The notes under the pieces were generated by a model. It saw only the letters and a program-made list of their open reading frames with translations, did no database searches and was not told where the DNA came from. Both the position numbers and the translations under genes were made by a program. Of a stretch of DNA of 57,926 nt, positions 1 through 57,926 are shown piece by piece (the first letter of the stretch is position 1; each line of letters starts with the position of its first letter). The DNA is taken from assembly GCA_913063375.1 (NCBI GenBank), contig CAJXXR010000020.1, forward strand, positions 1 through 57,926, read 5' to 3'. Origin of the DNA: an uncultured Flavobacteriales bacterium. Its GTDB lineage: Bacteria; Bacteroidota; Bacteroidia; Flavobacteriales; CAJXXR01.

Positions 1-74
1 AGGGATTCGAACCCCCGGTACTTGCGTACAATGGTTTTCAAGACCACCGCATTAAACCGCTCTGCCATCTCTCC
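1..74 (-). tRNA. tRNA-Ser (anticodon TGA), 3' end truncated by window edge
   Basis: Reverse complement of 1-74 reads GGAGAGATGGCAGAGCGGTTTAATGCGGTGGTCTTGAAAACCATTGTACGCAAGTACCGGGGGTTCGAATCCCT. This is a typical tRNA-Ser 5' end with a D-arm, an anticodon loop CTTGAAA (anticodon TGA), a long variable arm and a T-arm GGTTCGAATCC. The acceptor 3' strand lies beyond position 1. Confidence 0.85.
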
Positions 75-286
75 TGATGCGGATGCAAAAGTACATTTGT
101 TTTTAAACCTTCCAAATATTTGTAGCAAAAAAATTCAAAAAAAACACAAGGTAATCACTAACCCTAAGATCTTCAAAACAATAGATAGGTCTGAATATTT
201 CAATGATTTTTGATAGAATAAAAAGAACTTATAAACAGACAGAAAATATGCGCTTCATATATTAAGAAACTTCCAAGAAAAATGAT

Positions 287-294
287 TATTTTTG
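287..294 (+). promoter_or_regulatory. Candidate Bacteroidetes sigma-A -7 element (TATTTTTG = TAnnTTTG) upstream of purL
   Basis: TAnnTTTG match lies 25 nt upstream of the purL ATG. No clear -33 TTTG partner was found. Confidence 0.25.
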
Positions 295-318
295 CCGTTT
301 AAAGCAAACTAAAGATCC

Positions 319-3300
319 GTGATGTTAACATTTTACAAAGGTGCTGAAGGGCAGGTTTATGCCTTACAAACAAGTGAAAAGATTGCAAACGAAAGCCTTG
401 AGAAGCTGAGTTGGCTATTTGGTAATGCAGATTTGCAAACCAGTAGTTCAGTCTCTGGAACCTTCGTAGGACCAAGAAAAGAGATGATTTCTCCTTGGAG
501 TACCAACGCTGTTGAGATCACGCAAAATATGGGGGTTGTCGGTATCGAAAGAATCGAATTGTATCTACCATTGGCGGTAGGTGATAATTTTGACCCAATG
601 TTACAGGTGAAATATACTGAACTTGGTCAAGACCTTTTCGAAGTAGAAATCAATCCTGAGCCAATTATTCAGGTGGAGGATATTGCTTCTTACAACGCCA
701 AAGAAGGATTAGCCTTATCAGATGAAGAGGTTGTTTACTTAGAAGAAATAAGCACTAAAATTGGAAGAAAACTAACAGATGCTGAAGTATTTGGTTTCTC
801 ACAAATCAACTCTGAGCACTGTCGTCATAAAATTTTCAACGGGACCTTCATCATTGATGGTGAAGAAAAGCCAGTATCGCTTTTCAAATTAATCCGTCAA
901 ACGTCCGAAGAAAACCCAAACAATATTGTTTCTGCTTATAAGGATAATGTTGCTTTTGTAGAAGGTTCAAAAATTGAACAATTCGCTCCAAACTCTGGAG
1001 ATAAAGCAGATTTTTATACGAAAAAAGAAATTGACGCTATCCTTTCTTTGAAAGCTGAAACGCATAATTTCCCTACTACTGTAGAGCCTTTTAATGGTGC
1101 AGCAACAGGAGCAGGTGGAGAAATTAGAGACCGTCTAGCAGGTGGTAAAGGTTCTTTACCTTTAGCAGGTACTGCGGTTTATATGACTTCTTACTCTAGA
1201 TTGGAAGAAGGAAGATCTTGGGAAGAAGGAACAAAAGAAAGAGACTGGTTATATCAAACTCCTTTAGATATTCTTATCAAGGCTTCAAATGGAGCTTCTG
1301 ACTTTGGTAACAAATTCGGACAACCACTTATTACAGGTTCTTTATTAACTTTTGAACACCAAGAGGGTGACCTACAATATGGTTTCGATAAAGTAATCAT
1401 GTTAGCCGGTGGTGTTGGAACTGGTAAAAAAGCTGAAGCCCTAAAAGATGTTCCTGAAAAAGGAGATAAGATCGTGGTGATGGGTGGTGATAACTACCGT
1501 ATCGGAATGGGTGGAAGTTCTGTATCATCTGTTGATACTGGAGAATTATCCAATTCAATTGAATTGAACGCTATTCAACGTTCAAATCCAGAAATGCAAA
1601 AACGTGTTGCCAATGCTATTCGTAGCATGGTAGAACAAGATATCAACCCTATCGTTTCTATTCACGATCATGGTGCAGGTGGACACTTAAACTGTCTTTC
1701 TGAATTGGTGGAAGAAACTGGTGGTAAAATCGACTTGAGCAAATTGCCTGTAGGTGACCCTACGCTTTCGGCAAAAGAGATTGTTGGAAATGAGTCTCAA
1801 GAGAGAATGGGACTGATCCTAAAAGCAAAAGATGTTGCTCAAATGGAACAGATCTCTGAGAGAGAAAGAGCTCCTTTCTATGTGGTTGGTGAAATCACCG
1901 AGGACAACAGATTTACTTTCGAATCTTCTAAAAACGGAGATACTCCAATGGATCTAGCCCTAGAAGACATGTTTGGCAATTCACCAAAGACAATCATGGA
2001 GGATAAAACGATAGTGACCAACTATGCAGCTATCAACTATGATGAAAGTAAAATTGAAGAATACGTAAAACAAGTACTACAAATTGAAGCTGTAGCTTGT
2101 AAAGACTGGTTAACAAACAAAGTTGACCGTTGTGTATCTGGACGTATTGCTAAACAGCAAAACACTGGACCTCTTCATATCCCACTGAACAATGTAGGTG
2201 TTGTTGCCTTAGACTACACTAGCCGTAAAGGTATCGCTACATCTATTGGACACTCTCCAGTAAGTGCTATCATCGATCCTACTGCTGGTTCTAGAAATTC
2301 TATCGCTGAAGCGTTAACGAATCTTATTTGGGCGCCACTTTCAAATGACCTTAACAGTGTTTCACTGAGTGCAAACTGGATGTGGCCAGCACGTAACGAA
2401 GGTGAAGACGCTAGATTATATACAGCTGTTGAAGCTATCAGTGAATTTGCAATTGAATTAGGAATCAATGTACCAACCGGTAAAGATTCTATGTCCATGA
2501 CGCAAAAATACCCTGATGGTAAAAAAGTTGTTTCTCCAGGAACTGTTATCATCTCTGCAATTGGAGAATGTTCTGATGTAAACAATGTTATCAGCCCAGT
2601 ATTAAAGAAAAATACACAACAACCACTATGGTATGTTGACCTAAGTAAGGATAGCCTTAAAATTGGTGGTTCTTCATTCGCCCAAACAATGAAAAAATTG
2701 GGGAACGAAGCACCTACTATTGAAGATGCAGCTTACTTTAAAACAGCATTCAACACGATCCAAAAACTAATCAAGGAAAAATTGATAGTTGCTGGTCATG
2801 ATATCTCTTCAGGAGGTTTGATCACTGCAGCATTGGAAATGTGTTTTGCCGACAATAACCTTGGCCTTGACTTAGATCTTTCTGCTTTAGGAAATGGTGC
2901 TATTGAAGCTTTATTTGCAGAGAATTCTGGATTGCTAATTCAAGTACAAGATGCAGACAAAGCCGCAGCTATCTTAAACGAAGCTGGTATCGACTTTAAA
3001 GCAATCGGGACTATCCGTGAGGATGACAAAATGAACCTAACAGTTGCAGGAAAAGAATACAACTGGAGTATAGCAGATATGCGTGATACTTGGTACAGAA
3101 GTTCATACCTATTGGATAGAAATCAATCTGGTGCTGCGAAAGCAAAAGAACGTTTCGAAAACTATAAGAACCACGAATTGAACTTTAAGTTCCCAGCGAA
3201 CTTTACTGGTCAATTTGCACAATGGGGTCTAGATCGTCACAGAACTATCTCTACAGGTCTTAAAGCAGCCGTTATCCGTGAAAAAGGATCGAACTCTGAA

Positions 3301-4011
3301 CGTGAAATGGCACATGCTCTTCACCTTGCAGGATTTGATGTAAAAGATATTCACATGACAGACCTTATGTCTGGAAAAGAAGATCTAACGGATGTGCACT
3401 TTATTGCAGCTGTAGGTGGATTCTCTAATTCAGATGTTCTAGGTTCAGCGAAAGGCTGGGCAGGTGTATTCAAATACAATGAAAACGCTAAAAGAGCATT
3501 AGAGAACTTCATGCAACGTGAAGACACGCTTAGCTTGGGTGTTTGTAACGGTTGTCAGTTGTTTATGGAACTAGGAATGGTCTATCCAGAGATGGGAGAA
3601 AACCACCCAACGATGCACCATAACGACTCGCACAAGTTTGAGTCTGGATTCGTTTCTGTAGATATCCCAGAAAACAACTCTGTTATGTTTAAGTCCCTTG
3701 CTGGAACTAAATTGGGAGCTTGGGTAGCGAATGGAGAAGGGAAATTTATTCTTCCTGGAGATAAGTCTCAATACGACGTTGCAGGTACTTATACGTATGA
3801 TAGCTATCCTGCAAATCCAAATGGATCTGACTACAATACAATGGCTATGACTTCAAAAGACGGTCGTGTATTAGTTATGATGCCTCACCTAGAACGTTCT
3901 ATCCTGACTTGGAACTGGGCACATTACCCAGACAACAGACAAGCAGATGAAGTAACGCCTTGGATCGAAGCATTTGTAAATGCAAAAGAATGGATATTGA
4001 GTAAACAATAG
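319..4011 (+). CDS. purL: Phosphoribosylformylglycinamidine (FGAM) synthase, single-chain large form
   Basis: 1230-aa ORF with the N-terminal FGAM synthetase domain, the AIR-synthase-related domains and a C-terminal glutamine amidotransferase with a catalytic Cys (GVCNGCQ). The length fits large PurL. Confidence 0.95.
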   Translation: MMLTFYKGAEGQVYALQTSEKIANESLEKLSWLFGNADLQTSSSVSGTFVGPRKEMISPWSTNAVEITQNMGVVGIERIELYLPLAVGDNFDPMLQVKYTELGQDLFEVEINPEPIIQVEDIASYNAKEGLALSDEEVVYLEEISTKIGRKLTDAEVFGFSQINSEHCRHKIFNGTFIIDGEEKPVSLFKLIRQTSEENPNNIVSAYKDNVAFVEGSKIEQFAPNSGDKADFYTKKEIDAILSLKAETHNFPTTVEPFNGAATGAGGEIRDRLAGGKGSLPLAGTAVYMTSYSRLEEGRSWEEGTKERDWLYQTPLDILIKASNGASDFGNKFGQPLITGSLLTFEHQEGDLQYGFDKVIMLAGGVGTGKKAEALKDVPEKGDKIVVMGGDNYRIGMGGSSVSSVDTGELSNSIELNAIQRSNPEMQKRVANAIRSMVEQDINPIVSIHDHGAGGHLNCLSELVEETGGKIDLSKLPVGDPTLSAKEIVGNESQERMGLILKAKDVAQMEQISERERAPFYVVGEITEDNRFTFESSKNGDTPMDLALEDMFGNSPKTIMEDKTIVTNYAAINYDESKIEEYVKQVLQIEAVACKDWLTNKVDRCVSGRIAKQQNTGPLHIPLNNVGVVALDYTSRKGIATSIGHSPVSAIIDPTAGSRNSIAEALTNLIWAPLSNDLNSVSLSANWMWPARNEGEDARLYTAVEAISEFAIELGINVPTGKDSMSMTQKYPDGKKVVSPGTVIISAIGECSDVNNVISPVLKKNTQQPLWYVDLSKDSLKIGGSSFAQTMKKLGNEAPTIEDAAYFKTAFNTIQKLIKEKLIVAGHDISSGGLITAALEMCFADNNLGLDLDLSALGNGAIEALFAENSGLLIQVQDADKAAAILNEAGIDFKAIGTIREDDKMNLTVAGKEYNWSIADMRDTWYRSSYLLDRNQSGAAKAKERFENYKNHELNFKFPANFTGQFAQWGLDRHRTISTGLKAAVIREKGSNSEREMAHALHLAGFDVKDIHMTDLMSGKEDLTDVHFIAAVGGFSNSDVLGSAKGWAGVFKYNENAKRALENFMQREDTLSLGVCNGCQLFMELGMVYPEMGENHPTMHHNDSHKFESGFVSVDIPENNSVMFKSLAGTKLGAWVANGEGKFILPGDKSQYDVAGTYTYDSYPANPNGSDYNTMAMTSKDGRVLVMMPHLERSILTWNWAHYPDNRQADEVTPWIEAFVNAKEWILSKQ

Positions 4012-4035
4012 TTTACTAAAACCAATATATTTAAA

Positions 4036-4066
4036 GCCTCTTAAGTTCTACTTAAGGGGCTTTTTT
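4036..4066 (+). terminator. Rho-independent terminator after purL
   Basis: gcctcttaag-ttcta-cttaaggggc hairpin (10-bp stem, one G.U) followed by TTTTTT. Confidence 0.7.
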
Positions 4067-4585
4067 ATGCATCCATTTACCAAATACACAGTACTGAAAA
4101 TAGTCTTACTTATGCCTAGAATAATGCATGATTTGACAAAAAATTAGAGTAGTTATTAAGGATTCAAAAGAAGAACCGAATGACATAACTGATCCAACTA
4201 GAATGGAATAGTCTACCAGGTTTGTATCTACTAAATACTCAAACAATTAAAGGCGAAAATTCTGTGAGAAAATTGATCAAGAAATATCAAATCTTTCTAT
4301 TTGCACTGATCTTATCCACAAAATAGCGTGTAGAATTCTATTAAATATAAGCGCATAATCTACTATCAAGGAACCATTGCAAAACATAAGGCAAAAAAAT
4401 CAAGAAGAAATAACATTAGCACCCTTACTTCCAAATAGTTACACGGACCAACTAAAGTAAACTATAATGATATATCAACTATTAAAAACAATGAAAAGCG
4501 AAAAATGTCGCAATGAATTTATTGGGTTTTGGAGCCCATTTTAAATCAAATAAAAACGATTGAAATTAATAAAAGTACAATCCTA

Positions 4586-5086
4586 CTACACACCGTTAGC
4601 ACAACATTTTTTATATTTCTTTCCACTTCCACAAAGGCAAGGATCATTTCTACCAATCCTATTTTTTGAAGTTGCAATGGGTGCATTATGAATACCAGAA
4701 ACATACATCCACTGATCTTCTATTTTTCTAAAAGAAGAATTTTCTTGTAAGCATTCAACCTTTCCTTCTTGGCTATAAAATGCCTTAAAATGAACCGTTC
4801 CAATTGTATCCGAAACCCCTCCTTTTTCGGAAGTCAAAATTTCTAATCCAGTCCATTGAATACTATTTACCCAGACTTCAATATCCTTATAATTATCTTG
4901 TAATGTTGCAGGATCATGGGTGGCCAAAATATACGCAATGTCTTTTAGAAAATAAGCCGCATATCTTGAACGCATTAAGTCCTCAGCTGTACTTGGCAAC
5001 TTAGTTCTTAAAATTAGCGCCTCACAGCAGCTCTTAAAGCTTTTACCACTTCCACATGGGCAATCTAACTCTGGACTATAATTCAT
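4586..5086 (-). CDS. ychJ: YchJ-family protein (UPF0225) with SEC-C metal-binding motifs at both ends
   Basis: N-terminal CPCGSGKSFKSCC and C-terminal GRNDPCLCGSGKKYKKCC flank an NTF2-like core (LMRSRYAAYF...). This is collinear with E. coli YchJ. The start was chosen at the Met of MNYSPELDCPCG (5086) rather than the track start 5125, which overlaps the upstream gene by 50 nt. Confidence 0.8.
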   Translation of the reverse strand: MNYSPELDCPCGSGKSFKSCCEALILRTKLPSTAEDLMRSRYAAYFLKDIAYILATHDPATLQDNYKDIEVWVNSIQWTGLEILTSEKGGVSDTIGTVHFKAFYSQEGKVECLQENSSFRKIEDQWMYVSGIHNAPIATSKNRIGRNDPCLCGSGKKYKKCCANGV

Positions 5087-5930
5087 CCTTATGAAAGCTT
5101 GCAAAGAATAATGTAAGAGCGTCAAAGTCCTGCTCCCCTATCAGATCCATAAAATGTGCATAATTCGGCATGGCATCTCTCAAATTATCTTTCAATCTGA
5201 AAAGGGTATTGAATTCATCTGTGAACTCATTCCTCAATTCAAACAAAAATCCAATGGTAGTATTGAACAACTTAAACAAAGTCTGATCTTCTGATAAGCT
5301 TTCATCATCAATAGATAAACATTGAATCATATTCAACAGTAAATTGACATCTTTAGCTTCTATTGCCACAGCCAACCCTTTATGAATATGCGAGAAGAAA
5401 TCTACTAAATCTGCTGCATCATTTACTCTTGGAATAGGAATCGGCTCGAAACTAACATCTTCAAAAACCTCAAGTGAAGCGGAAACATCTCCCTTCTGCA
5501 TCAACATAAAGGCTTTCAAATTGGCAATGGTTAGCTGCCCAAAGACATCTTCATCATCCAATTCCCAACGTGCCTTTTCTAATAACAAAACACCTTTGGA
5601 CATCGCGTCTACTCTATACTCCTCTCCCCTATTTATAGACAATTCAGCTAGAAAGATAAGCGCCCAATCCACAAGAAATTCAGCAGTATCCGCGTCTTCA
5701 TCTAAAAACTCATACCCCAAAGCATACTCATCCGAAGCTAGATCTAATTCACCAAAAAGTGTGAATCCAGAAGCTCTAAGCATCAATCCTTTCATATAAT
5801 ATTCCGGTGAAGCCTTTAAAGACTCTACAACTGGATTATTTAGAATTGCTTGGATAGTCTCCGCATCTTGATTAGCTATTGCTACTTGATAAGCACTCTC
5901 TAACTCTTCAAAGATATCTTGTTCTCGCAT
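5076..5930 (-). CDS. Hypothetical acidic cytoplasmic protein (284 aa)
   Basis: Long ORF, strongly acidic (E/D-rich), no recognisable motifs. 11-nt overlap with ychJ-like gene suggests an operon. Confidence 0.5.
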   Translation of the reverse strand: MREQDIFEELESAYQVAIANQDAETIQAILNNPVVESLKASPEYYMKGLMLRASGFTLFGELDLASDEYALGYEFLDEDADTAEFLVDWALIFLAELSINRGEEYRVDAMSKGVLLLEKARWELDDEDVFGQLTIANLKAFMLMQKGDVSASLEVFEDVSFEPIPIPRVNDAADLVDFFSHIHKGLAVAIEAKDVNLLLNMIQCLSIDDESLSEDQTLFKLFNTTIGFLFELRNEFTDEFNTLFRLKDNLRDAMPNYAHFMDLIGEQDFDALTLFFASFHKDEL

Positions 5931-6173
5931 GTTCGGAATTATTGAAAATTTTTAGTTTCAAACGTCGGCAAAGATAGTTCAAAAATTCACTTCTCGTTCC
6001 AAAATTATCAGCATAACATAAACAAATGGATAGTTCCTTTTATCATCGGTTTATTAACCAAGTCTCTAATTAAATGATTTAAATCATAAACCACTGATAA
6101 ACAGTATATTTTGATTGTTTACAGCTAGGTTATCTACCGGAAATTTATTAACTTACATAGAAATGAAAAGGCC

Positions 6174-6596
6174 ATGAAGCTTATTGTAAAACTAAATAAG
6201 TGGGCAAATGCCCGAACCAATTTGCCATTAGATATTCTGAGAATTCTTCTGGGCGGTTTCCTATTTTACAAAGGAGTGGATTTTATAGGGCATACCGAAT
6301 ACCTGACGGATATAATCTCTCCGGTTAAAACCTACGGTGCTGAAATTACCATTGTACATTATGTTGCAATGACCCATTTAACGGGTGGCTTAATGATTAT
6401 GTTTGGTTTATTGACCAGATTAGCTGTAATAGTTCAAATCCCAATTTTAGTAGGAGCAGTAGCCATCAACTTTATAGGTATCATGGATGTCAACAATGTC
6501 ATACTTGCCACAACAGTATTATTGGTCGCCAGTTTTTTCCTAGTATACGGATCAGGAAAACACTCAGCTGATTATAATCTGCAGATGAACGCTTAG
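6174..6596 (+). CDS. Small polytopic membrane protein, DoxX-like
   Basis: 140 aa with 4 predicted TM helices. The N-terminal pattern LRILLGGFLFYKG resembles the DoxX/SURF4 family. Confidence 0.45.
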   Translation: MKLIVKLNKWANARTNLPLDILRILLGGFLFYKGVDFIGHTEYLTDIISPVKTYGAEITIVHYVAMTHLTGGLMIMFGLLTRLAVIVQIPILVGAVAINFIGIMDVNNVILATTVLLVASFFLVYGSGKHSADYNLQMNA

Positions 6597-6768
6597 TCTT
6601 TTCACTCAAGAACCCAAGTGTTGAATTAATTTCTTTGTTGCAACAAAGGAGGTTCAGGAACAGGAGGGGCAGTAGCTCAATAAAATTCCAGTGTCAACTT
6701 AGTATTCCTAACTTGATTCTATTTTCATTTCAACCATTGGATAATTAATTATTGAGTTAATAAATGAG

Positions 6769-6799
6769 AGAGGCTGTCTTAAATATTAAGACAGCCTCT
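6769..6799 (+). terminator. Perfect 13-bp stem-loop (agaggctgtctta/aatat/taagacagcctct). Possibly a distal terminator of the DoxX-like gene.
   Basis: Perfect inverted repeat followed by atatatttt. It lies 173 nt past the stop of 6174..6596 inside a 650-bp gene-free stretch. Confidence 0.35.
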
Positions 6800-7248
6800 A
6801 TATATTTTACAGAGTATACAGAGGGAATTATGCTATATTTAGAGCTTAAAAATATAACATAGAATGAACATTACTAAAACAGGTGTCCCCGTAGAATTCT
6901 AATTTCAAAAAATAACTAAAGGAGAAATGTCTTTTTCTGATCTCATACCTCAACTTTAAGCCGACAGACTAGAACCAAAAATGGTACCCATAATTATAAG
7001 AACTGTAGATAATAAAATCATTAAACACGATCAGAATAAGGCTGACCACTCCACTGGTCGAAACATACTTTGAGGAGGCTCCCTAATAACAATTTTTGGA
7101 CTACGAGTAACTATAGGAACCTATACCAATATCATTCAAAGTGGCAACAATTATGAAGTAGCCTACGGCCCTGTTTTGTTTGGGATTTGTACTGCAATGG
7201 TAGGATGGAAAAAAATGAATAAGGACTAAGGCGAAAACCTTACCTCAA

Positions 7249-7650
7249 TTATGGCTCAGTAGAGATCCGAACTCCCTCATAAGTAAGATAAGCTCCAGAA
7301 CCAAGCCCACCAGCTCTGTAATACGAATAGATGCTATCATTCCTAAAACGAAATAGAAGGGGGAAATACCAAAATTCGCCTTTTGTATCTAACCAAAACT
7401 CATGCCCTAAAGCAGATAGGGTAGTATCCGTATCTCCATAGTTTACACTAATAACAGTATCCTTTTCACTATCCGTACACCATTGAGAGGGCATCCCATA
7501 ACATTCAACACTTTCATGCACAAAATATTTTCCAATATACTTATCTCTGAAATCTGAAGGTTTTGAATCATCCTTTTCACAGGATACTAAGCAACCAGTA
7601 ATTAGTGTTATTAATCCAATTATTTTTAAGTAGATTTTCATTTTATTCAC
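7249..7650 (-). CDS. Small lipoprotein (133 aa), paralogue of 7693..8115
   Basis: Signal peptide plus lipobox (LITGCLVSCEKDD). About 65% identical to the upstream neighbour (shared FRDKYIGKYFVHES, GHEFWLDT.GEF, FRFRNDSIYS.YR.GGLG, YEGVRIS.EP). Confidence 0.6.
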   Translation of the reverse strand: MNKMKIYLKIIGLITLITGCLVSCEKDDSKPSDFRDKYIGKYFVHESVECYGMPSQWCTDSEKDTVISVNYGDTDTTLSALGHEFWLDTKGEFWYFPLLFRFRNDSIYSYYRAGGLGSGAYLTYEGVRISTEP

Positions 7651-7692
7651 TCTTATATTTCAATTTGTTGATAAAAAATAGTACTGAATTAA

Positions 7693-8115
7693 TTATGGCT
7701 CACTAGAAATCCTAACCCCTTCATAAGTCTCGTAATACCCGCAACCAAGTCCACCATTCCTGTAGGACGAATAGATGCTATCATTCCTAAAACGAAATTT
7801 AAGAGGGAAAATAGAAAATTCACCGATTGAATCTAGCCAAAACTCATGCCCTAATGCGAATAAAGTATTATCTGCACCTCCATAGGTTACACTTATAACA
7901 GTATCCTTTTCGCTGTCATCATCATTATAAGGACACCATGGAGGCGGCGCACCATACTTGACAATACTTTCATGAACAAAATATTTACCAATATACTTAT
8001 TTCTGAAATCTGAAAGTTCTGAATCATCCTTTTCACAGGATTGTAAACAACCAACAATTATCACTACCAATCCAATTATTTTTAAATAGATCTTCACTTT
8101 TATATTTATTTTCAA
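7693..8115 (-). CDS. Small lipoprotein (140 aa), tandem paralogue of 7249..7650
   Basis: Same signal and lipobox (VVIIVGCLQSCEKDD) with the same conserved core. Tandem duplicate. Confidence 0.6.
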   Translation of the reverse strand: MKINIKVKIYLKIIGLVVIIVGCLQSCEKDDSELSDFRNKYIGKYFVHESIVKYGAPPPWCPYNDDDSEKDTVISVTYGGADNTLFALGHEFWLDSIGEFSIFPLKFRFRNDSIYSSYRNGGLGCGYYETYEGVRISSEP

Positions 8116-8210
8116 TTGATTATTAACTTTCTACTAAATTATACTATATTCTTGAATATTGGATACTATTTCTACTGATAGAACTAGCCACACAATAGTA
8201 TTCAATTAAA

Positions 8211-8798
8211 CTACAATACCTCCTGAACCCTCAACTGCAATCTTGGAATTACCTGTTTTTCAAACCAAGCATTACGCTTAAACCAAGCAATATTTCTAGG
8301 AGATGGATGCGGTAATGGAAAGAATTCTGGCAGATACTGCTCAAAATTTGAAACGGTTTCTGTCAATTTCTTTTTTTTCACTTTTGGCAAATAATAATCT
8401 TGAGCATATTTACCCACCAATAAAATAAGCTCAACAGTTTCTAAAGTATCAAATAATTGCTGATGCCACAATGGAGCACACTCCTTTCTAGGAGGCAAAT
8501 CACCCGATTTTCCTTTCCCAGGATAACAAAATCCCATAGGGATAATAGCTATATTTTTTGAATCATAGAATTGATCCTTATCCAAATTCATCCAATCCCG
8601 TAGTCTCCTACCACTTAAATCATCCCATGGAATTCCAGAATTATGCACTTTCAATCCTGGCGCCTGCCCTATAATTACAATTTTTGCACTTTTACTTACT
8701 GAAAGAACTGGATTGGGCCCCATTGGTAAATGATCCATACATACTGTGCAATTCAATATAGACTTTATAAGATTTTCCATGCTTTCAAATCGATTCAT
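8211..8798 (-). CDS. Uracil-DNA glycosylase superfamily protein
   Basis: 195 aa carrying motif A GQAPG (family 4/5 UDGs have GE/LAPG) and motif B HPSPRN near the C-terminus. The assignment is at superfamily level only. Confidence 0.55.
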   Translation of the reverse strand: MNRFESMENLIKSILNCTVCMDHLPMGPNPVLSVSKSAKIVIIGQAPGLKVHNSGIPWDDLSGRRLRDWMNLDKDQFYDSKNIAIIPMGFCYPGKGKSGDLPPRKECAPLWHQQLFDTLETVELILLVGKYAQDYYLPKVKKKKLTETVSNFEQYLPEFFPLPHPSPRNIAWFKRNAWFEKQVIPRLQLRVQEVL

Positions 8799-8819
8799 TT
8801 AGCAAACAATTAACACCTA

Positions 8820-9317
8820 TCACCTCCTCCTCCTAGCACGTGTTTTTGCGCTAATCACTGGATTGTACTGAGCATATTCAAGATCTAACTCTAAGCACAA
8901 CTCTTTAGCCGCCTTCTCTGCCTCTTCAACTCCTTTCATTCGACTAAGAATTACCTTTTTTCGATGAGACTTATTCATTAAATTTATATCGTAATAGGTA
9001 CTGGTATCCGTAGTTGCTATTTGCGCTCTACTATACACTGTGGAACTTTCCATTCGCTTAAGAACTGCTATATATGGATAATCTTCATACGACACCCAAT
9101 CGCCCCATTTATAACCAAAAATCTTTGAATACTCTTTTAATCGCTTATTTGAGATATCGAGATCTACACCTGTGGTACTGAAACTAGCCACAAACCCTAC
9201 AAGAATCAAAACAAGACCGACATAGGAAACGATACCCAAAATACCCAAAAGCATGAGTAAGTAGCCCGTAAATATTAATGGTTTAGAGAATAATTTACCT
9301 GTTGTGAAATTTTTCAT
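8820..9317 (-). CDS. Small membrane protein (165 aa) with basic C-terminus
   Basis: One long hydrophobic N-terminal segment (LIFTGYLLMLLGILGIVSYVGLVLILVGFVA). C-terminal AKTRARRRR. Confidence 0.45.
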   Translation of the reverse strand: MKNFTTGKLFSKPLIFTGYLLMLLGILGIVSYVGLVLILVGFVASFSTTGVDLDISNKRLKEYSKIFGYKWGDWVSYEDYPYIAVLKRMESSTVYSRAQIATTDTSTYYDINLMNKSHRKKVILSRMKGVEEAEKAAKELCLELDLEYAQYNPVISAKTRARRRR

Positions 9318-9472
9318 TTATAAATCTTAAACTATTTATTAATTAGTCAAGAATATACAATTAATGCACGATCGAGATCACTATTTAATCGATAATTTCA
9401 AACTATCACAACCAAAAAAAACCACCTCCTTTTCCAGGAGATGGTTTATAAAAAAATAATGGAGGAATATTT

Positions 9473-11203
9473 TTATTTACTGATACTTAACATTTCTTGT
9501 TGACCAGTCTTAAGATCTGTTATCTCAATGAAATAGATACTATTTTCATTCAAGCCATCTAAAGAAATAACTTTTTCATCTTGAAGCTCAACTTCCAATC
9601 GACTTACCTCTCTACCCATAATGTCGCTAACAGAAACTCTTAAGTTTTGTAACGCTCCATTATTTTCAAGATAAAGTCCTTCCTGAATATAAGAAACTTC
9701 AAGGGAAGCTTGATTCATACTTAACTTACCTTCGTCATAACCACAATAAATTTTTTGTGAATAATTTTGAGTTAAGTCCGTAAAGTTAGGTTGAGCTAAA
9801 GTTGTTGTATTATTTGAAGGATCTAAAGGATTCACTAAAGTATAATTCAATTGTGCATCTGTGATAGTTAATTGATCCGTACAATCTGATGTAGTCCCAA
9901 TTGCTGGTGTTCTCCATAATTTTGTATCAATCACAGATCCTACAGCACTTTGATTCTCACCAGTAAGCAAATACAAATTACCGTTTGAACTAAGACGTGT
10001 AACCATTTCAGGATTATAAATTAATGGTCTAATTGATCCTAAAGCAAGATACGGCTGGTAAACTGGATTTCCAGTTACCGATCCATAATTGTAAAGGTTG
10101 TGCTTCAAATACTCCATATTATATATAGTTAAGCCCCCTGTAAGGTTTGCATCAACCTCCATCATATAGGCTTTATAATTATTAGAATTATTGTTTTGAT
10201 ACCCCGCTACAGCAAAGGTATGTCCCATGTCAATCCACTCTAAATCACACCCAAAATTGTTACTATTTGGACTAATAAAATAATGATGCCCAGCCATGAT
10301 AGCTCCTGAATTATCCAATTGAACTATAAAAGATTCATGTGTTTCCGTTTCTTGACATAAAAGAAGCAATTCATTGGTATTGGTATTTTCAATTACATCT
10401 ACACCAAAGGTCAAGTGACCATAAAAGGTTGCAATAAAAGGTTTATCCCATACTGTACCCCCTCCTGTATCCAACAAAATATTTGATACGGCCTGCGTTT
10501 CAACGGAATTCGGCTCAGGATAAGACTGAGATCCAGTAAGGTAAATTTCCTCTACCCCATTGATGTTTACAAAACGGACTTCCGAAAACATATTGTAATT
10601 CTCTACTCCACCCATACCTGAATTATAATTGTTTGACCAATTCAAATTTAGGTTTGAACTTAAACTTGCAACATAGGATTCCTTTTGGGAACTTAACATA
10701 TTCCCATTAGGATCTGCCACAAAACCACATACCGCAATATCATCTGAATTAATTGAATAATCTGACCCTAATAAATAAGTATCTCTTCCTTGCTGAAAAA
10801 CATCGGTTTGATTCAATATATTACCAGTACCACCATCTATTACCAAAACCTTACCTCTCATAAGGCCACCACTAAGATAGGTACCTACTACGCTTATCTC
10901 ATTATTATGCATCGTAACTACTGAACTTAAGTGATCTTCAGGACCAAAGTCATACAGTCTATCCCAGATAATAACGCCATTCATATCGCGTAAAGTAAGG
11001 TGAAAATCTAAATTCCCGCCTCGATCCTCTGTACTACCAGAGATAAGGTAATCTGAATGAAATTCATCGGTCACAAAATTGAAATTTGTCTCATTACCAC
11101 TAGTTGAAGGATCATCGAAGGCGTAATTCTTCACCATTACCTGAGCCATTGAAATAGTTGAACTCAAAATTGCTGCAGCAGCAATAATCGATTTAATTTT
11201 CAT
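9473..11203 (-). CDS. Secreted protein with C-terminal T9SS (Por) sorting domain
   Basis: Signal peptide MKIKSIIAAAAILSSTISMAQV. The C-terminal ~80 aa (LYLENNGALQNLRVSVSDIMGREVSRLEVELQ...IYFIEITDLKTGQQEMLSISK) has the beta-sandwich CTD pattern of type-A T9SS cargo. The body is rich in Gly/Asn/Thr beta-propeller-like repeats. Confidence 0.6.
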   Translation of the reverse strand: MKIKSIIAAAAILSSTISMAQVMVKNYAFDDPSTSGNETNFNFVTDEFHSDYLISGSTEDRGGNLDFHLTLRDMNGVIIWDRLYDFGPEDHLSSVVTMHNNEISVVGTYLSGGLMRGKVLVIDGGTGNILNQTDVFQQGRDTYLLGSDYSINSDDIAVCGFVADPNGNMLSSQKESYVASLSSNLNLNWSNNYNSGMGGVENYNMFSEVRFVNINGVEEIYLTGSQSYPEPNSVETQAVSNILLDTGGGTVWDKPFIATFYGHLTFGVDVIENTNTNELLLLCQETETHESFIVQLDNSGAIMAGHHYFISPNSNNFGCDLEWIDMGHTFAVAGYQNNNSNNYKAYMMEVDANLTGGLTIYNMEYLKHNLYNYGSVTGNPVYQPYLALGSIRPLIYNPEMVTRLSSNGNLYLLTGENQSAVGSVIDTKLWRTPAIGTTSDCTDQLTITDAQLNYTLVNPLDPSNNTTTLAQPNFTDLTQNYSQKIYCGYDEGKLSMNQASLEVSYIQEGLYLENNGALQNLRVSVSDIMGREVSRLEVELQDEKVISLDGLNENSIYFIEITDLKTGQQEMLSISK

Positions 11204-11371
11204 AAAATAATTTTTAATGATTAACTATATAATAAATGTGTATCTCAAACATAAGATTAATGTAAATACGAGTCAATCACTGAATACTGGTATATTAAAA
11301 ACTAACCTTTTTACTTACTGATAGAACTAACCACACAATAGGATTCAATTAAACTACAATACCTCCTTAAC

Positions 11372-11676
11372 TCACAACTGTAACCTTGGAATTACCTGTT
11401 TTTCAAACCAAGCATTACGCTTAAACCAAGCAATATTTCTAGGTGAAGGATGCGGTAATGGATAGAATTTGGGCAGATACGCCTCAAAATTTGAAACGGT
11501 TTCAGTCAAATTCTTTTTTCCCACTTTTGGCAAAAAAAAATCTTGGGCATATTTTCCCACCAACAAAACAAGGTCAACATTATCTAAAACATCAAATAAT
11601 TACTGATGCCACAATGGAGCACACTCCTTTCTAGGAGGAAAATCACCCGATTTTCCATGCTTTAAAATCGATTCAT
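11372..11676 (-). pseudogene. Uracil-DNA glycosylase-like pseudogene (copy B)
   Basis: The C-terminal 64 codons are about 90% identical to 8211..8798. The N-terminal ~260 nt are deleted. The retained start is followed at once by TAA (ATG AAT CGA TTT TAA, versus ...TTT GAA in copy A). There is an A9 homopolymer frameshift at ~11536. Confidence 0.8.
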
Positions 11677-11697
11677 TTAGCAAACAATTAACACCTA

Positions 11698-12171
11698 TCA
11701 TCTCCTCCTCCTAGCCCGTGTTTTTGCACTAATCACGGGATTGTACTTGGTATATTCTAGATCTAACTCTAAGCACAACTCTTTAGCTGCCTCCTCTACT
11801 CCTTTCAGTCGACTAAGAATTACCTTTTTCCGATGGGACTTATTCATCAAATTGATATCGTAATAGGTATTGATATCCGTAGTGGCTATTTGCGATCTAC
11901 TATATACAGTAGAGCTTTCCATTCACTTAAGAACTGCTATATACGGATAATCTTCATAAGATTTTCAGCCCCCCATTTATAGCCAAAAACCTTTAAATAC
12001 GCTTTTAATTGATTTTTAGAGTTATCAAGATCTACCCCCGTTGTACTAAAACTGAGCAAAACCCCTATAAGCAGTATAATAATTCCAAGAAACGATACCC
12101 AAAAGCATTCGTAAGTATCCCGTAAATATTAATGGTTTAGATAATAATTTACCCGTTGTGAATTTCTTCAT
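11698..12171 (-). pseudogene. Pseudogene of the 165-aa membrane protein (copy B)
   Basis: The C-terminal 74 codons match 8820..9317. The upstream part is alignable but broken by indels (e.g. ccccccattt) and stops. The start codon is still recognisable at 12169-12171. Confidence 0.75.
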
Positions 12172-12327
12172 TTTTAAATATTATAACTATTTCTTAATTA
12201 ACCAAGAATATATAATTATTGTACAATCAAGGTCACTATTTGATCGATAATTTCAAACTATCACAACCAAAAAAAACCACCCCCTTTTACAGGAGATGGT
12301 TTCATAAAAAATAATGGGGGTATATTT

Positions 12328-14058
12328 TTATTTACTGATACTCAATCTTTCTTGTTGACCAGTATTTAGATCTGTAACCTCAATGAAATAGATACTATTT
12401 TCATTCAAGCCATCTAAAGAAATAACTTTTTCATCTTGAAGCTCAACTTCCAATCTACTTACCTCTCTACCCATAATATCACTTATAGATACTCTTAGGT
12501 TTTGTAACGATCCATCATTTTCAAGATAAAGTCCCTCTTGAATATATGCCACCTCTAGAGAAGCTTGTTCCATACTTAACTTACCGAACTCATAACCACA
12601 ATACATTGCTTGCGAATAATTTTGATTTAAGTCCATCAAGTTAGGTTGATCCAAAGTGGTTCCATTTCCTAATTGATCTAAAGGATTTACTTGTGTATAA
12701 AACAATTTACTATCTGTAATAGTCATTGGATCTGTACAATCTGAATTAGTTCCAATTGCCGGAGTTCTCCACAACTTTGTATTTATAACTGATCCTACAG
12801 TACTAGTATTCTCTCCAGTAAGCAAATATAAATGACTATTCGAACTATGACGTGTAACCATTTCTGGATTATAAATAAATGGTCTGATAGCTCCTAAAGC
12901 CGTATATGGTTTGTAAACAACGTTTCCAGTTGCCGATCCATAATTGTAAAGGTTGTGCTTCAAATACTCCTTATTATATACAGTTAAGCCTCCCACTAGG
13001 TTTGCATCAACCTCCATCATATAGGCTTTATAGTTATTTGAATTATGGTTTTGATACCCTGCTACAGCAAAGGTTTGTCCCATATTTATCCACTCCAAAT
13101 CACAACCAAAATTGTTCATATTTGGACTAATATAATAATGATGCCCAGCCATTATAGCCCCTGAATTATCCAATTGAGCAATAAATGATTCATGTGTTTC
13201 CGTTTCTTGACATAAAAGGATCAATTCATTGGTGTTGGTATTTTCTATTACATCTACACCAAAAGTCCAGTGACCAGGAAAGGTTGCAATAAAAGGATTA
13301 TCCCATACAGTTCCACCACCTGTATCCAATAAGATATTTGAAACTGCCTGTGTTTCAGCGTAGTTTGGTTCTGGATAAGATTGAGATCCCGTAAGGTAAA
13401 TTTGTTCTACTCCATTAATGTTAACAAATTTCACTTTGGAAAACATATTATAAACCTCGTTACCACTCGTATTAGAAGTATAACTATTTGACCAGTTTAA
13501 GTTAAGACTTGAATTCAAATTTGCAACATAAGAATCTTTTTGTGCAGTCAACATATTCCCATTGGGATCTGCCACAAAACCACATACCGCAATATCGGCT
13601 GAACTATTTGAAAAATCTGATCCCAATAAATAAGTATCTCTTCCTGGTTCATAAACATCGGTTTGATTCAATAAATTACCGGAATTACCGTCAATTATTA
13701 AAACCTTACCTCTCATAAGTCCACCATTTAAGTAAGTCCCAACTACACTAATCTCATTACCTTTCGTTGTCACTACTGAACTTAAATGATCTTCAGGACC
13801 AAAATCATATAGTCTATCCCAAATAATAACGCCATTCAAGTCCCGTAAAGTAAGGTGGAAATCCAAATTCCCGCCTCTATCCTCTGTACTACCCGAAATA
13901 ATGTAATCTGTATCAAATTGATCAGTCACAAAATTGAAATTGGTTTCATTACCTCCAGTTGAAGGATCATCGAAGGTGTAATTCTTCACCATGACCTGCG
14001 CCATTGAGATAGTTGAACTCAAAATTGCTGCAGCAGCAATAATCGATTTAATTTTCAT
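12328..14058 (-). CDS. Secreted T9SS-cargo protein, paralogue of 9473..11203
   Basis: 576 aa, identical length, about 85% identity across signal peptide, body and CTD. Confidence 0.6.
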   Translation of the reverse strand: MKIKSIIAAAAILSSTISMAQVMVKNYTFDDPSTGGNETNFNFVTDQFDTDYIISGSTEDRGGNLDFHLTLRDLNGVIIWDRLYDFGPEDHLSSVVTTKGNEISVVGTYLNGGLMRGKVLIIDGNSGNLLNQTDVYEPGRDTYLLGSDFSNSSADIAVCGFVADPNGNMLTAQKDSYVANLNSSLNLNWSNSYTSNTSGNEVYNMFSKVKFVNINGVEQIYLTGSQSYPEPNYAETQAVSNILLDTGGGTVWDNPFIATFPGHWTFGVDVIENTNTNELILLCQETETHESFIAQLDNSGAIMAGHHYYISPNMNNFGCDLEWINMGQTFAVAGYQNHNSNNYKAYMMEVDANLVGGLTVYNKEYLKHNLYNYGSATGNVVYKPYTALGAIRPFIYNPEMVTRHSSNSHLYLLTGENTSTVGSVINTKLWRTPAIGTNSDCTDPMTITDSKLFYTQVNPLDQLGNGTTLDQPNLMDLNQNYSQAMYCGYEFGKLSMEQASLEVAYIQEGLYLENDGSLQNLRVSISDIMGREVSRLEVELQDEKVISLDGLNENSIYFIEVTDLNTGQQERLSISK

Positions 14059-14342
14059 AAAATAATTTTTAATGATTAACTATATAATAAATGTGTATTT
14101 CAAACATAAGATTAATGTAAAAGCGAGTCAATCACTGAATACTGGTATATTTAAAACTAACCTCTCTATACGGTTGATTATAAGCATTTTACAAATTGTA
14201 ATTACAAGGGTAATTGCATCAATTTAACAAATTACATACTGATTGTTTTAATTTTAACTATTGTTACTATTTAGAAATAACAACTTTTTAAACATTACCA
14301 TTATTTACAAGTTTTAGGCATATTTTATCAAAAGTTATAAAA

Positions 14343-14379
14343 ACAAAAAAGGGGAATCATTTTCATGATTCCCCTTTTT
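14343..14379. terminator. Bidirectional rho-independent terminator (serves the yceI-like gene on the minus strand)
   Basis: A-run, then ggggaatcat/tttc/atgattcccc hairpin (10-bp stem), then TTTTT. Confidence 0.7.
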
Positions 14380-14395
14380 ACCCATAACCGGCTAA

Positions 14396-14977
14396 TTAGA
14401 ATTCTAAATCTGCAATCAGATCAAACTCATCATATATAGCCTTATCTTTCAATCCATCAAAAAAGCTAGTTGAACCATAACGAACATCAAATTTTGTTCT
14501 ATCTATCTTCAAAGAAGCATTTGCCTTGTTTCCGTATACCGAAAGCTCAAATTGAATCGAATTGGTAATTCCTTTGATCGTAAGATCTGCAGTTACCTTA
14601 TAACTGTTCTTACCAGTCATTTTTACTTTCTTAAAGTTCAAGGTAGCTGTTGGATGAGTTGCAACGCCAAAGAAATCATCAGATTTTAGATGCCCTTCTA
14701 GTTTCCCTTTATACTCACCTTCCATATCGGTATTATTGATAGAAGACATATCCATTATAAATGAACCACCTGTCAACTTCTCTCCATCAAATTCCAATGA
14801 ACCAGACTTTAAAGCAATTGTTCCTTGGTGTGCTCCTGTAACTTTATATCCTTTCCAAACTACTGAGCTAGTAGTTGTTTTAATATCCTTCTTCGCAGCC
14901 TGTAGTGGTGTAAAAGAAAAAGTAAATAATGCAATCAATGTTGCTAATCCTAAGTTTTTGAATGTATTCTTCATCAT
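14396..14977 (-). CDS. YceI-family periplasmic (polyisoprenoid-binding) protein
   Basis: 193 aa with a signal peptide and the YceI-like beta-barrel signature (HLKSDDFFGVATHPTATL..., KIDRTKFDV). Confidence 0.75.
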   Translation of the reverse strand: MMKNTFKNLGLATLIALFTFSFTPLQAAKKDIKTTTSSVVWKGYKVTGAHQGTIALKSGSLEFDGEKLTGGSFIMDMSSINNTDMEGEYKGKLEGHLKSDDFFGVATHPTATLNFKKVKMTGKNSYKVTADLTIKGITNSIQFELSVYGNKANASLKIDRTKFDVRYGSTSFFDGLKDKAIYDEFDLIADLEF

Positions 14978-14992
14978 GCTATTGTTTTAAAA

Positions 14993-15349
14993 TTATGATC
15001 CGTAATAAAATCGCTCGTTAATAATCATACCATCCTGCCATTGCTGAACCGCAACTTGGGTAACATTTTTCACTCCCCAATCTTTATGTGTATAATCCAT
15101 ATGCCATTCTACCATAGTGACATTGCCTTCACCAATAGCAACTTTCAACACCTTTGCTCCACGAAATTCCGTGATAGCACCAAAAAATTCTTCTTCTCTC
15201 TTTCTGTTGGCAGCTTTTCCAATGACCGGGGCTTGGTCATTTTCTTGCATTACCACATCTTCGTGGTAATATTTCTCGAAGGCCTCCATGGCTTCACCTT
15301 GGAGAATCATATCATTTACATTAGAAATGTTTTCTAATAATCTGTCCAT
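14993..15349 (-). CDS. SnoaL-like/NTF2-fold small protein
   Basis: 118 aa, cytoplasmic, pattern consistent with SnoaL_2-type polyketide-cyclase-like fold. Weak call. Confidence 0.4.
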   Translation of the reverse strand: MDRLLENISNVNDMILQGEAMEAFEKYYHEDVVMQENDQAPVIGKAANRKREEEFFGAITEFRGAKVLKVAIGEGNVTMVEWHMDYTHKDWGVKNVTQVAVQQWQDGMIINERFYYGS

Positions 15350-15445
15350 AACACTATCTTTATTTGTTATGGTACAAAGGTCTATAAGAAAGACCGGGAA
15401 GAAAATAAGCTAGATTATCAAATGATGTTAAACTAGATTAACATT

Positions 15446-16030
15446 TTACTGATCCAAGATCAACTGACTCTTTATTTTACTTAAAAACTCTTTAGTCATA
15501 CCAAGGTAGGATGCAATCATATATTGTGGTACACGTTGGTCTATAGAAGGGTTTTGTTCTTTAAAATACAGGTATCGCTCCTTTGCAGTAAGACTGAAAT
15601 TTCGCACTATCCTCTTTTGGGAAGAAACCAAAGCTCGCTCTAACATTTTCCGAAACAAGCGCTCCATCTTTGGAATCTCATTGACCAAGCTCTCTTGATC
15701 ATTGTAGGTAAATTGAAGAACCTCTGTAGTCTCAATGCATTGAATATTAAAATCTGAAGGATCTTGAGATATTAAACTTCCCAAATCTGAAGCCCACCAA
15801 TCCTCTATACAAAAATTGATGATATGCTCCTGTCCCTCCTTATCAATATGATAGCTCTTTGCGCACCCCTTAAGAATAAAACAACTGATTTTACAAACAT
15901 CACCTTGTTGAAGAATATATTGCCCCTTTTGATATTTTCTATATTTTATTTTTGACAATAAAATTGCCTGTTCCTCCTCAGTAAGGTCAATGTATTTACT
16001 AATATAATTCAATAAGGAATCCGTATTCAT
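15446..16030 (-). CDS. Crp/Fnr-family transcriptional regulator
   Basis: N-terminal cNMP-binding beta-roll (YQKGQYILQQGDVCKISCFILKGCAKSY) and a C-terminal HTH (IASYLGMTKEFLSKIKSQL). Confidence 0.8.
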   Translation of the reverse strand: MNTDSLLNYISKYIDLTEEEQAILLSKIKYRKYQKGQYILQQGDVCKISCFILKGCAKSYHIDKEGQEHIINFCIEDWWASDLGSLISQDPSDFNIQCIETTEVLQFTYNDQESLVNEIPKMERLFRKMLERALVSSQKRIVRNFSLTAKERYLYFKEQNPSIDQRVPQYMIASYLGMTKEFLSKIKSQLILDQ

Positions 16031-16177
16031 AAGATTGATAGGTCAAAATAAAATTCTAGCAAAAATCAACTACTTAACTTAACAAAGCTAGTGGTTTTAT
16101 TACTGTATAACGAAATTGTAAAATAATTTCATGCAATTATTGTAACTTAAGTTGATGTTTAACTAAACAATGGAGCC

Positions 16178-16435
16178 ATGAAATTATTTAAAATTACGCT
16201 AATAGTGCTACTTCTAGGATTTACTAGTTGTTCTAACGATCCTCAAGTCCAACAAAAATATCAAGATACCAAAACTGAAATGGACAATACCGTAAAAGAA
16301 ATCAAACAAAAGGTAGAGGAAAAAACAGAACAGATAGACCAAGATATCCAAGCCCTAGAAAAGGACCTTGATAAATTGAATAAGCAATCAAAGGAGATCT
16401 CCAAAAAAGTAGATAATCTGATTAATGAATTGTAA
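16178..16435 (+). CDS. Small coiled-coil lipoprotein (85 aa)
   Basis: Signal plus lipobox LLGFTSCSN, then a K/E/Q-rich heptad sequence. Confidence 0.5.
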   Translation: MKLFKITLIVLLLGFTSCSNDPQVQQKYQDTKTEMDNTVKEIKQKVEEKTEQIDQDIQALEKDLDKLNKQSKEISKKVDNLINEL

Positions 16436-16446
16436 AAAAGGAGACT

Positions 16447-16935
16447 ATGAAAAATCTAATCACACTACTATTTGCCACTTTACTTCTCATTGCTCCAACT
16501 GGATTGAGGGCTCAAAAAAAAGATAAAAAACCTAAGAAGGTAGAGCAAAAAGTCAAAGTAGAAAAAGAAAACAAAGGCAAAGAAAAACAAGAAAAGACCA
16601 ACAAAGGCAAAGCTTTAGGAAAAAACAAAGGAGACCTTAAAGGAAAAGAATTTGGAAAGGCAGTTTCCTCAGCTGCCAAAATAAGGAAAAACAAATTATC
16701 CAAAGCTGACGAATCCATTAATGAAATGGAAGAGAAAGGTAATCGAAACAAAAAGAAATTAAAGGAAGCAAAAAAGAAATTGGAAAAGCAGAAGAAAGAG
16801 AAAAAGGTATCCGAGAAAGAATACAAGAACAAAATGAATAAGATCCGAAACCTTGAGAACGAGATAGAGGAAATTGAAAAGAAGAGAATAAAAGCTAAGA
16901 GAAAGAAAACTACTATAGAAAAAACCTTAAAATAA
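16447..16935 (+). CDS. Secreted lysine-rich low-complexity protein (162 aa)
   Basis: Signal peptide MKNLITLLFATLLLIAPTGLRAQ followed by about 140 aa of K/E-rich coiled-coil low complexity. The antisense ORF 16512..16964 is its mirror artefact. Confidence 0.5.
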   Translation: MKNLITLLFATLLLIAPTGLRAQKKDKKPKKVEQKVKVEKENKGKEKQEKTNKGKALGKNKGDLKGKEFGKAVSSAAKIRKNKLSKADESINEMEEKGNRNKKKLKEAKKKLEKQKKEKKVSEKEYKNKMNKIRNLENEIEEIEKKRIKAKRKKTTIEKTLK

Positions 16936-17060
16936 CCTTTCGCTACCACCGTAAAAGAGTACAATTAATTTTGTACTCTTTTTTTTTGAATAGCAAGAAT
17001 GGACAACTTGAAATTGTGAATTATGCCTACATTTACCCAAATACTAATCTACAAATAAGC

Positions 17061-17978
17061 ATGGATAACCAATTGCAACAAACCTATATTCAAGGCTTAA
17101 ATAAGGCTCTAATTTTCATTGACAACAATTTAAATAAGCCATTGACACTGGAACAAATTGCAGAAACAAGCAATTATTCACCCTACCACTTTCACCGTAT
17201 TTTCAAAGCCATCACAGGCGAAACGCTCAATAATTACATTAATAGACTTCGCATAGAAAAAATAGCCTCTATATTAATGCGCGTAAAAACAATTCCACTA
17301 GAGCAATTAGCTATAGACTACGGATTCAATAGTGGCTCATCACTATCCAGATCTTTCAAAAAATTCTATGGGATCAGCCCTTCTAGATTTAGAGATATGA
17401 GCAACGAACAGTTTAGCAAGATCCGTCAAACAGAAAGCAAGAATGGACAAGAAAAAATAAGCTTCGAACAATACATTTGCAACATTACTAATCTAAACAA
17501 CTGGATAAAGATGAATGCAAATATCGAAGTAAAAGAGCTGCCAAAAATAGAACTAGCCTATGTAAATCACCAAGGACCCTTTGATCAAATTGGAGTTGCC
17601 TACGGACAACTTATGCAATGGGCAGGTCCACAAGGATTAATGAGTAACCCCAACACAAAAACCTTAACTATCTACCACGATGATCCTAAAGTAACGGATA
17701 CCGCCCTACTAAGACAAAGCGCTTGCATTACATTACATCAAGAAATAAAAACTTCTGGAGCCATTGGAAAAAGAACTATCTCAAAAGGGAAATTTGCTAT
17801 TGGTAGGTTTGAAATAAATTTTGAAGAATTTGAACAATCTTGGAATGGCATGTTCCTTTGGATTACCGAAAAAGGATACCAAACTAGAGATGGTGAATAT
17901 TTTGAAATGTACCATAATAATTTCAATGACCATCCGGAGAAAAAGTGCATCGTTGATATTTGTATTCCTATTATATAA
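17061..17978 (+). CDS. AraC-family transcriptional regulator with C-terminal GyrI-like effector-binding domain
   Basis: AraC HTH (YSPYHFHRIFKAITGETLNNYINRLRIEKIA, SLSRSFKKFYGISPSRFR) followed by a GyrI-like domain (KELPKIELAYVNHQGPFDQIG...). Start taken at MDNQLQQTY (Met31 of the track ORF). Confidence 0.75.
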   Translation: MDNQLQQTYIQGLNKALIFIDNNLNKPLTLEQIAETSNYSPYHFHRIFKAITGETLNNYINRLRIEKIASILMRVKTIPLEQLAIDYGFNSGSSLSRSFKKFYGISPSRFRDMSNEQFSKIRQTESKNGQEKISFEQYICNITNLNNWIKMNANIEVKELPKIELAYVNHQGPFDQIGVAYGQLMQWAGPQGLMSNPNTKTLTIYHDDPKVTDTALLRQSACITLHQEIKTSGAIGKRTISKGKFAIGRFEINFEEFEQSWNGMFLWITEKGYQTRDGEYFEMYHNNFNDHPEKKCIVDICIPII

Positions 17979-18020
17979 TACCTGAATTTATATCTTATCT
18001 ACAACAGGTTTTGAATACTA

Positions 18021-18049
18021 AAAAAGGCGATCCATGGATCGCCTTTTTT
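18021..18049. terminator. Bidirectional terminator between araC-like (+) and the giant ATPase gene (-)
   Basis: aaaaa, then ggcgatcca/tggatcgcc hairpin, then tttttt. Confidence 0.75.
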
Positions 18050-18075
18050 GATAATATGAAAGAATAGGCCACTCC

Positions 18076-21000
18076 CTATTTCTGAGACAGTACATTTCTA
18101 ATACCATCCAATCCTTCTGTTACAGATTCTATCTGAGAAACAATCATAGCCATTTGATTGTCTCCACCAAAACCTTTTAATTTTTGATTCTTTAAGAAAG
18201 TTCTTTTGATAGCTTCCCAACGAGTCATCTCCGTCGGTTCAATCCATCCAACCAATTCTTTAAACTTCAACAAATTTGCTTCCGCACTTGTTGTAAGCGT
18301 TTGAGATTCGTTTTCATAGGCACTTAGCACAAGCGTCTTTAATTCCTTTTCATTCATTATAGGAATAATCTTCTCTGCTATCTTATTCATATTTCTATAA
18401 GATCCTTGAAGCTTAAAAGAAGGCTCCTCTCTATATTGATCCTCCATGGCTGCAGACTTGATATACTGCATATTCACTTTCAATATGATATCACGTACCT
18501 GAATCAAATGTTTCAATACTGCAACATAATCATTGATCTCTTCTACAGTATGATTGGATTCAAAGGAAATTCCCTCTTGACTATCTGTTGTTGCCAGTTT
18601 AATAAGCGCATATAAATCCTTCTGACTTTTACCAGACAAATTGCGAAGGGTAGAATTTGAAGTCAAACAATTCTCTATATAACTACTCTTAAATACATCG
18701 GCACTGTCCCCGATGATATCCCCTAAATTGTAAATATCAGCTCTATTCGCCAACATATCTGGAATCTGAAACTTATCTCCACTTTCCGTATATGGGTTCC
18801 CAGCCATTACTACACAAACCTTCTTTCCACGAAGATCGTACGTCTTACTTTGCCCCTTGAACACACCTTCAATCTTTCTTTGCCCATCACTCAAGGAAAT
18901 AAACTTCTGCAGAAATTCTGGATTACAATGTTGAATATCATCCAAATAAATCATGATATTATCCCCCATTTCAAATCCTAAATTCAATTTCTCAATCTCC
19001 TCCCTTGCTCCAGCATTTGGTGCACTTTCAGGATCCAAAGAAGTTGTCTCATAGCCCAAGGAAGGCCCATTTATCTTTAAGAAAATCACCCCCAATCGAC
19101 TGGCGATATACTCCATTAAAGTAGTTTTCCCATATCCGGGAGGAGATATCAATAAAAGCATTCCCATTAAATCAGTTCGCTTATTAGCTCCAGCTGTCCC
19201 AATCTGTTTGGCTAGATTATCCCCTATTAATGGCAGGTACACCTTATTGATCAACTTATTTCGAACAAAAGAGCTCATTACCTTTGGCTTCAATTCATCC
19301 AATTTCAAATCCAGCTTATAACGATCTATAAAACTCTTTTTCAAAGTCTTAAATTGATTAAAAGCCGGAACTTCATTCAGCACAAACCCAAGCAACCTCT
19401 TTTTATAATCTTGATAATCCAGGTTTAATTTCTGCTTCTGAATCAAGGAATGTGTTCCATTTAGACCGTCAAGATCCATTTTCAACTCAGTATCGATCAA
19501 ATGCCTTTTATCTGGCCCTGACGTCAACAGCAACATGGAGGCTTCTGAAATTAAATCCTCACTTGTTGGAGTATGAGATTCTGAGTAAGCCTTCAACCAA
19601 CTTTTGGTAATGGAATATTTTGACGAGGCTTTTACCAAGTTTTTAGTCGATTCCTCAAAGCTGGTTTTCAATTTATTTTTATTCAAATAATTTGTAAAAG
19701 CTTCACATAGATCAAAGGCTTCCTTACCAATACTAAAGCTATCATCTGAGGCCAATTCTGTAAATAGATACTTCGATACCTCCACAATATCCGCTTCAGT
19801 AAAAATACCTTCCTCAAGAATAAATTCACCAATTTCCTCACTCAAATCATGAATGAGGTCATCAAATACTTTTGTATTAGGGAAAGCTTTCAAAATATTT
19901 CCTATTCCCTTTATTTGATGATTTAAAATAGAACTCTTATCAGCATCAATAAACAGATTCCAATAAAAGGAAGCACAAGCTCTTGCCGTAGAAGAGTACT
20001 TCAAGACTCCACCCAAATGACCTATCTGCAACAAGGCCTTTACAATAATCAAAGCATCCAAATCATGAACACCTTTTACATAACCTTCGTCATACCTAGG
20101 AGCCATCGTCTCCTCAATCAATTGCAACAAGGCTTCATCGGTTCCTTCCAGCCATTCCGAAAGGCTTTGCGTACCTTTTTCTATAACCTGCAACACCAAC
20201 CAAGCTAAGTACTCAGCACGGTAAATATTTTCATTTTCAGAGACCAAGCCCTGCTTCCATACAGGTCTAGTTCTTAAGAAATCAGGATCTACAATCTGCT
20301 CAAAAAAATTGGTCCCTGTAATATGGTAATACATCTCATTATTCCTTGGAACAATAGACAGATCCAGGAGTTGATTGTTGACAGAAAACTGATGTTTCCC
20401 AAAGGATATAATTCCATCTCCTTGATAAAGTTCTGACTTATCTCTAAGTTGTCTTATAGCTTCTTCATGCGTAGACTTCAACTTACTCTGGATATTATCC
20501 GACTTTACGGTATCACCTAGTTCAACCAGGTCTTTGATAATATTCCTAAGTTTATCAACCATTAGGTCTGATGCCAAATACCCATTGATAGCATTTACAT
20601 CCTTCATTCCAGATAGACGAGTATGAATCCCCTTAATTATTCTTTCAGCAGAAAATTCTAACTGGGCAGTTTTTTTATTTCGTCTTTCTGTAAGTTGAAC
20701 TTTACGAGACTCAAATGCATTGTAGACTTCTTCTCTTTTTTCTGAGATCTTATTCAAAAAGGAATCAAATTCACCAAACTTACCTTCCAACTCTTCGAGC
20801 TGAATCAATAATTTCGTCAAATACTCTTCACATTTCTCAGCTGTATCTGAGATATCCAAATAATTAACCGCACCCTGACCAATCAGCTTCAATTGAGAAT
20901 GGAAAACAGCCTCTCCCTCTGTCAATTGTAAATCCTTCCTTTTTCTCTTTAGGACGGAATTGATCTGATTAAAACGGGCATAGATGGCAGAAATATTATT

Positions 21001-22959
21001 GATAATCTTGGTTGTTTGTGTCGCATCTTCAATTTTCAGATTACTCACAATTTCAATCAACATTTCCAATTCCTGCGAAGTCGTCATCACCTGTTCCTCG
21101 AGGGTATTCACCTCGATGACCTTAGCCAGTTCTTCAACAGCATTATTGAAGCCATCTATTTTCTCCTCATAATAATGTAAAGACCTTGGCTCCAGCAAAT
21201 ATTTCACACACTTATTGGATACATCCTCATTGTGTTTAGTCATCTCCACCTCATGACTTGCAATCAGATCTAGATCTACATATCTAAGATCTTTTAAAGA
21301 AATAACTTCACCTCGAATGGTACGGAGCTCAGCTAAAATTGTCACAAATTCATCAATATGGTCACTCTTCGCAACCTTTATTCTACTGATTAGTTTCTTG
21401 AACTTCTCTGTAAAATCATATTGCTTATCAGCTGTATTCTTTTTAACCTTTACAACCTTATCAAATTCATCTATAGCAAGTGAAGCCGATGATTTTATCT
21501 CTAATAAAGGTTCAGATAATCTATTAGTTTCTTCATCTGCCAACCAATAATAGCTATCAGTAATATCTGTAGTTTTTTTGACTAGATCGAGATAAAGGTT
21601 ATCGTAACTATCTTCTTTTTGAATAAGATTCAAGACCTCATGACATTCCGCCATCGCCCGAACTATATCCTTATTTCCAATTTTACTCAATAGGGATGAG
21701 CTATCTGGATGCAATGTAAAAGATCCCTCTTCAAAGGGTGTTTTCCAAATTTGAACAGCATGATGACTTTGCGCTTCCTCTTCACCTTTGAAAAAGCACA
21801 ATTCACCATTACTAAACAACGAATACCCATGACATACCGTTGGTGTATTCACCTGTTGAGAAATCAAATTATAGGAAAGCAGCACATAAACCCCTGTTTC
21901 ATTATTATTGAAAATATACAAGAAATCTTCCCCATTTGGAGAGGCTAGCATTCGCTGGTACTGCATGGTACCAACCTCAAGGTCAAAGATTTTATACTCC
22001 CCCGTTTGCAAATAATACCCTTGGGAAAAAATCACACCATGATCATCAGGAAGCAAAACACAAGATTGTGCTATTGCATCCACGCGCATAGCTTCTGAAG
22101 CTTTTCTATTGTAAATAATATACCTGAATTCACTTTCCTTATAAGGTTTGATCTTCAAGAATATCATATTGGCAACTACAGCATAATACATTTCCGCATC
22201 ATCCAAAGTTTGATCCTGATAAACTACAGGTTCACTATAAATACCTTTGCCAATTTCTGTATTATCCTCAACCTTTATAGTTAAGTCCCCACCTATAGCT
22301 TCAACAAATATTAGATCTTCAATTGATACATGAGGATGCAAACCATCGCGGTACATGTCCCTAGTGGTTCTTTTCCAAGTAAACTCATATTGATTGGGAT
22401 AGACTACCTCATGACTACTTCTATTATCTATATAATCAATACCATTTTCAGCAACCCTCCACTTAAAAGCTTTAATATCGCTTTCAGCTTTCCCAATTTT
22501 AAAAACCAGATATAAAAAGGGTCCTATTTCAACAAACTTAGTAAACTGAGTTTCCTTATAATATTTATAGAGTTCATTAAAGTCTTCTAGGAACTTCTCA
22601 CTTCCAAGCAAGGACTCATCCTGCTGATGAAAGTTGTGATCCTTATATTCATAAACGCTAAACACGTCTTCCAACTTGGTTCCAGTCCTTAGACCAATAT
22701 GAACATTGTACCCGAAAATAAATCTATCTCCTATAGAAATCATATCTCTAGGAATACACTTATTGGCCGTAGTAACCCTTTCTGTAGAAATTAGGGTAGT
22801 CTCTACAGCGCCAAATAAATTCTTCCTAGAAGTATTTAAGCCTGCTAATCTATCTTGAAGTTCTTTCCCCTGCTTTAATAAACGACTTCGAATGATTTCA
22901 TAAGTCCCTTGCTCCAAAACGGAAGTTCCTCCTTCTGAAGCTTCGTTCAGATCCTTCAT
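18076..22959 (-). CDS. Giant (1627 aa) orphan protein with a MoxR/AAA_5-type ATPase domain near the C-terminus
   Basis: Walker A LISPPGYGKTTL (about residue 1277), Walker B IMIYLDDIQHCNPEFLQKFISL and sensor-1 VCVVMAGNPYT match the MoxR/dynein-related AAA_5 pattern. The ~1250 N-terminal residues have no recognisable motif (mixed alpha and beta). Last gene of the PspA-NfeD-flotillin cluster. Confidence 0.8.
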   Translation of the reverse strand: MKDLNEASEGGTSVLEQGTYEIIRSRLLKQGKELQDRLAGLNTSRKNLFGAVETTLISTERVTTANKCIPRDMISIGDRFIFGYNVHIGLRTGTKLEDVFSVYEYKDHNFHQQDESLLGSEKFLEDFNELYKYYKETQFTKFVEIGPFLYLVFKIGKAESDIKAFKWRVAENGIDYIDNRSSHEVVYPNQYEFTWKRTTRDMYRDGLHPHVSIEDLIFVEAIGGDLTIKVEDNTEIGKGIYSEPVVYQDQTLDDAEMYYAVVANMIFLKIKPYKESEFRYIIYNRKASEAMRVDAIAQSCVLLPDDHGVIFSQGYYLQTGEYKIFDLEVGTMQYQRMLASPNGEDFLYIFNNNETGVYVLLSYNLISQQVNTPTVCHGYSLFSNGELCFFKGEEEAQSHHAVQIWKTPFEEGSFTLHPDSSSLLSKIGNKDIVRAMAECHEVLNLIQKEDSYDNLYLDLVKKTTDITDSYYWLADEETNRLSEPLLEIKSSASLAIDEFDKVVKVKKNTADKQYDFTEKFKKLISRIKVAKSDHIDEFVTILAELRTIRGEVISLKDLRYVDLDLIASHEVEMTKHNEDVSNKCVKYLLEPRSLHYYEEKIDGFNNAVEELAKVIEVNTLEEQVMTTSQELEMLIEIVSNLKIEDATQTTKIINNISAIYARFNQINSVLKRKRKDLQLTEGEAVFHSQLKLIGQGAVNYLDISDTAEKCEEYLTKLLIQLEELEGKFGEFDSFLNKISEKREEVYNAFESRKVQLTERRNKKTAQLEFSAERIIKGIHTRLSGMKDVNAINGYLASDLMVDKLRNIIKDLVELGDTVKSDNIQSKLKSTHEEAIRQLRDKSELYQGDGIISFGKHQFSVNNQLLDLSIVPRNNEMYYHITGTNFFEQIVDPDFLRTRPVWKQGLVSENENIYRAEYLAWLVLQVIEKGTQSLSEWLEGTDEALLQLIEETMAPRYDEGYVKGVHDLDALIIVKALLQIGHLGGVLKYSSTARACASFYWNLFIDADKSSILNHQIKGIGNILKAFPNTKVFDDLIHDLSEEIGEFILEEGIFTEADIVEVSKYLFTELASDDSFSIGKEAFDLCEAFTNYLNKNKLKTSFEESTKNLVKASSKYSITKSWLKAYSESHTPTSEDLISEASMLLLTSGPDKRHLIDTELKMDLDGLNGTHSLIQKQKLNLDYQDYKKRLLGFVLNEVPAFNQFKTLKKSFIDRYKLDLKLDELKPKVMSSFVRNKLINKVYLPLIGDNLAKQIGTAGANKRTDLMGMLLLISPPGYGKTTLMEYIASRLGVIFLKINGPSLGYETTSLDPESAPNAGAREEIEKLNLGFEMGDNIMIYLDDIQHCNPEFLQKFISLSDGQRKIEGVFKGQSKTYDLRGKKVCVVMAGNPYTESGDKFQIPDMLANRADIYNLGDIIGDSADVFKSSYIENCLTSNSTLRNLSGKSQKDLYALIKLATTDSQEGISFESNHTVEEINDYVAVLKHLIQVRDIILKVNMQYIKSAAMEDQYREEPSFKLQGSYRNMNKIAEKIIPIMNEKELKTLVLSAYENESQTLTTSAEANLLKFKELVGWIEPTEMTRWEAIKRTFLKNQKLKGFGGDNQMAMIVSQIESVTEGLDGIRNVLSQK

Positions 22960-23072
22960 GTAAATGATTTAATAATTTGAAATAAAGAAAATACCCACAC
23001 TAATCAATTGTAGTACCAGCACCATGTACCCTACCAATGAGGGTACATCCTACCATAAGGTACTTGAATTAA

Positions 23073-25163
23073 TTAGTTTTGAATGCCTAAAGCACTTGGC
23101 GTGATATCTCCAATTCCAGCAGACTTAACAGCCGACATAAGATCATTCAGCACACCAGTAGTAGAAGTGTTATTGTTTTCTTGCATCATTCTAAACACAA
23201 TAGTAGAAATAGACAAGTTTTTCAAATCTTCTGAACTAATCCCAAATTGATCAATTAGACTTCTAATTTTTTCATTCAAATTTCTCCCGTCTACTTCGTC
23301 TAACAATTGCCCTTTCAATTCAGTCAATATTGCACTATTATTGATGGTTCTCTCTACACGTTTTCCGTTAGATATCGCACCAATAATTTTATCAAAGAAT
23401 ACAGCTTCTCCACCAACAATATCAATTTTGGCAGTTCTCAACGCTGTAGAAAGCACATCAGCTTGAGCATCCGCAATATCCTTTTGAATATGTATTTGAG
23501 CCAATTCAACTTGCTTTTGCATGTCCAATTCTAGCTTAAACTCTTCATGTTCTTTTCCAACACCATCCAACTGCTTCATTGCATCTGCTTTTCTGTGGAT
23601 CCCGTCAGCTTCTACATGGTATTTTTCTTTACTTACAGCGGCTTCTGCAAGTCCTTTCTTCTCATCAGCAATTGCTTTCAATTCAATTACCTGAGCTTCC
23701 GCATTACCCATTTCAACATCAGCCTTAGCTTGTGCTGATTGTGTTAATTCAATTGCTTTTGCTTCTGCAATAGCTTTCGCCTCCAGTATTTGCGCCTCTG
23801 CAATTCCTGAAGCTGCTTCATTTGCAACAGTGGCTTCTGCCATCACCTTGATTGCTTCTGATCTTTGAACAGAAGATTCCTGCTCTGCCTTGGCATCAAT
23901 CATGATTTGTTCAGCTTTAAACTCAGAAGATTTTTTACCGGCTTCCGCAGCTTTTATTTGTTGAACTAAATTAGCCTCGGCCAGCTCTTCGGCTTTAGTT
24001 ACAGCAACCAATTTTTCACGATCCGCTTGAGATTTAGTCTTAGTATCTTTGATGCTTTCCTCTTCAATAACAACCGTTTTTTCAATCGAAACACGCTCTC
24101 TAATTACCTCTTGAATACTTTTCTTCTCTTCTTCAATGGCCTTTTCTTTGGCAATTTGAGCAAGCGTTACTATTCTTTCTCTTTCCGTTACCTCCAACAA
24201 TCTATCCTTTTCAACCTTTTCAGTTTCAACGGCAGCGGTTCTCTCTTTATTTTTAGCAGCAACAATAACCTCTCTTTCCTTGTTTTGTTCTGCTATCTCT
24301 ATCTCTTCCGAAGCAATAATACGAGCCCTTTCAGACTTTAACCTTTCCTCTTCTACAACTTTAGCAATTTCCGCTTCTTCTCTAGATTTGATATTGGCAA
24401 CTTCCCTTTTTTGCTTTTCTTCAGTCTCGGCCAATTGTTTTTCCAATTGCAGAATAGCTTCCCTAGCTTCAACATCTTGTTTTGTAATGGTCTTCTCCTT
24501 ATTCTTTTCAATTTGATTGGATTCAATTTTTTCACGAGACGTGATTTGAATAATCTTCTTAATACCTTCAGCATCTAGAATATTATTTTGATCCATCTTG
24601 AACAAAGGTGTTTGCTCCAAATAATCAATGGCAGCATCATCCAAGATATACCCATTAAGATCTGTACCCAAACTATTTAGAATTTCCTCTCTAAAGGCAT
24701 CACGCTTATTGTATAGATCTACAAAGTCGAATTTTTTACCTACTGTTTTCAAGGCCTCTGAAAACTTTGAATCAAACAAATCATTCAATGACGCAGCATG
24801 CGAAGCCCTTGCACATCCTACAGATTGAGCTACTTGAATAACATCCTGAGCTGTTTTATTTACACGTACAAAAAACACAACCTTAATATCAGCACGCATA
24901 TTATCCTTACATACTAATCCATCAGAACCTTGACGCTCTATTAGAATATTTTTCAAGGAGATATCCATCACCTCCAATTTATGAAGGACAGGTACTACCA
25001 TCATTCCATTAAAGGATACTTTCGTACCTCCAACTCCCGTTCGAACTAGTGACTGTCCCTGAGACGTTTTTTTGTACCATTTAGCAACCATTCCGATGAC
25101 TCCCAACAATACGAGAACCAAAATTATTGTAACCATAAAAGTTGCATTTTGTAACATTTCCAT
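23073..25163 (-). CDS. Flotillin-like SPFH (band-7) domain protein
   Basis: N-terminal TM anchor, an SPFH core, then a long Glu/Ala/Lys-rich coiled-coil flotillin domain. 696 aa, like FloT/YqiK. Confidence 0.85.
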   Translation of the reverse strand: MEMLQNATFMVTIILVLVLLGVIGMVAKWYKKTSQGQSLVRTGVGGTKVSFNGMMVVPVLHKLEVMDISLKNILIERQGSDGLVCKDNMRADIKVVFFVRVNKTAQDVIQVAQSVGCARASHAASLNDLFDSKFSEALKTVGKKFDFVDLYNKRDAFREEILNSLGTDLNGYILDDAAIDYLEQTPLFKMDQNNILDAEGIKKIIQITSREKIESNQIEKNKEKTITKQDVEAREAILQLEKQLAETEEKQKREVANIKSREEAEIAKVVEEERLKSERARIIASEEIEIAEQNKEREVIVAAKNKERTAAVETEKVEKDRLLEVTERERIVTLAQIAKEKAIEEEKKSIQEVIRERVSIEKTVVIEEESIKDTKTKSQADREKLVAVTKAEELAEANLVQQIKAAEAGKKSSEFKAEQIMIDAKAEQESSVQRSEAIKVMAEATVANEAASGIAEAQILEAKAIAEAKAIELTQSAQAKADVEMGNAEAQVIELKAIADEKKGLAEAAVSKEKYHVEADGIHRKADAMKQLDGVGKEHEEFKLELDMQKQVELAQIHIQKDIADAQADVLSTALRTAKIDIVGGEAVFFDKIIGAISNGKRVERTINNSAILTELKGQLLDEVDGRNLNEKIRSLIDQFGISSEDLKNLSISTIVFRMMQENNNTSTTGVLNDLMSAVKSAGIGDITPSALGIQN

Positions 25164-25203
25164 AATCTAATCTGTTTGTTTGTTTATTAGTTTCTTTAAA
25201 AAT

Positions 25204-25860
25204 TTAATCCAATGTTTCGTAAGCCTCTACAATGTAAAATTGAGATTCCTTAATATGGTTTACCACCAATATTCTATCTCCCCTTTTCACTTGACCTTCT
25301 GTAGTTTTGATATTTATTCGATAATTTGAACCAGAGATGATCATCTCTCCTTGCCCCATTCTTGTACTATTGGCAGAAACCACGACATATCCTACTGCCC
25401 CAACCAAATCCTGAACTTCATCAGCATCCTTATCCAACAATGCAAATATCTTAACAAATGGATAGGTCACTGGCTTTGCGACCAACAGACTCACAATAAA
25501 AATGGGCAACAATAATAAGAGTGAAAATAAGAAAGAACCATTTCCCAACATATGATTTACCGTTACAGACAAAAGCCACATCGGAATTACCAAAAAGGTT
25601 AGAAAAACCATTAAAGGTATTTTATCAATATTGAAAAAGGACAGGACATTATTTAACCAGGATACTGAAATATCAGGATTTCCATCACCTTCCACTTCGG
25701 CATCCACTTCAACCTCTGCCTCCATTTCAATCTCTATATCAAATGTGCTGATATCCAATGCTCCGAATATTACAAGCAGCCAATAAAAGATTATAAATAC
25801 CAGCAATGCAGTTGGTATGAAATTTACCGCAGAAAAAGCGGCATGAAAAAGTTCCATCAT
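25204..25860 (-). CDS. NfeD-like membrane protein (short form, C-terminal OB-fold)
   Basis: Hydrophobic N-terminal half with 3-4 TM segments and an acidic EIEMEAEVEVDAEVEGD insert. The C-terminal beta-barrel (GQGEMIISGSNYRINIKTTEGQVKRGDRILVV) resembles YuaF/NfeD partners of flotillins. Located 40 nt upstream of the flotillin gene. Confidence 0.55.
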   Translation of the reverse strand: MMELFHAAFSAVNFIPTALLVFIIFYWLLVIFGALDISTFDIEIEMEAEVEVDAEVEGDGNPDISVSWLNNVLSFFNIDKIPLMVFLTFLVIPMWLLSVTVNHMLGNGSFLFSLLLLLPIFIVSLLVAKPVTYPFVKIFALLDKDADEVQDLVGAVGYVVVSANSTRMGQGEMIISGSNYRINIKTTEGQVKRGDRILVVNHIKESQFYIVEAYETLD

Positions 25861-25919
25861 GATCTAATAATTAATGAAGTATACCTAGTAAGTTTAAATT
25901 TGATCCTTTAGAATTGAAC

Positions 25920-26618
25920 TTATTTATTCAATCCCATTTTGGCTTTAAGGGCTGCCAAACTAGTAGCCGCATTTAATTCCTTGAGAGTCGTGTCAATTTC
26001 AACGCGTACCAGTTCATCAGAATCATTCAATTGAGCATATCCCTCAGCACTTGCTTCTTCCTGCAGTACTTTATCTTTCATTCTCTCCAACATGGCAATG
26101 GTACCAGATGAATCTATTTGCGCTATGTCTTTATTCAATTCTTTGGTAGTGGAAGCAACTACGGCACGTGCCCTCAATGTTTTCAATTCAGAATCCCATT
26201 GATCAACATTTAACTTCACTCGGCTAATATTGGCATTAAGCTGGGACAATGATGCATCAATCTTTTGCTTGTTCTTAGATGACTCCTTACTAAATTGTAT
26301 CTGCTCTTCTCGAAGAATCAATGCCTGGGTCGCCAACCAGTCAGCTTGCTCTTTATCCAAATCTCCATTCTTAGCACGTTCCAAAAGAATGCTAGCCTTT
26401 TCTTCATAATCTTTAGCCTTTGCAAGAAATTTTTCATGCTCATTCCTAGCTCTAATAGACATCGCCTTTACTTCTGCAAATGCTTTAAGGTGACTCTCTA
26501 AATGATTTTTCATATCTCTAATTCCTTGCTCCATAAGTTTAATTGGATCCTCCAATTTATCGATTGCAGAATGGGATTCTGCTTCACCAATCTTAAATAA
26601 ACGTTTTAAAAAATTCAT
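25920..26618 (-). CDS. PspA/IM30 (Vipp1, ESCRT-III-like) family protein, paralogue 1
   Basis: 232 aa coiled-coil protein. N-terminus MNFLKRLFKIGEAESHSAIDKLEDPIKLMEQGIRDMKNHL is collinear with PspA. First gene of the cluster. Confidence 0.85.
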   Translation of the reverse strand: MNFLKRLFKIGEAESHSAIDKLEDPIKLMEQGIRDMKNHLESHLKAFAEVKAMSIRARNEHEKFLAKAKDYEEKASILLERAKNGDLDKEQADWLATQALILREEQIQFSKESSKNKQKIDASLSQLNANISRVKLNVDQWDSELKTLRARAVVASTTKELNKDIAQIDSSGTIAMLERMKDKVLQEEASAEGYAQLNDSDELVRVEIDTTLKELNAATSLAALKAKMGLNK

Positions 26619-27172
26619 TATTTAACTAGTATTGATTCCCTGAATTAAAATAAATTAAGTAGAATACATTAAAAAATAACAACCCTATGAACCTTAGAGG
26701 AGCATGGTTAAAATCCATACACAATTATACTATTATTTTTAGCCATTTCCAAAAAATACAACGTGTTTTTATAACAAAATTGATATATAATTCAAAAACA
26801 AAACGGCTTATCCACATAAAACACAGGACAAACAAAGAATAACACACTCAAAACTAATAAATTATATAAAAACTAAAAATACCAGCACCAAGCATACTAA
26901 TATTATTAGCAATAAATACAATTTGTATTTATCTTTCCCCACTATATTTGTACATTTGATCTTCATTAACAAACAGATTATTAAAGGGCAATAAATATCA
27001 ATTATTCAAAATATAATTGTTCTGATTAAAAAAAAGGTTTTTATTGCATTGATGATTATCTACAATCCCTAAAAAGATAATCTAAACCACAGATTATTAA
27101 ATAAATACATCAATTTCAAAGGTGTATTTATAACATATGAAGTTTTATACTTCTAAAGAATAAATAAGCAAA

Positions 27173-28714
27173 TTGAAAAAAAGTCAATCTAGAATACTAA
27201 AATTAGCACTTTTCGCCACAGGACTATCTGGGATAGTTGCTGAATATATTTTATCCACCCTTGCCACCTACTTCCTTGGAGATTCTGTATTCCAATGGAC
27301 CATGATCCTTTCCATCATGTTATTTTCCATGGGGCTTGGAGCTAGGCTTAGCATGAAATTCAAAACCAATATTTTAGAAAAATTTCTAATTGCTGAATTT
27401 CTACTAACCCTTCTTACTTCAACTGCCGCCCTAACTACCTATTTCTTTATGGGGCATGCTGAAAATCTGGGATTCATCATATACAGCTTCTGTATTAGTA
27501 TTGGCCTTTTGATAGGTATGGAAATCCCACTGGTAACTAGGGTTAATGAAGAAAATGAAGAACTAAGAACCAATATTGCAGGTGTATTAGAAAACGACTA
27601 TTATGGAAGTTTGATAGGTGGTTTATTCTTTGTATTCATTGGTCTTCCTTATTTAGGCCTTACCCACACGCCATTTATTTTGGGTACCATCAACTTCCTA
27701 GTAGCCATATTACTTTTCATCAAACTAAAAGATCATATTGCTAAAAGGTTCAAAATTGGCTTTGCCATCACCATTCCAAGTTTAATAATTATACTAAGCT
27801 TCCTTAGCTATAATGCAGATGAGATAGTTCTATACGGGGAGCAAAAAAGATACAATGACAAGGTTGTTTTCTCTAAACAAACCAAATACCAAAAAATCAC
27901 AATCACCCAATGGCAAGAAAATTACTGGCTATACCTTAATTCCAGCAAACAACTTTGCACGTTTGATGAGTGGCTTTACCATGAACCACTGGTACATCCA
28001 GTAATGAAACTAACAACACACCCTAAGCATGTATTAATCCTAGGCGCAGGAGATGGTTGCGCAATCCGAGAGGTATTGAAATACGAAAATGTTGAAAAAA
28101 TCACCCTCGTAGACATTGATCCTGAGATGACCAAAATTGGTAGGTCCAACGAAATTTTCGTTAAGATGAACGACAGCGCCTATTACGATCCCAAAGTAAC
28201 GGTTATCAATCAGGACGCATTCCAATTTCTAGAAAATAATGAAGAATTTTACGATGTCATGATCCTAGATTTCCCTGATCCAAAAAGCATTGATATCAAC
28301 AGAGTTTATACCAAGGAATTTTACACCCTCTGCAACAAAAGACTTCGCCCATTGGGACATATCATTACCCAAGCCGTAAGCCCATATTATACAACAAAAG
28401 CCTTTAGGTCCATTGAAAAAACATTAGCTGCCTCTGGATTCAATACACTTCCAATTCACAACCACGTATACTCTTTTGGCGAGTGGGGATGGGTAATAGG
28501 TTCCAAATTCCAAGATAAGGAGAAAATGAAACAGCATCTACTGAAATCCAATTATCAAGATTTAGATGTACAATGGATCACCAATGAATCCATTAATCTT
28601 ATGACCTCCTTTGGCAAAGACCTTATCAAAGCAGATGACATAGAAGTAAACACCATTCATAACCCTGTCTTATACCGCTATTACCTAGACGGAACTTGGG
28701 CTAGATACCTGTAA
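27173..28714 (+). CDS. Membrane-anchored spermidine synthase-like aminopropyltransferase (paralogue 1)
   Basis: About 200 aa with ~7 TM helices, then a Spermine_synth domain (VLILGAGDGCAIREVL, TLVDIDPEMT, ILDFPDP). Confidence 0.75.
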   Translation: MKKSQSRILKLALFATGLSGIVAEYILSTLATYFLGDSVFQWTMILSIMLFSMGLGARLSMKFKTNILEKFLIAEFLLTLLTSTAALTTYFFMGHAENLGFIIYSFCISIGLLIGMEIPLVTRVNEENEELRTNIAGVLENDYYGSLIGGLFFVFIGLPYLGLTHTPFILGTINFLVAILLFIKLKDHIAKRFKIGFAITIPSLIIILSFLSYNADEIVLYGEQKRYNDKVVFSKQTKYQKITITQWQENYWLYLNSSKQLCTFDEWLYHEPLVHPVMKLTTHPKHVLILGAGDGCAIREVLKYENVEKITLVDIDPEMTKIGRSNEIFVKMNDSAYYDPKVTVINQDAFQFLENNEEFYDVMILDFPDPKSIDINRVYTKEFYTLCNKRLRPLGHIITQAVSPYYTTKAFRSIEKTLAASGFNTLPIHNHVYSFGEWGWVIGSKFQDKEKMKQHLLKSNYQDLDVQWITNESINLMTSFGKDLIKADDIEVNTIHNPVLYRYYLDGTWARYL

Positions 28715-28717
28715 TCT

Positions 28718-29797
28718 ATGTGGCTATTTAGCAGAAAAAAAGACTTTGGTATTCTGTACTTACCAGTATGGATAATCTGGATACTCCTATTCCTTCTTCC
28801 CAACGCAACACTCCATAGTGAACTTCCATTATGGGTTTGGGTCGTATTCATATTAGGAATAGATGTAAGCCATGTATGGAGCACTATTTTTAGAACCTAT
28901 TTTGACAAGCAAGAATTTAAGAGACACAAAACCATTTTAATTCTAGCCCCGATTTTTGCATTCATTATCCTGTTAGGAATTGCGCTAGAATCTTCTTTAT
29001 ACTTTTGGAGGACATTGGCTTATTTAGCGGTTTTCCACTTCATGAAACAACAATATGGGTTTTTCGCACTCTACAGTGCTAAAACAAAATCTTTTAACAA
29101 ACATAGATTTCTCAATGATAAATGGGTTCTCTACACCAGTATGCTATTCCCGGTACTATTCTGGCATTTCACCGACCGAAATTTTGACTGGTTCCTAGCT
29201 GGTGATTTCTTCTCTTTCAACTACCAACTAAGTGAGCAATTACAAAATGTACTAATCATTGCCTACTGGGGGATTTTACTAGCTTGGTTTATCGAAGAGA
29301 TTCACTTAATCAAAACAAAAGCAATAAAGCTATCATATGGGAGGATGTTATGGATGGGAACCACAGCTTTCAATTGGTTTCTAGGAATTATTTGGTTCAA
29401 CTCTGATGTTGCATTTACGCTAACCAATGTAGTTGCACACGGCATCCCTTATATCGCATTGATAATCATTTATCAAAATGCAAAAAGAAGCACAAAGAAT
29501 ACACTTCTTTATAAAAATGCATTTATTACTGGAGCAAGTATTTTGGTCTTTTCCTTCCTTTTTGCATTTTCTGAAGAATATCTTTGGGATATGTTTCTAA
29601 ACCGTGAAAAAACTGCATTTTTCAACAGTATTTTCCAGTATAGATTTGATAGTCTTACCAATGAAAAACTACAGTCCCTACTGCTAGTCACACTATCATT
29701 ACCACAGGTTACACATTATATCTTGGACGGATTTATTTGGAAAATGAATGACTCCAATCCACATCTTAAAAATATTTTAACAAAAGGAAATGGATAG
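28718..29797 (+). CDS. Polytopic membrane protein with conserved His clusters, function unknown
   Basis: 359 aa, 8 or more TM segments, recurrent His motifs (HVWSTIF, FHFMKQQYG, HGIPY). Starts 3 nt after the stop of 27173..28714 and overlaps the next gene by 8 nt. Confidence 0.55.
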   Translation: MWLFSRKKDFGILYLPVWIIWILLFLLPNATLHSELPLWVWVVFILGIDVSHVWSTIFRTYFDKQEFKRHKTILILAPIFAFIILLGIALESSLYFWRTLAYLAVFHFMKQQYGFFALYSAKTKSFNKHRFLNDKWVLYTSMLFPVLFWHFTDRNFDWFLAGDFFSFNYQLSEQLQNVLIIAYWGILLAWFIEEIHLIKTKAIKLSYGRMLWMGTTAFNWFLGIIWFNSDVAFTLTNVVAHGIPYIALIIIYQNAKRSTKNTLLYKNAFITGASILVFSFLFAFSEEYLWDMFLNREKTAFFNSIFQYRFDSLTNEKLQSLLLVTLSLPQVTHYILDGFIWKMNDSNPHLKNILTKGNG

Positions 29798-31301
29798 AAG
29801 AATGTTCTTAAAGTTAAGCGGAGGATTACTTTTCCTATCTGCTTGTGACAATGATTTTACCCAAAAATCTAAATTGAAAAATACTAGATTTAAAATCCAC
29901 ATCGACTCCAATGATAAAATTGGACACTTGGTACGATCTGCCGTCCAACTACCAATTTCAAGTACCATCAAAACAGAGACATTAATTGTAGGGGCAGGAA
30001 TATCTGGACTATCTGCTGCATGCACATTAAAGTCAAATGACTTTCAACTGTGTGAATTGAATCCAAACTTAGGCGGAACCTCAAGTGCCGTATCTATCCA
30101 TGGGAATTTATATTCACAAGGCGCCCATTACGATTTAGCCTATCCTAGCAATTATGGGAAGGATGGCTTAGAACTACTAGAACAGTTAAACGTTATCCAG
30201 TTTAACAGCACTAAAAACCTTTGGGAATTCAAAGACAAACAATACTTGATCTCTTCAAAAAATGAAGAAGCTTGTTATGATAACGGGAAATTGAGGGCTT
30301 CCATTTTAGAAGATTCCGAATTAAAGAAAAACTTTCTATCCTTAATAAAAGAATACGATAATCAATTCCCCCTACCAAGTACAGCGATCTCATCAGAATT
30401 ACATCATTTAGATCATATTTCTTTTGAAGACTACCTTAGGAAGTATCTACCTATTGACAATCATTTCCTTGAAGCAATTGACTATCAAATGTTGGATGAT
30501 TATGGAGCCGCAAGTAAACAAATATCTGCTCTTGCAGGTATCCATTACTATAAATGCCGCCCCTATTACAACCATCAGGAAATTGAACTATTTTCGCCAC
30601 AAAAAGGAAATTACTACTTCATAGAAAAGATGGTTGAGCAACTTCCTGAAGAAAACATTAACAGCAACCATTTAGTATTTAAGATTGAGCAAGAAGGAGC
30701 CAAATGGAAAGCAGACGTATTGGATGTTTTAAACATGTCAAGAAAACAATTCATTGTAGACAAATTGATTTATGCAGGACAAAAGCACGTTTTAAAATAT
30801 GCTCACCCTTCCTCATATCAAGAATTCAGTGACATAGATTATGCACCTTGGATTGTCATAAATTTAGAATTGGACGACTCACTACTTGACGGAAGTAAAT
30901 GGCAAAATGACTTTTTATCTCCCAATAGATCATTCCTAGGATTTGTTGATTCAAAAAATCAAGACAATACAAACACTCGAGTATTAACAGCCTACCACTG
31001 CTTCCCGGACATACACCACTTTATTGTTCAAAATATTTCAACCCATGCAGAAGACTTGGTAAACGAAACAATCAACAACATATCCCTATACTTTAAAAGA
31101 GATATTAGCCCAATGGTAAAACAAGTCCATGTAAAACTATTGGGACACGCCATGCCAATTCCGAAATTGGGTTACTTAACCAAGCAAAGAGTATTGGAAA
31201 AGGATGGTTTAGCATTTGCAGGGGCTGACACGGGAAGATTACCACTTATGTTCGATGCAATGGATTCTGGAATACAGGCCAGCAAATCGCTCGAAATATA
31301 A
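29790..31301 (+). CDS. Tat-exported FAD-dependent amine-oxidase-family lipoprotein
   Basis: Twin-arginine motif DRRMFLK plus lipobox LSAC. Dinucleotide fold VGAGISGLSAAC...LNPNLGGT, typical of flavin amine oxidase and protoporphyrinogen-oxidase-like enzymes. Confidence 0.6.
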   Translation: MDRRMFLKLSGGLLFLSACDNDFTQKSKLKNTRFKIHIDSNDKIGHLVRSAVQLPISSTIKTETLIVGAGISGLSAACTLKSNDFQLCELNPNLGGTSSAVSIHGNLYSQGAHYDLAYPSNYGKDGLELLEQLNVIQFNSTKNLWEFKDKQYLISSKNEEACYDNGKLRASILEDSELKKNFLSLIKEYDNQFPLPSTAISSELHHLDHISFEDYLRKYLPIDNHFLEAIDYQMLDDYGAASKQISALAGIHYYKCRPYYNHQEIELFSPQKGNYYFIEKMVEQLPEENINSNHLVFKIEQEGAKWKADVLDVLNMSRKQFIVDKLIYAGQKHVLKYAHPSSYQEFSDIDYAPWIVINLELDDSLLDGSKWQNDFLSPNRSFLGFVDSKNQDNTNTRVLTAYHCFPDIHHFIVQNISTHAEDLVNETINNISLYFKRDISPMVKQVHVKLLGHAMPIPKLGYLTKQRVLEKDGLAFAGADTGRLPLMFDAMDSGIQASKSLEI

Positions 31302-32843
31302 CTAATACAAATCCCAATTACCATCTAAATAGTAACGGTACAGTACTGGAGAATTTATAGTATTTACTTCCACCTTAGAGGTGTCAAACAAGGGTTTTCC
31401 AAAAGAAGTAATCAACTGAATAGACTCCCTATTCAACCATTTATTATTCAAATAGCTATAATCAGATTGACGCATTATATCAATCATTTTATCTTTAGTT
31501 AGACGCTTACTACCAATTATCCAACCCCATTCCCCTAAGGTCAAAACCTGATTATGCATCGGTAATGTATGGAATCCGGAAGATGACATTGTAGTCTCTA
31601 TGCACTTAAAAGCCTTAGTAGCATAATAGGGACTTCCAGCTTGGGTAATGATATGACCATTTGGGCGCAATAAACGATAAGCCATCTGATAAAATTCCTG
31701 CGTATACAACTTATTCAAATCGATACTTTTGGCATCAGGTAGATCAACAATTATTAAGTCAAAATAAGTTTCACACTGCTCTAAATATTTAAACCCATCC
31801 TGATTTAATATAGCAACCTTCGGATTAAAAAGGGCTGAATCATTATACTGTGTTAAGCCTTTAAAATCCATTCCTATTCGAGTCATTGCAGGGTCCAAAT
31901 CCACCAAGGTGATTTGATCCACATCCTCGTATTTTAAAAGCTCCTTCACATTAAAGCCATCTCCACCACCAATTATTAGAACGTCCTTATGCTCTGGAGT
32001 CAATGCAACTACTGGATGTACCATCGGCTCATGGTACAAAAACTCATCGAAGGTACTTAGTTGTTGATTTCCATTTATAAACAACCAATAATGCTCCTTC
32101 CATTGGGTAATGGTTATTTTCTGATAAGGAGTTTGCTCCGTGTATACAATCTTATCTTTATACCTAGATTGCTCACCAAACAGAACTACCTTTTCTGAAA
32201 GCGAAAATCCAACCATCAACAACAAACTAATGAAAAAGGAAACAGAATAAACCCACTTTTTTAATTGCGGATAATAGGACTTATAGTTCCAATACAATAA
32301 GACTGCAACAGTAAAATTTAAGGCACCGAAGGCGAATGCTGTATTGGTAATACCCAAGTATGGAAGACCAAAAAAGGCAAATGACAATCCCCCTATCAAA
32401 CTACCAATATAATCCCAAGACATAATATTGGATATATTCTTATCCAAACTTTCATGCTTCTCATTCAAGCGTGTTACTAGCGGGATTTCAAAACCAATAC
32501 AAACACCAATCAATAAGGCCAAACCATAAATTAGAATATGGATGAAATTGGTTGCTGAAGCTAAAGAGTAAACAACTAAAGGAGAAAAACTTATTAATAA
32601 TGATAAGGCAAATTCAACTGCAATAAAAGTGGCCAACAAATCTTTTGTCACAAATCGACTTAGACGACTCCCCACCCCCATTGCAAACAACATAATAGAC
32701 AAAACAACTGTCCATTGTATAATAGTATCACCTATAAAATAAGAGGCAAGGGTAGATAAAATAAATTCAGAAGTAAAGCCAGAAATTCCTGTGGCAAAAA
32801 TGGCCAACTTCAACCAAGTACCCTTGTCGATTTTAAACTGCAT
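31302..32843 (-). CDS. Membrane-anchored spermidine synthase-like aminopropyltransferase (paralogue 2)
   Basis: 513 aa, same architecture as 27173..28714 (VLIIGGGDGFNVKELL, TLVDLDPAMT, IVDLPDA). Its stop codon abuts the stop of the convergent FAD-oxidase gene (TAACTA). Confidence 0.75.
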   Translation of the reverse strand: MQFKIDKGTWLKLAIFATGISGFTSEFILSTLASYFIGDTIIQWTVVLSIMLFAMGVGSRLSRFVTKDLLATFIAVEFALSLLISFSPLVVYSLASATNFIHILIYGLALLIGVCIGFEIPLVTRLNEKHESLDKNISNIMSWDYIGSLIGGLSFAFFGLPYLGITNTAFAFGALNFTVAVLLYWNYKSYYPQLKKWVYSVSFFISLLLMVGFSLSEKVVLFGEQSRYKDKIVYTEQTPYQKITITQWKEHYWLFINGNQQLSTFDEFLYHEPMVHPVVALTPEHKDVLIIGGGDGFNVKELLKYEDVDQITLVDLDPAMTRIGMDFKGLTQYNDSALFNPKVAILNQDGFKYLEQCETYFDLIIVDLPDAKSIDLNKLYTQEFYQMAYRLLRPNGHIITQAGSPYYATKAFKCIETTMSSSGFHTLPMHNQVLTLGEWGWIIGSKRLTKDKMIDIMRQSDYSYLNNKWLNRESIQLITSFGKPLFDTSKVEVNTINSPVLYRYYLDGNWDLY

Positions 32844-32860
32844 TCAAGTAGAATTTAAGC

Positions 32861-33751
32861 CTAAGAAAAGCTCATACAGATTAGCATAGAACCACCCACA
32901 TATGCAAAGGCTTCAATTACAGCAGCGCCTACATTTGGATGTTCTTGGTTGATGATTTCATCTACCAATTTTCTTTTCGGAAGTAAGATCTTATCTGTCA
33001 AGATCCTAGCAATAGGCAATAACAACAGACCAATACCAGTTTCAAACAATAGATTCTCACCCACCATCATCCAACTTTCAGCCTCCATTTGAGCACCGAA
33101 TCTTATCAAATTCCCAATAGCAACTATTGCGCCTGCGAATCCTATTCCAACCGCTACATTATCTTTTTCAATATGCTCATGAATATCATAAGGTGTGATG
33201 GCATTATAAACCAATGCAACCAACATCAAAGCGACTTGAGCAAAGAGCCAGAATAGTAAAATACCAATAAAATTGTCTTGATTCTCTGCTATGACACCGC
33301 TAATAATCAATCCATTTGCAATACAAACAGCTCCCTCAATAACTCCTAAACCAACATTTTGATCTTCTATAATTTCCTTTTTTACGGAATACTTTCTCAA
33401 AACAACCTTATCAGAGATGATCATAGAAACATTTAGCAATACAATTGCCAATAATCCATAAATGGAAATATCTATAATATTATCTACGATATGATCAACT
33501 CCGTCTCCCGCATAAACGGCTGATATGACAATAACCAACCCAACATAATACCCAACATGAGCAAATGAAAAAGCTAGGTTATCTTTTTCCACCAATTCAT
33601 GATCTAAATCGATATCCTTATGAATTAATTGATATACTTTCTTCCCTACTAAAAATAGAACAAAGCTAACAGCCAAGTAAACCAAAGCCGTAAGTAGATT
33701 ATCTAATGATGATAAAAAATTAAAATGCATACTAGTATAGTTTAAATTCAA
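32861..33751 (-). CDS. Membrane protein with two tandem DUF350-like repeats (YjfL-like)
   Basis: Two internally repeated halves, each ...Y..I...D...E....N.A......G..V.......AV. The second ends ITPYDIHEHIEKDNVAVGIGFAGAIVAIGNLI. DUF350 assignment is from memory of the YjfL family. Confidence 0.45.
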   Translation of the reverse strand: MNLNYTSMHFNFLSSLDNLLTALVYLAVSFVLFLVGKKVYQLIHKDIDLDHELVEKDNLAFSFAHVGYYVGLVIVISAVYAGDGVDHIVDNIIDISIYGLLAIVLLNVSMIISDKVVLRKYSVKKEIIEDQNVGLGVIEGAVCIANGLIISGVIAENQDNFIGILLFWLFAQVALMLVALVYNAITPYDIHEHIEKDNVAVGIGFAGAIVAIGNLIRFGAQMEAESWMMVGENLLFETGIGLLLLPIARILTDKILLPKRKLVDEIINQEHPNVGAAVIEAFAYVGGSMLICMSFS

Positions 33752-33759
33752 TTAGGGAA

Positions 33760-34458
33760 TTATTTACCAAATCCAGATCCACGAGATCTACCTCCTGATC
33801 TACTTCTTGATGAAGACCAACCAGATTTTGTAGCACGCCTAGAGAAAAAAGATGGTCTAGACTTCTTAGTTTGAGCAGAATTGGTACCATATTTAGAGTA
33901 CTTTCCTTCTTTTGGACCATAATAGCTTCTTTTTCCATAATAGCCTCCCCCACGATATGTATTATAATCGCTTCTGTAAACAGGTCTGTTCATCATTCCG
34001 AACATCTGACTCATAAACATATATCGACCATAAAATGACCAAAATGAACTACCATTATGAGTTCTCCATTCACCATACTTGGAATCACCCACATATCTAT
34101 AACCTGGAGGAACTGCAACTTTAGATAAGGATCCATCTGGGCCCTTTTCCAAAACAACCATCCCTAAATTACCTTCATTCTTCCAAAAGAATTCTTTCTC
34201 CACTTCTTTCCAATCAGAAGTAGATTCAGTAGGAATACTATCAGCAACACGAATTACCTTATACTTGTGTTTATAGGTCTTAAAGAAAGTCCCATCTACA
34301 TCCATATCTTCAATGATGACAGAAAATTCTTTTTCATCACTTAACTCGACAATATAGCTATCAAGCGGTGATTTTTTATACTCTCGACCACCACAACTAC
34401 TCAAAATAGTAAACAACACTACGGCTATTCCACTAAAAAGAATTGATTTTAATTTCAT
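33760..34458 (-). CDS. Lipoprotein with Gly/Ser/Arg-rich C-terminal tail (possibly DUF1190/YjfM-like)
   Basis: Lipobox LSSCGG. A central aromatic/Met-rich block (FWSFYGRYMFMSQMFGMMNRP) and a GGGYYG...SRSRSGGRSRGSGFGK tail resemble E. coli YjfM. Confidence 0.4.
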   Translation of the reverse strand: MKLKSILFSGIAVVLFTILSSCGGREYKKSPLDSYIVELSDEKEFSVIIEDMDVDGTFFKTYKHKYKVIRVADSIPTESTSDWKEVEKEFFWKNEGNLGMVVLEKGPDGSLSKVAVPPGYRYVGDSKYGEWRTHNGSSFWSFYGRYMFMSQMFGMMNRPVYRSDYNTYRGGGYYGKRSYYGPKEGKYSKYGTNSAQTKKSRPSFFSRRATKSGWSSSRSRSGGRSRGSGFGK

Positions 34459-34465
34459 CTATGTT

Positions 34466-34996
34466 TTATCTAGGTAGAATGTTTGAAAACTCAAACGCAT
34501 CTACATTTTTACCTATTGCCGCACCGAATTCTTCTTCTCCCCATCGGTCAATAGAAATCAACTCCTTGGTTTCAGAATGTACATACATCCAATTCACCAA
34601 TTCAGATCCTTCTTCTTCACCTTCAATATAACAAATTCCTTGACTGGACTCGGTACGCTTATACGTTTTATTATTATACACCAATCTATTCGGTGCCTCA
34701 TCATTTGCAACAATACTATTCACTAAGTCGGCATCAATTTCAAAAATATCCACCTTCTTCCAAACTAAACATACCAATTTATCGTCGTCTTCGACGCTAA
34801 GGTAACAATCTTCAGTCCCAGAATCTAAAAAATATTCTTTGCTATAAAAATTATTTCCCCAATCATAGGTATATACCTTTTTCACCTCCCAAGTTTTCAT
34901 GAAATAATCCACAAGGAATCCCAATTTCATATCATTCAAGGTGAAATCTACATTCGGCTCTTCCTTTTTAGATTTAAAAAAATCAAATATTCCCAT
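34466..34996 (-). CDS. Hypothetical cytoplasmic protein (176 aa)
   Basis: Clean ORF sitting 3 nt after the stop of the upstream K+ channel gene. No diagnostic motifs. Confidence 0.5.
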   Translation of the reverse strand: MGIFDFFKSKKEEPNVDFTLNDMKLGFLVDYFMKTWEVKKVYTYDWGNNFYSKEYFLDSGTEDCYLSVEDDDKLVCLVWKKVDIFEIDADLVNSIVANDEAPNRLVYNNKTYKRTESSQGICYIEGEEEGSELVNWMYVHSETKELISIDRWGEEEFGAAIGKNVDAFEFSNILPR

Positions 34997-34999
34997 AAT

Positions 35000-35815
35000 T
35001 TATTTATTTTTCATGGTTTTACCACAATGCTCACAAACACAATCTTCTTTATCTTCCTTTTTATCCTTTTCAGTATTTCCGAATCCATTGGCTAAAATCC
35101 CAGCCGGAAGCGCAAATATTCCAATACCGAGGATAGCCATTACTCCGGCCATAACTTTACCCATAGCGGTAATAGGATAAACATCACCATAACCAACAGT
35201 AGTAAGTGTAGCTACTCCCCACCACATGGTAGCTGGGATACTCGAAAATGTTTCAGGCTGAACTTCATTCTCTATAAAATACATCAAACTTGAAGCAACC
35301 ACCAATAAAGTTATTACTGCAAAAAGCGATATAATTAATTCCTCTTTAGCAGCTTTCATCACTCTCTTTATATGTGAAAGTGCTTTATTATACCTTCCCA
35401 ACTTTAATATTCTAAACAATCGAAGCAAACGAACCCCTCTCAAAATTCTTAAATCCGCCTTTATTAATAATGGAACGAAGGCAGGGATTATAGCCAATAA
35501 ATCTACAATACTATAGAAGGAAAAAAAATATTTAATACGACCAGCAATTGGCCTACTATAGGCACTCTTCTCAGTAATAGACCAAATTCTTAATAAATAT
35601 TCAATGGAAAAAATCCCTATAGATATCCATTCAAGAATGGAAAAAATCTGTTGGAATTCAATCCTAATCCAGGAAACCGATTCCAAAATAACAGCTAAAA
35701 TATTTAGAAGGATTAAGGTGATTATTAAGAAATCTACACGACGACTTATCTCATCTCCCTTTTTCCCTTTCTCTAAAATTTCGTAACAACGACTTTTAAG
35801 GCTCCTGTAACTCAT
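35000..35815 (-). CDS. Voltage-gated K+ channel (6-TM Kv-like, KvAP-type)
   Basis: S4 voltage sensor RILRGVRLLRLFRILKLGR, pore helix and selectivity filter TLTTVGYGD, S5/S6 helices. The start codon abuts the speD stop (35815/35816). Confidence 0.8.
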   Translation of the reverse strand: MSYRSLKSRCYEILEKGKKGDEISRRVDFLIITLILLNILAVILESVSWIRIEFQQIFSILEWISIGIFSIEYLLRIWSITEKSAYSRPIAGRIKYFFSFYSIVDLLAIIPAFVPLLIKADLRILRGVRLLRLFRILKLGRYNKALSHIKRVMKAAKEELIISLFAVITLLVVASSLMYFIENEVQPETFSSIPATMWWGVATLTTVGYGDVYPITAMGKVMAGVMAILGIGIFALPAGILANGFGNTEKDKKEDKEDCVCEHCGKTMKNK

Positions 35816-36178
35816 TTACGATACTTGCATTATTCCCAATCCTCTCTTTACACTTTGATAACTATGATTTTTTGATTGTAATTTTTCTACCAAATAATCA
35901 TAGGTTTTCAAATAATCCATTTTCAGATTACAGGTGAAAAAATCCACTGCAGCATAACCGTTCTCTGGCCAAGTATGAATAGCCAAATGACTCTCTGCAA
36001 CAACAACAACTCCTGTTACTCCTTGAGGTGAAAATTTGTGAAAAACTGATTTTATCACAGTTGCTTTGGAAGCCTTAGCAGCTGCAATCATATCCACCTC
36101 CAATTCCTCCATATTATCTAACGCATCAAAAGAACAATCATTGAATTCCATTAAAATATGTAAGCCTAATTCCGCCAT
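35816..36178 (-). CDS. speD: S-adenosylmethionine decarboxylase proenzyme (class 1, pyruvoyl-dependent)
   Basis: 120 aa. Self-cleavage/pyruvoyl site VVVVAESHLAIHTWPE and FTCNLK match SpeH/SpeD. Confidence 0.8.
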   Translation of the reverse strand: MAELGLHILMEFNDCSFDALDNMEELEVDMIAAAKASKATVIKSVFHKFSPQGVTGVVVVAESHLAIHTWPENGYAAVDFFTCNLKMDYLKTYDYLVEKLQSKNHSYQSVKRGLGIMQVS

Positions 36179-36346
36179 CTATTTATTCCTTTTCTTTTAT
36201 ATCGTCTCCAAAAATACACAATGGTAAAAATTATAATTACCGGAAACAACAAACTAATAATCAGTGAAAAAGTCCACCAAATTGCCAAAATAATCAATAA
36301 TTGAATGATTAATGGGATTATATTCTTGAAACGCACAATTATAATT

Positions 36347-36382
36347 TTTTCTAAAAACCAAAAGAGGCCAAATAGCCTCTTT
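36347..36382 (-). terminator. Rho-independent terminator after PspA paralogue 2
   Basis: On the minus strand: aaagaggc/tatttg/gcctcttt hairpin followed by tggttttt, 20 nt past the PspA-2 stop. It separates PspA-2 from the speD operon. Confidence 0.6.
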
Positions 36383-36402
36383 CAATTCTTGATTAGGAAA
36401 TA

Positions 36403-37125
36403 CTATCCTTTATTTTCTTCTTTTTTCGCTGCCATCTTTGCCTTCAAAGCTGCCAAGCTATCTGATGCTTTACTAGCACCTGGATTACCAATAGCTTTAT
36501 CAATTTCCTCATCTACAGATCTTGATTCATTGGAAATATCACCATAAGCTTCTGACAAGGCTTCTTCTTGCTCTACCTTTTCCTTCATTCTTTCTAACAT
36601 AGAAATGGTATCTGAAGAATCAATAGAAGCCATTTGCTTATTTAGATTTTTGGTAGCGGAAGCAACCTTCACCCTAGCTTTTAAGGTTTTTAGCTCATTC
36701 TCCCATGAACCAATCTTTGAGCGTAAGGTCTTAACATTGGCTTCCAATTTTCTAACATTACCACCAAATTGAACCTGATCCTTTTGTAAACGAGTAGCAT
36801 TAGCCTCGCTGTCCACCTTTCGGTTTAACGCCTCGCTTGCCAATCTATCTGCTTCCTCTGCACCTATTTGGCCTGATTCAGCTCTTTGCAATAACAACAT
36901 AGCTTTTTTCTCATAATCTGAGGCTTTATTTTGTTCATTGCTAATATCATTTCTTGACCTGATCTCTAAAGCTTTCACTTCAGCCAATGCCTTTAAACAG
37001 CTTTCAAGATCCTTTTTCATATCTCTAATCCCCTGCTCAGTCATTTTGATAGGGTCTTCTAACTTATCCACTACGGAATTTACTTCTGATTTACCCAAGG
37101 TAAATAATCGCCTAAATATACTCAT
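36403..37125 (-). CDS. PspA/IM30 family protein, paralogue 2
   Basis: 240 aa. N-terminus MSIFRRLFTLGKSEVNSVVDKLEDPIKMTEQGIRDMKKDL parallels paralogue 1 and PspA. Confidence 0.85.
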   Translation of the reverse strand: MSIFRRLFTLGKSEVNSVVDKLEDPIKMTEQGIRDMKKDLESCLKALAEVKALEIRSRNDISNEQNKASDYEKKAMLLLQRAESGQIGAEEADRLASEALNRKVDSEANATRLQKDQVQFGGNVRKLEANVKTLRSKIGSWENELKTLKARVKVASATKNLNKQMASIDSSDTISMLERMKEKVEQEEALSEAYGDISNESRSVDEEIDKAIGNPGASKASDSLAALKAKMAAKKEENKG

Positions 37126-37137
37126 AACTACTGTTCC

Positions 37138-37533
37138 TTATCTTTTTGAAAATGTGATTAACTGATCTGAATATTCAGATAATAATAAACCTAAAGAATT
37201 GATAGACCCTTCTAGTTCATTTTGATCCAAATTTAGAATCTGCAAAGTATCCCTGAAAATTAACTTCTCCCCTGTTTCATCTAATACAAAAGCTCCATGA
37301 AGGATATCTCTGTTTTTCTGTAATAGTTGCTTATACACAGATGGGTCTGCATCTTTTAAATCTAGGATATGCTGCTCCAAAATCAAAAATGGATCTGCAC
37401 AGCCCAAAACGAAGTTCTTAATACCAACACTCTCATCCTCGATCACTAAAATACCATCATCTTCATTTTCCACAGTGATTAGATATCCGATGTCAAGGAG
37501 GAAATTCTTGACTTTTTCAAAGCTACTTGTCAT
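37138..37533 (-). CDS. Small acidic cytoplasmic protein co-transcribed with PspA-2 (YbjN/YjfI-like?)
   Basis: 131 aa, 12 nt upstream of PspA-2. The fold assignment is a guess. Confidence 0.45.
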   Translation of the reverse strand: MTSSFEKVKNFLLDIGYLITVENEDDGILVIEDESVGIKNFVLGCADPFLILEQHILDLKDADPSVYKQLLQKNRDILHGAFVLDETGEKLIFRDTLQILNLDQNELEGSINSLGLLLSEYSDQLITFSKR

Positions 37534-38003
37534 GTCTTTATTTTTCTTTATATCAGTCTATTAAATGGATTGTAATCTCATCATCTTCACAACCACTAAT
37601 TTATTTAAAATCTGCTGATTTTTTAAATTTTTTTGATGATTTCAGCATTCAAATTTATCCGTTTGCTAAATCCGATACACAATGATACTACAATTTTTAG
37701 TAATTGCACAATATTTTAGCAAAATAATTAGTGAAAATACAAGAATCACTCAAATAAACCTCCTTATCAAACGCACATCAGACTTAACAATACGCCCAAA
37801 GACTCAATAAATCCAATACTTTACACATACGATAGCAATATTGCTAATATAATTAGTAAACAAACCAAGCCAATTACAAATTCTTATCACTATTTGAAAT
37901 AATCTATATAAATTCTTGCATAAAAATGTAAGTACTGAATGAAAGAACCTATTTCACTTTAGAAATAAAATGACCTTATGATCAAAATTGATAACTTTGG
38001 ATT

Positions 38004-38429
38004 ATGAAAAATTACAGTGAAGACGAAATTGATGATTTAATCAAACGATTTGAAGCAAGAAGTCTACCGAAGGTAGAATGGACACATGAAGCTCATCTTG
38101 TTGTTGCTATTTGGTATGCACAAAAAAATGGGATGAATCAAGCACTAGACCTGGTGAGGGATTATATTACACAACACAACCAATCCGTCGGGACTCCCAA
38201 CACTGACACAGAGGGATACCATGAATCGATTACGAAATTTTGGTTGATAGCTGCTGATAAGTTCCTACAAACTGGACAATCACTATCAATTTCTCAGGCA
38301 TGTAATGCCTTTATCAATTCTCCACAAGGTAAAAGTAATTACCCTTTAAATTTCTATTCAGAAAAACGACTGTTTTCAGTTGAAGCAAGACGCTTTTGGA
38401 TAAGGCCTGATATAAAAGAAATGAAATAA
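38004..38429 (+). CDS. Hypothetical protein (141 aa)
   Basis: ORF with a downstream bidirectional terminator. No motif recognised. Confidence 0.45.
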   Translation: MKNYSEDEIDDLIKRFEARSLPKVEWTHEAHLVVAIWYAQKNGMNQALDLVRDYITQHNQSVGTPNTDTEGYHESITKFWLIAADKFLQTGQSLSISQACNAFINSPQGKSNYPLNFYSEKRLFSVEARRFWIRPDIKEMK

Positions 38430-38434
38430 CGCAT

Positions 38435-38474
38435 AAAAAAAAGCCGTTCCAAATTATTGGAACGGCTTTTTTTA
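38435..38474. terminator. Bidirectional terminator shared by 38004..38429 (+) and pruA (-)
   Basis: aaaaaaa, then agccgttcc/aaattatt/ggaacggct, then tttttt. Confidence 0.75.
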
Positions 38475-38488
38475 TTTTAATCCTATTC

Positions 38489-40114
38489 TTAACCTAAGAA
38501 TGGGTATCTATAATCTGTTGCAGGAACAAATGTTTCCTTGATTGTCTTTGCAGACACCCAACGCATCAAGTTCATTGCTGAACCAGCTTTATCATTTGTA
38601 CCAGAAGCTCTTGCTCCGCCAAATGGTTGTTGAGAAACAACTGCACCGGTTGGCTTATCATTAATATAATAGTTACCACATGCATTTTCCAATGCCTTAC
38701 TAGCACTATCAATGATATAACGATCAGTTGCAAACAAAGCACCAGTCAAAGCGTAAGGAGATGTTTCATCAACGATCTTCAATGTCTCTTCAAACTTATC
38801 CGCATCGTATACATAAATCGTTACTACAGGACCGAACAATTCTTGTTCCATCGTTTCGTAGTAAGGATTTGAAGTAACGATAATAGTTGGTTCGATAAAG
38901 TAACCTTTAGATTTATCGTAATTTCCACCTACAAGAATCTCAGCATCAGAAGCTGCTTTTGCACGGTCGATATAACTCGCCAATTTATTGAAAGAACCTT
39001 CGTGGATAACGGCATTGATGAAATTAGAGAAATCACCAGGATCACCCATTTTCACGGTAGCCATATCTGTTACCAATACATCTTTGATAGCCGCCCAAAG
39101 TGTATTTGGAGCGTATACTCTAGATGCTGCAGAACATTTCTGTCCTTGGTATTCGAATGAACCTCTAATGATAGCAGTAGCTGCAGGTCTCGCCTCAGCA
39201 GACTCATGAATCACAATAAAGTCTTTACCACCAGTCTCACCAACTATTCTTGGGTACGAGTTATACATATCGATATTGTTACCGATTTGCTTCCAAAGGT
39301 GCTTAAATACATGCGTAGAACCAGTAAAGTGAAGTCCAGCAAATTCTTTATGAGATATTACTACATCAGAAATCTCAACAGGATCACCATATACAACATT
39401 GATTACACCGTCTGGTAAACCAGCAGCCTTGAACAAGTCAACAATTACTTGAGCAGAGTATACTTGACTATCAGAAGGCTTCCAAACGATTACATTCCCC
39501 ATCAATGCAGGTGCAGAACAAAGATTGGCAGCAATAGAAGTAAAGTTAAATGGAGTAATTGCATATATAAATCCTTCCAAAGGTCTCAACTCCATTCTGT
39601 TCCACATTCCTGGATCAGATTCTGGTTGATCTTTATACAGTTGTGTCAAATACACAGCATTGAAACGCAAGAAGTCAATCAGCTCACAAGAAGCATCGAT
39701 TTCCGCTTGGAAGATATTTTTTGATTGTGCTATCATAGTAGCAGCATTCATTCTATTTCTGAAAGGACCAGCCAATAGATCAGCAGCTTTCAAAAAGATA
39801 GATGCACGGTGCTCCCATGGCATTTGTGACCAAGACTTTCTAGCCCCTAAAGCAGCATCGATAGCTTGTTTGGCATGTTCAGCACCACCGCGGTGATACT
39901 GTCCTACTACACGTTGGTGATCATGTGGAGGTGTAATTTGAGCAGTATTACCTGTTCTAACTTCCTCAGATCCGATATACATCGGGATATCCAACTGTTC
40001 GGACATCATTTTATTGTAAAGTGCTTGAACAGCTTCACGTTGTTCACATCCGGGAGCGTAAGGCTTCACCGGCTCACATGATGCGTGAGGCACATTAAAG
40101 AATGCATTTGCCAT
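38489..40114 (-). CDS. pruA: L-glutamate gamma-semialdehyde (1-pyrroline-5-carboxylate) dehydrogenase
   Basis: 541-aa aldehyde dehydrogenase with the P5CDH signatures VGETGGKDFIVIHESA and FEYQGQKCSAASR (catalytic Cys). Confidence 0.85.
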   Translation of the reverse strand: MANAFFNVPHASCEPVKPYAPGCEQREAVQALYNKMMSEQLDIPMYIGSEEVRTGNTAQITPPHDHQRVVGQYHRGGAEHAKQAIDAALGARKSWSQMPWEHRASIFLKAADLLAGPFRNRMNAATMIAQSKNIFQAEIDASCELIDFLRFNAVYLTQLYKDQPESDPGMWNRMELRPLEGFIYAITPFNFTSIAANLCSAPALMGNVIVWKPSDSQVYSAQVIVDLFKAAGLPDGVINVVYGDPVEISDVVISHKEFAGLHFTGSTHVFKHLWKQIGNNIDMYNSYPRIVGETGGKDFIVIHESAEARPAATAIIRGSFEYQGQKCSAASRVYAPNTLWAAIKDVLVTDMATVKMGDPGDFSNFINAVIHEGSFNKLASYIDRAKAASDAEILVGGNYDKSKGYFIEPTIIVTSNPYYETMEQELFGPVVTIYVYDADKFEETLKIVDETSPYALTGALFATDRYIIDSASKALENACGNYYINDKPTGAVVSQQPFGGARASGTNDKAGSAMNLMRWVSAKTIKETFVPATDYRYPFLG

Positions 40115-40346
40115 AACTATATTTTCGTTCTGTGGATAAACAAATTTTGAGCGAAGTTACAAAAAATGAAACAGATTTTGGGTACAATTTGTAACATCAC
40201 TAAAAGCAATTTTTCCGAACAATTAAAACATCAAAAATACAAACCAAACAAGGCAGTCTATTGTGTTATTTCAGTAATAGTACGTCAATATTTTTGTAAC
40301 TTTGTGGTTATAACGGCTAACATTGGTAGTCCCCAAATTATAAGTA

Positions 40347-40979
40347 ATGAACCATACTATAAAAGCCCTTGAATGGCGCTATGCTGTAAAAGCATTTGAC
40401 CCAAATCATAAATTAACAGATCATCAAGTAGAAGGAATCAAAAAGGTACTTAACCTTACCGCTAGCTCATACGGTTTGCAACCTTTTAAGTTTGTATTTG
40501 TTGACAATGTTGAAAAGAGAGAACAATTATTAGCCTATTCTTTCAAACAAAGACAAGTAATTGATGCATCTCATCTTTTGATAATGGCTATTGAAACTAA
40601 CGTGGATGATAACTTTGTAGAAAGTTACCTGGATAACATTTCCGAAACAAGAAAGGTTGAAAAAGATAACCTAACGCAATTTGGAGCAATGATGAAAGGT
40701 AGCATTGGAAATCTGGATCAAGATGGAAAGGAATCTTGGGCAAAAAATCAAGCATATATTGCCTTAGGGAATATATTGACCTACTGCGCCGTAGAAGGAA
40801 TTGACACCTGCCCAATGGAAGGATTTGTTGCTGACGCTTACGACGAAATTTTAGGATTCCATGAAATGGGATTAAAATCTGTATTAGTTGTCCCTCTAGG
40901 AATACGCTCTTCTGAAGATCAGTATCAAAATTTACCAAAAGTACGTAGACAAACAGATGATATAATTAAACATATCTAA
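40347..40979 (+). CDS. NAD(P)H nitroreductase family protein
   Basis: 210 aa. N-terminal ALEWRYAVKAFD...SSYGLQPFKFVFV is typical of the NfsB/nitroreductase fold. Confidence 0.8.
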   Translation: MNHTIKALEWRYAVKAFDPNHKLTDHQVEGIKKVLNLTASSYGLQPFKFVFVDNVEKREQLLAYSFKQRQVIDASHLLIMAIETNVDDNFVESYLDNISETRKVEKDNLTQFGAMMKGSIGNLDQDGKESWAKNQAYIALGNILTYCAVEGIDTCPMEGFVADAYDEILGFHEMGLKSVLVVPLGIRSSEDQYQNLPKVRRQTDDIIKHI

Positions 40980-41098
40980 TAAATTTTCTACTGACTCAGA
41001 ATTTTTTATAAATTGCAATTATATTATTGTATTTATTTATAGATCACAATGCCTATTAGAAAGTAATTTCACTTTTTAATAGGCTATAAGAATAGTGA

Positions 41099-41557
41099 AT
41101 GACAACTATAGAAAAAGAAATTAATCAAACTAAGGATTTTTATGATGTTCGAATCAAAGCATTCGTCAATCTTATTTTCACATACAATCATTTATTAAAG
41201 GAAAATAAATTCCTTCAGGATAATTTTGGTAGTTCAATGCAGCAATTCAATGTATTGAAAATCATAAAAGGTAAGCATCCAGAACCTATCAATCCAGGAA
41301 AAATCAAAGAGGTAATGGTAGAAAAAGCGCCTGATCTAACTAGACTAATTGACCGCTTAGTAAAAAAGGAGTTGGTTAAGCGATGGAAATCCGAAAATAA
41401 CAGAAGGCAAATAAACATAACCCTTACTCAAAAAGGACTCGACCTTCTTGAAGAAATGAGCCCTGCCGTAGAGAATCATTATAAAGAAAAGTTCTCACAA
41501 CTGTCTGACGAAGAGGCAGAGCAACTCAGTACTCTTTTAGATAAGATTCGCTATTAA
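41099..41557 (+). CDS. MarR-family transcriptional regulator
   Basis: 152 aa with a winged HTH (QFNVLKIIKGKH...LTRLIDRLVKKELVKR...NRRQINITLTQKG). Confidence 0.6.
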   Translation: MTTIEKEINQTKDFYDVRIKAFVNLIFTYNHLLKENKFLQDNFGSSMQQFNVLKIIKGKHPEPINPGKIKEVMVEKAPDLTRLIDRLVKKELVKRWKSENNRRQINITLTQKGLDLLEEMSPAVENHYKEKFSQLSDEEAEQLSTLLDKIRY

Positions 41558-41940
41558 TTCAATTCAAATGGGATTCGCAATTGGAATTTAGGAATATCTA
41601 CCCAAAAATCTTCCCCATCTAGGATTCCTACAAATTTATACGATCCAGACATCGCTCCAAAGGAGGATTTCAAATGACAAGCAGAACTATATTCATGCGA
41701 TTCTCCAGGTAATAAAATAGGCTGTCTACCTATCACACCTTCCCCACGTACTTCAGAATCTTTATCAAGACTATCTGAAATATTCCATAACCGCTCTAAA
41801 AGCTGAACGGTTCTATCTGACTTGTTCATAATTTTCACTTTATAGGTGAAAATAAAAAACACTACATCCTTTCTTAGGTAACGTCCCTCAAAATGAGGCG
41901 CAACATTTACCTGAATGCCATTACTAACTTTAACGTACAT
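41554..41940 (-). CDS. apaG: ApaG (DUF525) protein
   Basis: 128 aa, collinear with E. coli ApaG (VQLLERLWNISD...EVRGEGVIGRQPILLPGESHEYSS...DIPKFQLRIP). Confidence 0.8.
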   Translation of the reverse strand: MYVKVSNGIQVNVAPHFEGRYLRKDVVFFIFTYKVKIMNKSDRTVQLLERLWNISDSLDKDSEVRGEGVIGRQPILLPGESHEYSSACHLKSSFGAMSGSYKFVGILDGEDFWVDIPKFQLRIPFELN

Positions 41941-42144
41941 ATTTGGATAATGAATGACACAAAACTACATTAATTTCATCGATGATGGATATTCCATTCC
42001 TCTCAAATTTATGAAAAAAAAAGAGGTATAAAAATAGTCAATTGTAAAAATAGACTTGTATTTGACCTTTTTCACAAAAAAAAGAAGTCAAATGATTATT
42101 TTTTTTAGTTAAAGACTAACCTTCACTTCTCTAAGATTTGAGAA

Positions 42145-44937
42145 TTGATTAAATTGCGCCACTATTTCCAAAGCCAATCTATGTCAGTAAATAATAGATC
42201 ACATATCTCCATTGAAGGGGCCAGATTACACAATCTTAAAAATGTAGACCTGCAAATACCAAGAAATAAATTGGTTGTTATAACAGGTTTATCTGGATCT
42301 GGAAAATCCTCTCTAGCTTTTGACACCTTATATGCAGAGGGTCAAAGAAGGTATGTTGAAAGTCTGTCTTCCTATGCAAGACAATTCATGGGGAAGCTTG
42401 AAAAACCGGATGTTGATAATATTAGAGGACTTTCTCCTACTATTGCCATTCAGCAAAAAGTAAATACTAGTAATCCAAGATCAACAGTAGGTAGTTCAAC
42501 TGAGATTTATGACTATTTAAAACTAGTCTTTTCAAGAATCGGAACAACCATCTCGCCAATTTCTGGAAAAGAAGTAAAAAAACATACTGTAACAAATGTT
42601 GTAGACGCCATCTTAAACCTTGATGAAGGGGATAAATTCTTGATATGTGCTCCATTTGACACAGATAGAGAATTTGAAATATTTAAAAGTAGCCTTCTTG
42701 GTCAAGGGTACGCTAGATTATGGATGGATGGAGAGATTATATCTACAGATGATTTATCCGAAAAAGATTTAAAGAAAAAAAATAAATATATCATCGTCGA
42801 TAGATTGATGGTATCGAATGATACAACTTTTAAAAAGAGACTTGCTGATTCAATACAACAAGCCTTTCACGAAGGAGAAGGCATCCTAGAAATAAAGAAC
42901 ATAACCACTGGAGATAATTTCACCTATTCCAATAAATTTGAATTGGATGGAATATTATTTCAGGAACCCAATATTCATTTCTTTAGCTTTAATAGTCCTT
43001 TTGGCGCATGTCCAACCTGTGAAGGCTTTGGAAAAACAATAGGCCTAGACAAAAGTTTAATCCTTCCAATTCAAAGTACATCCCTGTTTGATGACGCTAT
43101 AGTTTGTTGGAAGTCTGATTCTGGAAAAGCATGGAAAGATGCTTTGTTTAATACTGGATTACCAATCCATAGAGCCTATGAGGATTTAACAGAGGATGAA
43201 AAGGATATCGTTTGGAATGGCTCAGGTAACTATAAAGGAATTTACGCCTACTTTGATGAATTAGAAAATAGTAGCTACAAAATTCAAAATAGAGTTACCC
43301 TTTCAAGATATAGAGGTAAAACAACCTGCCCTGATTGTCAAGGAAAAAAACTGAGAAAAGAAACAGATTATGTCCAAGTTGGAGGACAAAACCTCGGCAC
43401 CTTAAGTGATTTACCACTTGATGAATTAAAACAATTCTTCGATGAACTTAAGCTTGATACCTACAGAGCAGAAGTTGCAAAACGTCTTTTATACGAAATC
43501 AACTCTAGATTAGGTTTCCTAATTGATGTTGGATTATCCTATCTAACACTTAGCAGACTTTCAAATAGTCTTTCTGGTGGAGAATCTCAAAGAATCAATC
43601 TTGCCACCTCTCTTGGAAGTAGTTTGGTGGGATCTGTATATATTTTGGATGAACCAAGTATAGGATTACACTCTAAGGACACAGAAAAACTGATCTCGGT
43701 ATTAAAGAAATTGAGAGATATTGGAAATACAGTAATAGTTGTTGAACATGATGAAGAAATCATGATGTCGGCTGACTATATTATAGATATTGGCCCAGAA
43801 GCAGGTATAAATGGTGGAGAAATTGTCTTTACTGGAACCTATGATGAATTGCCAAAAAGCGAACGCAGCTATACAGCAAAATACCTTACAGGTATAGAAT
43901 CAATTGAGGTTCCTAAAATCAGAAGGCAGGCTATTGATTATATCTATGTTAAAGGAGCCAGTGAAAATAACTTAAAACAGGTAGACGTCACCATTCCATT
44001 AGGTTGTTTTACCGCTGTATCTGGAGTTAGCGGGTCGGGTAAAAGTTCTTTGATAAAGGATGTATTATACCCAGCTATTCACAGACAACTAGGTGGATAT
44101 GGTCACCGTTTAGGAAAACATGAATCTGTACATGGTGCCATTTCTAGAGTCCAAAATGTCGAATTTGTTGACCAAAACCCTATTGGAAAATCTAGCAGGT
44201 CAAATCCTGTAACCTATATAAAAGCCTTCGATGACATTCGAAATCTTTTAGCAAGTCAAAGTCTCGCTGTTCAAAGAGCATATAAAGCCAAACATTTTTC
44301 ATTTAATGTTCCAGGAGGACGTTGTGAGAATTGCCAAGGGGAAGGTACTGTAACCATTGAAATGCAATTCATGGCAGACCTTCACATCACCTGTGAACAC
44401 TGTAAAGGACATAGATACCAAGATCAAATTCTAGATATCAAATTTGGTGGAAAAAATATTTTTGAAATTCTTGAACTAACGGTTGACGAAGCATATCTGT
44501 TCTTCGATAGTAATGACCAAAAGAAAATCACCAATAAGCTATACCCACTTTTACAAGTCGGATTGGGTTACGTTAAACTGGGACAAGCATCGAGTACTTT
44601 AAGTGGTGGAGAGGCCCAAAGGATAAAATTAGCATCCTTCCTAAGTAAATCAGGAAGCCATGACCATACCCTATTTATATTTGATGAACCTACCACTGGC
44701 CTTCATTTTCATGATGTCAAAAAATTACTAAGCTCCTTCGATGCATTACTTGAAAAAGGACACAGTCTAATCGTTATTGAACATAACCTGGATGTATTAA
44801 AATGCGCCGATTGGATAATAGACTTAGGTCCTGAAGGAGGTAAGAAAGGAGGAAATTTACTATTCCAAGGTATTCCTGAGGAGTTAGTGAATGTGAAAAA
44901 CTCTCAAACAGCTCCTTATCTAAAGGAAAAATTATAA
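42145..44937 (+). CDS. uvrA: Excinuclease ABC subunit A
   Basis: 930 aa with two ABC ATPase modules (GLSGSGKSSLAFDTLYAEGQRRY, GVSGSGKSSLIKD), zinc-finger Cys clusters and LSGGE signatures. Alternative start at Met13 (42181). Confidence 0.95.
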   Translation: MIKLRHYFQSQSMSVNNRSHISIEGARLHNLKNVDLQIPRNKLVVITGLSGSGKSSLAFDTLYAEGQRRYVESLSSYARQFMGKLEKPDVDNIRGLSPTIAIQQKVNTSNPRSTVGSSTEIYDYLKLVFSRIGTTISPISGKEVKKHTVTNVVDAILNLDEGDKFLICAPFDTDREFEIFKSSLLGQGYARLWMDGEIISTDDLSEKDLKKKNKYIIVDRLMVSNDTTFKKRLADSIQQAFHEGEGILEIKNITTGDNFTYSNKFELDGILFQEPNIHFFSFNSPFGACPTCEGFGKTIGLDKSLILPIQSTSLFDDAIVCWKSDSGKAWKDALFNTGLPIHRAYEDLTEDEKDIVWNGSGNYKGIYAYFDELENSSYKIQNRVTLSRYRGKTTCPDCQGKKLRKETDYVQVGGQNLGTLSDLPLDELKQFFDELKLDTYRAEVAKRLLYEINSRLGFLIDVGLSYLTLSRLSNSLSGGESQRINLATSLGSSLVGSVYILDEPSIGLHSKDTEKLISVLKKLRDIGNTVIVVEHDEEIMMSADYIIDIGPEAGINGGEIVFTGTYDELPKSERSYTAKYLTGIESIEVPKIRRQAIDYIYVKGASENNLKQVDVTIPLGCFTAVSGVSGSGKSSLIKDVLYPAIHRQLGGYGHRLGKHESVHGAISRVQNVEFVDQNPIGKSSRSNPVTYIKAFDDIRNLLASQSLAVQRAYKAKHFSFNVPGGRCENCQGEGTVTIEMQFMADLHITCEHCKGHRYQDQILDIKFGGKNIFEILELTVDEAYLFFDSNDQKKITNKLYPLLQVGLGYVKLGQASSTLSGGEAQRIKLASFLSKSGSHDHTLFIFDEPTTGLHFHDVKKLLSSFDALLEKGHSLIVIEHNLDVLKCADWIIDLGPEGGKKGGNLLFQGIPEELVNVKNSQTAPYLKEKL

Positions 44938-44940
44938 TCT

Positions 44941-44977
44941 AAAAGAGCCCGCTAGTAAAGTAGGGCTCTTTTTTTTA
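44941..44977 (+). terminator. Rho-independent terminator after uvrA
   Basis: agagccc/gctagtaaagta/gggctct followed by T8. Confidence 0.75.
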
Positions 44978-45156
44978 CTTCTTGTCTGCTTTATTGTAGA
45001 ACACATCTTTAACAAGTCTATCCTATCAAATAACGAGCTTTTCCTGCTATACGTAGAGAATTCTACTATCAACTGGTCTTAAGCCCTACATTTGACTTTA
45101 TAATAGTCAGACCAATAAATGTTTTGTTTACTGGTTATATTAGGGTTATGAACAGG

Positions 45157-45190
45157 GGCAGCTAATTTGGTTTAGCTGCCTTTTTTTTTT
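45157..45190 (+). terminator. Second plus-strand intrinsic terminator 180 nt downstream of the uvrA terminator
   Basis: Perfect 9-bp stem ggcagctaa/tttggt/ttagctgcc followed by T10 then A9. Confidence 0.55.
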
Positions 45191-45255
45191 AAAAAAAAAT
45201 CATGCTTCCCGTCTATGTTCAAAAAATAGACATTCAATTGCATTTCAGCATCAAC

Positions 45256-46146
45256 CTATTCCTTTTTTCTAAATGGGGAAATATCATAGAAGAACTGCCC
45301 AAAGAACCCTTTAGGAAATTGTTCAAGCCCTTTGAAACCTAATTTAATATCTCTACCGTTACTAGGGATATAAGCAGTACCGAAAATATAATCCCAAATG
45401 CTTAATGAAATACCGTAATTCGCTCCATGCTTCCTATCTTCTGGAAGCTCATAGGCATGATGCCATATATGCATTCGTGGGTTATTTAATATATATTTCA
45501 ATGGTCCATAGGATAGGTCAATATTCGCATGATTAAAATGACCAATGGCAATAGAAATATAATAAACGATATAAGCCTGTTGAGGATCAAAATTACCAAT
45601 TAACATCATGGCTATATATTTCATTGGTGTATATAGTACATTCTCCATCCAATGAAATCTCAAATGCGCTGCAAAGCCCATTTCTTCAACCGAATGGTGC
45701 ACCTTATGAAACCTCCACAAAAACTTAAACCGATGTAAGTTGAGATGGGTAAACCATTGTATAAAATCTAAAACAACAAAAAATACAATCAATTGAACCA
45801 CTTGATTCAATTGCTTTGTATCATATACAACTAAGTTGTCCAAACCTCCAATCAACGCTACGAACCACGTCTCAACCAAGGAGGAAAATGCAAAAAAGAT
45901 TATAAGCTTAAAGAGATAAAAATTAAAAAACATATAGAAGGCATCCAACCAAAAATCCTTACGAATTATAGCTTGACTTTTTCTCCAAGGAAAAATGATT
46001 TCCAAAGCCCAAACCACAACTGACAATACAACCAACCACCAAAAATAATTGATATACCAAGGACTTACTCCAAAGGTTATTTCACTCCAGGTATAATGCC
46101 CAAAACGTTTAAAAGAATTCAAAAAGATCTCTAAATAATCATTCAT
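45256..46146 (-). CDS. Sterol desaturase / fatty-acid hydroxylase superfamily membrane enzyme
   Basis: 296 aa polytopic. His boxes HLNLHRFKFLWRFHKVHHS, HFNHANID, IWHHAYE. Confidence 0.7.
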   Translation of the reverse strand: MNDYLEIFLNSFKRFGHYTWSEITFGVSPWYINYFWWLVVLSVVVWALEIIFPWRKSQAIIRKDFWLDAFYMFFNFYLFKLIIFFAFSSLVETWFVALIGGLDNLVVYDTKQLNQVVQLIVFFVVLDFIQWFTHLNLHRFKFLWRFHKVHHSVEEMGFAAHLRFHWMENVLYTPMKYIAMMLIGNFDPQQAYIVYYISIAIGHFNHANIDLSYGPLKYILNNPRMHIWHHAYELPEDRKHGANYGISLSIWDYIFGTAYIPSNGRDIKLGFKGLEQFPKGFFGQFFYDISPFRKKE

Positions 46147-46244
46147 TGTTCAGTAGTATAATTCATCTGATTCTATCTATATAAATGTATCATTTTTTTG
46201 ATGTAAAAAAAAAGCGTCAAACAAACTTGTTTGACGCTTTTTCG

Positions 46245-47495
46245 CTAGTTCGAAATCTCCATTATTCGATATTTCAATCGACTAACGGATTCCCCAATTT
46301 CAGACCAAGCTATTAGAACTTTTCCATCCGATAAACTCGCAATAACAGGATGACTATTATCACTATTTCCTTGACTAATCTTTAACCTATTTATTTCCTT
46401 CCCTTTCTGAATCCAACTTAAGGAAATTTCTCTATCAAATTCCTTAGTTTCTGGAGAAGTCAATTCATACACTAATCCATACGAATCAGCTCCACTCTTC
46501 ACCAATTGAGGATGGGCTCCATGTTCTTCAATCAGAATCCTTGGGCTAAACGATCCAGATTCATTATAACAAAAATACACACCTGGACTACCTCCCATTG
46601 TATACCAAGCTACCCCTAGTTTATCTTCACCACCAGCCATCGATGGCCCAGTATGTGGACATCCACCAACCTTCCATTGATCAGGACTAATATTTACCTT
46701 TTCACTAAAAATCAATCCATCATTTAGAGAACTCATATAGTACATATCTCGGATATTTTCTTCGTTCATCATCCTCAAGGCTACATGGACTTTATTATCT
46801 TGTGAAACTTGAATGTCCGTTCTGCAACATTGACATGTTCCTGAAACAATCACTTTTTGATTTGAAAAGTCAATAGTTCCACCGGTAGTCCCAAAATATA
46901 GACAACTTCCAAAAGTCTGATTTTCTACCTTCCGAGAATCCAACCACACGATCCCTAATTCACCATTACCTAATCTGGCAATATCAAAGAAACTCTGGCT
47001 TTGTGCAGCCGGATCTTGTACCAATTTTTCCTTTGTTGTCCAGGTCTTTCCTTGATCAGATGATTTTACAAAATATAAACTACCCGCAAACCTATTATTA
47101 GGATTGCTTTCTTTAATTCTGAATAATGCAATGATGGTCCCATCTGACTTGATTCCAATTTTTGACATACTCTCAGCATGCGCTTGCATCCCTCTTGATT
47201 CTTCTATATATTGAATACTCTGAAAACCCTTTTCTATTGAAACATATTTAGAAAGACACATCACGTTTTCGTCTTTTTCAACATCATACTCTGTAAAACA
47301 GATAATGGTATTACCCAGCTCATCCAAACTGAAATAAGGATCCAAATATTGCTTACCCTCTTGTGTTGGAATTTCCAAAATAGCCCCTAAATCCTGACCA
47401 TGAACCACTCCAATGGAAGTGATCATGATCAATGAGAATAATAGACTATTTAACGTACTAATTCCCATTTTTCCCTTTTCTGTAAAAGTCGACAT
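46245..47495 (-). CDS. Secreted BNR/Asp-box repeat protein (sialidase-like beta-propeller)
   Basis: Signal peptide. Asp-box SSDQGKTWT. Gly/Ser-rich beta-propeller-like sequence. Enzymatic specificity not inferable. Confidence 0.5.
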   Translation of the reverse strand: MSTFTEKGKMGISTLNSLLFSLIMITSIGVVHGQDLGAILEIPTQEGKQYLDPYFSLDELGNTIICFTEYDVEKDENVMCLSKYVSIEKGFQSIQYIEESRGMQAHAESMSKIGIKSDGTIIALFRIKESNPNNRFAGSLYFVKSSDQGKTWTTKEKLVQDPAAQSQSFFDIARLGNGELGIVWLDSRKVENQTFGSCLYFGTTGGTIDFSNQKVIVSGTCQCCRTDIQVSQDNKVHVALRMMNEENIRDMYYMSSLNDGLIFSEKVNISPDQWKVGGCPHTGPSMAGGEDKLGVAWYTMGGSPGVYFCYNESGSFSPRILIEEHGAHPQLVKSGADSYGLVYELTSPETKEFDREISLSWIQKGKEINRLKISQGNSDNSHPVIASLSDGKVLIAWSEIGESVSRLKYRIMEISN

Positions 47496-47501
47496 GTCTT
47501 A

Positions 47502-49802
47502 TTAGTTAAATTTATAACCTATTCCTAAATTGATATTCCTTGGGTTTCCAGTGGTATAATTATCACCCCAATTCGTTGAACGTACCACATTTGCATATAG
47601 TTTATCTGTGACATTCAATATATTCATCCAAAACTCAAAGGACTTTAACTCGTACCCTAAACGCAAGTTAAAAACAGTATACCCTACATATTCCTTTTCA
47701 TTGGCCTGATCCGTAAAGTATGGACTAATATGTTGCATCTCCAAACTAGATCTAAAACCTTTCAATTTTGAAGGCTTATAACTAATAGCGGCATTTATTA
47801 TCCAATTCGGCGCACCGAACATATCCTTTCCAGCGTAATCCCTTTCATCAGACTCTTTATAATCTATAAATTCATGATGAGCATATAAGGCGCTTGTTCT
47901 AGCACTTAGGTCTTTATTAAACTTATAAGAATAAGCGGCTTCAATTCCCATATGCCTAGTTTCACCAGCATTTTTCTTCTCAGTGGAACCGTCGTTTTGC
48001 TGAACAGATATTATTTCATCTTGACCGTTCATAACAAATCCTGTTAACTCACCTTTACCTTTTTTATTTTGAGCAAACCATAAGCCTAGTTCATAACTAT
48101 CATAGATTGCAGGTTCAATAGTTGGCACCTTAACACCTCTATATAATTCCCCTATTTGTGGAGGAGCAAAACCACGACTGTAATTCCCGTAGAAACCAAA
48201 ATTATCCATTGGATTATACGTAAATCCTAAATTTGGAGTCAATTGACTATATACATCTCTACTATCTGGAGCACCTGAAAATGCGGTACTATCCAATGCA
48301 TTATCATAATCATAAACAAAATGATCATAGCGCATAGAAGTCGTCAGTATAAAATCTTTGAAAGGGCTTAATTTAAATTGCAAATAAGCAGCAGTATTGG
48401 TTAAGTCAGCAGTATATTTTGCCAATAAACTATCAACAGTTTCAAAGGATTCATAATTCCCATTATCATCCTTATTAATTCTAATATACTCAGCCTCGTA
48501 GGTATTTGGACTATAATCCAAACTCAAACCTGCTATTAATGAAGAATTTAACCAAGTATAATCTTGCTTATGTTGACCAACCAGCCCATAACTAACGAAA
48601 CTATTATCATTCACCTCACCATGTGCCAAATTTGGATTACCAGCTTGAATCCATGGTTTATAATCATCTTTTACGCGATAAGAAGGGTTTTGCTTAATTG
48701 AATTATCTCTATAATACCCCGTTAATGAAGTCTTCGATGACTTATTCCAAAATTGTTTCAATGCCAGTTTACTTCTAAAAGCTTGAACATCTCTATTTGT
48801 AAAAGTATGACTTGACTGATATTCACGGTCATAAAACTGTGTACTATCCAGACTCCCTTTCATATCTGCATAATAATCGATAATGGCGTTATCCATCACC
48901 AAGGCCGTTCTTTCACTTAATTTATACTTCAAGGATAAACTTAAAGCCAGTTTATCAAAGCCATTATGTTCTCCAGATTCTCTTTCCCTTTCTCCATAAT
49001 AACCAGCTAAGCGGATTCCCAACTTATTCAATGTATTGGAGGCATAAAAATCAGTTCTTTTATACCCTAGGTCATTCCCCTGAATGGACAACCCAGCAGT
49101 TGGTTTGATACTTGGCTGAAATGAAATGAAATTCACAGCTGCTCCAATCGCCTCACTTCCATACATACTAGAAGCAGGTCCACGAATCACTTCCACCTTT
49201 TTGACATTAGCCATGTTAATTTCCAGAAGTGCATTATGGTTGAATATCCCTGATGCTCTAATAGGAATTCCATCTTCCAAGTAAAGGTAGTTGGCACCAT
49301 AAGCAATAGGTTGCCTGATACTCATCGTATGTTGCTCATTTCCCAGATCAACCATAAAAACGCCCGGTGTCTGATTTAAAACCTGGTCAATTGAAGTAGG
49401 TTTATTTTCAGAGATCGTAGTCGCTGAAATAGTAGAAATTGCAATTGGAGTTTCTATTCTTTTTTCTTCTTCTTTATTTCCAGAAAGGATGATTTCATTT
49501 AAGGAGAAGTTTTCAGTATTTAATTTCACTTCTACTAGGGTACTCGCAACTATAATGGTTGATTGGTACCCCATTGAACTTATTTCTAAAGAATCTCTTT
49601 CTTGACTATTCGCTAAAATAAATTTACCAGAAAGATCTGTTATTGTAGTTTCATTATTCGTCAAGTTTTTGATAAAAGCAGAGGCTACAGGCTCATTTGT
49701 ACTGTAATCTGTAACATATCCTTCTACGTTATTTTGGGCATACAAGTTTGCTATACTGAATAGACTTATCAGCATGCAAAATAGATTTGATTTCTTCATC
49801 AT
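47502..49802 (-). CDS. TonB-dependent outer-membrane receptor with N-terminal carboxypeptidase-regulatory-like domain
   Basis: Signal peptide, CarbopepD_reg-like N-domain (GYVTDYSTNEPVASAFIK), plug region, beta-barrel ending GIGYKFN (C-terminal aromatic). Confidence 0.8.
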   Translation of the reverse strand: MMKKSNLFCMLISLFSIANLYAQNNVEGYVTDYSTNEPVASAFIKNLTNNETTITDLSGKFILANSQERDSLEISSMGYQSTIIVASTLVEVKLNTENFSLNEIILSGNKEEEKRIETPIAISTISATTISENKPTSIDQVLNQTPGVFMVDLGNEQHTMSIRQPIAYGANYLYLEDGIPIRASGIFNHNALLEINMANVKKVEVIRGPASSMYGSEAIGAAVNFISFQPSIKPTAGLSIQGNDLGYKRTDFYASNTLNKLGIRLAGYYGERERESGEHNGFDKLALSLSLKYKLSERTALVMDNAIIDYYADMKGSLDSTQFYDREYQSSHTFTNRDVQAFRSKLALKQFWNKSSKTSLTGYYRDNSIKQNPSYRVKDDYKPWIQAGNPNLAHGEVNDNSFVSYGLVGQHKQDYTWLNSSLIAGLSLDYSPNTYEAEYIRINKDDNGNYESFETVDSLLAKYTADLTNTAAYLQFKLSPFKDFILTTSMRYDHFVYDYDNALDSTAFSGAPDSRDVYSQLTPNLGFTYNPMDNFGFYGNYSRGFAPPQIGELYRGVKVPTIEPAIYDSYELGLWFAQNKKGKGELTGFVMNGQDEIISVQQNDGSTEKKNAGETRHMGIEAAYSYKFNKDLSARTSALYAHHEFIDYKESDERDYAGKDMFGAPNWIINAAISYKPSKLKGFRSSLEMQHISPYFTDQANEKEYVGYTVFNLRLGYELKSFEFWMNILNVTDKLYANVVRSTNWGDNYTTGNPRNINLGIGYKFN

Positions 49803-49995
49803 TATTCTCCTATTCTGTGGATATTACGAGACAGTCCAATAGCTATTGGATAATATCTCAATAAAATTTCTTTAAAAAATGGCTGTAGAATATCAGACAT
49901 AGACCAATTACTATATACGGCATTACAACCAATATAGTAGGTAGGAAAAAGTTCCTATCAAAACGTAATGATAGGGCTAGGATCTGATATGTTAA

Positions 49996-50379
49996 TTAAA
50001 CCAATTGAGGAGGGGGAGAATCTATAGAAGAAACCCAGGGGCTAAAGTTCTCAAAAAAGCCGTCGAACATCACTTTTTCTAATAATTCAGAATAGCCAAA
50101 GTTTAGGACGTCGTTTGCAATAGGTATATAATCCGATTTGATTCGGTTTAAAGAAAAAGAAGGTTTAGAGTCTTCTGTAGGAATTTCTTCATTAGCGATC
50201 TTACTCAACTCTTTATTCAAATAACAAGTACCATTACAATTTAACTCAGGTTGATCTCTATTTTCACAAAGAACTTCTGTGATATATTCATAGTTCGCCT
50301 GATAGTCCACTAAAACCCAAACAGGCTTAAAAATGGACATTTGGAATATAAAAAGTAATATGTAGGATAACGCCTTCAT
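49996..50379 (-). CDS. Hypothetical secreted protein (127 aa)
   Basis: Signal peptide MKALSYILLFIFQMSIF. Cys pairs. No family recognised. Confidence 0.4.
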   Translation of the reverse strand: MKALSYILLFIFQMSIFKPVWVLVDYQANYEYITEVLCENRDQPELNCNGTCYLNKELSKIANEEIPTEDSKPSFSLNRIKSDYIPIANDVLNFGYSELLEKVMFDGFFENFSPWVSSIDSPPPQLV

Positions 50380-50475
50380 CGTATATATGGCGTCAAAGGT
50401 ATAAAAGTATTCAGTAGTATTAACTAATATTTATCATGATAAATACCAACATTAAACATGAAATAAAAAGGTTAT

Positions 50476-51000
50476 TTAAATATATTTAGATATAACCTTC
50501 AATAAATCATCCACTTGACATGGCTTTGAAATAATTTCTTTCATTCCTGAAGTTAAAATATTCTCAACTATCTCATCATTTACATCTGCTGTAAGACAAA
50601 CTATCGGTGTTTCAATGGAGAACATTTTAATCATTTTAGCTGCTTGAATACCATTGATGTTTGGCATATTCAAATCCATTAAAATAATATCATACGCTGA
50701 ATGTTTAGCCATTTGAAAGGCTTCCTTTCCATCATTAGCAATATCTACCGATGCTCCATTTGATTCAAGCATCATAGTTATTAAACGCTGATTCATAAGA
50801 TAGTCTTCTGCCAATAATACACGAATGCCATCTATTCTATTTACACTAGAATTTTGCGAAGAAGAAGCATCAAGATAGTCTGATTGATTCAAATCTTCCT
50901 TCGTATTATTTGAGATTTCCTTCTCAGAAAATCCATTTGGCTCACTTCCTTCTTCATGCATAATAAAAAAATAATATAAACAGAGCGATATCTTAAACAT
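50476..51000 (-). CDS. Stand-alone response-regulator receiver (REC) domain protein
   Basis: CheY-like receiver (VLLAEDYLMNQRLI...ILMDLNMPNINGIQAAKMIK) with phospho-acceptor Asp in MDLNMP. Preceded by a ~55-aa low-complexity N-extension. The true start may be internal. Confidence 0.65.
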   Translation of the reverse strand: MFKISLCLYYFFIMHEEGSEPNGFSEKEISNNTKEDLNQSDYLDASSSQNSSVNRIDGIRVLLAEDYLMNQRLITMMLESNGASVDIANDGKEAFQMAKHSAYDIILMDLNMPNINGIQAAKMIKMFSIETPIVCLTADVNDEIVENILTSGMKEIISKPCQVDDLLKVISKYI

Positions 51001-51192
51001 AGCAATACTGCTACACTTATTTTCATATTGACTAATTTAACTTCCTTAACAATAATCATGCAAGGATTTCACTAACATCAATAACAACAGCTTTGTCTAC
51101 AAAAATAAACAGAAATCTTAAATTAAATAGAAATATACAAATAAAATTAATACATAGTAAAGGATGAATCGGTTCATTTTAAAAGTTGACAA

Positions 51193-53295
51193 CTAGTCTT
51201 GTCCAATAACAAAGGCTAAAGCCAATCTAATTTTGGTATAAGAATAAGCCATTTGTAAATCCTCAAAAATCACTTTCATTGCTTGCGGTTTTCCCAATCT
51301 AAAATAGGCATCAGCGATTATTTTCTTTTCATCAGATGAAATTAAATGCGCTACATCTACCTCCATTCCTTTTTGAATACCTGCAGCTAAATGTGAGATT
51401 ACTGTTACCTCTTTGATCGAACGAATCTGAGCAATTTCTTCCACCGATTTCCCTTCATTATACAGGCCACAACTATGTTTAAAGGAATCTCCTTTCCCTT
51501 TCAAATCTTTATAATAGGCTTGAATAACCTCAACAAAACCAGCTCCATACTTCTCCAATTTCACGTTACCAACACCTGAAATATTAGCAAGATCAGGAAG
51601 TGATGTAGGCATTGCTGTTTCCATATCTTTTAAGGTCGCATCACCAAATATCATATAGGCTGGAATTCCTTCTTTATTGGCATAAAACATTCTCTTAACC
51701 CTTAAGAGGTCAAATAATGTTTTCTTCTCCGGTTTACGCTGCTTTTTCTTAGCTACTTCTTTTTGTTCTTTTTCCTCGTAGGCAACCAGGTTAACATTTT
51801 TATTTTTGAACAGTACTTGTGCACCTAGATCACATACTTTTAGATTATTTCTATCCTTGTACTTGGGCTCAATAAGTCCCAATTGGATCATCTGTAATAG
51901 ATAATGTTGCCACTGATAGAAGGATAGATCTTTCCCCAATCCGAAGGTTGGAATTTCATGTAATCCCCTATCCATGACTTCTGAATTGTACGACCCTCTC
52001 AATACTTGAATCAATACATTCCCACCAATAGACTCTTTGGACCTTTTTAATGCAGATAGCGCCTTTTGACTTAGTAGCGTACCATCAAAGATCTTCGGAG
52101 GATTCTCACATACATCACAATTCCCACAATCTGATTCCGAAGATTCATTAAAATAATTCAAAAGAATTTTTCGACGGCAAATAGAGGCCTCAGCATAATC
52201 AAAAACCCTATTTAATTTGGAGTCTAATAATTCCTGTTGACTTGACTCCTGATTGATTTTCTTCCATAATAACAAATCAGAATATGAATATAAAAGTAAG
52301 GCCTCTGATGCTAAGCCATCCCTCCCTGCTCTACCTACTTCCTGGAAGTAATTTTCAATATTTTTCGGTAAATTATGATGTATAACCCAACGTACATTGG
52401 GTTTATCTATCCCCATTCCAAATGCAATGGTAGCACAGATTATTTTACATCTATCCGTTATGAAATCGTCTTGAATTTTGTCTTTTTTATCAAAGCTCAT
52501 TCCAGCGTGAAATGCTTCTGCATCAATTCCAGCACCTTGTAATTTATTGGCTAATCGCTCTGTTTCTTTTCTACTCAAGCAGTAAATAATTCCAGAACTA
52601 TCTGGGCGGTCATCGATAAATGCTTTTATACGTTTAAACTTCTGCTGCCCCGGCTCTACAGAAAAATGGATATTTGGTCTATCGAAGGAAGCTAAAAAGA
52701 CATTTTCCTTATTCGGGAAATGTAATTTTTCTAAAATATCATCACGAGTAATTTCATCTGCAGTTGCAGTCAATGCAATTATTGGCAATTCTGGCTTATG
52801 CTTTTTTATCTTCCCAATACTAGCGTATTCTGGTCTAAAATCATGTCCCCAAACAGAAATACAGTGTGCCTCATCAATGGCCAATAAATTAATAGTACCG
52901 TTGAAAATAAGGTCATGAATATCAGATTGTATAAATCGCTCTGGTGACATATACAATAGGTCATACTTGCCAGCCATTGCATTGGATAAAATCAATTGCT
53001 GTTCTCCAAAATCCAAACTCCCGTGAATGAACTCTGCTGCTACACCACAAGCTTTTAAACTACCTACTTGATCCTTCATTAAGGAAATTAAGGGAGACAC
53101 TACAATACACATCCCCTCTTGAACAATTGCAGGAATTTGAAAACACATAGATTTCCCACCACCAGTAGGCATTAACACAAGTGAGTCCTCCCCTCTTAAA
53201 ACATGCTCTATTATTTCCTTTTGTAGCGGTCTAAAATCTGCATATCCAAACACATCCTTCAACACCTTCCTACAATCTGTCATCCATTTTTCCAT
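51193..53295 (-). CDS. recQ: ATP-dependent DNA helicase RecQ
   Basis: 700 aa. Helicase motifs (LVLMPTGGGKS, DEAHCISVWGHDFRPEY), the RecQ zinc-binding/RQC region and a C-terminal HRDC. Confidence 0.9.
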   Translation of the reverse strand: MEKWMTDCRKVLKDVFGYADFRPLQKEIIEHVLRGEDSLVLMPTGGGKSMCFQIPAIVQEGMCIVVSPLISLMKDQVGSLKACGVAAEFIHGSLDFGEQQLILSNAMAGKYDLLYMSPERFIQSDIHDLIFNGTINLLAIDEAHCISVWGHDFRPEYASIGKIKKHKPELPIIALTATADEITRDDILEKLHFPNKENVFLASFDRPNIHFSVEPGQQKFKRIKAFIDDRPDSSGIIYCLSRKETERLANKLQGAGIDAEAFHAGMSFDKKDKIQDDFITDRCKIICATIAFGMGIDKPNVRWVIHHNLPKNIENYFQEVGRAGRDGLASEALLLYSYSDLLLWKKINQESSQQELLDSKLNRVFDYAEASICRRKILLNYFNESSESDCGNCDVCENPPKIFDGTLLSQKALSALKRSKESIGGNVLIQVLRGSYNSEVMDRGLHEIPTFGLGKDLSFYQWQHYLLQMIQLGLIEPKYKDRNNLKVCDLGAQVLFKNKNVNLVAYEEKEQKEVAKKKQRKPEKKTLFDLLRVKRMFYANKEGIPAYMIFGDATLKDMETAMPTSLPDLANISGVGNVKLEKYGAGFVEVIQAYYKDLKGKGDSFKHSCGLYNEGKSVEEIAQIRSIKEVTVISHLAAGIQKGMEVDVAHLISSDEKKIIADAYFRLGKPQAMKVIFEDLQMAYSYTKIRLALAFVIGQD

Positions 53296-53453
53296 ACTGC
53301 GAATATATTTATTCTATTAAAATTCAATCTTCTATTTCATTCAAAATATTTCACTTTTTTCACCAACCTATTCTCTTTAAAATAAAAAAATCCATGAAAG
53401 CTGTTTTAAAATTTAGCTTACATGGATTTATCGAACGTTAAATTGTAAATATT

Positions 53454-54113
53454 CTAGTACCGGTCGGTAATATTTCCATCCTCCATATAGAGTAATCTAT
53501 CTCCATATTTCGCCAACTCTTCGTTGTGTGTAACGATTACAAAAGTTTGATTATACTCATCACGAAGCATCAAAAATAATTCATGCAATTCTCTCGCATT
53601 TTTAGAATCCAAATTACCCGAAGGTTCATCGGCCAAAATCACCTTTGGCTTATTCATCAATGCTCTAGCAATTGCAACTCTTTGTTGCTCTCCTCCACTT
53701 AATTCATTCGGTTTATGATTGAGTCTATTTCCTAAACCCATTTTTTTCAAAAGGCCCGTAGCCCTTTCCTCTGAAGCGCCCTTATTGTTCGTGGCTATAT
53801 AACCTGGCATAGCCACATTTTCCATGGCTGTAAATTCCGGTAATAAGTGATGGAACTGGAAAATAAAACCAATATTTTTATTTCTAAACTTAGCCAGGTC
53901 CTTTTTTGATAAATTTGTCACCTCCACACCATCAAACAAAACAGAACCACTATCAGGAATATCCAATGTCCCCATCATTTGAAGTAAGGTTGACTTTCCT
54001 GCCCCGGAAGCTCCCATTATGCTAGTAATGCTACCCGACTCTATGGTCAAATCAACTCCTTTAATTACTTCTAGGTCATTAAAGGATTTATGGATATTAT
54101 TTAATTGTATCAT
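53454..54113 (-). CDS. ABC transporter ATP-binding protein, LolD/MacB-type
   Basis: Walker [10 protein letters not shown], signature [15 protein letters not shown], Walker [13 protein letters not shown]. 219 aa. Confidence 0.85.
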
Positions 54114-54115
54114 AA

Positions 54116-56638
54116 CTAAATAAAGGTATTTTTAATTTTTTTGTAATCTAAGAAATATAGCACTTTCAAAGAAACTAAATTATTCAGATCCGACTTCAAG
54201 ACTTCTCGTGTACTTTCTAGGTAATTATTTTCAGAATGATCAAAGCTATCCAAATAAGAAGTTCTCAACAATAAACTCATTTCACTTCCAGGTGCAAATC
54301 TCCAAACACATCCAAGGTCAGCATTTAGACTATTAAACACTAAATCGTGTTTTTGACGCCCCTCTTCATCCAAACCATCATAAGCTGTATCCTCCAAATA
54401 TCCCTTCTTCAATTGATGGAAAGAAGTATTCCTTAAATCCCTCCAATAATGCCTCATTCGAACACTGAAAGATAATTTAGAGTTTAAATGGTATTGAGCA
54501 GTCAATTCATGCACGAATGTTTTCAATTCCCTTTTGGCGAAAATTATTTCAGCCATATCGTCCGAAAAACTTTTACTCGTTTCTCCATCACTATCCAAGA
54601 AGGTTGTCCAACCTACGTGATTTCTATCAAAGTTGTGTCGTGCTTCCAATATAAAGGATAAATTATTACTTACGCGTATTCTTGGAGCCAACTTATACCC
54701 CACACTTTGATGTCCGTGATCAGATCTATTGTACACACTAACATTAGCATCTACAGCAATTTTTTTTCTGTAATCTGGAGATACCCAATATTGAATATAT
54801 TGAGAAGCTCCCGTTATAAATTTATGATCAAAACCACCGGTTCTAGATTCGTAATAATTATTTTTTTCTATAAATCGTAAACTAGCATTTACACCATGAC
54901 TTAGAAATTTATGAGTCGTTTCATTGGCTGATAAATTCACATCCCAACTCACAAATAAATTCGGGGCATATATATATTTTAGATGCATTTTAGCTTCAAC
55001 CTCCCCATTGACTCTTTTCTTATTGGCTGTTAATTCTTTTAATTTCACAGCAGCATTCACATTGTACTTATTATTTACATCTATATAACCCAAATCATTG
55101 ATGTCAAATTTGTCTGAGGTGATTTCCTCCCAAAAACTATAATTTAATTTTCCCGCAATTTTTTCAAATTGAAAACCTGTATTGAACCCAGTTTTATCCC
55201 CTTGTTCATCAAAAATATGTGATTGCTTCCAGGCTCCAGAAATTTGATATTTGTCCTTATTTAGAAATAATTTTCCTAATAGCGCATAGGTATAGGCATC
55301 CCTTGAAGATCCTTCTCTACCAACATAGGTATTTACCATAGCGATACTAGATCCATCCCTAAAAGCCTTATCTACTACAAAAACAGAGTAATTTGTAAGC
55401 GGATTTAATATAACCTCCCGTTTCGCACCAGATAATGTATCCAATACCATTGCCGTATTTTCTAGAGAAATTGCATTAAAGAACCCTGTCCCTAAACCGT
55501 TGTCAGACCTTCCTGAAAGTTTAAAGGCATTAAATAATTTTGGTTGCTTTATTTCTGATTCTACTTCTTCATCCATCCGCAATTGATCATCAATAGCATT
55601 CGCATTACCATTGGCAATTCTACGTGAATAGAATAAATCACCTTTGTTGAACAACTCTGTACCCTCTGTAAAAAAGTCTCTATTTTCATTTAGCCTGACT
55701 TCAAAAGGAGATATATTGTGTACTTCATTCACAAAATCGGATTGACCGAAATCTGGTACTAAAGTCATATCCATAGTATAACTATTTGAAAGACCATATT
55801 TCAAATCCATTCCCCCCACCGCATTCGGATTCGAAGAAGAATTTTCATCGTGAGAAATGGTTAGGTAAGGGAAAAGTGATAATCTAACAGGCGTCTTCAA
55901 GCCCTGAATTCCTTTTAAAATACCTGTTTGCTGGTCTTCATTTCCCAAAGAAGCATCCATAAACTGCCATGAACTAGTTTCCCGTGTTCTTCGTTTATGA
56001 CGAACAATATTCAAGCCCCAAGACTGCACATCTGAATCGGGAAAACGAAGAGAAGAAAAAGGAATCTCAATTTCAGCAACCCAACCCTTATCGGTTATTT
56101 TAACTTTTGAATCCCAGATTGCATTCCAGCTGGCATCGCCATTTTTTTGATCAATTTGTATATTCCCTGCGGAGAGGTTAAACGCAAATTTATTTTGAGC
56201 ATCATCGTACGGGAAAATTCTAATTTCAATCCAATCAGTATTCTTTCCAAATTCATCTCGGAAGCCCAATTCTTTTAAAATAGAATCGGGTTTTGAATCT
56301 TTCATAAATAAAGCAAAGTACACTGAATTATCTGTGTATGACACCTTTACTTCTGTCTGATATTCATCGGCAACCTTAGCACCATTATTAGGAGATTGTT
56401 CCACAAATCCAGTAGCACCTTTTTTAGTACTCCATGTAGTTTCATTTAAGAAACCATCCACTTTGATATTTCCTTCAACCCTAGTGGCCGAAAGTTGTTT
56501 TCTACTTTGAGCAAAGGCAGTTGAAAAACAACTCAAAACAAGTATAATAATCCAATTTTTCACTAAAATCACAGCTTTTAAATTCGATTTCAAAAATATC
56601 CAATAATTCCTATTGAACCTATAAATCTTTACAATCAA
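54116..56638 (-). CDS. Large secreted/outer-membrane protein (840 aa), DUF5916-like with putative N-terminal carbohydrate-binding domain
   Basis: Signal-anchor sequence. N-terminal region ([18 protein letters not shown]...) resembles CBM9-like modules. The rest has an amphipathic beta-strand pattern suggestive of an outer-membrane barrel. Stops 2 nt before the ABC ATPase start. The true start is probably an internal Met. Confidence 0.45.
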
Positions 56639-56757
56639 ATAGAATTTATTCTAAAAGAATTTAGTCACTTAAAAAGTGTCCTTATAATTTTGGGTTTTTA
56701 TCCTCCGAGAACTGAATAATTATGCAATAATATTTTTTCTAATTCATTACAATAGTC

Positions 56758-56765
56758 TATTTTTG
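56758..56765 (+). promoter_or_regulatory. Candidate Bacteroidetes -7 element (TATTTTTG) upstream of sucC
   Basis: TAnnTTTG match 29 nt upstream of the sucC ATG. Confidence 0.25.
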
Positions 56766-56793
56766 CCATGCTTACATAAATCTTAAGACAAAG

Positions 56794-57926
56794 ATGAATT
56801 TACACGAATATCAAGGAAAAGAAATATTAGCTAGCTTCGGTGTTGGAATACAAAGAGGTATAGTTGCTACAACTCCTGAAGAGGCTGTAGAAGCTGCAAA
56901 AAAACTTACTGAAGAAACGGGAACTGGATGGCATGTGCTTAAAGCACAGGTTCATGCTGGTGGACGTGGAAAAGGTGGTGGTGTAAAATTAGCCAAAAGC
57001 CTTGATGAAGTTAAAGAAATTGCATCGAACATTATCGGTATGCAATTGGTAACTCCTCAAACTTCTGCAGAAGGAAAGAAAGTACACCAAATTTTGGTTT
57101 GTGAAGATGTATACTATCCAGGTGAAAGTGAAACTTCTGAAATATACATGTCTGTTTTATTGAACCGTCAAACTGGTAGAAACATGATTATGTATTCTAC
57201 AGAAGGTGGTATGGACATTGAAGCTGTTGCTGAAGCGACTCCAGAAAGAATCTTTACTGAAGAAATCGACCCAAGTTTAGGTCTTCAAGGTTTTCAAGCG
57301 CGTAAAGTTGCCTTTAACCTAGGATTATCTGGTGCTGCATTCAAAGCAATGACGAAATTCGTTACTTCTTTGTACAAGGCTTATGAAGGATCTGATGCTT
57401 CTCTTTTCGAAATCAACCCTGTATTAAAAACTTCTGATGATAAAATCATCGCTGTTGATGCAAAGGTGACTATCGATGATAACGCAATGTACCGTCATAA
57501 AGATTATGTTGCATTAAGAGATACTCGTGAAGAAGATGCAATAGAAGTTGAAGCAGGTGAATACGGATTAAATTTCGTAAACCTTGATGGAAACGTTGGT
57601 TGTATGGTAAACGGAGCAGGACTTGCAATGGCTACTATGGATATCATCAAATTATCTGGTGGTAACCCAGCGAACTTCCTAGATGTAGGTGGTACTGCAG
57701 ATGCTAAACGTGTTGAGCAAGCTTTCAGAATTATCTTAAAAGATGAAAATGTTAAAGCTATCTTGGTAAACATTTTTGGTGGTATCGTAAGATGTGACCG
57801 TGTTGCTCAAGGTGTTGTTGACGCTTGCAAAAACATCGATGGATTAAATATCCCAATTATCGTTAGACTTCAAGGTACAAATGCTGAAGAAGCTAAATTG
57901 ATTATTGATGAAAGTGGACTTGAAGT
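56794..57926 (+). CDS. sucC: Succinyl-CoA synthetase beta subunit (5' portion, continues past the window end)
   Basis: MNLHEYQGKEILASFGVGIQRGIV...VLKAQVHAGGRGKGGGVKLA is the ATP-grasp N-domain of SucC. The open frame has no stop to the end of the window, so it is not in the ORF track. Confidence 0.9.
   Translation, partial: MNLHEYQGKEILASFGVGIQRGIVATTPEEAVEAAKKLTEETGTGWHVLKAQVHAGGRGKGGGVKLAKSLDEVKEIASNIIGMQLVTPQTSAEGKKVHQILVCEDVYYPGESETSEIYMSVLLNRQTGRNMIMYSTEGGMDIEAVAEATPERIFTEEIDPSLGLQGFQARKVAFNLGLSGAAFKAMTKFVTSLYKAYEGSDASLFEINPVLKTSDDKIIAVDAKVTIDDNAMYRHKDYVALRDTREEDAIEVEAGEYGLNFVNLDGNVGCMVNGAGLAMATMDIIKLSGGNPANFLDVGGTADAKRVEQAFRIILKDENVKAILVNIFGGIVRCDRVAQGVVDACKNIDGLNIPIIVRLQGTNAEEAKLIIDESGLE

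Follow-up and report, generated by a model that had tools for sequence, protein, structure and literature searches.

We consider it about an even call that an operon on the minus strand of a marine flavobacterium constitutes an envelope module of Bacteroidota, made up of a CesT/Tir-PspA pair, a 7TM-spermine-synthase, DUF350 and DUF4178 proteins and a lipoprotein, that aminopropylates an acceptor other than putrescine at the membrane. The operon occupies positions 31302-37533 of the window, i.e. the whole 57,926-nt stretch analysed (contig CAJXXR010000020.1, uncultured Flavobacteriales). Operons of this type are known from comparative genomics of 2019 and 2024, and the flavobacterial locus is a further, biochemically uncharacterised member. 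The new hints that it provides are the conserved ...GK end of the lipoprotein, fusions involving the DUF4178 and DUF350 proteins, a Tat-exported oxidase in a neighbouring module and a catalytic domain predicted to face outward. In 5' to 3' order, the operon comprises the following features.

37138..37533, minus strand: CesT/Tir-like (YbjN-type) small acidic chaperone-like protein, 131 aa (Pfam CesT_Tir_1 6e-53, YbjN 2.5e-5)
36403..37125, minus strand: PspA/IM30-family protein (paralogue 2), 240 aa (Pfam PspA_IM30 4e-45)
36350..36392, minus strand: stem-loop with a U-rich 3' side directly after the pspA stop codon (RNA folding)
36166..36336, minus strand: sm56, a 56-aa basic peptide with two hydrophobic segments (ORF and protein-level conservation)
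[quoted passage not shown]
35000..35815, minus strand: six-TM voltage-sensor-type K+ channel, 271 aa (Pfam Ion_trans 2e-33, Ion_trans_2 2e-13)
34466..34996, minus strand: DUF4178 protein, 176 aa, acidic, without signal peptide (Pfam DUF4178 3e-21)
33760..34458, minus strand: lipoprotein, 232 aa (lipobox Cys22)
32861..33751, minus strand: tandem DUF350 (YjfL-family) membrane protein, 296 aa, ~8 TM (Pfam DUF350 4e-56, two repeats)
31302..32843, minus strand: fusion of an N-terminal polytopic (~7 TM) transporter-like domain and a C-terminal SpeE-fold aminopropyltransferase, 513 aa (Pfam Spermine_synth 5e-36)

A first-pass annotation had listed eight of these genes, all of which are present at the same coordinates, and Pfam support is strong for seven of them, the exception being the lipoprotein. 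The sm56 gene, which was absent from that list, runs 13 nt into the start of speD. From sm56 through the last gene, the intergenic gaps are 17 nt at most, or the genes overlap. A scan with the sigma-70 promoter model, which does not apply to Bacteroidota, gave no enrichment, and the Bacteroidetes promoter motif was enriched only marginally, such that no promoter can be assigned.

The linkage of these genes is far above chance, and dozens of genomes, spread over several orders of Bacteroidota, share the gene order. The DUF4178, lipoprotein, DUF350 and fusion enzyme genes form a fixed, tightly packed set whose members are at times fused together, with in-frame DUF4178-lipoprotein fusions (L040, P0244, P0358, P0400 and P0477) and an in-frame lipoprotein-DUF350 fusion (P0452). 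This arrangement points to one membrane complex. Among the 37 Bacteroidota loci whose cassette is complete, PspA is found directly upstream in 27, CesT in 24, speD in 28 and the channel in 21. Thus, the co-conservation of PspA with the speD/aminopropyltransferase cassette, which the first-pass annotation had named as a check on its proposal, is borne out. The position of speD varies; it either precedes the DUF4178 gene or follows the fusion gene. Of the close relatives, L005, L009 and L010 lack both dyad genes upstream, and L007 and L008 have PspA but not CesT. The cassette thus does not depend on the presence of PspA, which, together with its chaperone-like partner, is a frequent yet dispensable upstream add-on, set off by a hairpin.

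The CesT/Tir-like protein (pI 4.3) opens this dyad as its first gene. The PspA paralogue matches E. coli YjfJ (BLASTP 6e-7) and, at 64 bits, does not reach the NCBIfam threshold of 243 bits for PspA proper; its N-terminus, MSIFRRLF, is kept in orthologues. The terminator reported earlier after pspA corresponds to a real and strong hairpin (dG -19.5 kcal/mol, z -3.95), whose stability was equalled in none of 200 shuffles, although a consensus terminator scan did not include it among its matches. It is a candidate intrinsic terminator or attenuator dividing the dyad from the enzyme cassette, and the two may hence be transcribed separately. One could go further and take the locus for two unrelated neighbours, a CesT-PspA stress dyad that stands alone and a distinct operon running from speD to speE, as would suit the loci devoid of the dyad and the stand-alone dyads described by Ravi et al. 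2024 (PMC11237479). We judge this very improbable. The same-strand adjacency of PspA and the cassette in 27 of the 37 loci spans several Bacteroidota orders, with speD intervening or with DUF4178 straight after pspA; Shewanella links the same gene set in another order; and the DUF4178 protein carries a PspA-like N-terminal motif. In addition, similar GC-rich hairpins followed by U-runs are found after pspA in many other loci independently of the next gene, including those where DUF4178 begins a few bases on, which fits attenuation within an operon rather than a boundary.

Downstream of the hairpin, sm56 matches no Pfam family, but its pattern WW.F.L...IP..II..G.Y.W..Y is found at the same position in six other loci (L001, L002, L010, L013, L024 and L067). 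SpeD is assigned by the NCBIfam equivalog TIGR03330 (134.5 bits vs a cut-off of 75.65) and aligns over residues 1-106, without gaps, to the T. maritima AdoMetDC (1tlu); the ES self-cleavage site, HTWPE motif and FTC cysteine all fall within the aligned stretch. From its sequence, it is thus a canonical AdoMetDC that should be able to supply decarboxylated AdoMet (dcAdoMet). The channel gene, whose start abuts the speD stop, codes for a protein with an S4 arginine repeat (LRILRGVRLLRLFRILKLGR) and a TTVGYGD filter in its translation, devoid of a cytoplasmic ligand-binding domain. In 19 of the 22 loci that have both, speD and the channel gene are adjacent on the same strand; they thus travel as a pair.

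The fusion enzyme retains all the catalytic motifs of aminopropyltransferases, yet belongs to a family separate from canonical spermidine synthases. GGGDG, D315/D317, D349 and D367-x-P-D370 are invariant across 61 homologues, as are the membrane-embedded residues E26, E77 and E119. The protein scores above the cut-off of the NCBIfam equivalog PRK03612 (533 vs 472 bits), named 'polyamine aminopropyltransferase', and below those of both canonical SpeE models, TIGR00417 and PRK00811. The best Foldseek matches of its AF2 model (mean pLDDT 90.5) are the T. thermophilus triamine/agmatine aminopropyltransferase and P. calidifontis SpeE, and the fold is nearest to broad-specificity triamine/agmatine/thermospermine enzymes. 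None of the catalytic residues is at odds with ordinary polyamine synthesis, which speaks against an acceptor other than putrescine.

Indeed, SpeD and a membrane-tethered spermidine, spermine or norspermidine synthase might simply make a standard free polyamine. The polyamine might be exported via the fused membrane domain and coat the envelope, as would accord with the reported protection of the P. aeruginosa outer membrane by surface-localised spermidine (Johnson et al. 2012); the PspA neighbours would then reflect loose co-regulation only. The intact motifs, the equivalog name, the canonical SpeD and the polyamine-type amine oxidase encoded next door all agree with such ordinary biosynthesis, which we nevertheless think unlikely, given the score below the canonical SpeE cut-offs and an obligatory, fixed partnership with three non-enzymatic envelope proteins, themselves at times fused to one another, for which simple biosynthesis would have no use. 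The 2019 work of Li et al. also weighs against it: the host species reportedly lack spermidine, and neither the fusion protein nor its soluble domain is reported to complement an E. coli speE deletion. In the same work, such AdoMetDCs are reported to be active.

Adjoining the operon are a second 7TM-SpeE paralogue and its amine oxidase, a proximity that the first-pass annotation had missed. They belong to a convergent module, called module B.

27173..28714, plus strand: second 7TM-aminopropyltransferase paralogue, 52% identical, first gene of module B (Pfam/NCBIfam as for the first paralogue)
28718..29797, plus strand: 359-aa polytopic membrane protein, Mem359 (conserved next to the paralogue)
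29790..31301, plus strand: flavin amine oxidase (Pfam Amino_oxidase 2e-6, NAD_binding_8 3e-7)

In a neighbour-joining tree, the module B enzymes group as a separate clade, and the paralogue probably draws on the same SpeD as the operon. At one locus (L029), speD, the channel, SpeE, Mem359 and amine oxidase genes form a single same-strand run. Mem359 has no Pfam or NCBIfam match; in 14 loci it is conserved beside the paralogue, and its motifs KQQYGF, WH...R, FNSD, AHG.PY and HY..DGFIWK are invariant. The amine oxidase, whose stop abuts that of the operon's fusion gene, harbours a twin-arginine signal and a lipobox (MDRRMFLKLSGGLLFLSAC) and is predicted to be a Tat-exported periplasmic lipoprotein. 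In 18 of 18 orthologues, the RR motif precedes a Cys.

Turning to the non-enzymatic partners, the gene first called hypothetical is present and now has a family, DUF4178. The N-terminus of its product, MGIFDFFKSKK, resembles the PspA/Vipp1 N-terminal helix, and an MG[LI]FD.FKKK motif is found in most of ~50 orthologues. A sequence search gave no PDB relative, and kinship with YjfK/DUF2491 was ruled out (hhalign 1.4%). The DUF350 assignment is upheld by a Pfam match in two stretches and a match to E. coli YjfL (BLASTP 6e-4). The lipoprotein consists of a small beta-rich domain (~30-141) after lipobox Cys22, an aromatic/Met-rich segment and an S/G/R/Y-rich basic tail predicted to be disordered and periplasmic. 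The tail is of low complexity and variable except for its end, ...G[FYS]GK, found in 120 of 120, 60 of 60 and 123 of 150 sequences. The proposal that this protein is DUF1190/YjfM-like finds no support from Pfam or hhalign. It has no Pfam match at E<=1, and no Pfam domain was found in the 120 homologues among the matches listed; one of 47 orthologues touches DUF1190 (E=0.084) and none of 52 distant representatives does. Alignment with YjfM gave a probability of 2.3%, or 0.2% for the C-terminal halves alone.

The C-terminal lysine of this tail, or its other lysines, might itself be the acceptor, with the fusion enzyme aminopropylating the protein in the periplasm and dcAdoMet delivered through the 7TM domain. 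The conserved end, the predicted disorder and location of the tail, the P0452 fusion and the Tat export of the module B oxidase are consistent with such tagging. So is the charge of successive loops of the fusion enzyme (2.05, 0.0, 1.67, 0.2, 2.59, 0.13 and 2.62 K+R on average over 61 sequences), which, with 7 TM and the positive-inside rule, predicts an N-in, C-out topology and a catalytic domain outside the cytoplasm. Such an orientation would place this domain away from the site of dcAdoMet synthesis. According to DSSP on the AF2 model, residues 133-190 form a single unbroken helix, and therefore 6 TM are also possible. By analogy, the E. coli peptide-spermidine ligases YjfC/YgiC are encoded beside lipoproteins with similar low-complexity tails, but YjfC has no signal peptide, so that parallel requires cytoplasmic modification. 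Moreover, hhalign detects no homology of this lipoprotein family with that of E. coli, the paralogous enzyme of module B comes without such a lipoprotein, and MTA would be lost outside the cytoplasm, where no dcAdoMet-dependent enzyme is known to act. Hence, we regard tagging of the lipoprotein as distinctly improbable.

The reading that we prefer is that the fusion enzyme would move aminopropyl groups from dcAdoMet onto an amine other than putrescine, bound in, or passed through, its own acidic-residue-lined membrane domain. That its substrate or product may be membrane-associated, as first suggested, is a reasonable inference. In order of preference, the acceptor would be a small amine or lipid head-group, then the lipoprotein tail. 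A polycationic product would arise at the interface of cytoplasmic membrane and periplasm, and PspA, possibly overproduced owing to the attenuator hairpin, would stabilise the membrane under the same stress. Gene linkage further suggests that the module B oxidase might remove or degrade such products on the periplasmic side and that the K+ channel might tune cation balance or membrane potential.

The system had been called undescribed, but Ravi et al. 2024 already report this operon, down to its list of domains, as the second of their CesT/Tir-PspA groups (PMC11237479, section 19 and supplement), exemplified by Shewanella oneidensis SO_3765. They propose that it monitors polyamines or aminopropylation and credit the AdoMetDC linkage to Li et al. 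2019 (Biochem J 476:2579). In the flavobacterial locus, speD and the Kv-type channel gene are inserted between dyad and cassette. The parallel drawn with E. coli yjfIJKLMC stands for PspA, its CesT-like partner and DUF350, and fails for DUF1190/YjfM and DUF2491/YjfK, leaving homologues for only three of six yjf components. The proposed enzyme swap does hold, with SpeD and a membrane-anchored aminopropyltransferase in place of the GspS-like ATP-grasp ligase. According to the summary of Pederick 2023 in PMC11762307, YgiC/YjfC show peptide-spermidine ligase activity, and their physiological substrate is not known. In heat-evolved E. coli strains, the yjfIJKL operon is up-regulated (PMC12492005).

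Open reading frame (ORF) listing, together with Pfam and NCBIfam scans, bore out the genes that the first-pass annotation had read along the minus strand from 37533 to 31302, except that it had passed over a gene for a 56-residue peptide (36166-36336). The operon comprises the following features, from first to last gene.

Minus strand, first gene: CesT/Tir-like protein, 131 aa, acidic (pI 4.3); CesT_Tir_1, 6e-53
Minus strand, second gene: PspA paralogue 2 (PspA2); PspA_IM30, 4e-45
36166-36336, minus strand: 56-aa peptide with two transmembrane (TM) segments, very basic (pI 12), GTG start; lies between a hairpin and speD, with a 13-nt overlap at the start codon of speD
Minus strand: class 1b AdoMet decarboxylase (AdoMetDC, SpeD); AdoMet_dc, 8e-38; TIGR03330, 134.5 bits against a cut-off of 75.65
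Minus strand: six-TM Kv-type channel; Ion_trans, 2e-33
34466-34996, minus strand: DUF4178 protein, first listed as hypothetical; DUF4178, 3e-21
33760-34458, minus strand: lipoprotein, 232 aa; no family match
Minus strand: tandem DUF350 protein, 296 aa; DUF350, 4e-56, two repeats
31302-32843, minus strand: fusion enzyme, 513 aa, polytopic membrane domain and spermidine-synthase fold; Spermine_synth, 5e-36; PRK03612, 533 bits against a cut-off of 472

The CesT-like and pspA genes lie on the same strand with 12 nt between them, and all intergenic gaps from the 56-aa peptide gene to the last gene are of 17 nt or less. The Pfam match confirmed the DUF350 assignment proposed from the first reading, and the translation of the DUF4178 protein shows no signal peptide. 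PspA2 scores below the cut-offs of the models for PspA sensu stricto (64 bits against 243 for TIGR02977, 37 against 336 for PRK10698); as judged from these profiles, it is a PspA/IM30-family paralogue and not PspA proper. The classical Psp systems of Enterobacteria (PspF-ABCDE) similarly have a PspA/IM30 effector with a conserved N-terminal amphipathic motif. In contrast with those systems, PspA2 stays under the PspA equivalog cut-off, and the CesT/Tir-like protein takes the place of PspB, PspC or PspF as its partner.

This system had been taken for an undescribed one. However, three groups of CesT/Tir-PspA operons were described by Ravi et al. 2024 (mSystems 9:e00847-23; PMC11237479), and the window operon is a member of their group 2, a published, biochemically uncharacterised operon type, and no new kind of system. 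The idea of a link between PspA and a polyamine enzyme was thus correct but had been published before (PMC11237479). The group 2 example in the supplement of that paper, the SO_3765/SO_3766 neighbourhood of Shewanella oneidensis MR-1, contains LipoSIG+Ctha_1186+Low-comp, YjfL-TM, TM+Spermine_synth, CesT_Tir, PspA, DUF4178 and RHH (PMC11237479). Common to Shewanella and the window are a lipoprotein with a low-complexity tail, the YjfL/DUF350 multi-TM protein, the TM+Spermine_synth fusion, the CesT/Tir-like protein, PspA and DUF4178. A CesT gene followed immediately by pspA, a ~7TM-Spermine_synth fusion, an 8TM DUF350 protein and DUF4178 (in group 2 a beta-rich cytoplasmic protein), as in group 2, are all found in the window. 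In a comparison of architecture, the window lipoprotein has the layout of the 'Ctha_1186' lipoprotein. The gene order is permuted: CesT-PspA comes first and the enzyme last in the window, whereas the lipoprotein comes first and DUF4178 follows PspA in Shewanella. The RHH transcription factor, optional in the description by Ravi et al., is absent as last gene from the window, where the enzyme stop codon abuts that of a convergent oxidase gene with nothing further. The window operon adds speD, the Kv-type channel and the 56-aa membrane peptide after pspA, and its operon is adjoined by a convergent module with a paralogous enzyme and an oxidase and by a group 1 PspA-flotillin-AAA+ operon. Ravi et al. 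credit the AdoMetDC linkage to Li et al. 2019 (Biochem J 476:2579; PMC11237479).

The E. coli operon yjfIJKLMC, of which the window operon had been proposed to be a mirror, exemplifies group 3, characterized by an ATP-grasp ligase, DUF1190, DUF2491, DUF350 and a K+ channel, with variants that encode AdoMetDC and a polyamine oxidase (PMC11237479). The mirror holds for three of the six proteins: the PspA-family YjfJ, the CesT/Tir-superfamily YjfI and the DUF350 protein YjfL have window counterparts, whereas YjfM (DUF1190) and YjfK (DUF2491) are not detectably related to the window lipoprotein or DUF4178 protein, and the ATP-grasp ligase is missing. BLASTP paired YjfJ with PspA2 (6e-7) and YjfL with the DUF350 protein (6e-4), PspA_IM30 and DUF350 being the Pfam families in common. 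YjfI belongs to DUF2170 and the window protein to CesT_Tir_1; BLASTP found nothing between them, and their common superfamily rests on Ravi et al. (PMC11237479). The last gene codes for an enzyme of polyamine chemistry in both operons, but it is an ATP-grasp ligase in E. coli and an aminopropyltransferase in the window. In addition, DUF350 is single in E. coli and tandem in the window, and only the latter has speD. A scan of 18 proteins encoded from 23073 to 40979 showed no GspS-like ATP-grasp domain (GSP_synth); YjfC itself matches it at 5e-149. As far as the account of Pederick 2023 in PMC11762307 goes, YgiC and YjfC act as peptide-spermidine ligases whose physiological substrate is not known. 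The E. coli operon has some experimental tie to envelope or heat stress: heat-evolved strains show strong up-regulation of yjfIJKL (PMC12492005).

The lipoprotein had been described as having a YjfM-like (DUF1190) tail, a label that Pfam, hhalign and homologue surveys all reject. The window protein has no Pfam match at E<=1, the scan of 47 orthologues at E<=10 gave a single DUF1190 match (E=0.084), and that of 52 distant representatives (50% identity) gave none. Likewise, no Pfam domain appears among the 120 homologue matches listed. Alignment by hhalign with E. coli YjfM and its relatives yielded a probability of 2.3%, and of 0.2% for the C-terminal halves (tails) alone; as a control, YjfM itself matches DUF1190 at 3e-17. 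The likeness is compositional: in both operons, the lipoprotein-like product has a tail rich in S, G and R. A relationship between DUF4178 and YjfK/DUF2491 was also considered and rejected, with an hhalign probability of 1.4% and only an N-terminal G[LF]F..F.K motif aligned. The N-terminus of DUF4178 proteins, MG[LI]FD.FKKK in most of ~50 orthologues (L001-L078), bears a close resemblance to the N-terminal amphipathic motif of PspA/Vipp1. The neighbouring PspA proteins start with MS[LI]FKRLF, and the otherwise unrelated E. coli YjfK (DUF2491; L079:6303-6962) with MSGFFQRLFGK. This common motif may serve for membrane binding or chaperone docking. Ravi et al. was the only work on DUF4178 among the full-text matches listed, and no experimental study was found there.

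In the lipoprotein, a lipobox with an invariant Cys is followed by a small beta domain and then by a low-complexity, disordered tail. It ends with ...G[FYS]GK in 120/120 database homologues listed, in 60/60 ORFs of the compared loci and in 123 of 150 distant representatives; such a fixed Gly-Lys end is striking, given the otherwise low-complexity tail. The relatives surveyed for this end include the database representatives P0233-P0501. In-frame fusions join DUF4178 to the lipoprotein at locus L040 (L040:7838-9133) and in the representatives P0244, P0358, P0400 and P0477, and the lipoprotein to DUF350 in P0452. In the DUF4178 fusions the former signal peptide comes after a Lys-rich linker, which puts DUF4178 on the cytoplasmic side. 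In P0452 the tail continues without a break into a DUF350 domain whose N-terminus is devoid of positive charges, which puts the tail in the periplasm. Together, the two types of fusions argue for a single trans-membrane complex. A second TM segment in the lipoprotein, which would bring its tail to the cytoplasm, was supported neither by the AF2 model nor by the lipoprotein-DUF350 fusion. A further architecture, of 450-490 aa (P0457, P0480, P0490-P0501), has an N-terminal TM segment, a long helical region and a C-terminal lipoprotein-like domain.

The alignment of the fusion enzyme led to 78 genome loci, almost all of Bacteroidota, whose six-frame ORFs were searched with the window proteins; synteny was counted over the 59 loci that extend 5 kb or more upstream. 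DUF4178, lipoprotein and DUF350 genes directly precede the enzyme gene, in this order, in 37 of these 59 loci. We call these four genes the cassette, and the CesT-like and pspA genes the dyad. Among the 37 full-cassette loci, pspA is upstream on the same strand in 27 and is accompanied by a CesT-like gene in 24, speD occurs somewhere in the locus in 28 and the channel gene in 21. PspA and the speD/aminopropyltransferase genes are thus co-conserved across genomes. The dyad is absent from three loci (L005, L009, L010), and two others (L007, L008) have pspA and no CesT-like gene. The dyad is therefore a frequent but not obligatory partner; mere adjacency of dyad and cassette is a rival reading, to be weighed between these absences on one side and the 27 loci with pspA on the other. 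The cassette itself is a fixed set of envelope partners, sometimes fused together, with the dyad frequently upstream. speD and the channel gene are adjacent in 19 of the 22 loci that have both. They are found in the pspA/DUF4178 gap in the window's Flavobacteriales clade and 3' of the enzyme gene in Cytophagales and Bacteroidales; they move as a pair.

SpeD aligns with the AdoMetDC of Thermotoga maritima (1tlu) with no gap. It keeps AESHLAIHTWPE...FTC, including the Glu-Ser self-cleavage site and the active-site His and Cys. By this alignment, it is a standard class 1b proenzyme and qualifies as a canonical source of decarboxylated AdoMet (dcAdoMet). The Spermine_synth domain of the fusion enzyme (residues 267-446, Pfam) keeps all dcAdoMet-binding and catalytic aspartates of canonical SpeE: GGGDG, D315/D317, D349 and the catalytic pair D367-L-P-D370 do not vary across 61 homologues, and neither do E26, E77 and E119, three glutamates embedded in the membrane. 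The AF2 model of the enzyme is confident (pLDDT 90.5). The closest matches of the catalytic domain are the triamine/agmatine aminopropyltransferase of Thermus thermophilus, SpeE of P. calidifontis and plant thermospermine synthase. In contrast with canonical SpeE, the enzyme has a ~225-residue N-terminal polytopic membrane domain, a ~60-residue family-specific C-terminal extension and obligatory envelope-protein partners, and it remains below the cut-offs of the canonical models (137 bits against 249.55 for TIGR00417, 173 against 260 for PRK00811). Its motifs mark it as a membrane aminopropyltransferase with its catalytic residues intact, though not of the canonical type. Among 8,000 candidates scored, more than 4,000 qualified as homologues at E<=1e-10.

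Plain polyamine synthesis and export is a rival, less likely explanation for a canonical SpeD together with an intact aminopropyltransferase. What was reportedly found by Li, Kurihara, Kim, Liang and Michael in 2019 speaks against it: thousands of class 1b AdoMetDC genes are said to co-occur with a gene for a fusion of a membrane protein and a spermidine synthase (SpdSyn)-like protein, and these AdoMetDCs to be active, yet the host species to have no spermidine and the fusion to be unable to complement a speE deletion in E. coli. DUF350 genes reportedly cluster in that work with the AdoMetDC/fusion genes and also with GspS-family genes. In the window as in those genomes, class 1b speD would be linked both to a membrane-fused SpdSyn-like protein and to DUF350.

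The loops of the fusion enzyme have K+R counts of 2.05, 0.0, 1.67, 0.2, 2.59, 0.13 and 2.62 over 61 sequences, and its N-terminus is therefore predicted to be inside. The catalytic domain would thus face outwards if all seven hydrophobic segments found in residues 1-227 cross the membrane. However, in the AF2 model these segments are held in six long helical stretches over residues 7-227, and residues 133-190 form one unbroken helix according to DSSP, which therefore leaves room for a six-TM topology with the C-terminus inside. A location of the catalytic domain outside the cytoplasm is also at odds with the cytoplasmic origin of dcAdoMet.

A second module, module B, converges on the operon, with abutting stop codons.

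27173-31301, plus strand: module B, with genes for a 7TM-aminopropyltransferase paralogue (52% identity), a polytopic protein of 359 aa and an amine oxidase of the flavin type

The 359-aa protein has no family match in Pfam or NCBIfam and harbours invariant His/Asp/Glu motifs. The oxidase has an N-terminal twin-arginine signal and a lipobox in 18/18 orthologues, and therefore its export is predicted. Module B looks like a writer/eraser-like pair for an exported amine, with an aminopropyltransferase and an exported amine oxidase. Its enzymes form their own clade, and at locus L029 speD and the channel gene head module B instead of the PspA cassette. Module B is also present at loci L020 and L027.

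Our preferred proposal is that the operon would use dcAdoMet to aminopropylate an acceptor other than putrescine where the membrane meets the periplasm. PspA, an ESCRT-III-like membrane-repair protein, would guard membrane integrity, and the channel would balance cations. Tagging of the lipoprotein tail is a rival and unlikely reading. In the most specific form of this tagging hypothesis, the invariant C-terminal Lys of the tail would receive a polyamine-like tag of aminopropyl groups from a periplasm-facing catalytic domain fed with dcAdoMet through its own 7TM domain. The tail would be held in a complex of DUF4178, lipoprotein and DUF350, the oxidase exported by Tat from module B would erase the tags, and the E. 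coli yjf/ygi systems would be analogous. The fixed Gly-Lys end and the fusions speak for such tagging and the origin of dcAdoMet against it, and we regard this full scheme as improbable. Were it true, there would be a family of polyamine-tagged envelope proteins acting with PspA, and E. coli yjf/ygi would come to a comparable outcome through ligation of spermidine to the carboxylate of a peptide. The operon family is very widespread and ties PspA to polyamine chemistry, and the ...GK end of the lipoprotein, the fusions of partner proteins and the predicted outward catalytic domain provide handles for probing its role.

The terminator noted 3' of pspA in the first reading corresponds to a strong hairpin (-19.5 kcal/mol, z -3.95). 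GC-rich hairpins followed by U-runs are common 3' of pspA in other loci, irrespective of the next gene. The hairpin would act as an attenuator giving a high PspA-to-cassette ratio. Protein-level conservation of the 56-aa peptide extends to six related loci (L001, L002, L010, L013, L024, L067); the peptide may serve as a small subunit in the membrane or as a leader peptide of speD.

The window also contains a second PspA operon, which matches group 1 of Ravi et al.

18076-26618, minus strand: second PspA operon, four genes
25920-26618, minus strand: PspA paralogue 1 (PspA1), first gene
25204-25860, minus strand: 218-aa multi-TM protein; no family match in Pfam or NCBIfam
23073-25163, minus strand: TM and Band_7/flotillin coiled-coil protein; Band_7, 2e-12, seen only in a separate scan of the first 230 aa
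18076-22959, minus strand: 1627-aa protein with DUF3686, DUF7902 and AAA ATPase domains

No CesT-like gene is present 5' of PspA1, the 26619-27172 interval having no ORF >51 aa. Thus, both published types of PspA operons (groups 1 and 2), the AdoMetDC-channel pair and the writer/eraser-like pair form a compact set within 20 kb. A sigma-70 promoter scan, which is not applicable to Bacteroidota, showed no enrichment. The Bacteroidetes pattern TTG-N19-TAnnTTTG is marginally enriched (56 matches against 41.5 +/- 6), with one-mismatch candidates 5' of the CesT-like, PspA1 and enzyme paralogue genes and no candidate before speD.

Upstream of the operon is a gene for a 541-aa aldehyde dehydrogenase (38489-40114, minus strand), with an ORF of 141 aa on the plus strand (38004-38429) lying between the two, and at locus L017 an aldehyde dehydrogenase gene directly follows that of the fusion enzyme. 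This proximity could be due to chance, or it could reflect a tie to the aminoaldehyde products of the amine oxidase. Elsewhere, the window has a tandem segmental duplication (8173-14060; ~3 kb, ~90% identity, four gap-free blocks, spacing of 2855-3143 nt) within which lie two ORFs of 576 aa (9473-11203 and 12328-14058) that belong to no known family. In the second copy, neither the UDG-like gene nor the 165-aa gene of copy 1 has a matching ORF of at least 100 aa. The remainder is ordinary chromosome, with purL, a uvrA-like gene, recQ, a TonB receptor gene and others.

Follow-up and report, generated by a model that had tools for sequence, protein, structure and literature searches.

A voltage-gated-type K+ channel gene adjoining speD in PspA-linked aminopropyltransferase operons of Bacteroidota

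An S-adenosylmethionine (AdoMet) decarboxylase gene, speD, and the gene of a voltage-gated-type potassium channel, here called Kv, lie end to end on a contig from an uncultured Flavobacteriales bacterium (GenBank assembly GCA_913063375.1, contig CAJXXR010000020.1), the 57,926 nucleotides of which we refer to as the window. What would a voltage-gated channel contribute to an operon of this kind? Prokaryotic voltage-gated K+ channels have served as structural workhorses, and to our knowledge their physiological roles are largely undefined. The speD-Kv pairing is a rare natural context in which to ask what a bacterial Kv channel does. A preliminary description of the locus had proposed translational coupling of the two genes, with either polyamine-gated K+ flux or membrane-potential sensing tied to polyamine synthesis. 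Judging from gene content, gene order and their conservation, we consider that on balance Kv is probably a co-transcribed, lineage-specific accessory, maintained by selection, that provides K+ conductance to a PspA-linked membrane-stress aminopropylation module.

The speD and channel genes within a tightly packed operon

Profiles, motifs and structural relatives identified both gene products unambiguously, in agreement with the identities given in the preliminary description. SpeD is a class 1b pyruvoyl AdoMet decarboxylase, matching Pfam AdoMet_dc (129.6 bits) and the NCBIfam equivalog TIGR03330 (134.5 against a cutoff of 75.65) and aligning without gaps over residues 1-106 to the Thermotoga maritima enzyme 1TLU (E 6e-31), with the catalytic residues in place (AESH self-cleavage Glu62-Ser63, His68 and Cys83 of FTC). 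Its long type and its clustering with aminopropyltransferase genes favour AdoMet as the substrate; for the neofunctionalised SpeDA and SpeDC enzymes acting on arginine or ornithine, no clean sequence discriminator was reported (Li et al. 2023).

Kv is a six-transmembrane (6TM) voltage-gated-type K+ channel, with Pfam Ion_trans matched over residues 26-252 (116.3 bits, cutoff 25) and KCNQ4/5/2 and Kv1.3 as its best solved relatives (E about 1e-31 over residues 3-251; KCNQ4 E 9e-32). The S4 helix, RILRGVRLLRLFRILKLGR (aa 123-141), carries R/K at every third position for a total of seven charges and contains the RxxRxxRxxRxxRxxK pattern noted previously, and the TVGYGD selectivity filter, also noted previously, lies at aa 206-211 and is present in all speD-linked orthologues. 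S2 (E62...F69..E72) and the S3 aspartate D105 (IVDLLAIIP) were likewise recognised, S2-S4 align with those of KCNQ4, and the LPAG hinge of S6 is KCNQ-like. The NCBIfam model of hyperpolarisation-activated archaeal channels scored 61.5 bits on the window Kv, against a cutoff of 300. A C-terminal cysteine motif (CxCxxC, CVCEHCGK in the window) was considered as a linkage-specific feature and rejected, CxxCG(K) being family-wide and lost in the linked Cytophagales clade.

Table 1 Features of the speD-Kv operon and its convergent neighbours in the window
Feature	Position	Strand	Basis and remarks
cesT-like gene, CesT/Tir-like (YbjN-like) chaperone, first in the string	37138..37533	-	Pfam CesT_Tir_1, 178.7 bits
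pspA, PspA/IM30 membrane-stress protein	36403..37125	-	Pfam PspA_IM30, 154.4 bits
Stable hairpin and U-tract just 3' of the pspA stop, candidate intrinsic terminator/attenuator	36352..36391	-	dG -18.8 kcal/mol, then UUUUGGUUUUU
Hydrophobic small ORF, 56 aa	36166..36336	-	ORF list; 13-nt overlap with speD start
speD, class 1b pyruvoyl AdoMet decarboxylase proenzyme, 120 aa	35816..36178	-	ORF list, profiles, 1TLU alignment
ES/H self-cleavage site of SpeD	35987..35995	-	1TLU alignment
speD stop codon (TAA)	35816..35818	-	
Kv start codon (ATG)	35813..35815	-	
Kv channel, 6TM, 271 aa	35000..35815	-	ORF list, Pfam, structure relatives, motifs
Kv S4	35393..35449	-	
Kv selectivity filter, TVGYGD	35183..35200	-	
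Kv S6 hinge, LPAG	35099..35110	-	
Kv C-terminal motif, CVCEHCGK	35024..35041	-	
DUF4178 protein	34466..34996	-	Pfam, 76 bits
Predicted lipoprotein, 232 aa	33760..34458	-	Sequence; lipobox LSSC, low-complexity Gly/Ser/Arg/Tyr tail
DUF350 (YjfL-family) polytopic membrane protein, two repeats	32861..33751	-	Pfam, 189 bits
Membrane-fused aminopropyltransferase, paralogue 1 (N-terminal TM domain + Spermine_synth)	31302..32843	-	Pfam Spermine_synth; NCBIfam PRK03612, 533 vs cutoff 472
FAD amine-oxidase-like protein, convergent with the operon	29790..31301	+	Pfam Amino_oxidase, NAD_binding_8
His-rich polytopic membrane protein, 359 aa	28718..29797	+	Homologues at equivalent position
Membrane-fused aminopropyltransferase, paralogue 2	27173..28714	+	Pfam Spermine_synth; NCBIfam PRK03612, 548 vs cutoff 472

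The setting of a PspA operon with polyamine-type enzymes, as previously described, was confirmed by the CesT/Tir-PspA dyad (adjacent genes, gap 12 nt), speD and the aminopropyltransferase genes around the channel (Table 1). Several less familiar members of the cluster recur at equivalent positions in related loci. Counterparts of the 56-aa ORF (51-52 aa, ...WW...K...F.P...Y.W.KY...) occur in L002, L004 and L008, although no significant Pfam match was obtained for it (every E > 0.5, far under the cut-offs). Pfam searches with the lipoprotein and with the 359-aa His-rich protein were also without a match; the position of the former is kept in L001-L015, L081-L083 and L109, and homologues of the latter are found in L007, L008, L010-L012, L017 and L023. 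The amine-oxidase-like gene adjoins the operon and the second aminopropyltransferase paralogue is kept in L001-L013.

On the coding strand the junction reads ATCG TAA ATG AGT, so that the stop codon of speD touches the start codon of Kv with a spacer of 0 nt, as the preliminary description had stated. The significance that it attached to the absent spacer did not survive inspection of the remaining junctions, which from the cesT-like gene onwards measure 12, 66, -13, 0, 3, 7, 8 and 17 nt. Downstream of pspA all junctions of the unit are 17 nt or less, and because close or overlapping junctions characterise the entire operon, the 0-nt spacer is not special to this pair.

The hairpin that follows pspA has comparable counterparts in L001, L002, L009, L011 and L014, and was not called by the terminator scan; it possibly separates cesT-pspA from a speD-Kv unit. 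Kv would be transcribed together with speD and the genes downstream, on a transcript that either reads through this hairpin or starts at a promoter just upstream of speD. A promoter of its own for Kv, which had been named as an observation that would speak against the pairing, found no support: in the window and in most orthologues, no Bacteroidetes -7-type motif (TAnnTTTG) precedes Kv within speD. Individual hits to this motif are weak evidence, because its frequency in the window (91 matches, 79 ± 9 expected) shows no enrichment. A sigma-70 scan was uninformative (30 sites against 29.9 expected), the promoter type being the wrong one for Bacteroidota, and an Rfam search of the operon returned no riboswitch or other RNA element.

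In GC and GC3 content the Kv gene does not differ from the adjoining genes, and a recent horizontal insertion of Kv is unsupported for this reason. A plasmid search with the Kv protein matched only genes annotated as 'ion transporter'.

Distribution of the pair and of operons without it

The Kv protein retrieved 80 species-level genomes, and the sample as a whole comprised 80 + 80 loci and about 20 gene contexts. Among these closest Kv relatives, and besides the window itself, speD lies directly upstream of Kv in 20 genomes, comprising all 14 Flavobacteriales hits and six of the seven members of a Cytophagales clade. The carriers are about 20 other marine Bacteroidota species, and cultured Flavobacteriia are among them (Aquimarina algicola M625, Aquimarina sp. 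RZ0 and Kordia aestuariivivens YSTF-M3). Uniqueness to this genome, which the preliminary description had raised against its own proposal, is contradicted by the 20 other species-level genomes, belonging to two orders of Bacteroidota, that also carry the pair. The spacing between the two genes is 0, 0, 0, +1, -11 (five times) and -20 (six times) nt in Flavobacteriales and +12, +5, +4, -13, -23 and -68 nt in Cytophagales. The pair thus shows the pattern of translationally coupled genes, in which stop and start overlap or lie a few nucleotides apart and remain so across orthologues, and since the two reading frames abut or overlap, Kv is probably translated by termination-reinitiation after speD.

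The two clades place the pair in different surroundings. In Flavobacteriales speD-Kv is located between pspA and DUF4178, and the window shares its operon order with L001-L014 and L083. In Cytophagales the pair is detached from pspA and opens a unit that continues with genes for a TM-aminopropyltransferase, a 360-aa protein and an amine oxidase; L015 has a PspA operon on the other strand that lacks both speD and Kv, and at the place of that operon L023 has no more than the end of a TM-aminopropyltransferase gene running convergently. The genes flanking the cluster in the window are beside it in none of L001-L014, synteny ending at the cluster edges, and despite this loss speD and Kv still adjoin at Kv identities as low as 49 %. 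Between the two clades speD differs in subtype (about 21-31 % identity), and in neighbour-joining (NJ) trees built on 265 columns the two linked Kv clades form one group in no more than 2 of 100 bootstraps. For these two reasons the juxtaposition probably arose independently in the two clades, although on such trees one ancient origin is less likely rather than firmly refuted. The short speD subtype, found in Cytophagales and Bacteroidales, has its closest homologues on phage contigs, and a metagenome scan seeded with it returned mostly phage-like contigs with ParB-like and terminase neighbours.

A channel of another type occupies the equivalent place in Bacteroidales-type operons, where a 2TM Ion_trans_2+TrkA_N (RCK) K+ channel follows speD instead of Kv, either directly adjoining it (L087, the one additional speD-RCK channel case in the metagenome scan) or with one rhomboid gene between (L082). 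Other operons have no channel gene. L171 and L172 are otherwise identical to the window operon in order and have its long subtype of speD (61-62 % identity), yet in both of them DUF4178 comes directly after speD. The channel gene is also absent from L109, L173 and L174 and from the five proteobacterial and Gemmatimonadota clusters sampled (Ralstonia, Burkholderia, Ensifer, Gemmatirosa and Alteromonas). Since L171, L172 and these sampled versions do without it, the channel is dispensable to the system, and by its distribution Kv is a lineage-specific accessory of the operon. The Kv family overall is likewise not tied to the pathway, because in 60 of the 80 relatives no speD gene lies within 8 kb of Kv.

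These absences bear on the possibility that Kv is a mere passenger, which landed once or twice after speD and was kept by vertical inheritance and read-through with no functional tie. The channel-less sister operons, the unlinked majority of Kv relatives and the general tightness of junctions, which deprives the speD/Kv abutment of specific information, all agree with it, as does the disagreement between the trees of the two aminopropyltransferase paralogues on whether Kv was gained or lost relative to L171 and L172. A passenger would not however be expected to sit right after speD in every instance across both Kv clades, both subtypes of speD and both architectures, to have a different K+ channel type in the equivalent place in operons of the Bacteroidales type as well as in a gammaproteobacterial PspA operon from the literature, or to stay with speD at Kv identities at which flanking synteny is gone, and we regard a passenger as unlikely. 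The same observations of L171 and L172, of the unlinked relatives and of the tight junctions weaken the reading of Kv as a selected accessory; it is supported by the conservation of the pair and its persistence while the operon architecture around it changes, by the probably independent juxtapositions, by the end of synteny at the cluster edges, by the RCK channel as an analogous replacement and by the complete voltage-sensor and pore signature of Kv. Neither a recent transfer of Kv nor a promoter of its own is indicated, which also favours this reading.

Possible roles of the channel in the module

The core of the module appears to consist of SpeD, one or two membrane-fused aminopropyltransferases, DUF350, DUF4178, the lipoprotein and the amine oxidase, with SpeD making the decarboxylated AdoMet (dcAdoMet) that the module would use. 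As an accessory to it, Kv would give the membrane that houses the aminopropyltransferases a K+ conductance under voltage control. It might return the membrane potential toward the K+ equilibrium potential under envelope stress, to which PspA systems respond, or alternatively balance charge as cationic aminopropylated products or dcAdoMet accumulate or move; the trigger and the sense in which K+ would flow are inferred, as are co-transcription and translational coupling.

Polyamines block Kir and BK channels, and this lends some support to the idea that Kv is gated or blocked directly, from the cytoplasmic side, by what the pathway makes, be it a polyamine or a different aminopropylated cation, as in Kir-like rectification. 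The co-location of the channel with enzymes of dcAdoMet formation and aminopropyl transfer fits such an arrangement, and the tails following S6 are somewhat more acidic in the linked clades, averaging 5.0 and 6.1 acidic residues over their first 30 positions where those of unlinked relatives average 3.9. The analogy to Kir drawn in the preliminary description is nevertheless weak. Inner S6, the region of the Kir rectification aspartate, is free of acidic residues in all 76 family members examined, and whereas Kir channels are 2TM proteins with a cytoplasmic domain and acidic pore-lining residues, Kv is a minimal 6TM protein with none of these features and has only the concept of polyamines in a K+ pore in common with them. 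Closely related channels function in genomes without speD linkage.

The product itself may also be of another kind. Systems of AdoMetDC with membrane-fused (MFS-like) SpdSyn-like proteins and DUF350, as studied by Li, Kurihara, Kim, Liang and Michael in 2019, reportedly do not make spermidine. A passage in Ravi et al. 2024 (PMC11237479) cites Li et al. 2019 for 'aminopropylation of other substrates' than putrescine, and the earlier framing in terms of polyamine synthesis may accordingly be wrong. By analogy with those systems the AdoMetDC of the operon probably serves non-spermidine aminopropylation, and taking this together with the structure of the pore, direct gating by a pathway product is quite improbable.

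PspA systems respond to the loss of proton-motive force, and a further possible role for Kv is that of the input sensor missing from a PspA system without PspBC. In that arrangement the voltage-sensor domain of Kv would signal depolarisation by contact to PspA/CesT or to the aminopropyltransferases, with conduction secondary. The sensor is intact, and no homologues of PspB, PspC or PspF were seen among the operon genes using Pfam. Against it, the perfect conservation of filter and gate motifs argues for conduction, RCK channels lacking a voltage sensor replace Kv in other lineages and the Cytophagales pair is separated from pspA, and such a sensor is to our mind very improbable.

Beyond the accessory role that we favour for this locus, a wider proposition can be offered tentatively. 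In Bacteroidota, the AdoMetDC/membrane-aminopropyltransferase stress system could have K+ channels as its dedicated partners, having acquired 6TM Kv channels on at least two occasions and, separately from these, RCK channels. Kv would then couple membrane voltage to the making or handling of an aminopropylated membrane or envelope compound, either by repolarising the cell once that chemistry is switched on or by being itself tuned by the product. If true, a prokaryotic Kv channel would for the first time have a defined physiological setting, and there would be a functional clue to the widespread DUF350/DUF4178/TM-SpdSyn system. The Kv pairing and its RCK stand-ins tie together two unknowns, the role of Kv and that of the PspA/AdoMetDC/aminopropyltransferase system.

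Comparison with known channels and operons

Compared with the solved channels KCNQ4 (7vnp), KCNQ2 (7cr0), Kv1.3 (7ej1) and the Kv1.2-2.1 paddle chimera (2r9r), the window Kv has in common the 6TM architecture, the S4 R/K spacing, the S2/S3 counter-charges and the TVGYGD filter, and its S6 segment FALPAGIL matches KCNQ. Unlike these channels it comprises only 271 aa without a T1, calmodulin-binding or other cytoplasmic domain, and the family-wide C-terminal CxxCG(K) is absent from the solved KCNQ/Kv1 channels.

An operon of CesT/Tir-PspA, a 7TM-aminopropyltransferase, DUF350, DUF4178 and a lipoprotein has already been described (Ravi et al. 2024, mSystems, PMC11237479), and by gene content the window locus is of the 'second group' of that study, itself not new. 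All five components named for this group, exemplified by Shewanella oneidensis SO_3765, are present in the window on a single strand and tightly packed, with Spermine_synth fused to an N-terminal multi-TM domain and accompanied by DUF350 and DUF4178. The lipoprotein is probably the 'Ctha_1186' lipoprotein of Ravi et al., its lipobox and low-complexity tail resembling their 'LipoSIG+Ctha_1186+Low-comp' in a comparison by description rather than by domain profile. The published SO_3765 example lists neither AdoMetDC nor a channel, whereas the window has both plus a small TM ORF; it further adds the convergent second aminopropyltransferase, the 359-aa protein and the amine oxidase, and has no RHH regulator. 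The DUF350/DUF4178/TM-SpdSyn system also occurs in mycobacteria (Ravi et al. 2024, PMC11237479).

Like the systems of Li et al. 2019, the window clusters a class 1b AdoMetDC, a PRK03612-type membrane-fused aminopropyltransferase and DUF350, a core that we also found in Ralstonia, Burkholderia, Ensifer, Gemmatirosa and Alteromonas. No identified product and no functional study of the widespread PspA/AdoMetDC/membrane-aminopropyltransferase/DUF350/DUF4178 system came to light in the literature searched, and a search for speD or AdoMetDC together with a potassium channel or Kv found no description of the pairing. Nothing known is overturned, as the operon type had been published and a K+ channel already noted in a sister operon class; the speD-Kv version is new as a variant of an operon that is known and functionally unsolved.

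That sister class, the third group of Ravi et al. 2024 (PMC11237479), consists of PspA/ATP-grasp (glutathionylspermidine-synthetase-like) operons with an RCK K+ channel, as in Alteromonas addita (AMJ95269.1). Like the window it unites the CesT/Tir-PspA dyad, DUF350, a lipoprotein, polyamine-type enzymes and a K+ channel in one operon, and unlike the window it has the channel after pspA rather than after speD and an ATP-grasp ligase instead of the aminopropyltransferase.

Architecture of the speD-Kv pair and its operon

ORFs, Pfam and NCBIfam scores, structure matches and motifs bear out the preliminary description of an S-adenosylmethionine decarboxylase (AdoMetDC) gene, speD, abutting a voltage-gated-type K+ channel gene, Kv, with no spacer (coding-strand junction ...ATCG TAA ATG AGT...). 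The speD product scores 129.6 bits against Pfam AdoMet_dc and 134.5 against the NCBIfam equivalog TIGR03330 (cutoff 75.65), and its ungapped alignment to the Thermotoga maritima AdoMetDC (1TLU, E 6e-31) retains the Glu62-Ser63 cleavage site, His68 and Cys83. The Kv product matches Pfam Ion_trans (116 bits), and its top solved relatives, over almost the full length, are KCNQ4/5/2 and Kv1.3 (E ~1e-31). Its S4, RILRGVRLLRLFRILKLGR, carries seven basic residues in register, accompanied by E..F..E in S2, an Asp in S3, a TVGYGD filter and a KCNQ-like S6 hinge (FALPAGIL); GC and GC3 are those of neighbouring genes.

Features of the window (forward-strand coordinates)
Feature	Position	Strand	Remarks
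tRNA	1-74	minus	cut by window edge; Rfam tRNA 39.5 bits
DUF3686/DUF7902/AAA+ ATPase	18076-22959	minus	1627 aa
PspA paralogue	25920-26618	minus	
Aminopropyltransferase (second)	27173-28714	plus	membrane-fused; convergent with minus-strand string
Polytopic membrane protein	28718-29797	plus	359 aa; no Pfam match; convergent with minus-strand string
Amine-oxidase-like flavoprotein	29790-31301	plus	convergent with minus-strand string
Aminopropyltransferase (first)	31302-32843	minus	membrane-fused
DUF350	32861-33751	minus	
Lipoprotein	33760-34458	minus	low-complexity tail
DUF4178	34466-34996	minus	
Kv channel	35000-35815	minus	ORF; 271 aa; minimal 6TM Kv-type
speD	35816-36178	minus	ORF; 120 aa; class 1b pyruvoyl AdoMetDC
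Hydrophobic ORF	36166-36336	minus	56 aa; overlaps speD start; no family match
PspA	36403-37125	minus	
CesT/Tir-like chaperone	37138-37533	minus	

The minus-strand genes are tightly packed in the order CesT/Tir, PspA, 56-aa ORF, speD, Kv, DUF4178, lipoprotein, DUF350 and aminopropyltransferase, with successive gaps of 12, 66, -13, 0, 3, 7, 8 and 17 nt. The zero spacer is thus typical of the unit, and of the translational coupling first proposed for speD and Kv the abutment stands while its specificity to this pair does not. The sole real break follows pspA, where a stable hairpin (-18.8 kcal/mol) and then UUUUGGUUUUU lie at about 36352-36391; comparable hairpins follow pspA at several orthologous loci, and a generic terminator scan gave no hit at the one in the window. 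Bacteroidetes-type -7 motifs occur at 36209-36216 (TATTTTTG, 30 nt 5′ of the speD ATG) and at 37650-37657, 5′ of cesT. None was found within the window speD ahead of Kv, which is weak evidence as the motif is not above chance, and Rfam returned no RNA elements in the operon.

Hydrophobic small ORFs of 51-56 aa lie between pspA and speD in the window and in the related loci L002, L004 and L008, with the pattern ...WW...K..F.P...Y.W.KY... conserved in several orthologous loci; they are absent from the Aquimarina loci, in which the pspA-speD intergenic region is short. The 359-aa protein contains several conserved His motifs (DVSHVW, FHF, AHG, THY). Its gene is flanked by those of the second aminopropyltransferase and the amine oxidase in both Flavobacteriales and Cytophagales (homologues at L017 9976-11058 and L023 10170-11273), is missing in Aquimarina, and may encode an uncharacterised membrane-bound pathway enzyme. 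A second PspA system adjoins on the minus strand (18076-26618) and also holds 218-aa and 696-aa proteins without family assignment; at locus L174 the same giant ATPase lies directly upstream of DUF4178-lipoprotein-DUF350-aminopropyltransferase, and the window therefore reads as a super-island of PspA-related modules. Two 576-aa minus-strand ORFs about 1.1 kb apart (9473-11203 and 12328-14058) may be a tandem duplication.

Conservation and origin of the pairing

A Kv-protein scan with one genome per species gave 80 loci holding the closest Kv relatives. A speD homologue lies directly upstream of Kv in 20 of these species-level loci, so that the pairing is not unique to the window genome, and in the other 60 the ±8 kb around Kv gave no speD hit in an HMM search. 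Fourteen linked loci come from Flavobacteriales, Aquimarina, Kordia and marine MAGs among them; their Kv proteins share 63-71% identity with that of the window, and they have the same full operon. Among those with fetched DNA long enough to score, the amine oxidase and second aminopropyltransferase genes that converge on the operon are present in L001, L003 and L005-L013. The remaining six are Cytophagales (Cyclobacteriaceae, Flammeovirgaceae, Fulvivirga; Kv 49-57% identical), ordered as a short speD (97-116 aa), Kv, TM-aminopropyltransferase, sometimes a 360-aa membrane protein, and amine oxidase. At L015 a PspA operon without speD or Kv lies next door on the opposite strand, and at L023 only the end of a convergent TM-aminopropyltransferase gene is present at the edge. 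The speD stop and Kv start are 0 nt apart in the window, L001 and L003 and +1 nt in L009, overlap by 11 nt in five loci and by 20 nt in six, and in Cytophagales are separated by +12, +5, +4, -13, -23 and -68 nt. Outside the cluster the window and L001-L014 have no genes in common, hence the conservation is specific to the cluster.

In neighbour-joining bootstraps (81 Kv sequences, 265 columns) the linked Flavobacteriales and Cytophagales form clades in 100% and 82% of replicates respectively, the Cytophagales clade has an unlinked Bacteroidota channel, L021, as its sister in 82%, and the two linked clades join in just 2%. Their speD products are about 21-31% identical between the groups, compared with 40-60% within the short subtype. 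On these 265-column trees, the bootstraps and the low speD identity favour two separate juxtapositions, or one old juxtaposition followed by speD replacement. The closest metagenomic relatives of the short speD are mostly on phage-like contigs (L088-L118), between ParB-like and terminase-like genes. Some SpeD homologues of phages have been shown to decarboxylate arginine or ornithine instead (Li et al. 2023), and the short SpeD of these operons may therefore have a substrate other than AdoMet.

Kv C-termini from many phyla (L018-L080) share a CPHCG(K) half-zinc-knuckle motif (CVCEHCGK at window 35024-35041), which the speD-linked Cytophagales clade has lost; the four CxxC pairs of a tetramer could form inter-subunit metal sites. 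We know of no description of this motif in the bacterial Kv family.

Channels in related operons

We retrieved relatives of the aminopropyltransferase and examined the genes around them. The window operon recurs at L083, where speD and Kv overlap by 20 nt. L171 and L172 share this operon and the genes that flank it in L083 (rhomboid, HTH regulator), and their speD is of the same long subtype (61-62% identity); there DUF4178 follows speD after 3-4 nt, with no channel gene in between. Trees of the two aminopropyltransferase paralogues disagree on whether L171 and L172 lost Kv or originally lacked it. The Bacteroidales locus L082 runs CesT-PspA-DUF4178-lipoprotein-DUF350-x-aminopropyltransferase-short speD-rhomboid and then a 2TM Ion_trans_2+TrkA_N (RCK) channel, and in L087 an RCK channel of this type overlaps speD, which follows the aminopropyltransferase. 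No K+ channel was found around L109, L173 and L174, nor in the inspected clusters on Ralstonia, Burkholderia, Ensifer, Gemmatirosa and Alteromonas replicons, which carry speD together with DUF350 and the aminopropyltransferase and in some cases also amine oxidase or TelA and DUF4178. The Kv channel does not belong to the core of the system. Genes for rhomboid-family proteases are recurrent neighbours of these operons: in L082 (11988-12548) one separates speD from the RCK channel, and in L083 (3751-4344), L171 (4526-5116) and L172 (4660-5250) one lies upstream, followed by an opposite-strand HTH_3 regulator gene; none lies near the window operon.

Proposed function and published systems

AdoMetDC supplies decarboxylated SAM (dcAdoMet) to aminopropyltransferases; AdoMetDCs of such linkages are reportedly active, and the fusion protein is said not to make spermidine. 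Here the aminopropyltransferases are membrane-anchored and encoded among PspA, a chaperone-like protein, DUF350 and a lipoprotein, which points to an aminopropylation that is directed at the membrane or envelope and tied to membrane stress, as inferred by Ravi et al. 2024 (PMC11237479). K+ channels of two gating types lie directly after speD or one gene away in three operon layouts, and a published fourth places a K+ channel after pspA; it is chiefly this recurrence that suggests a useful function, and not an accident, for K+ conductance in this system. On depolarisation, K+ efflux through the Kv channel may bring the membrane potential back to negative values; alternatively, the channel may compensate for the charge of cationic products or dcAdoMet when these accumulate or are moved. 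Polyamine gating, suggested earlier by analogy with Kir channels, is unsupported: an acidic residue lines the inner S6 in 0 of 76 family members, leaving Kir-style block without a structural basis, and in the linked clades the acidity of the post-S6 tail is only slightly higher.

The PspA/polyamine-type operon that holds the pair belongs to a class already known, and within it the conserved speD-Kv pairing is probably functional. That class combines a CesT/Tir-PspA dyad with a 7TM-spermine-synthase-like protein, YjfL/DUF350, a Ctha_1186 lipoprotein and DUF4178 (Ravi et al. 2024, PMC11237479), the same authors citing Li et al. 2019 for AdoMetDC linkages and 'aminopropylation of other substrates'. 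Our literature search found no description of a 6TM Kv channel next to speD and no paper naming a product of this widespread system. Whereas the Shewanella group-2 operon (Ravi et al. 2024, PMC11237479) is listed without speD or a channel, the window has both, and their pairing offers a new clue to the system and a physiological setting in which the function of a bacterial Kv channel can be tested.
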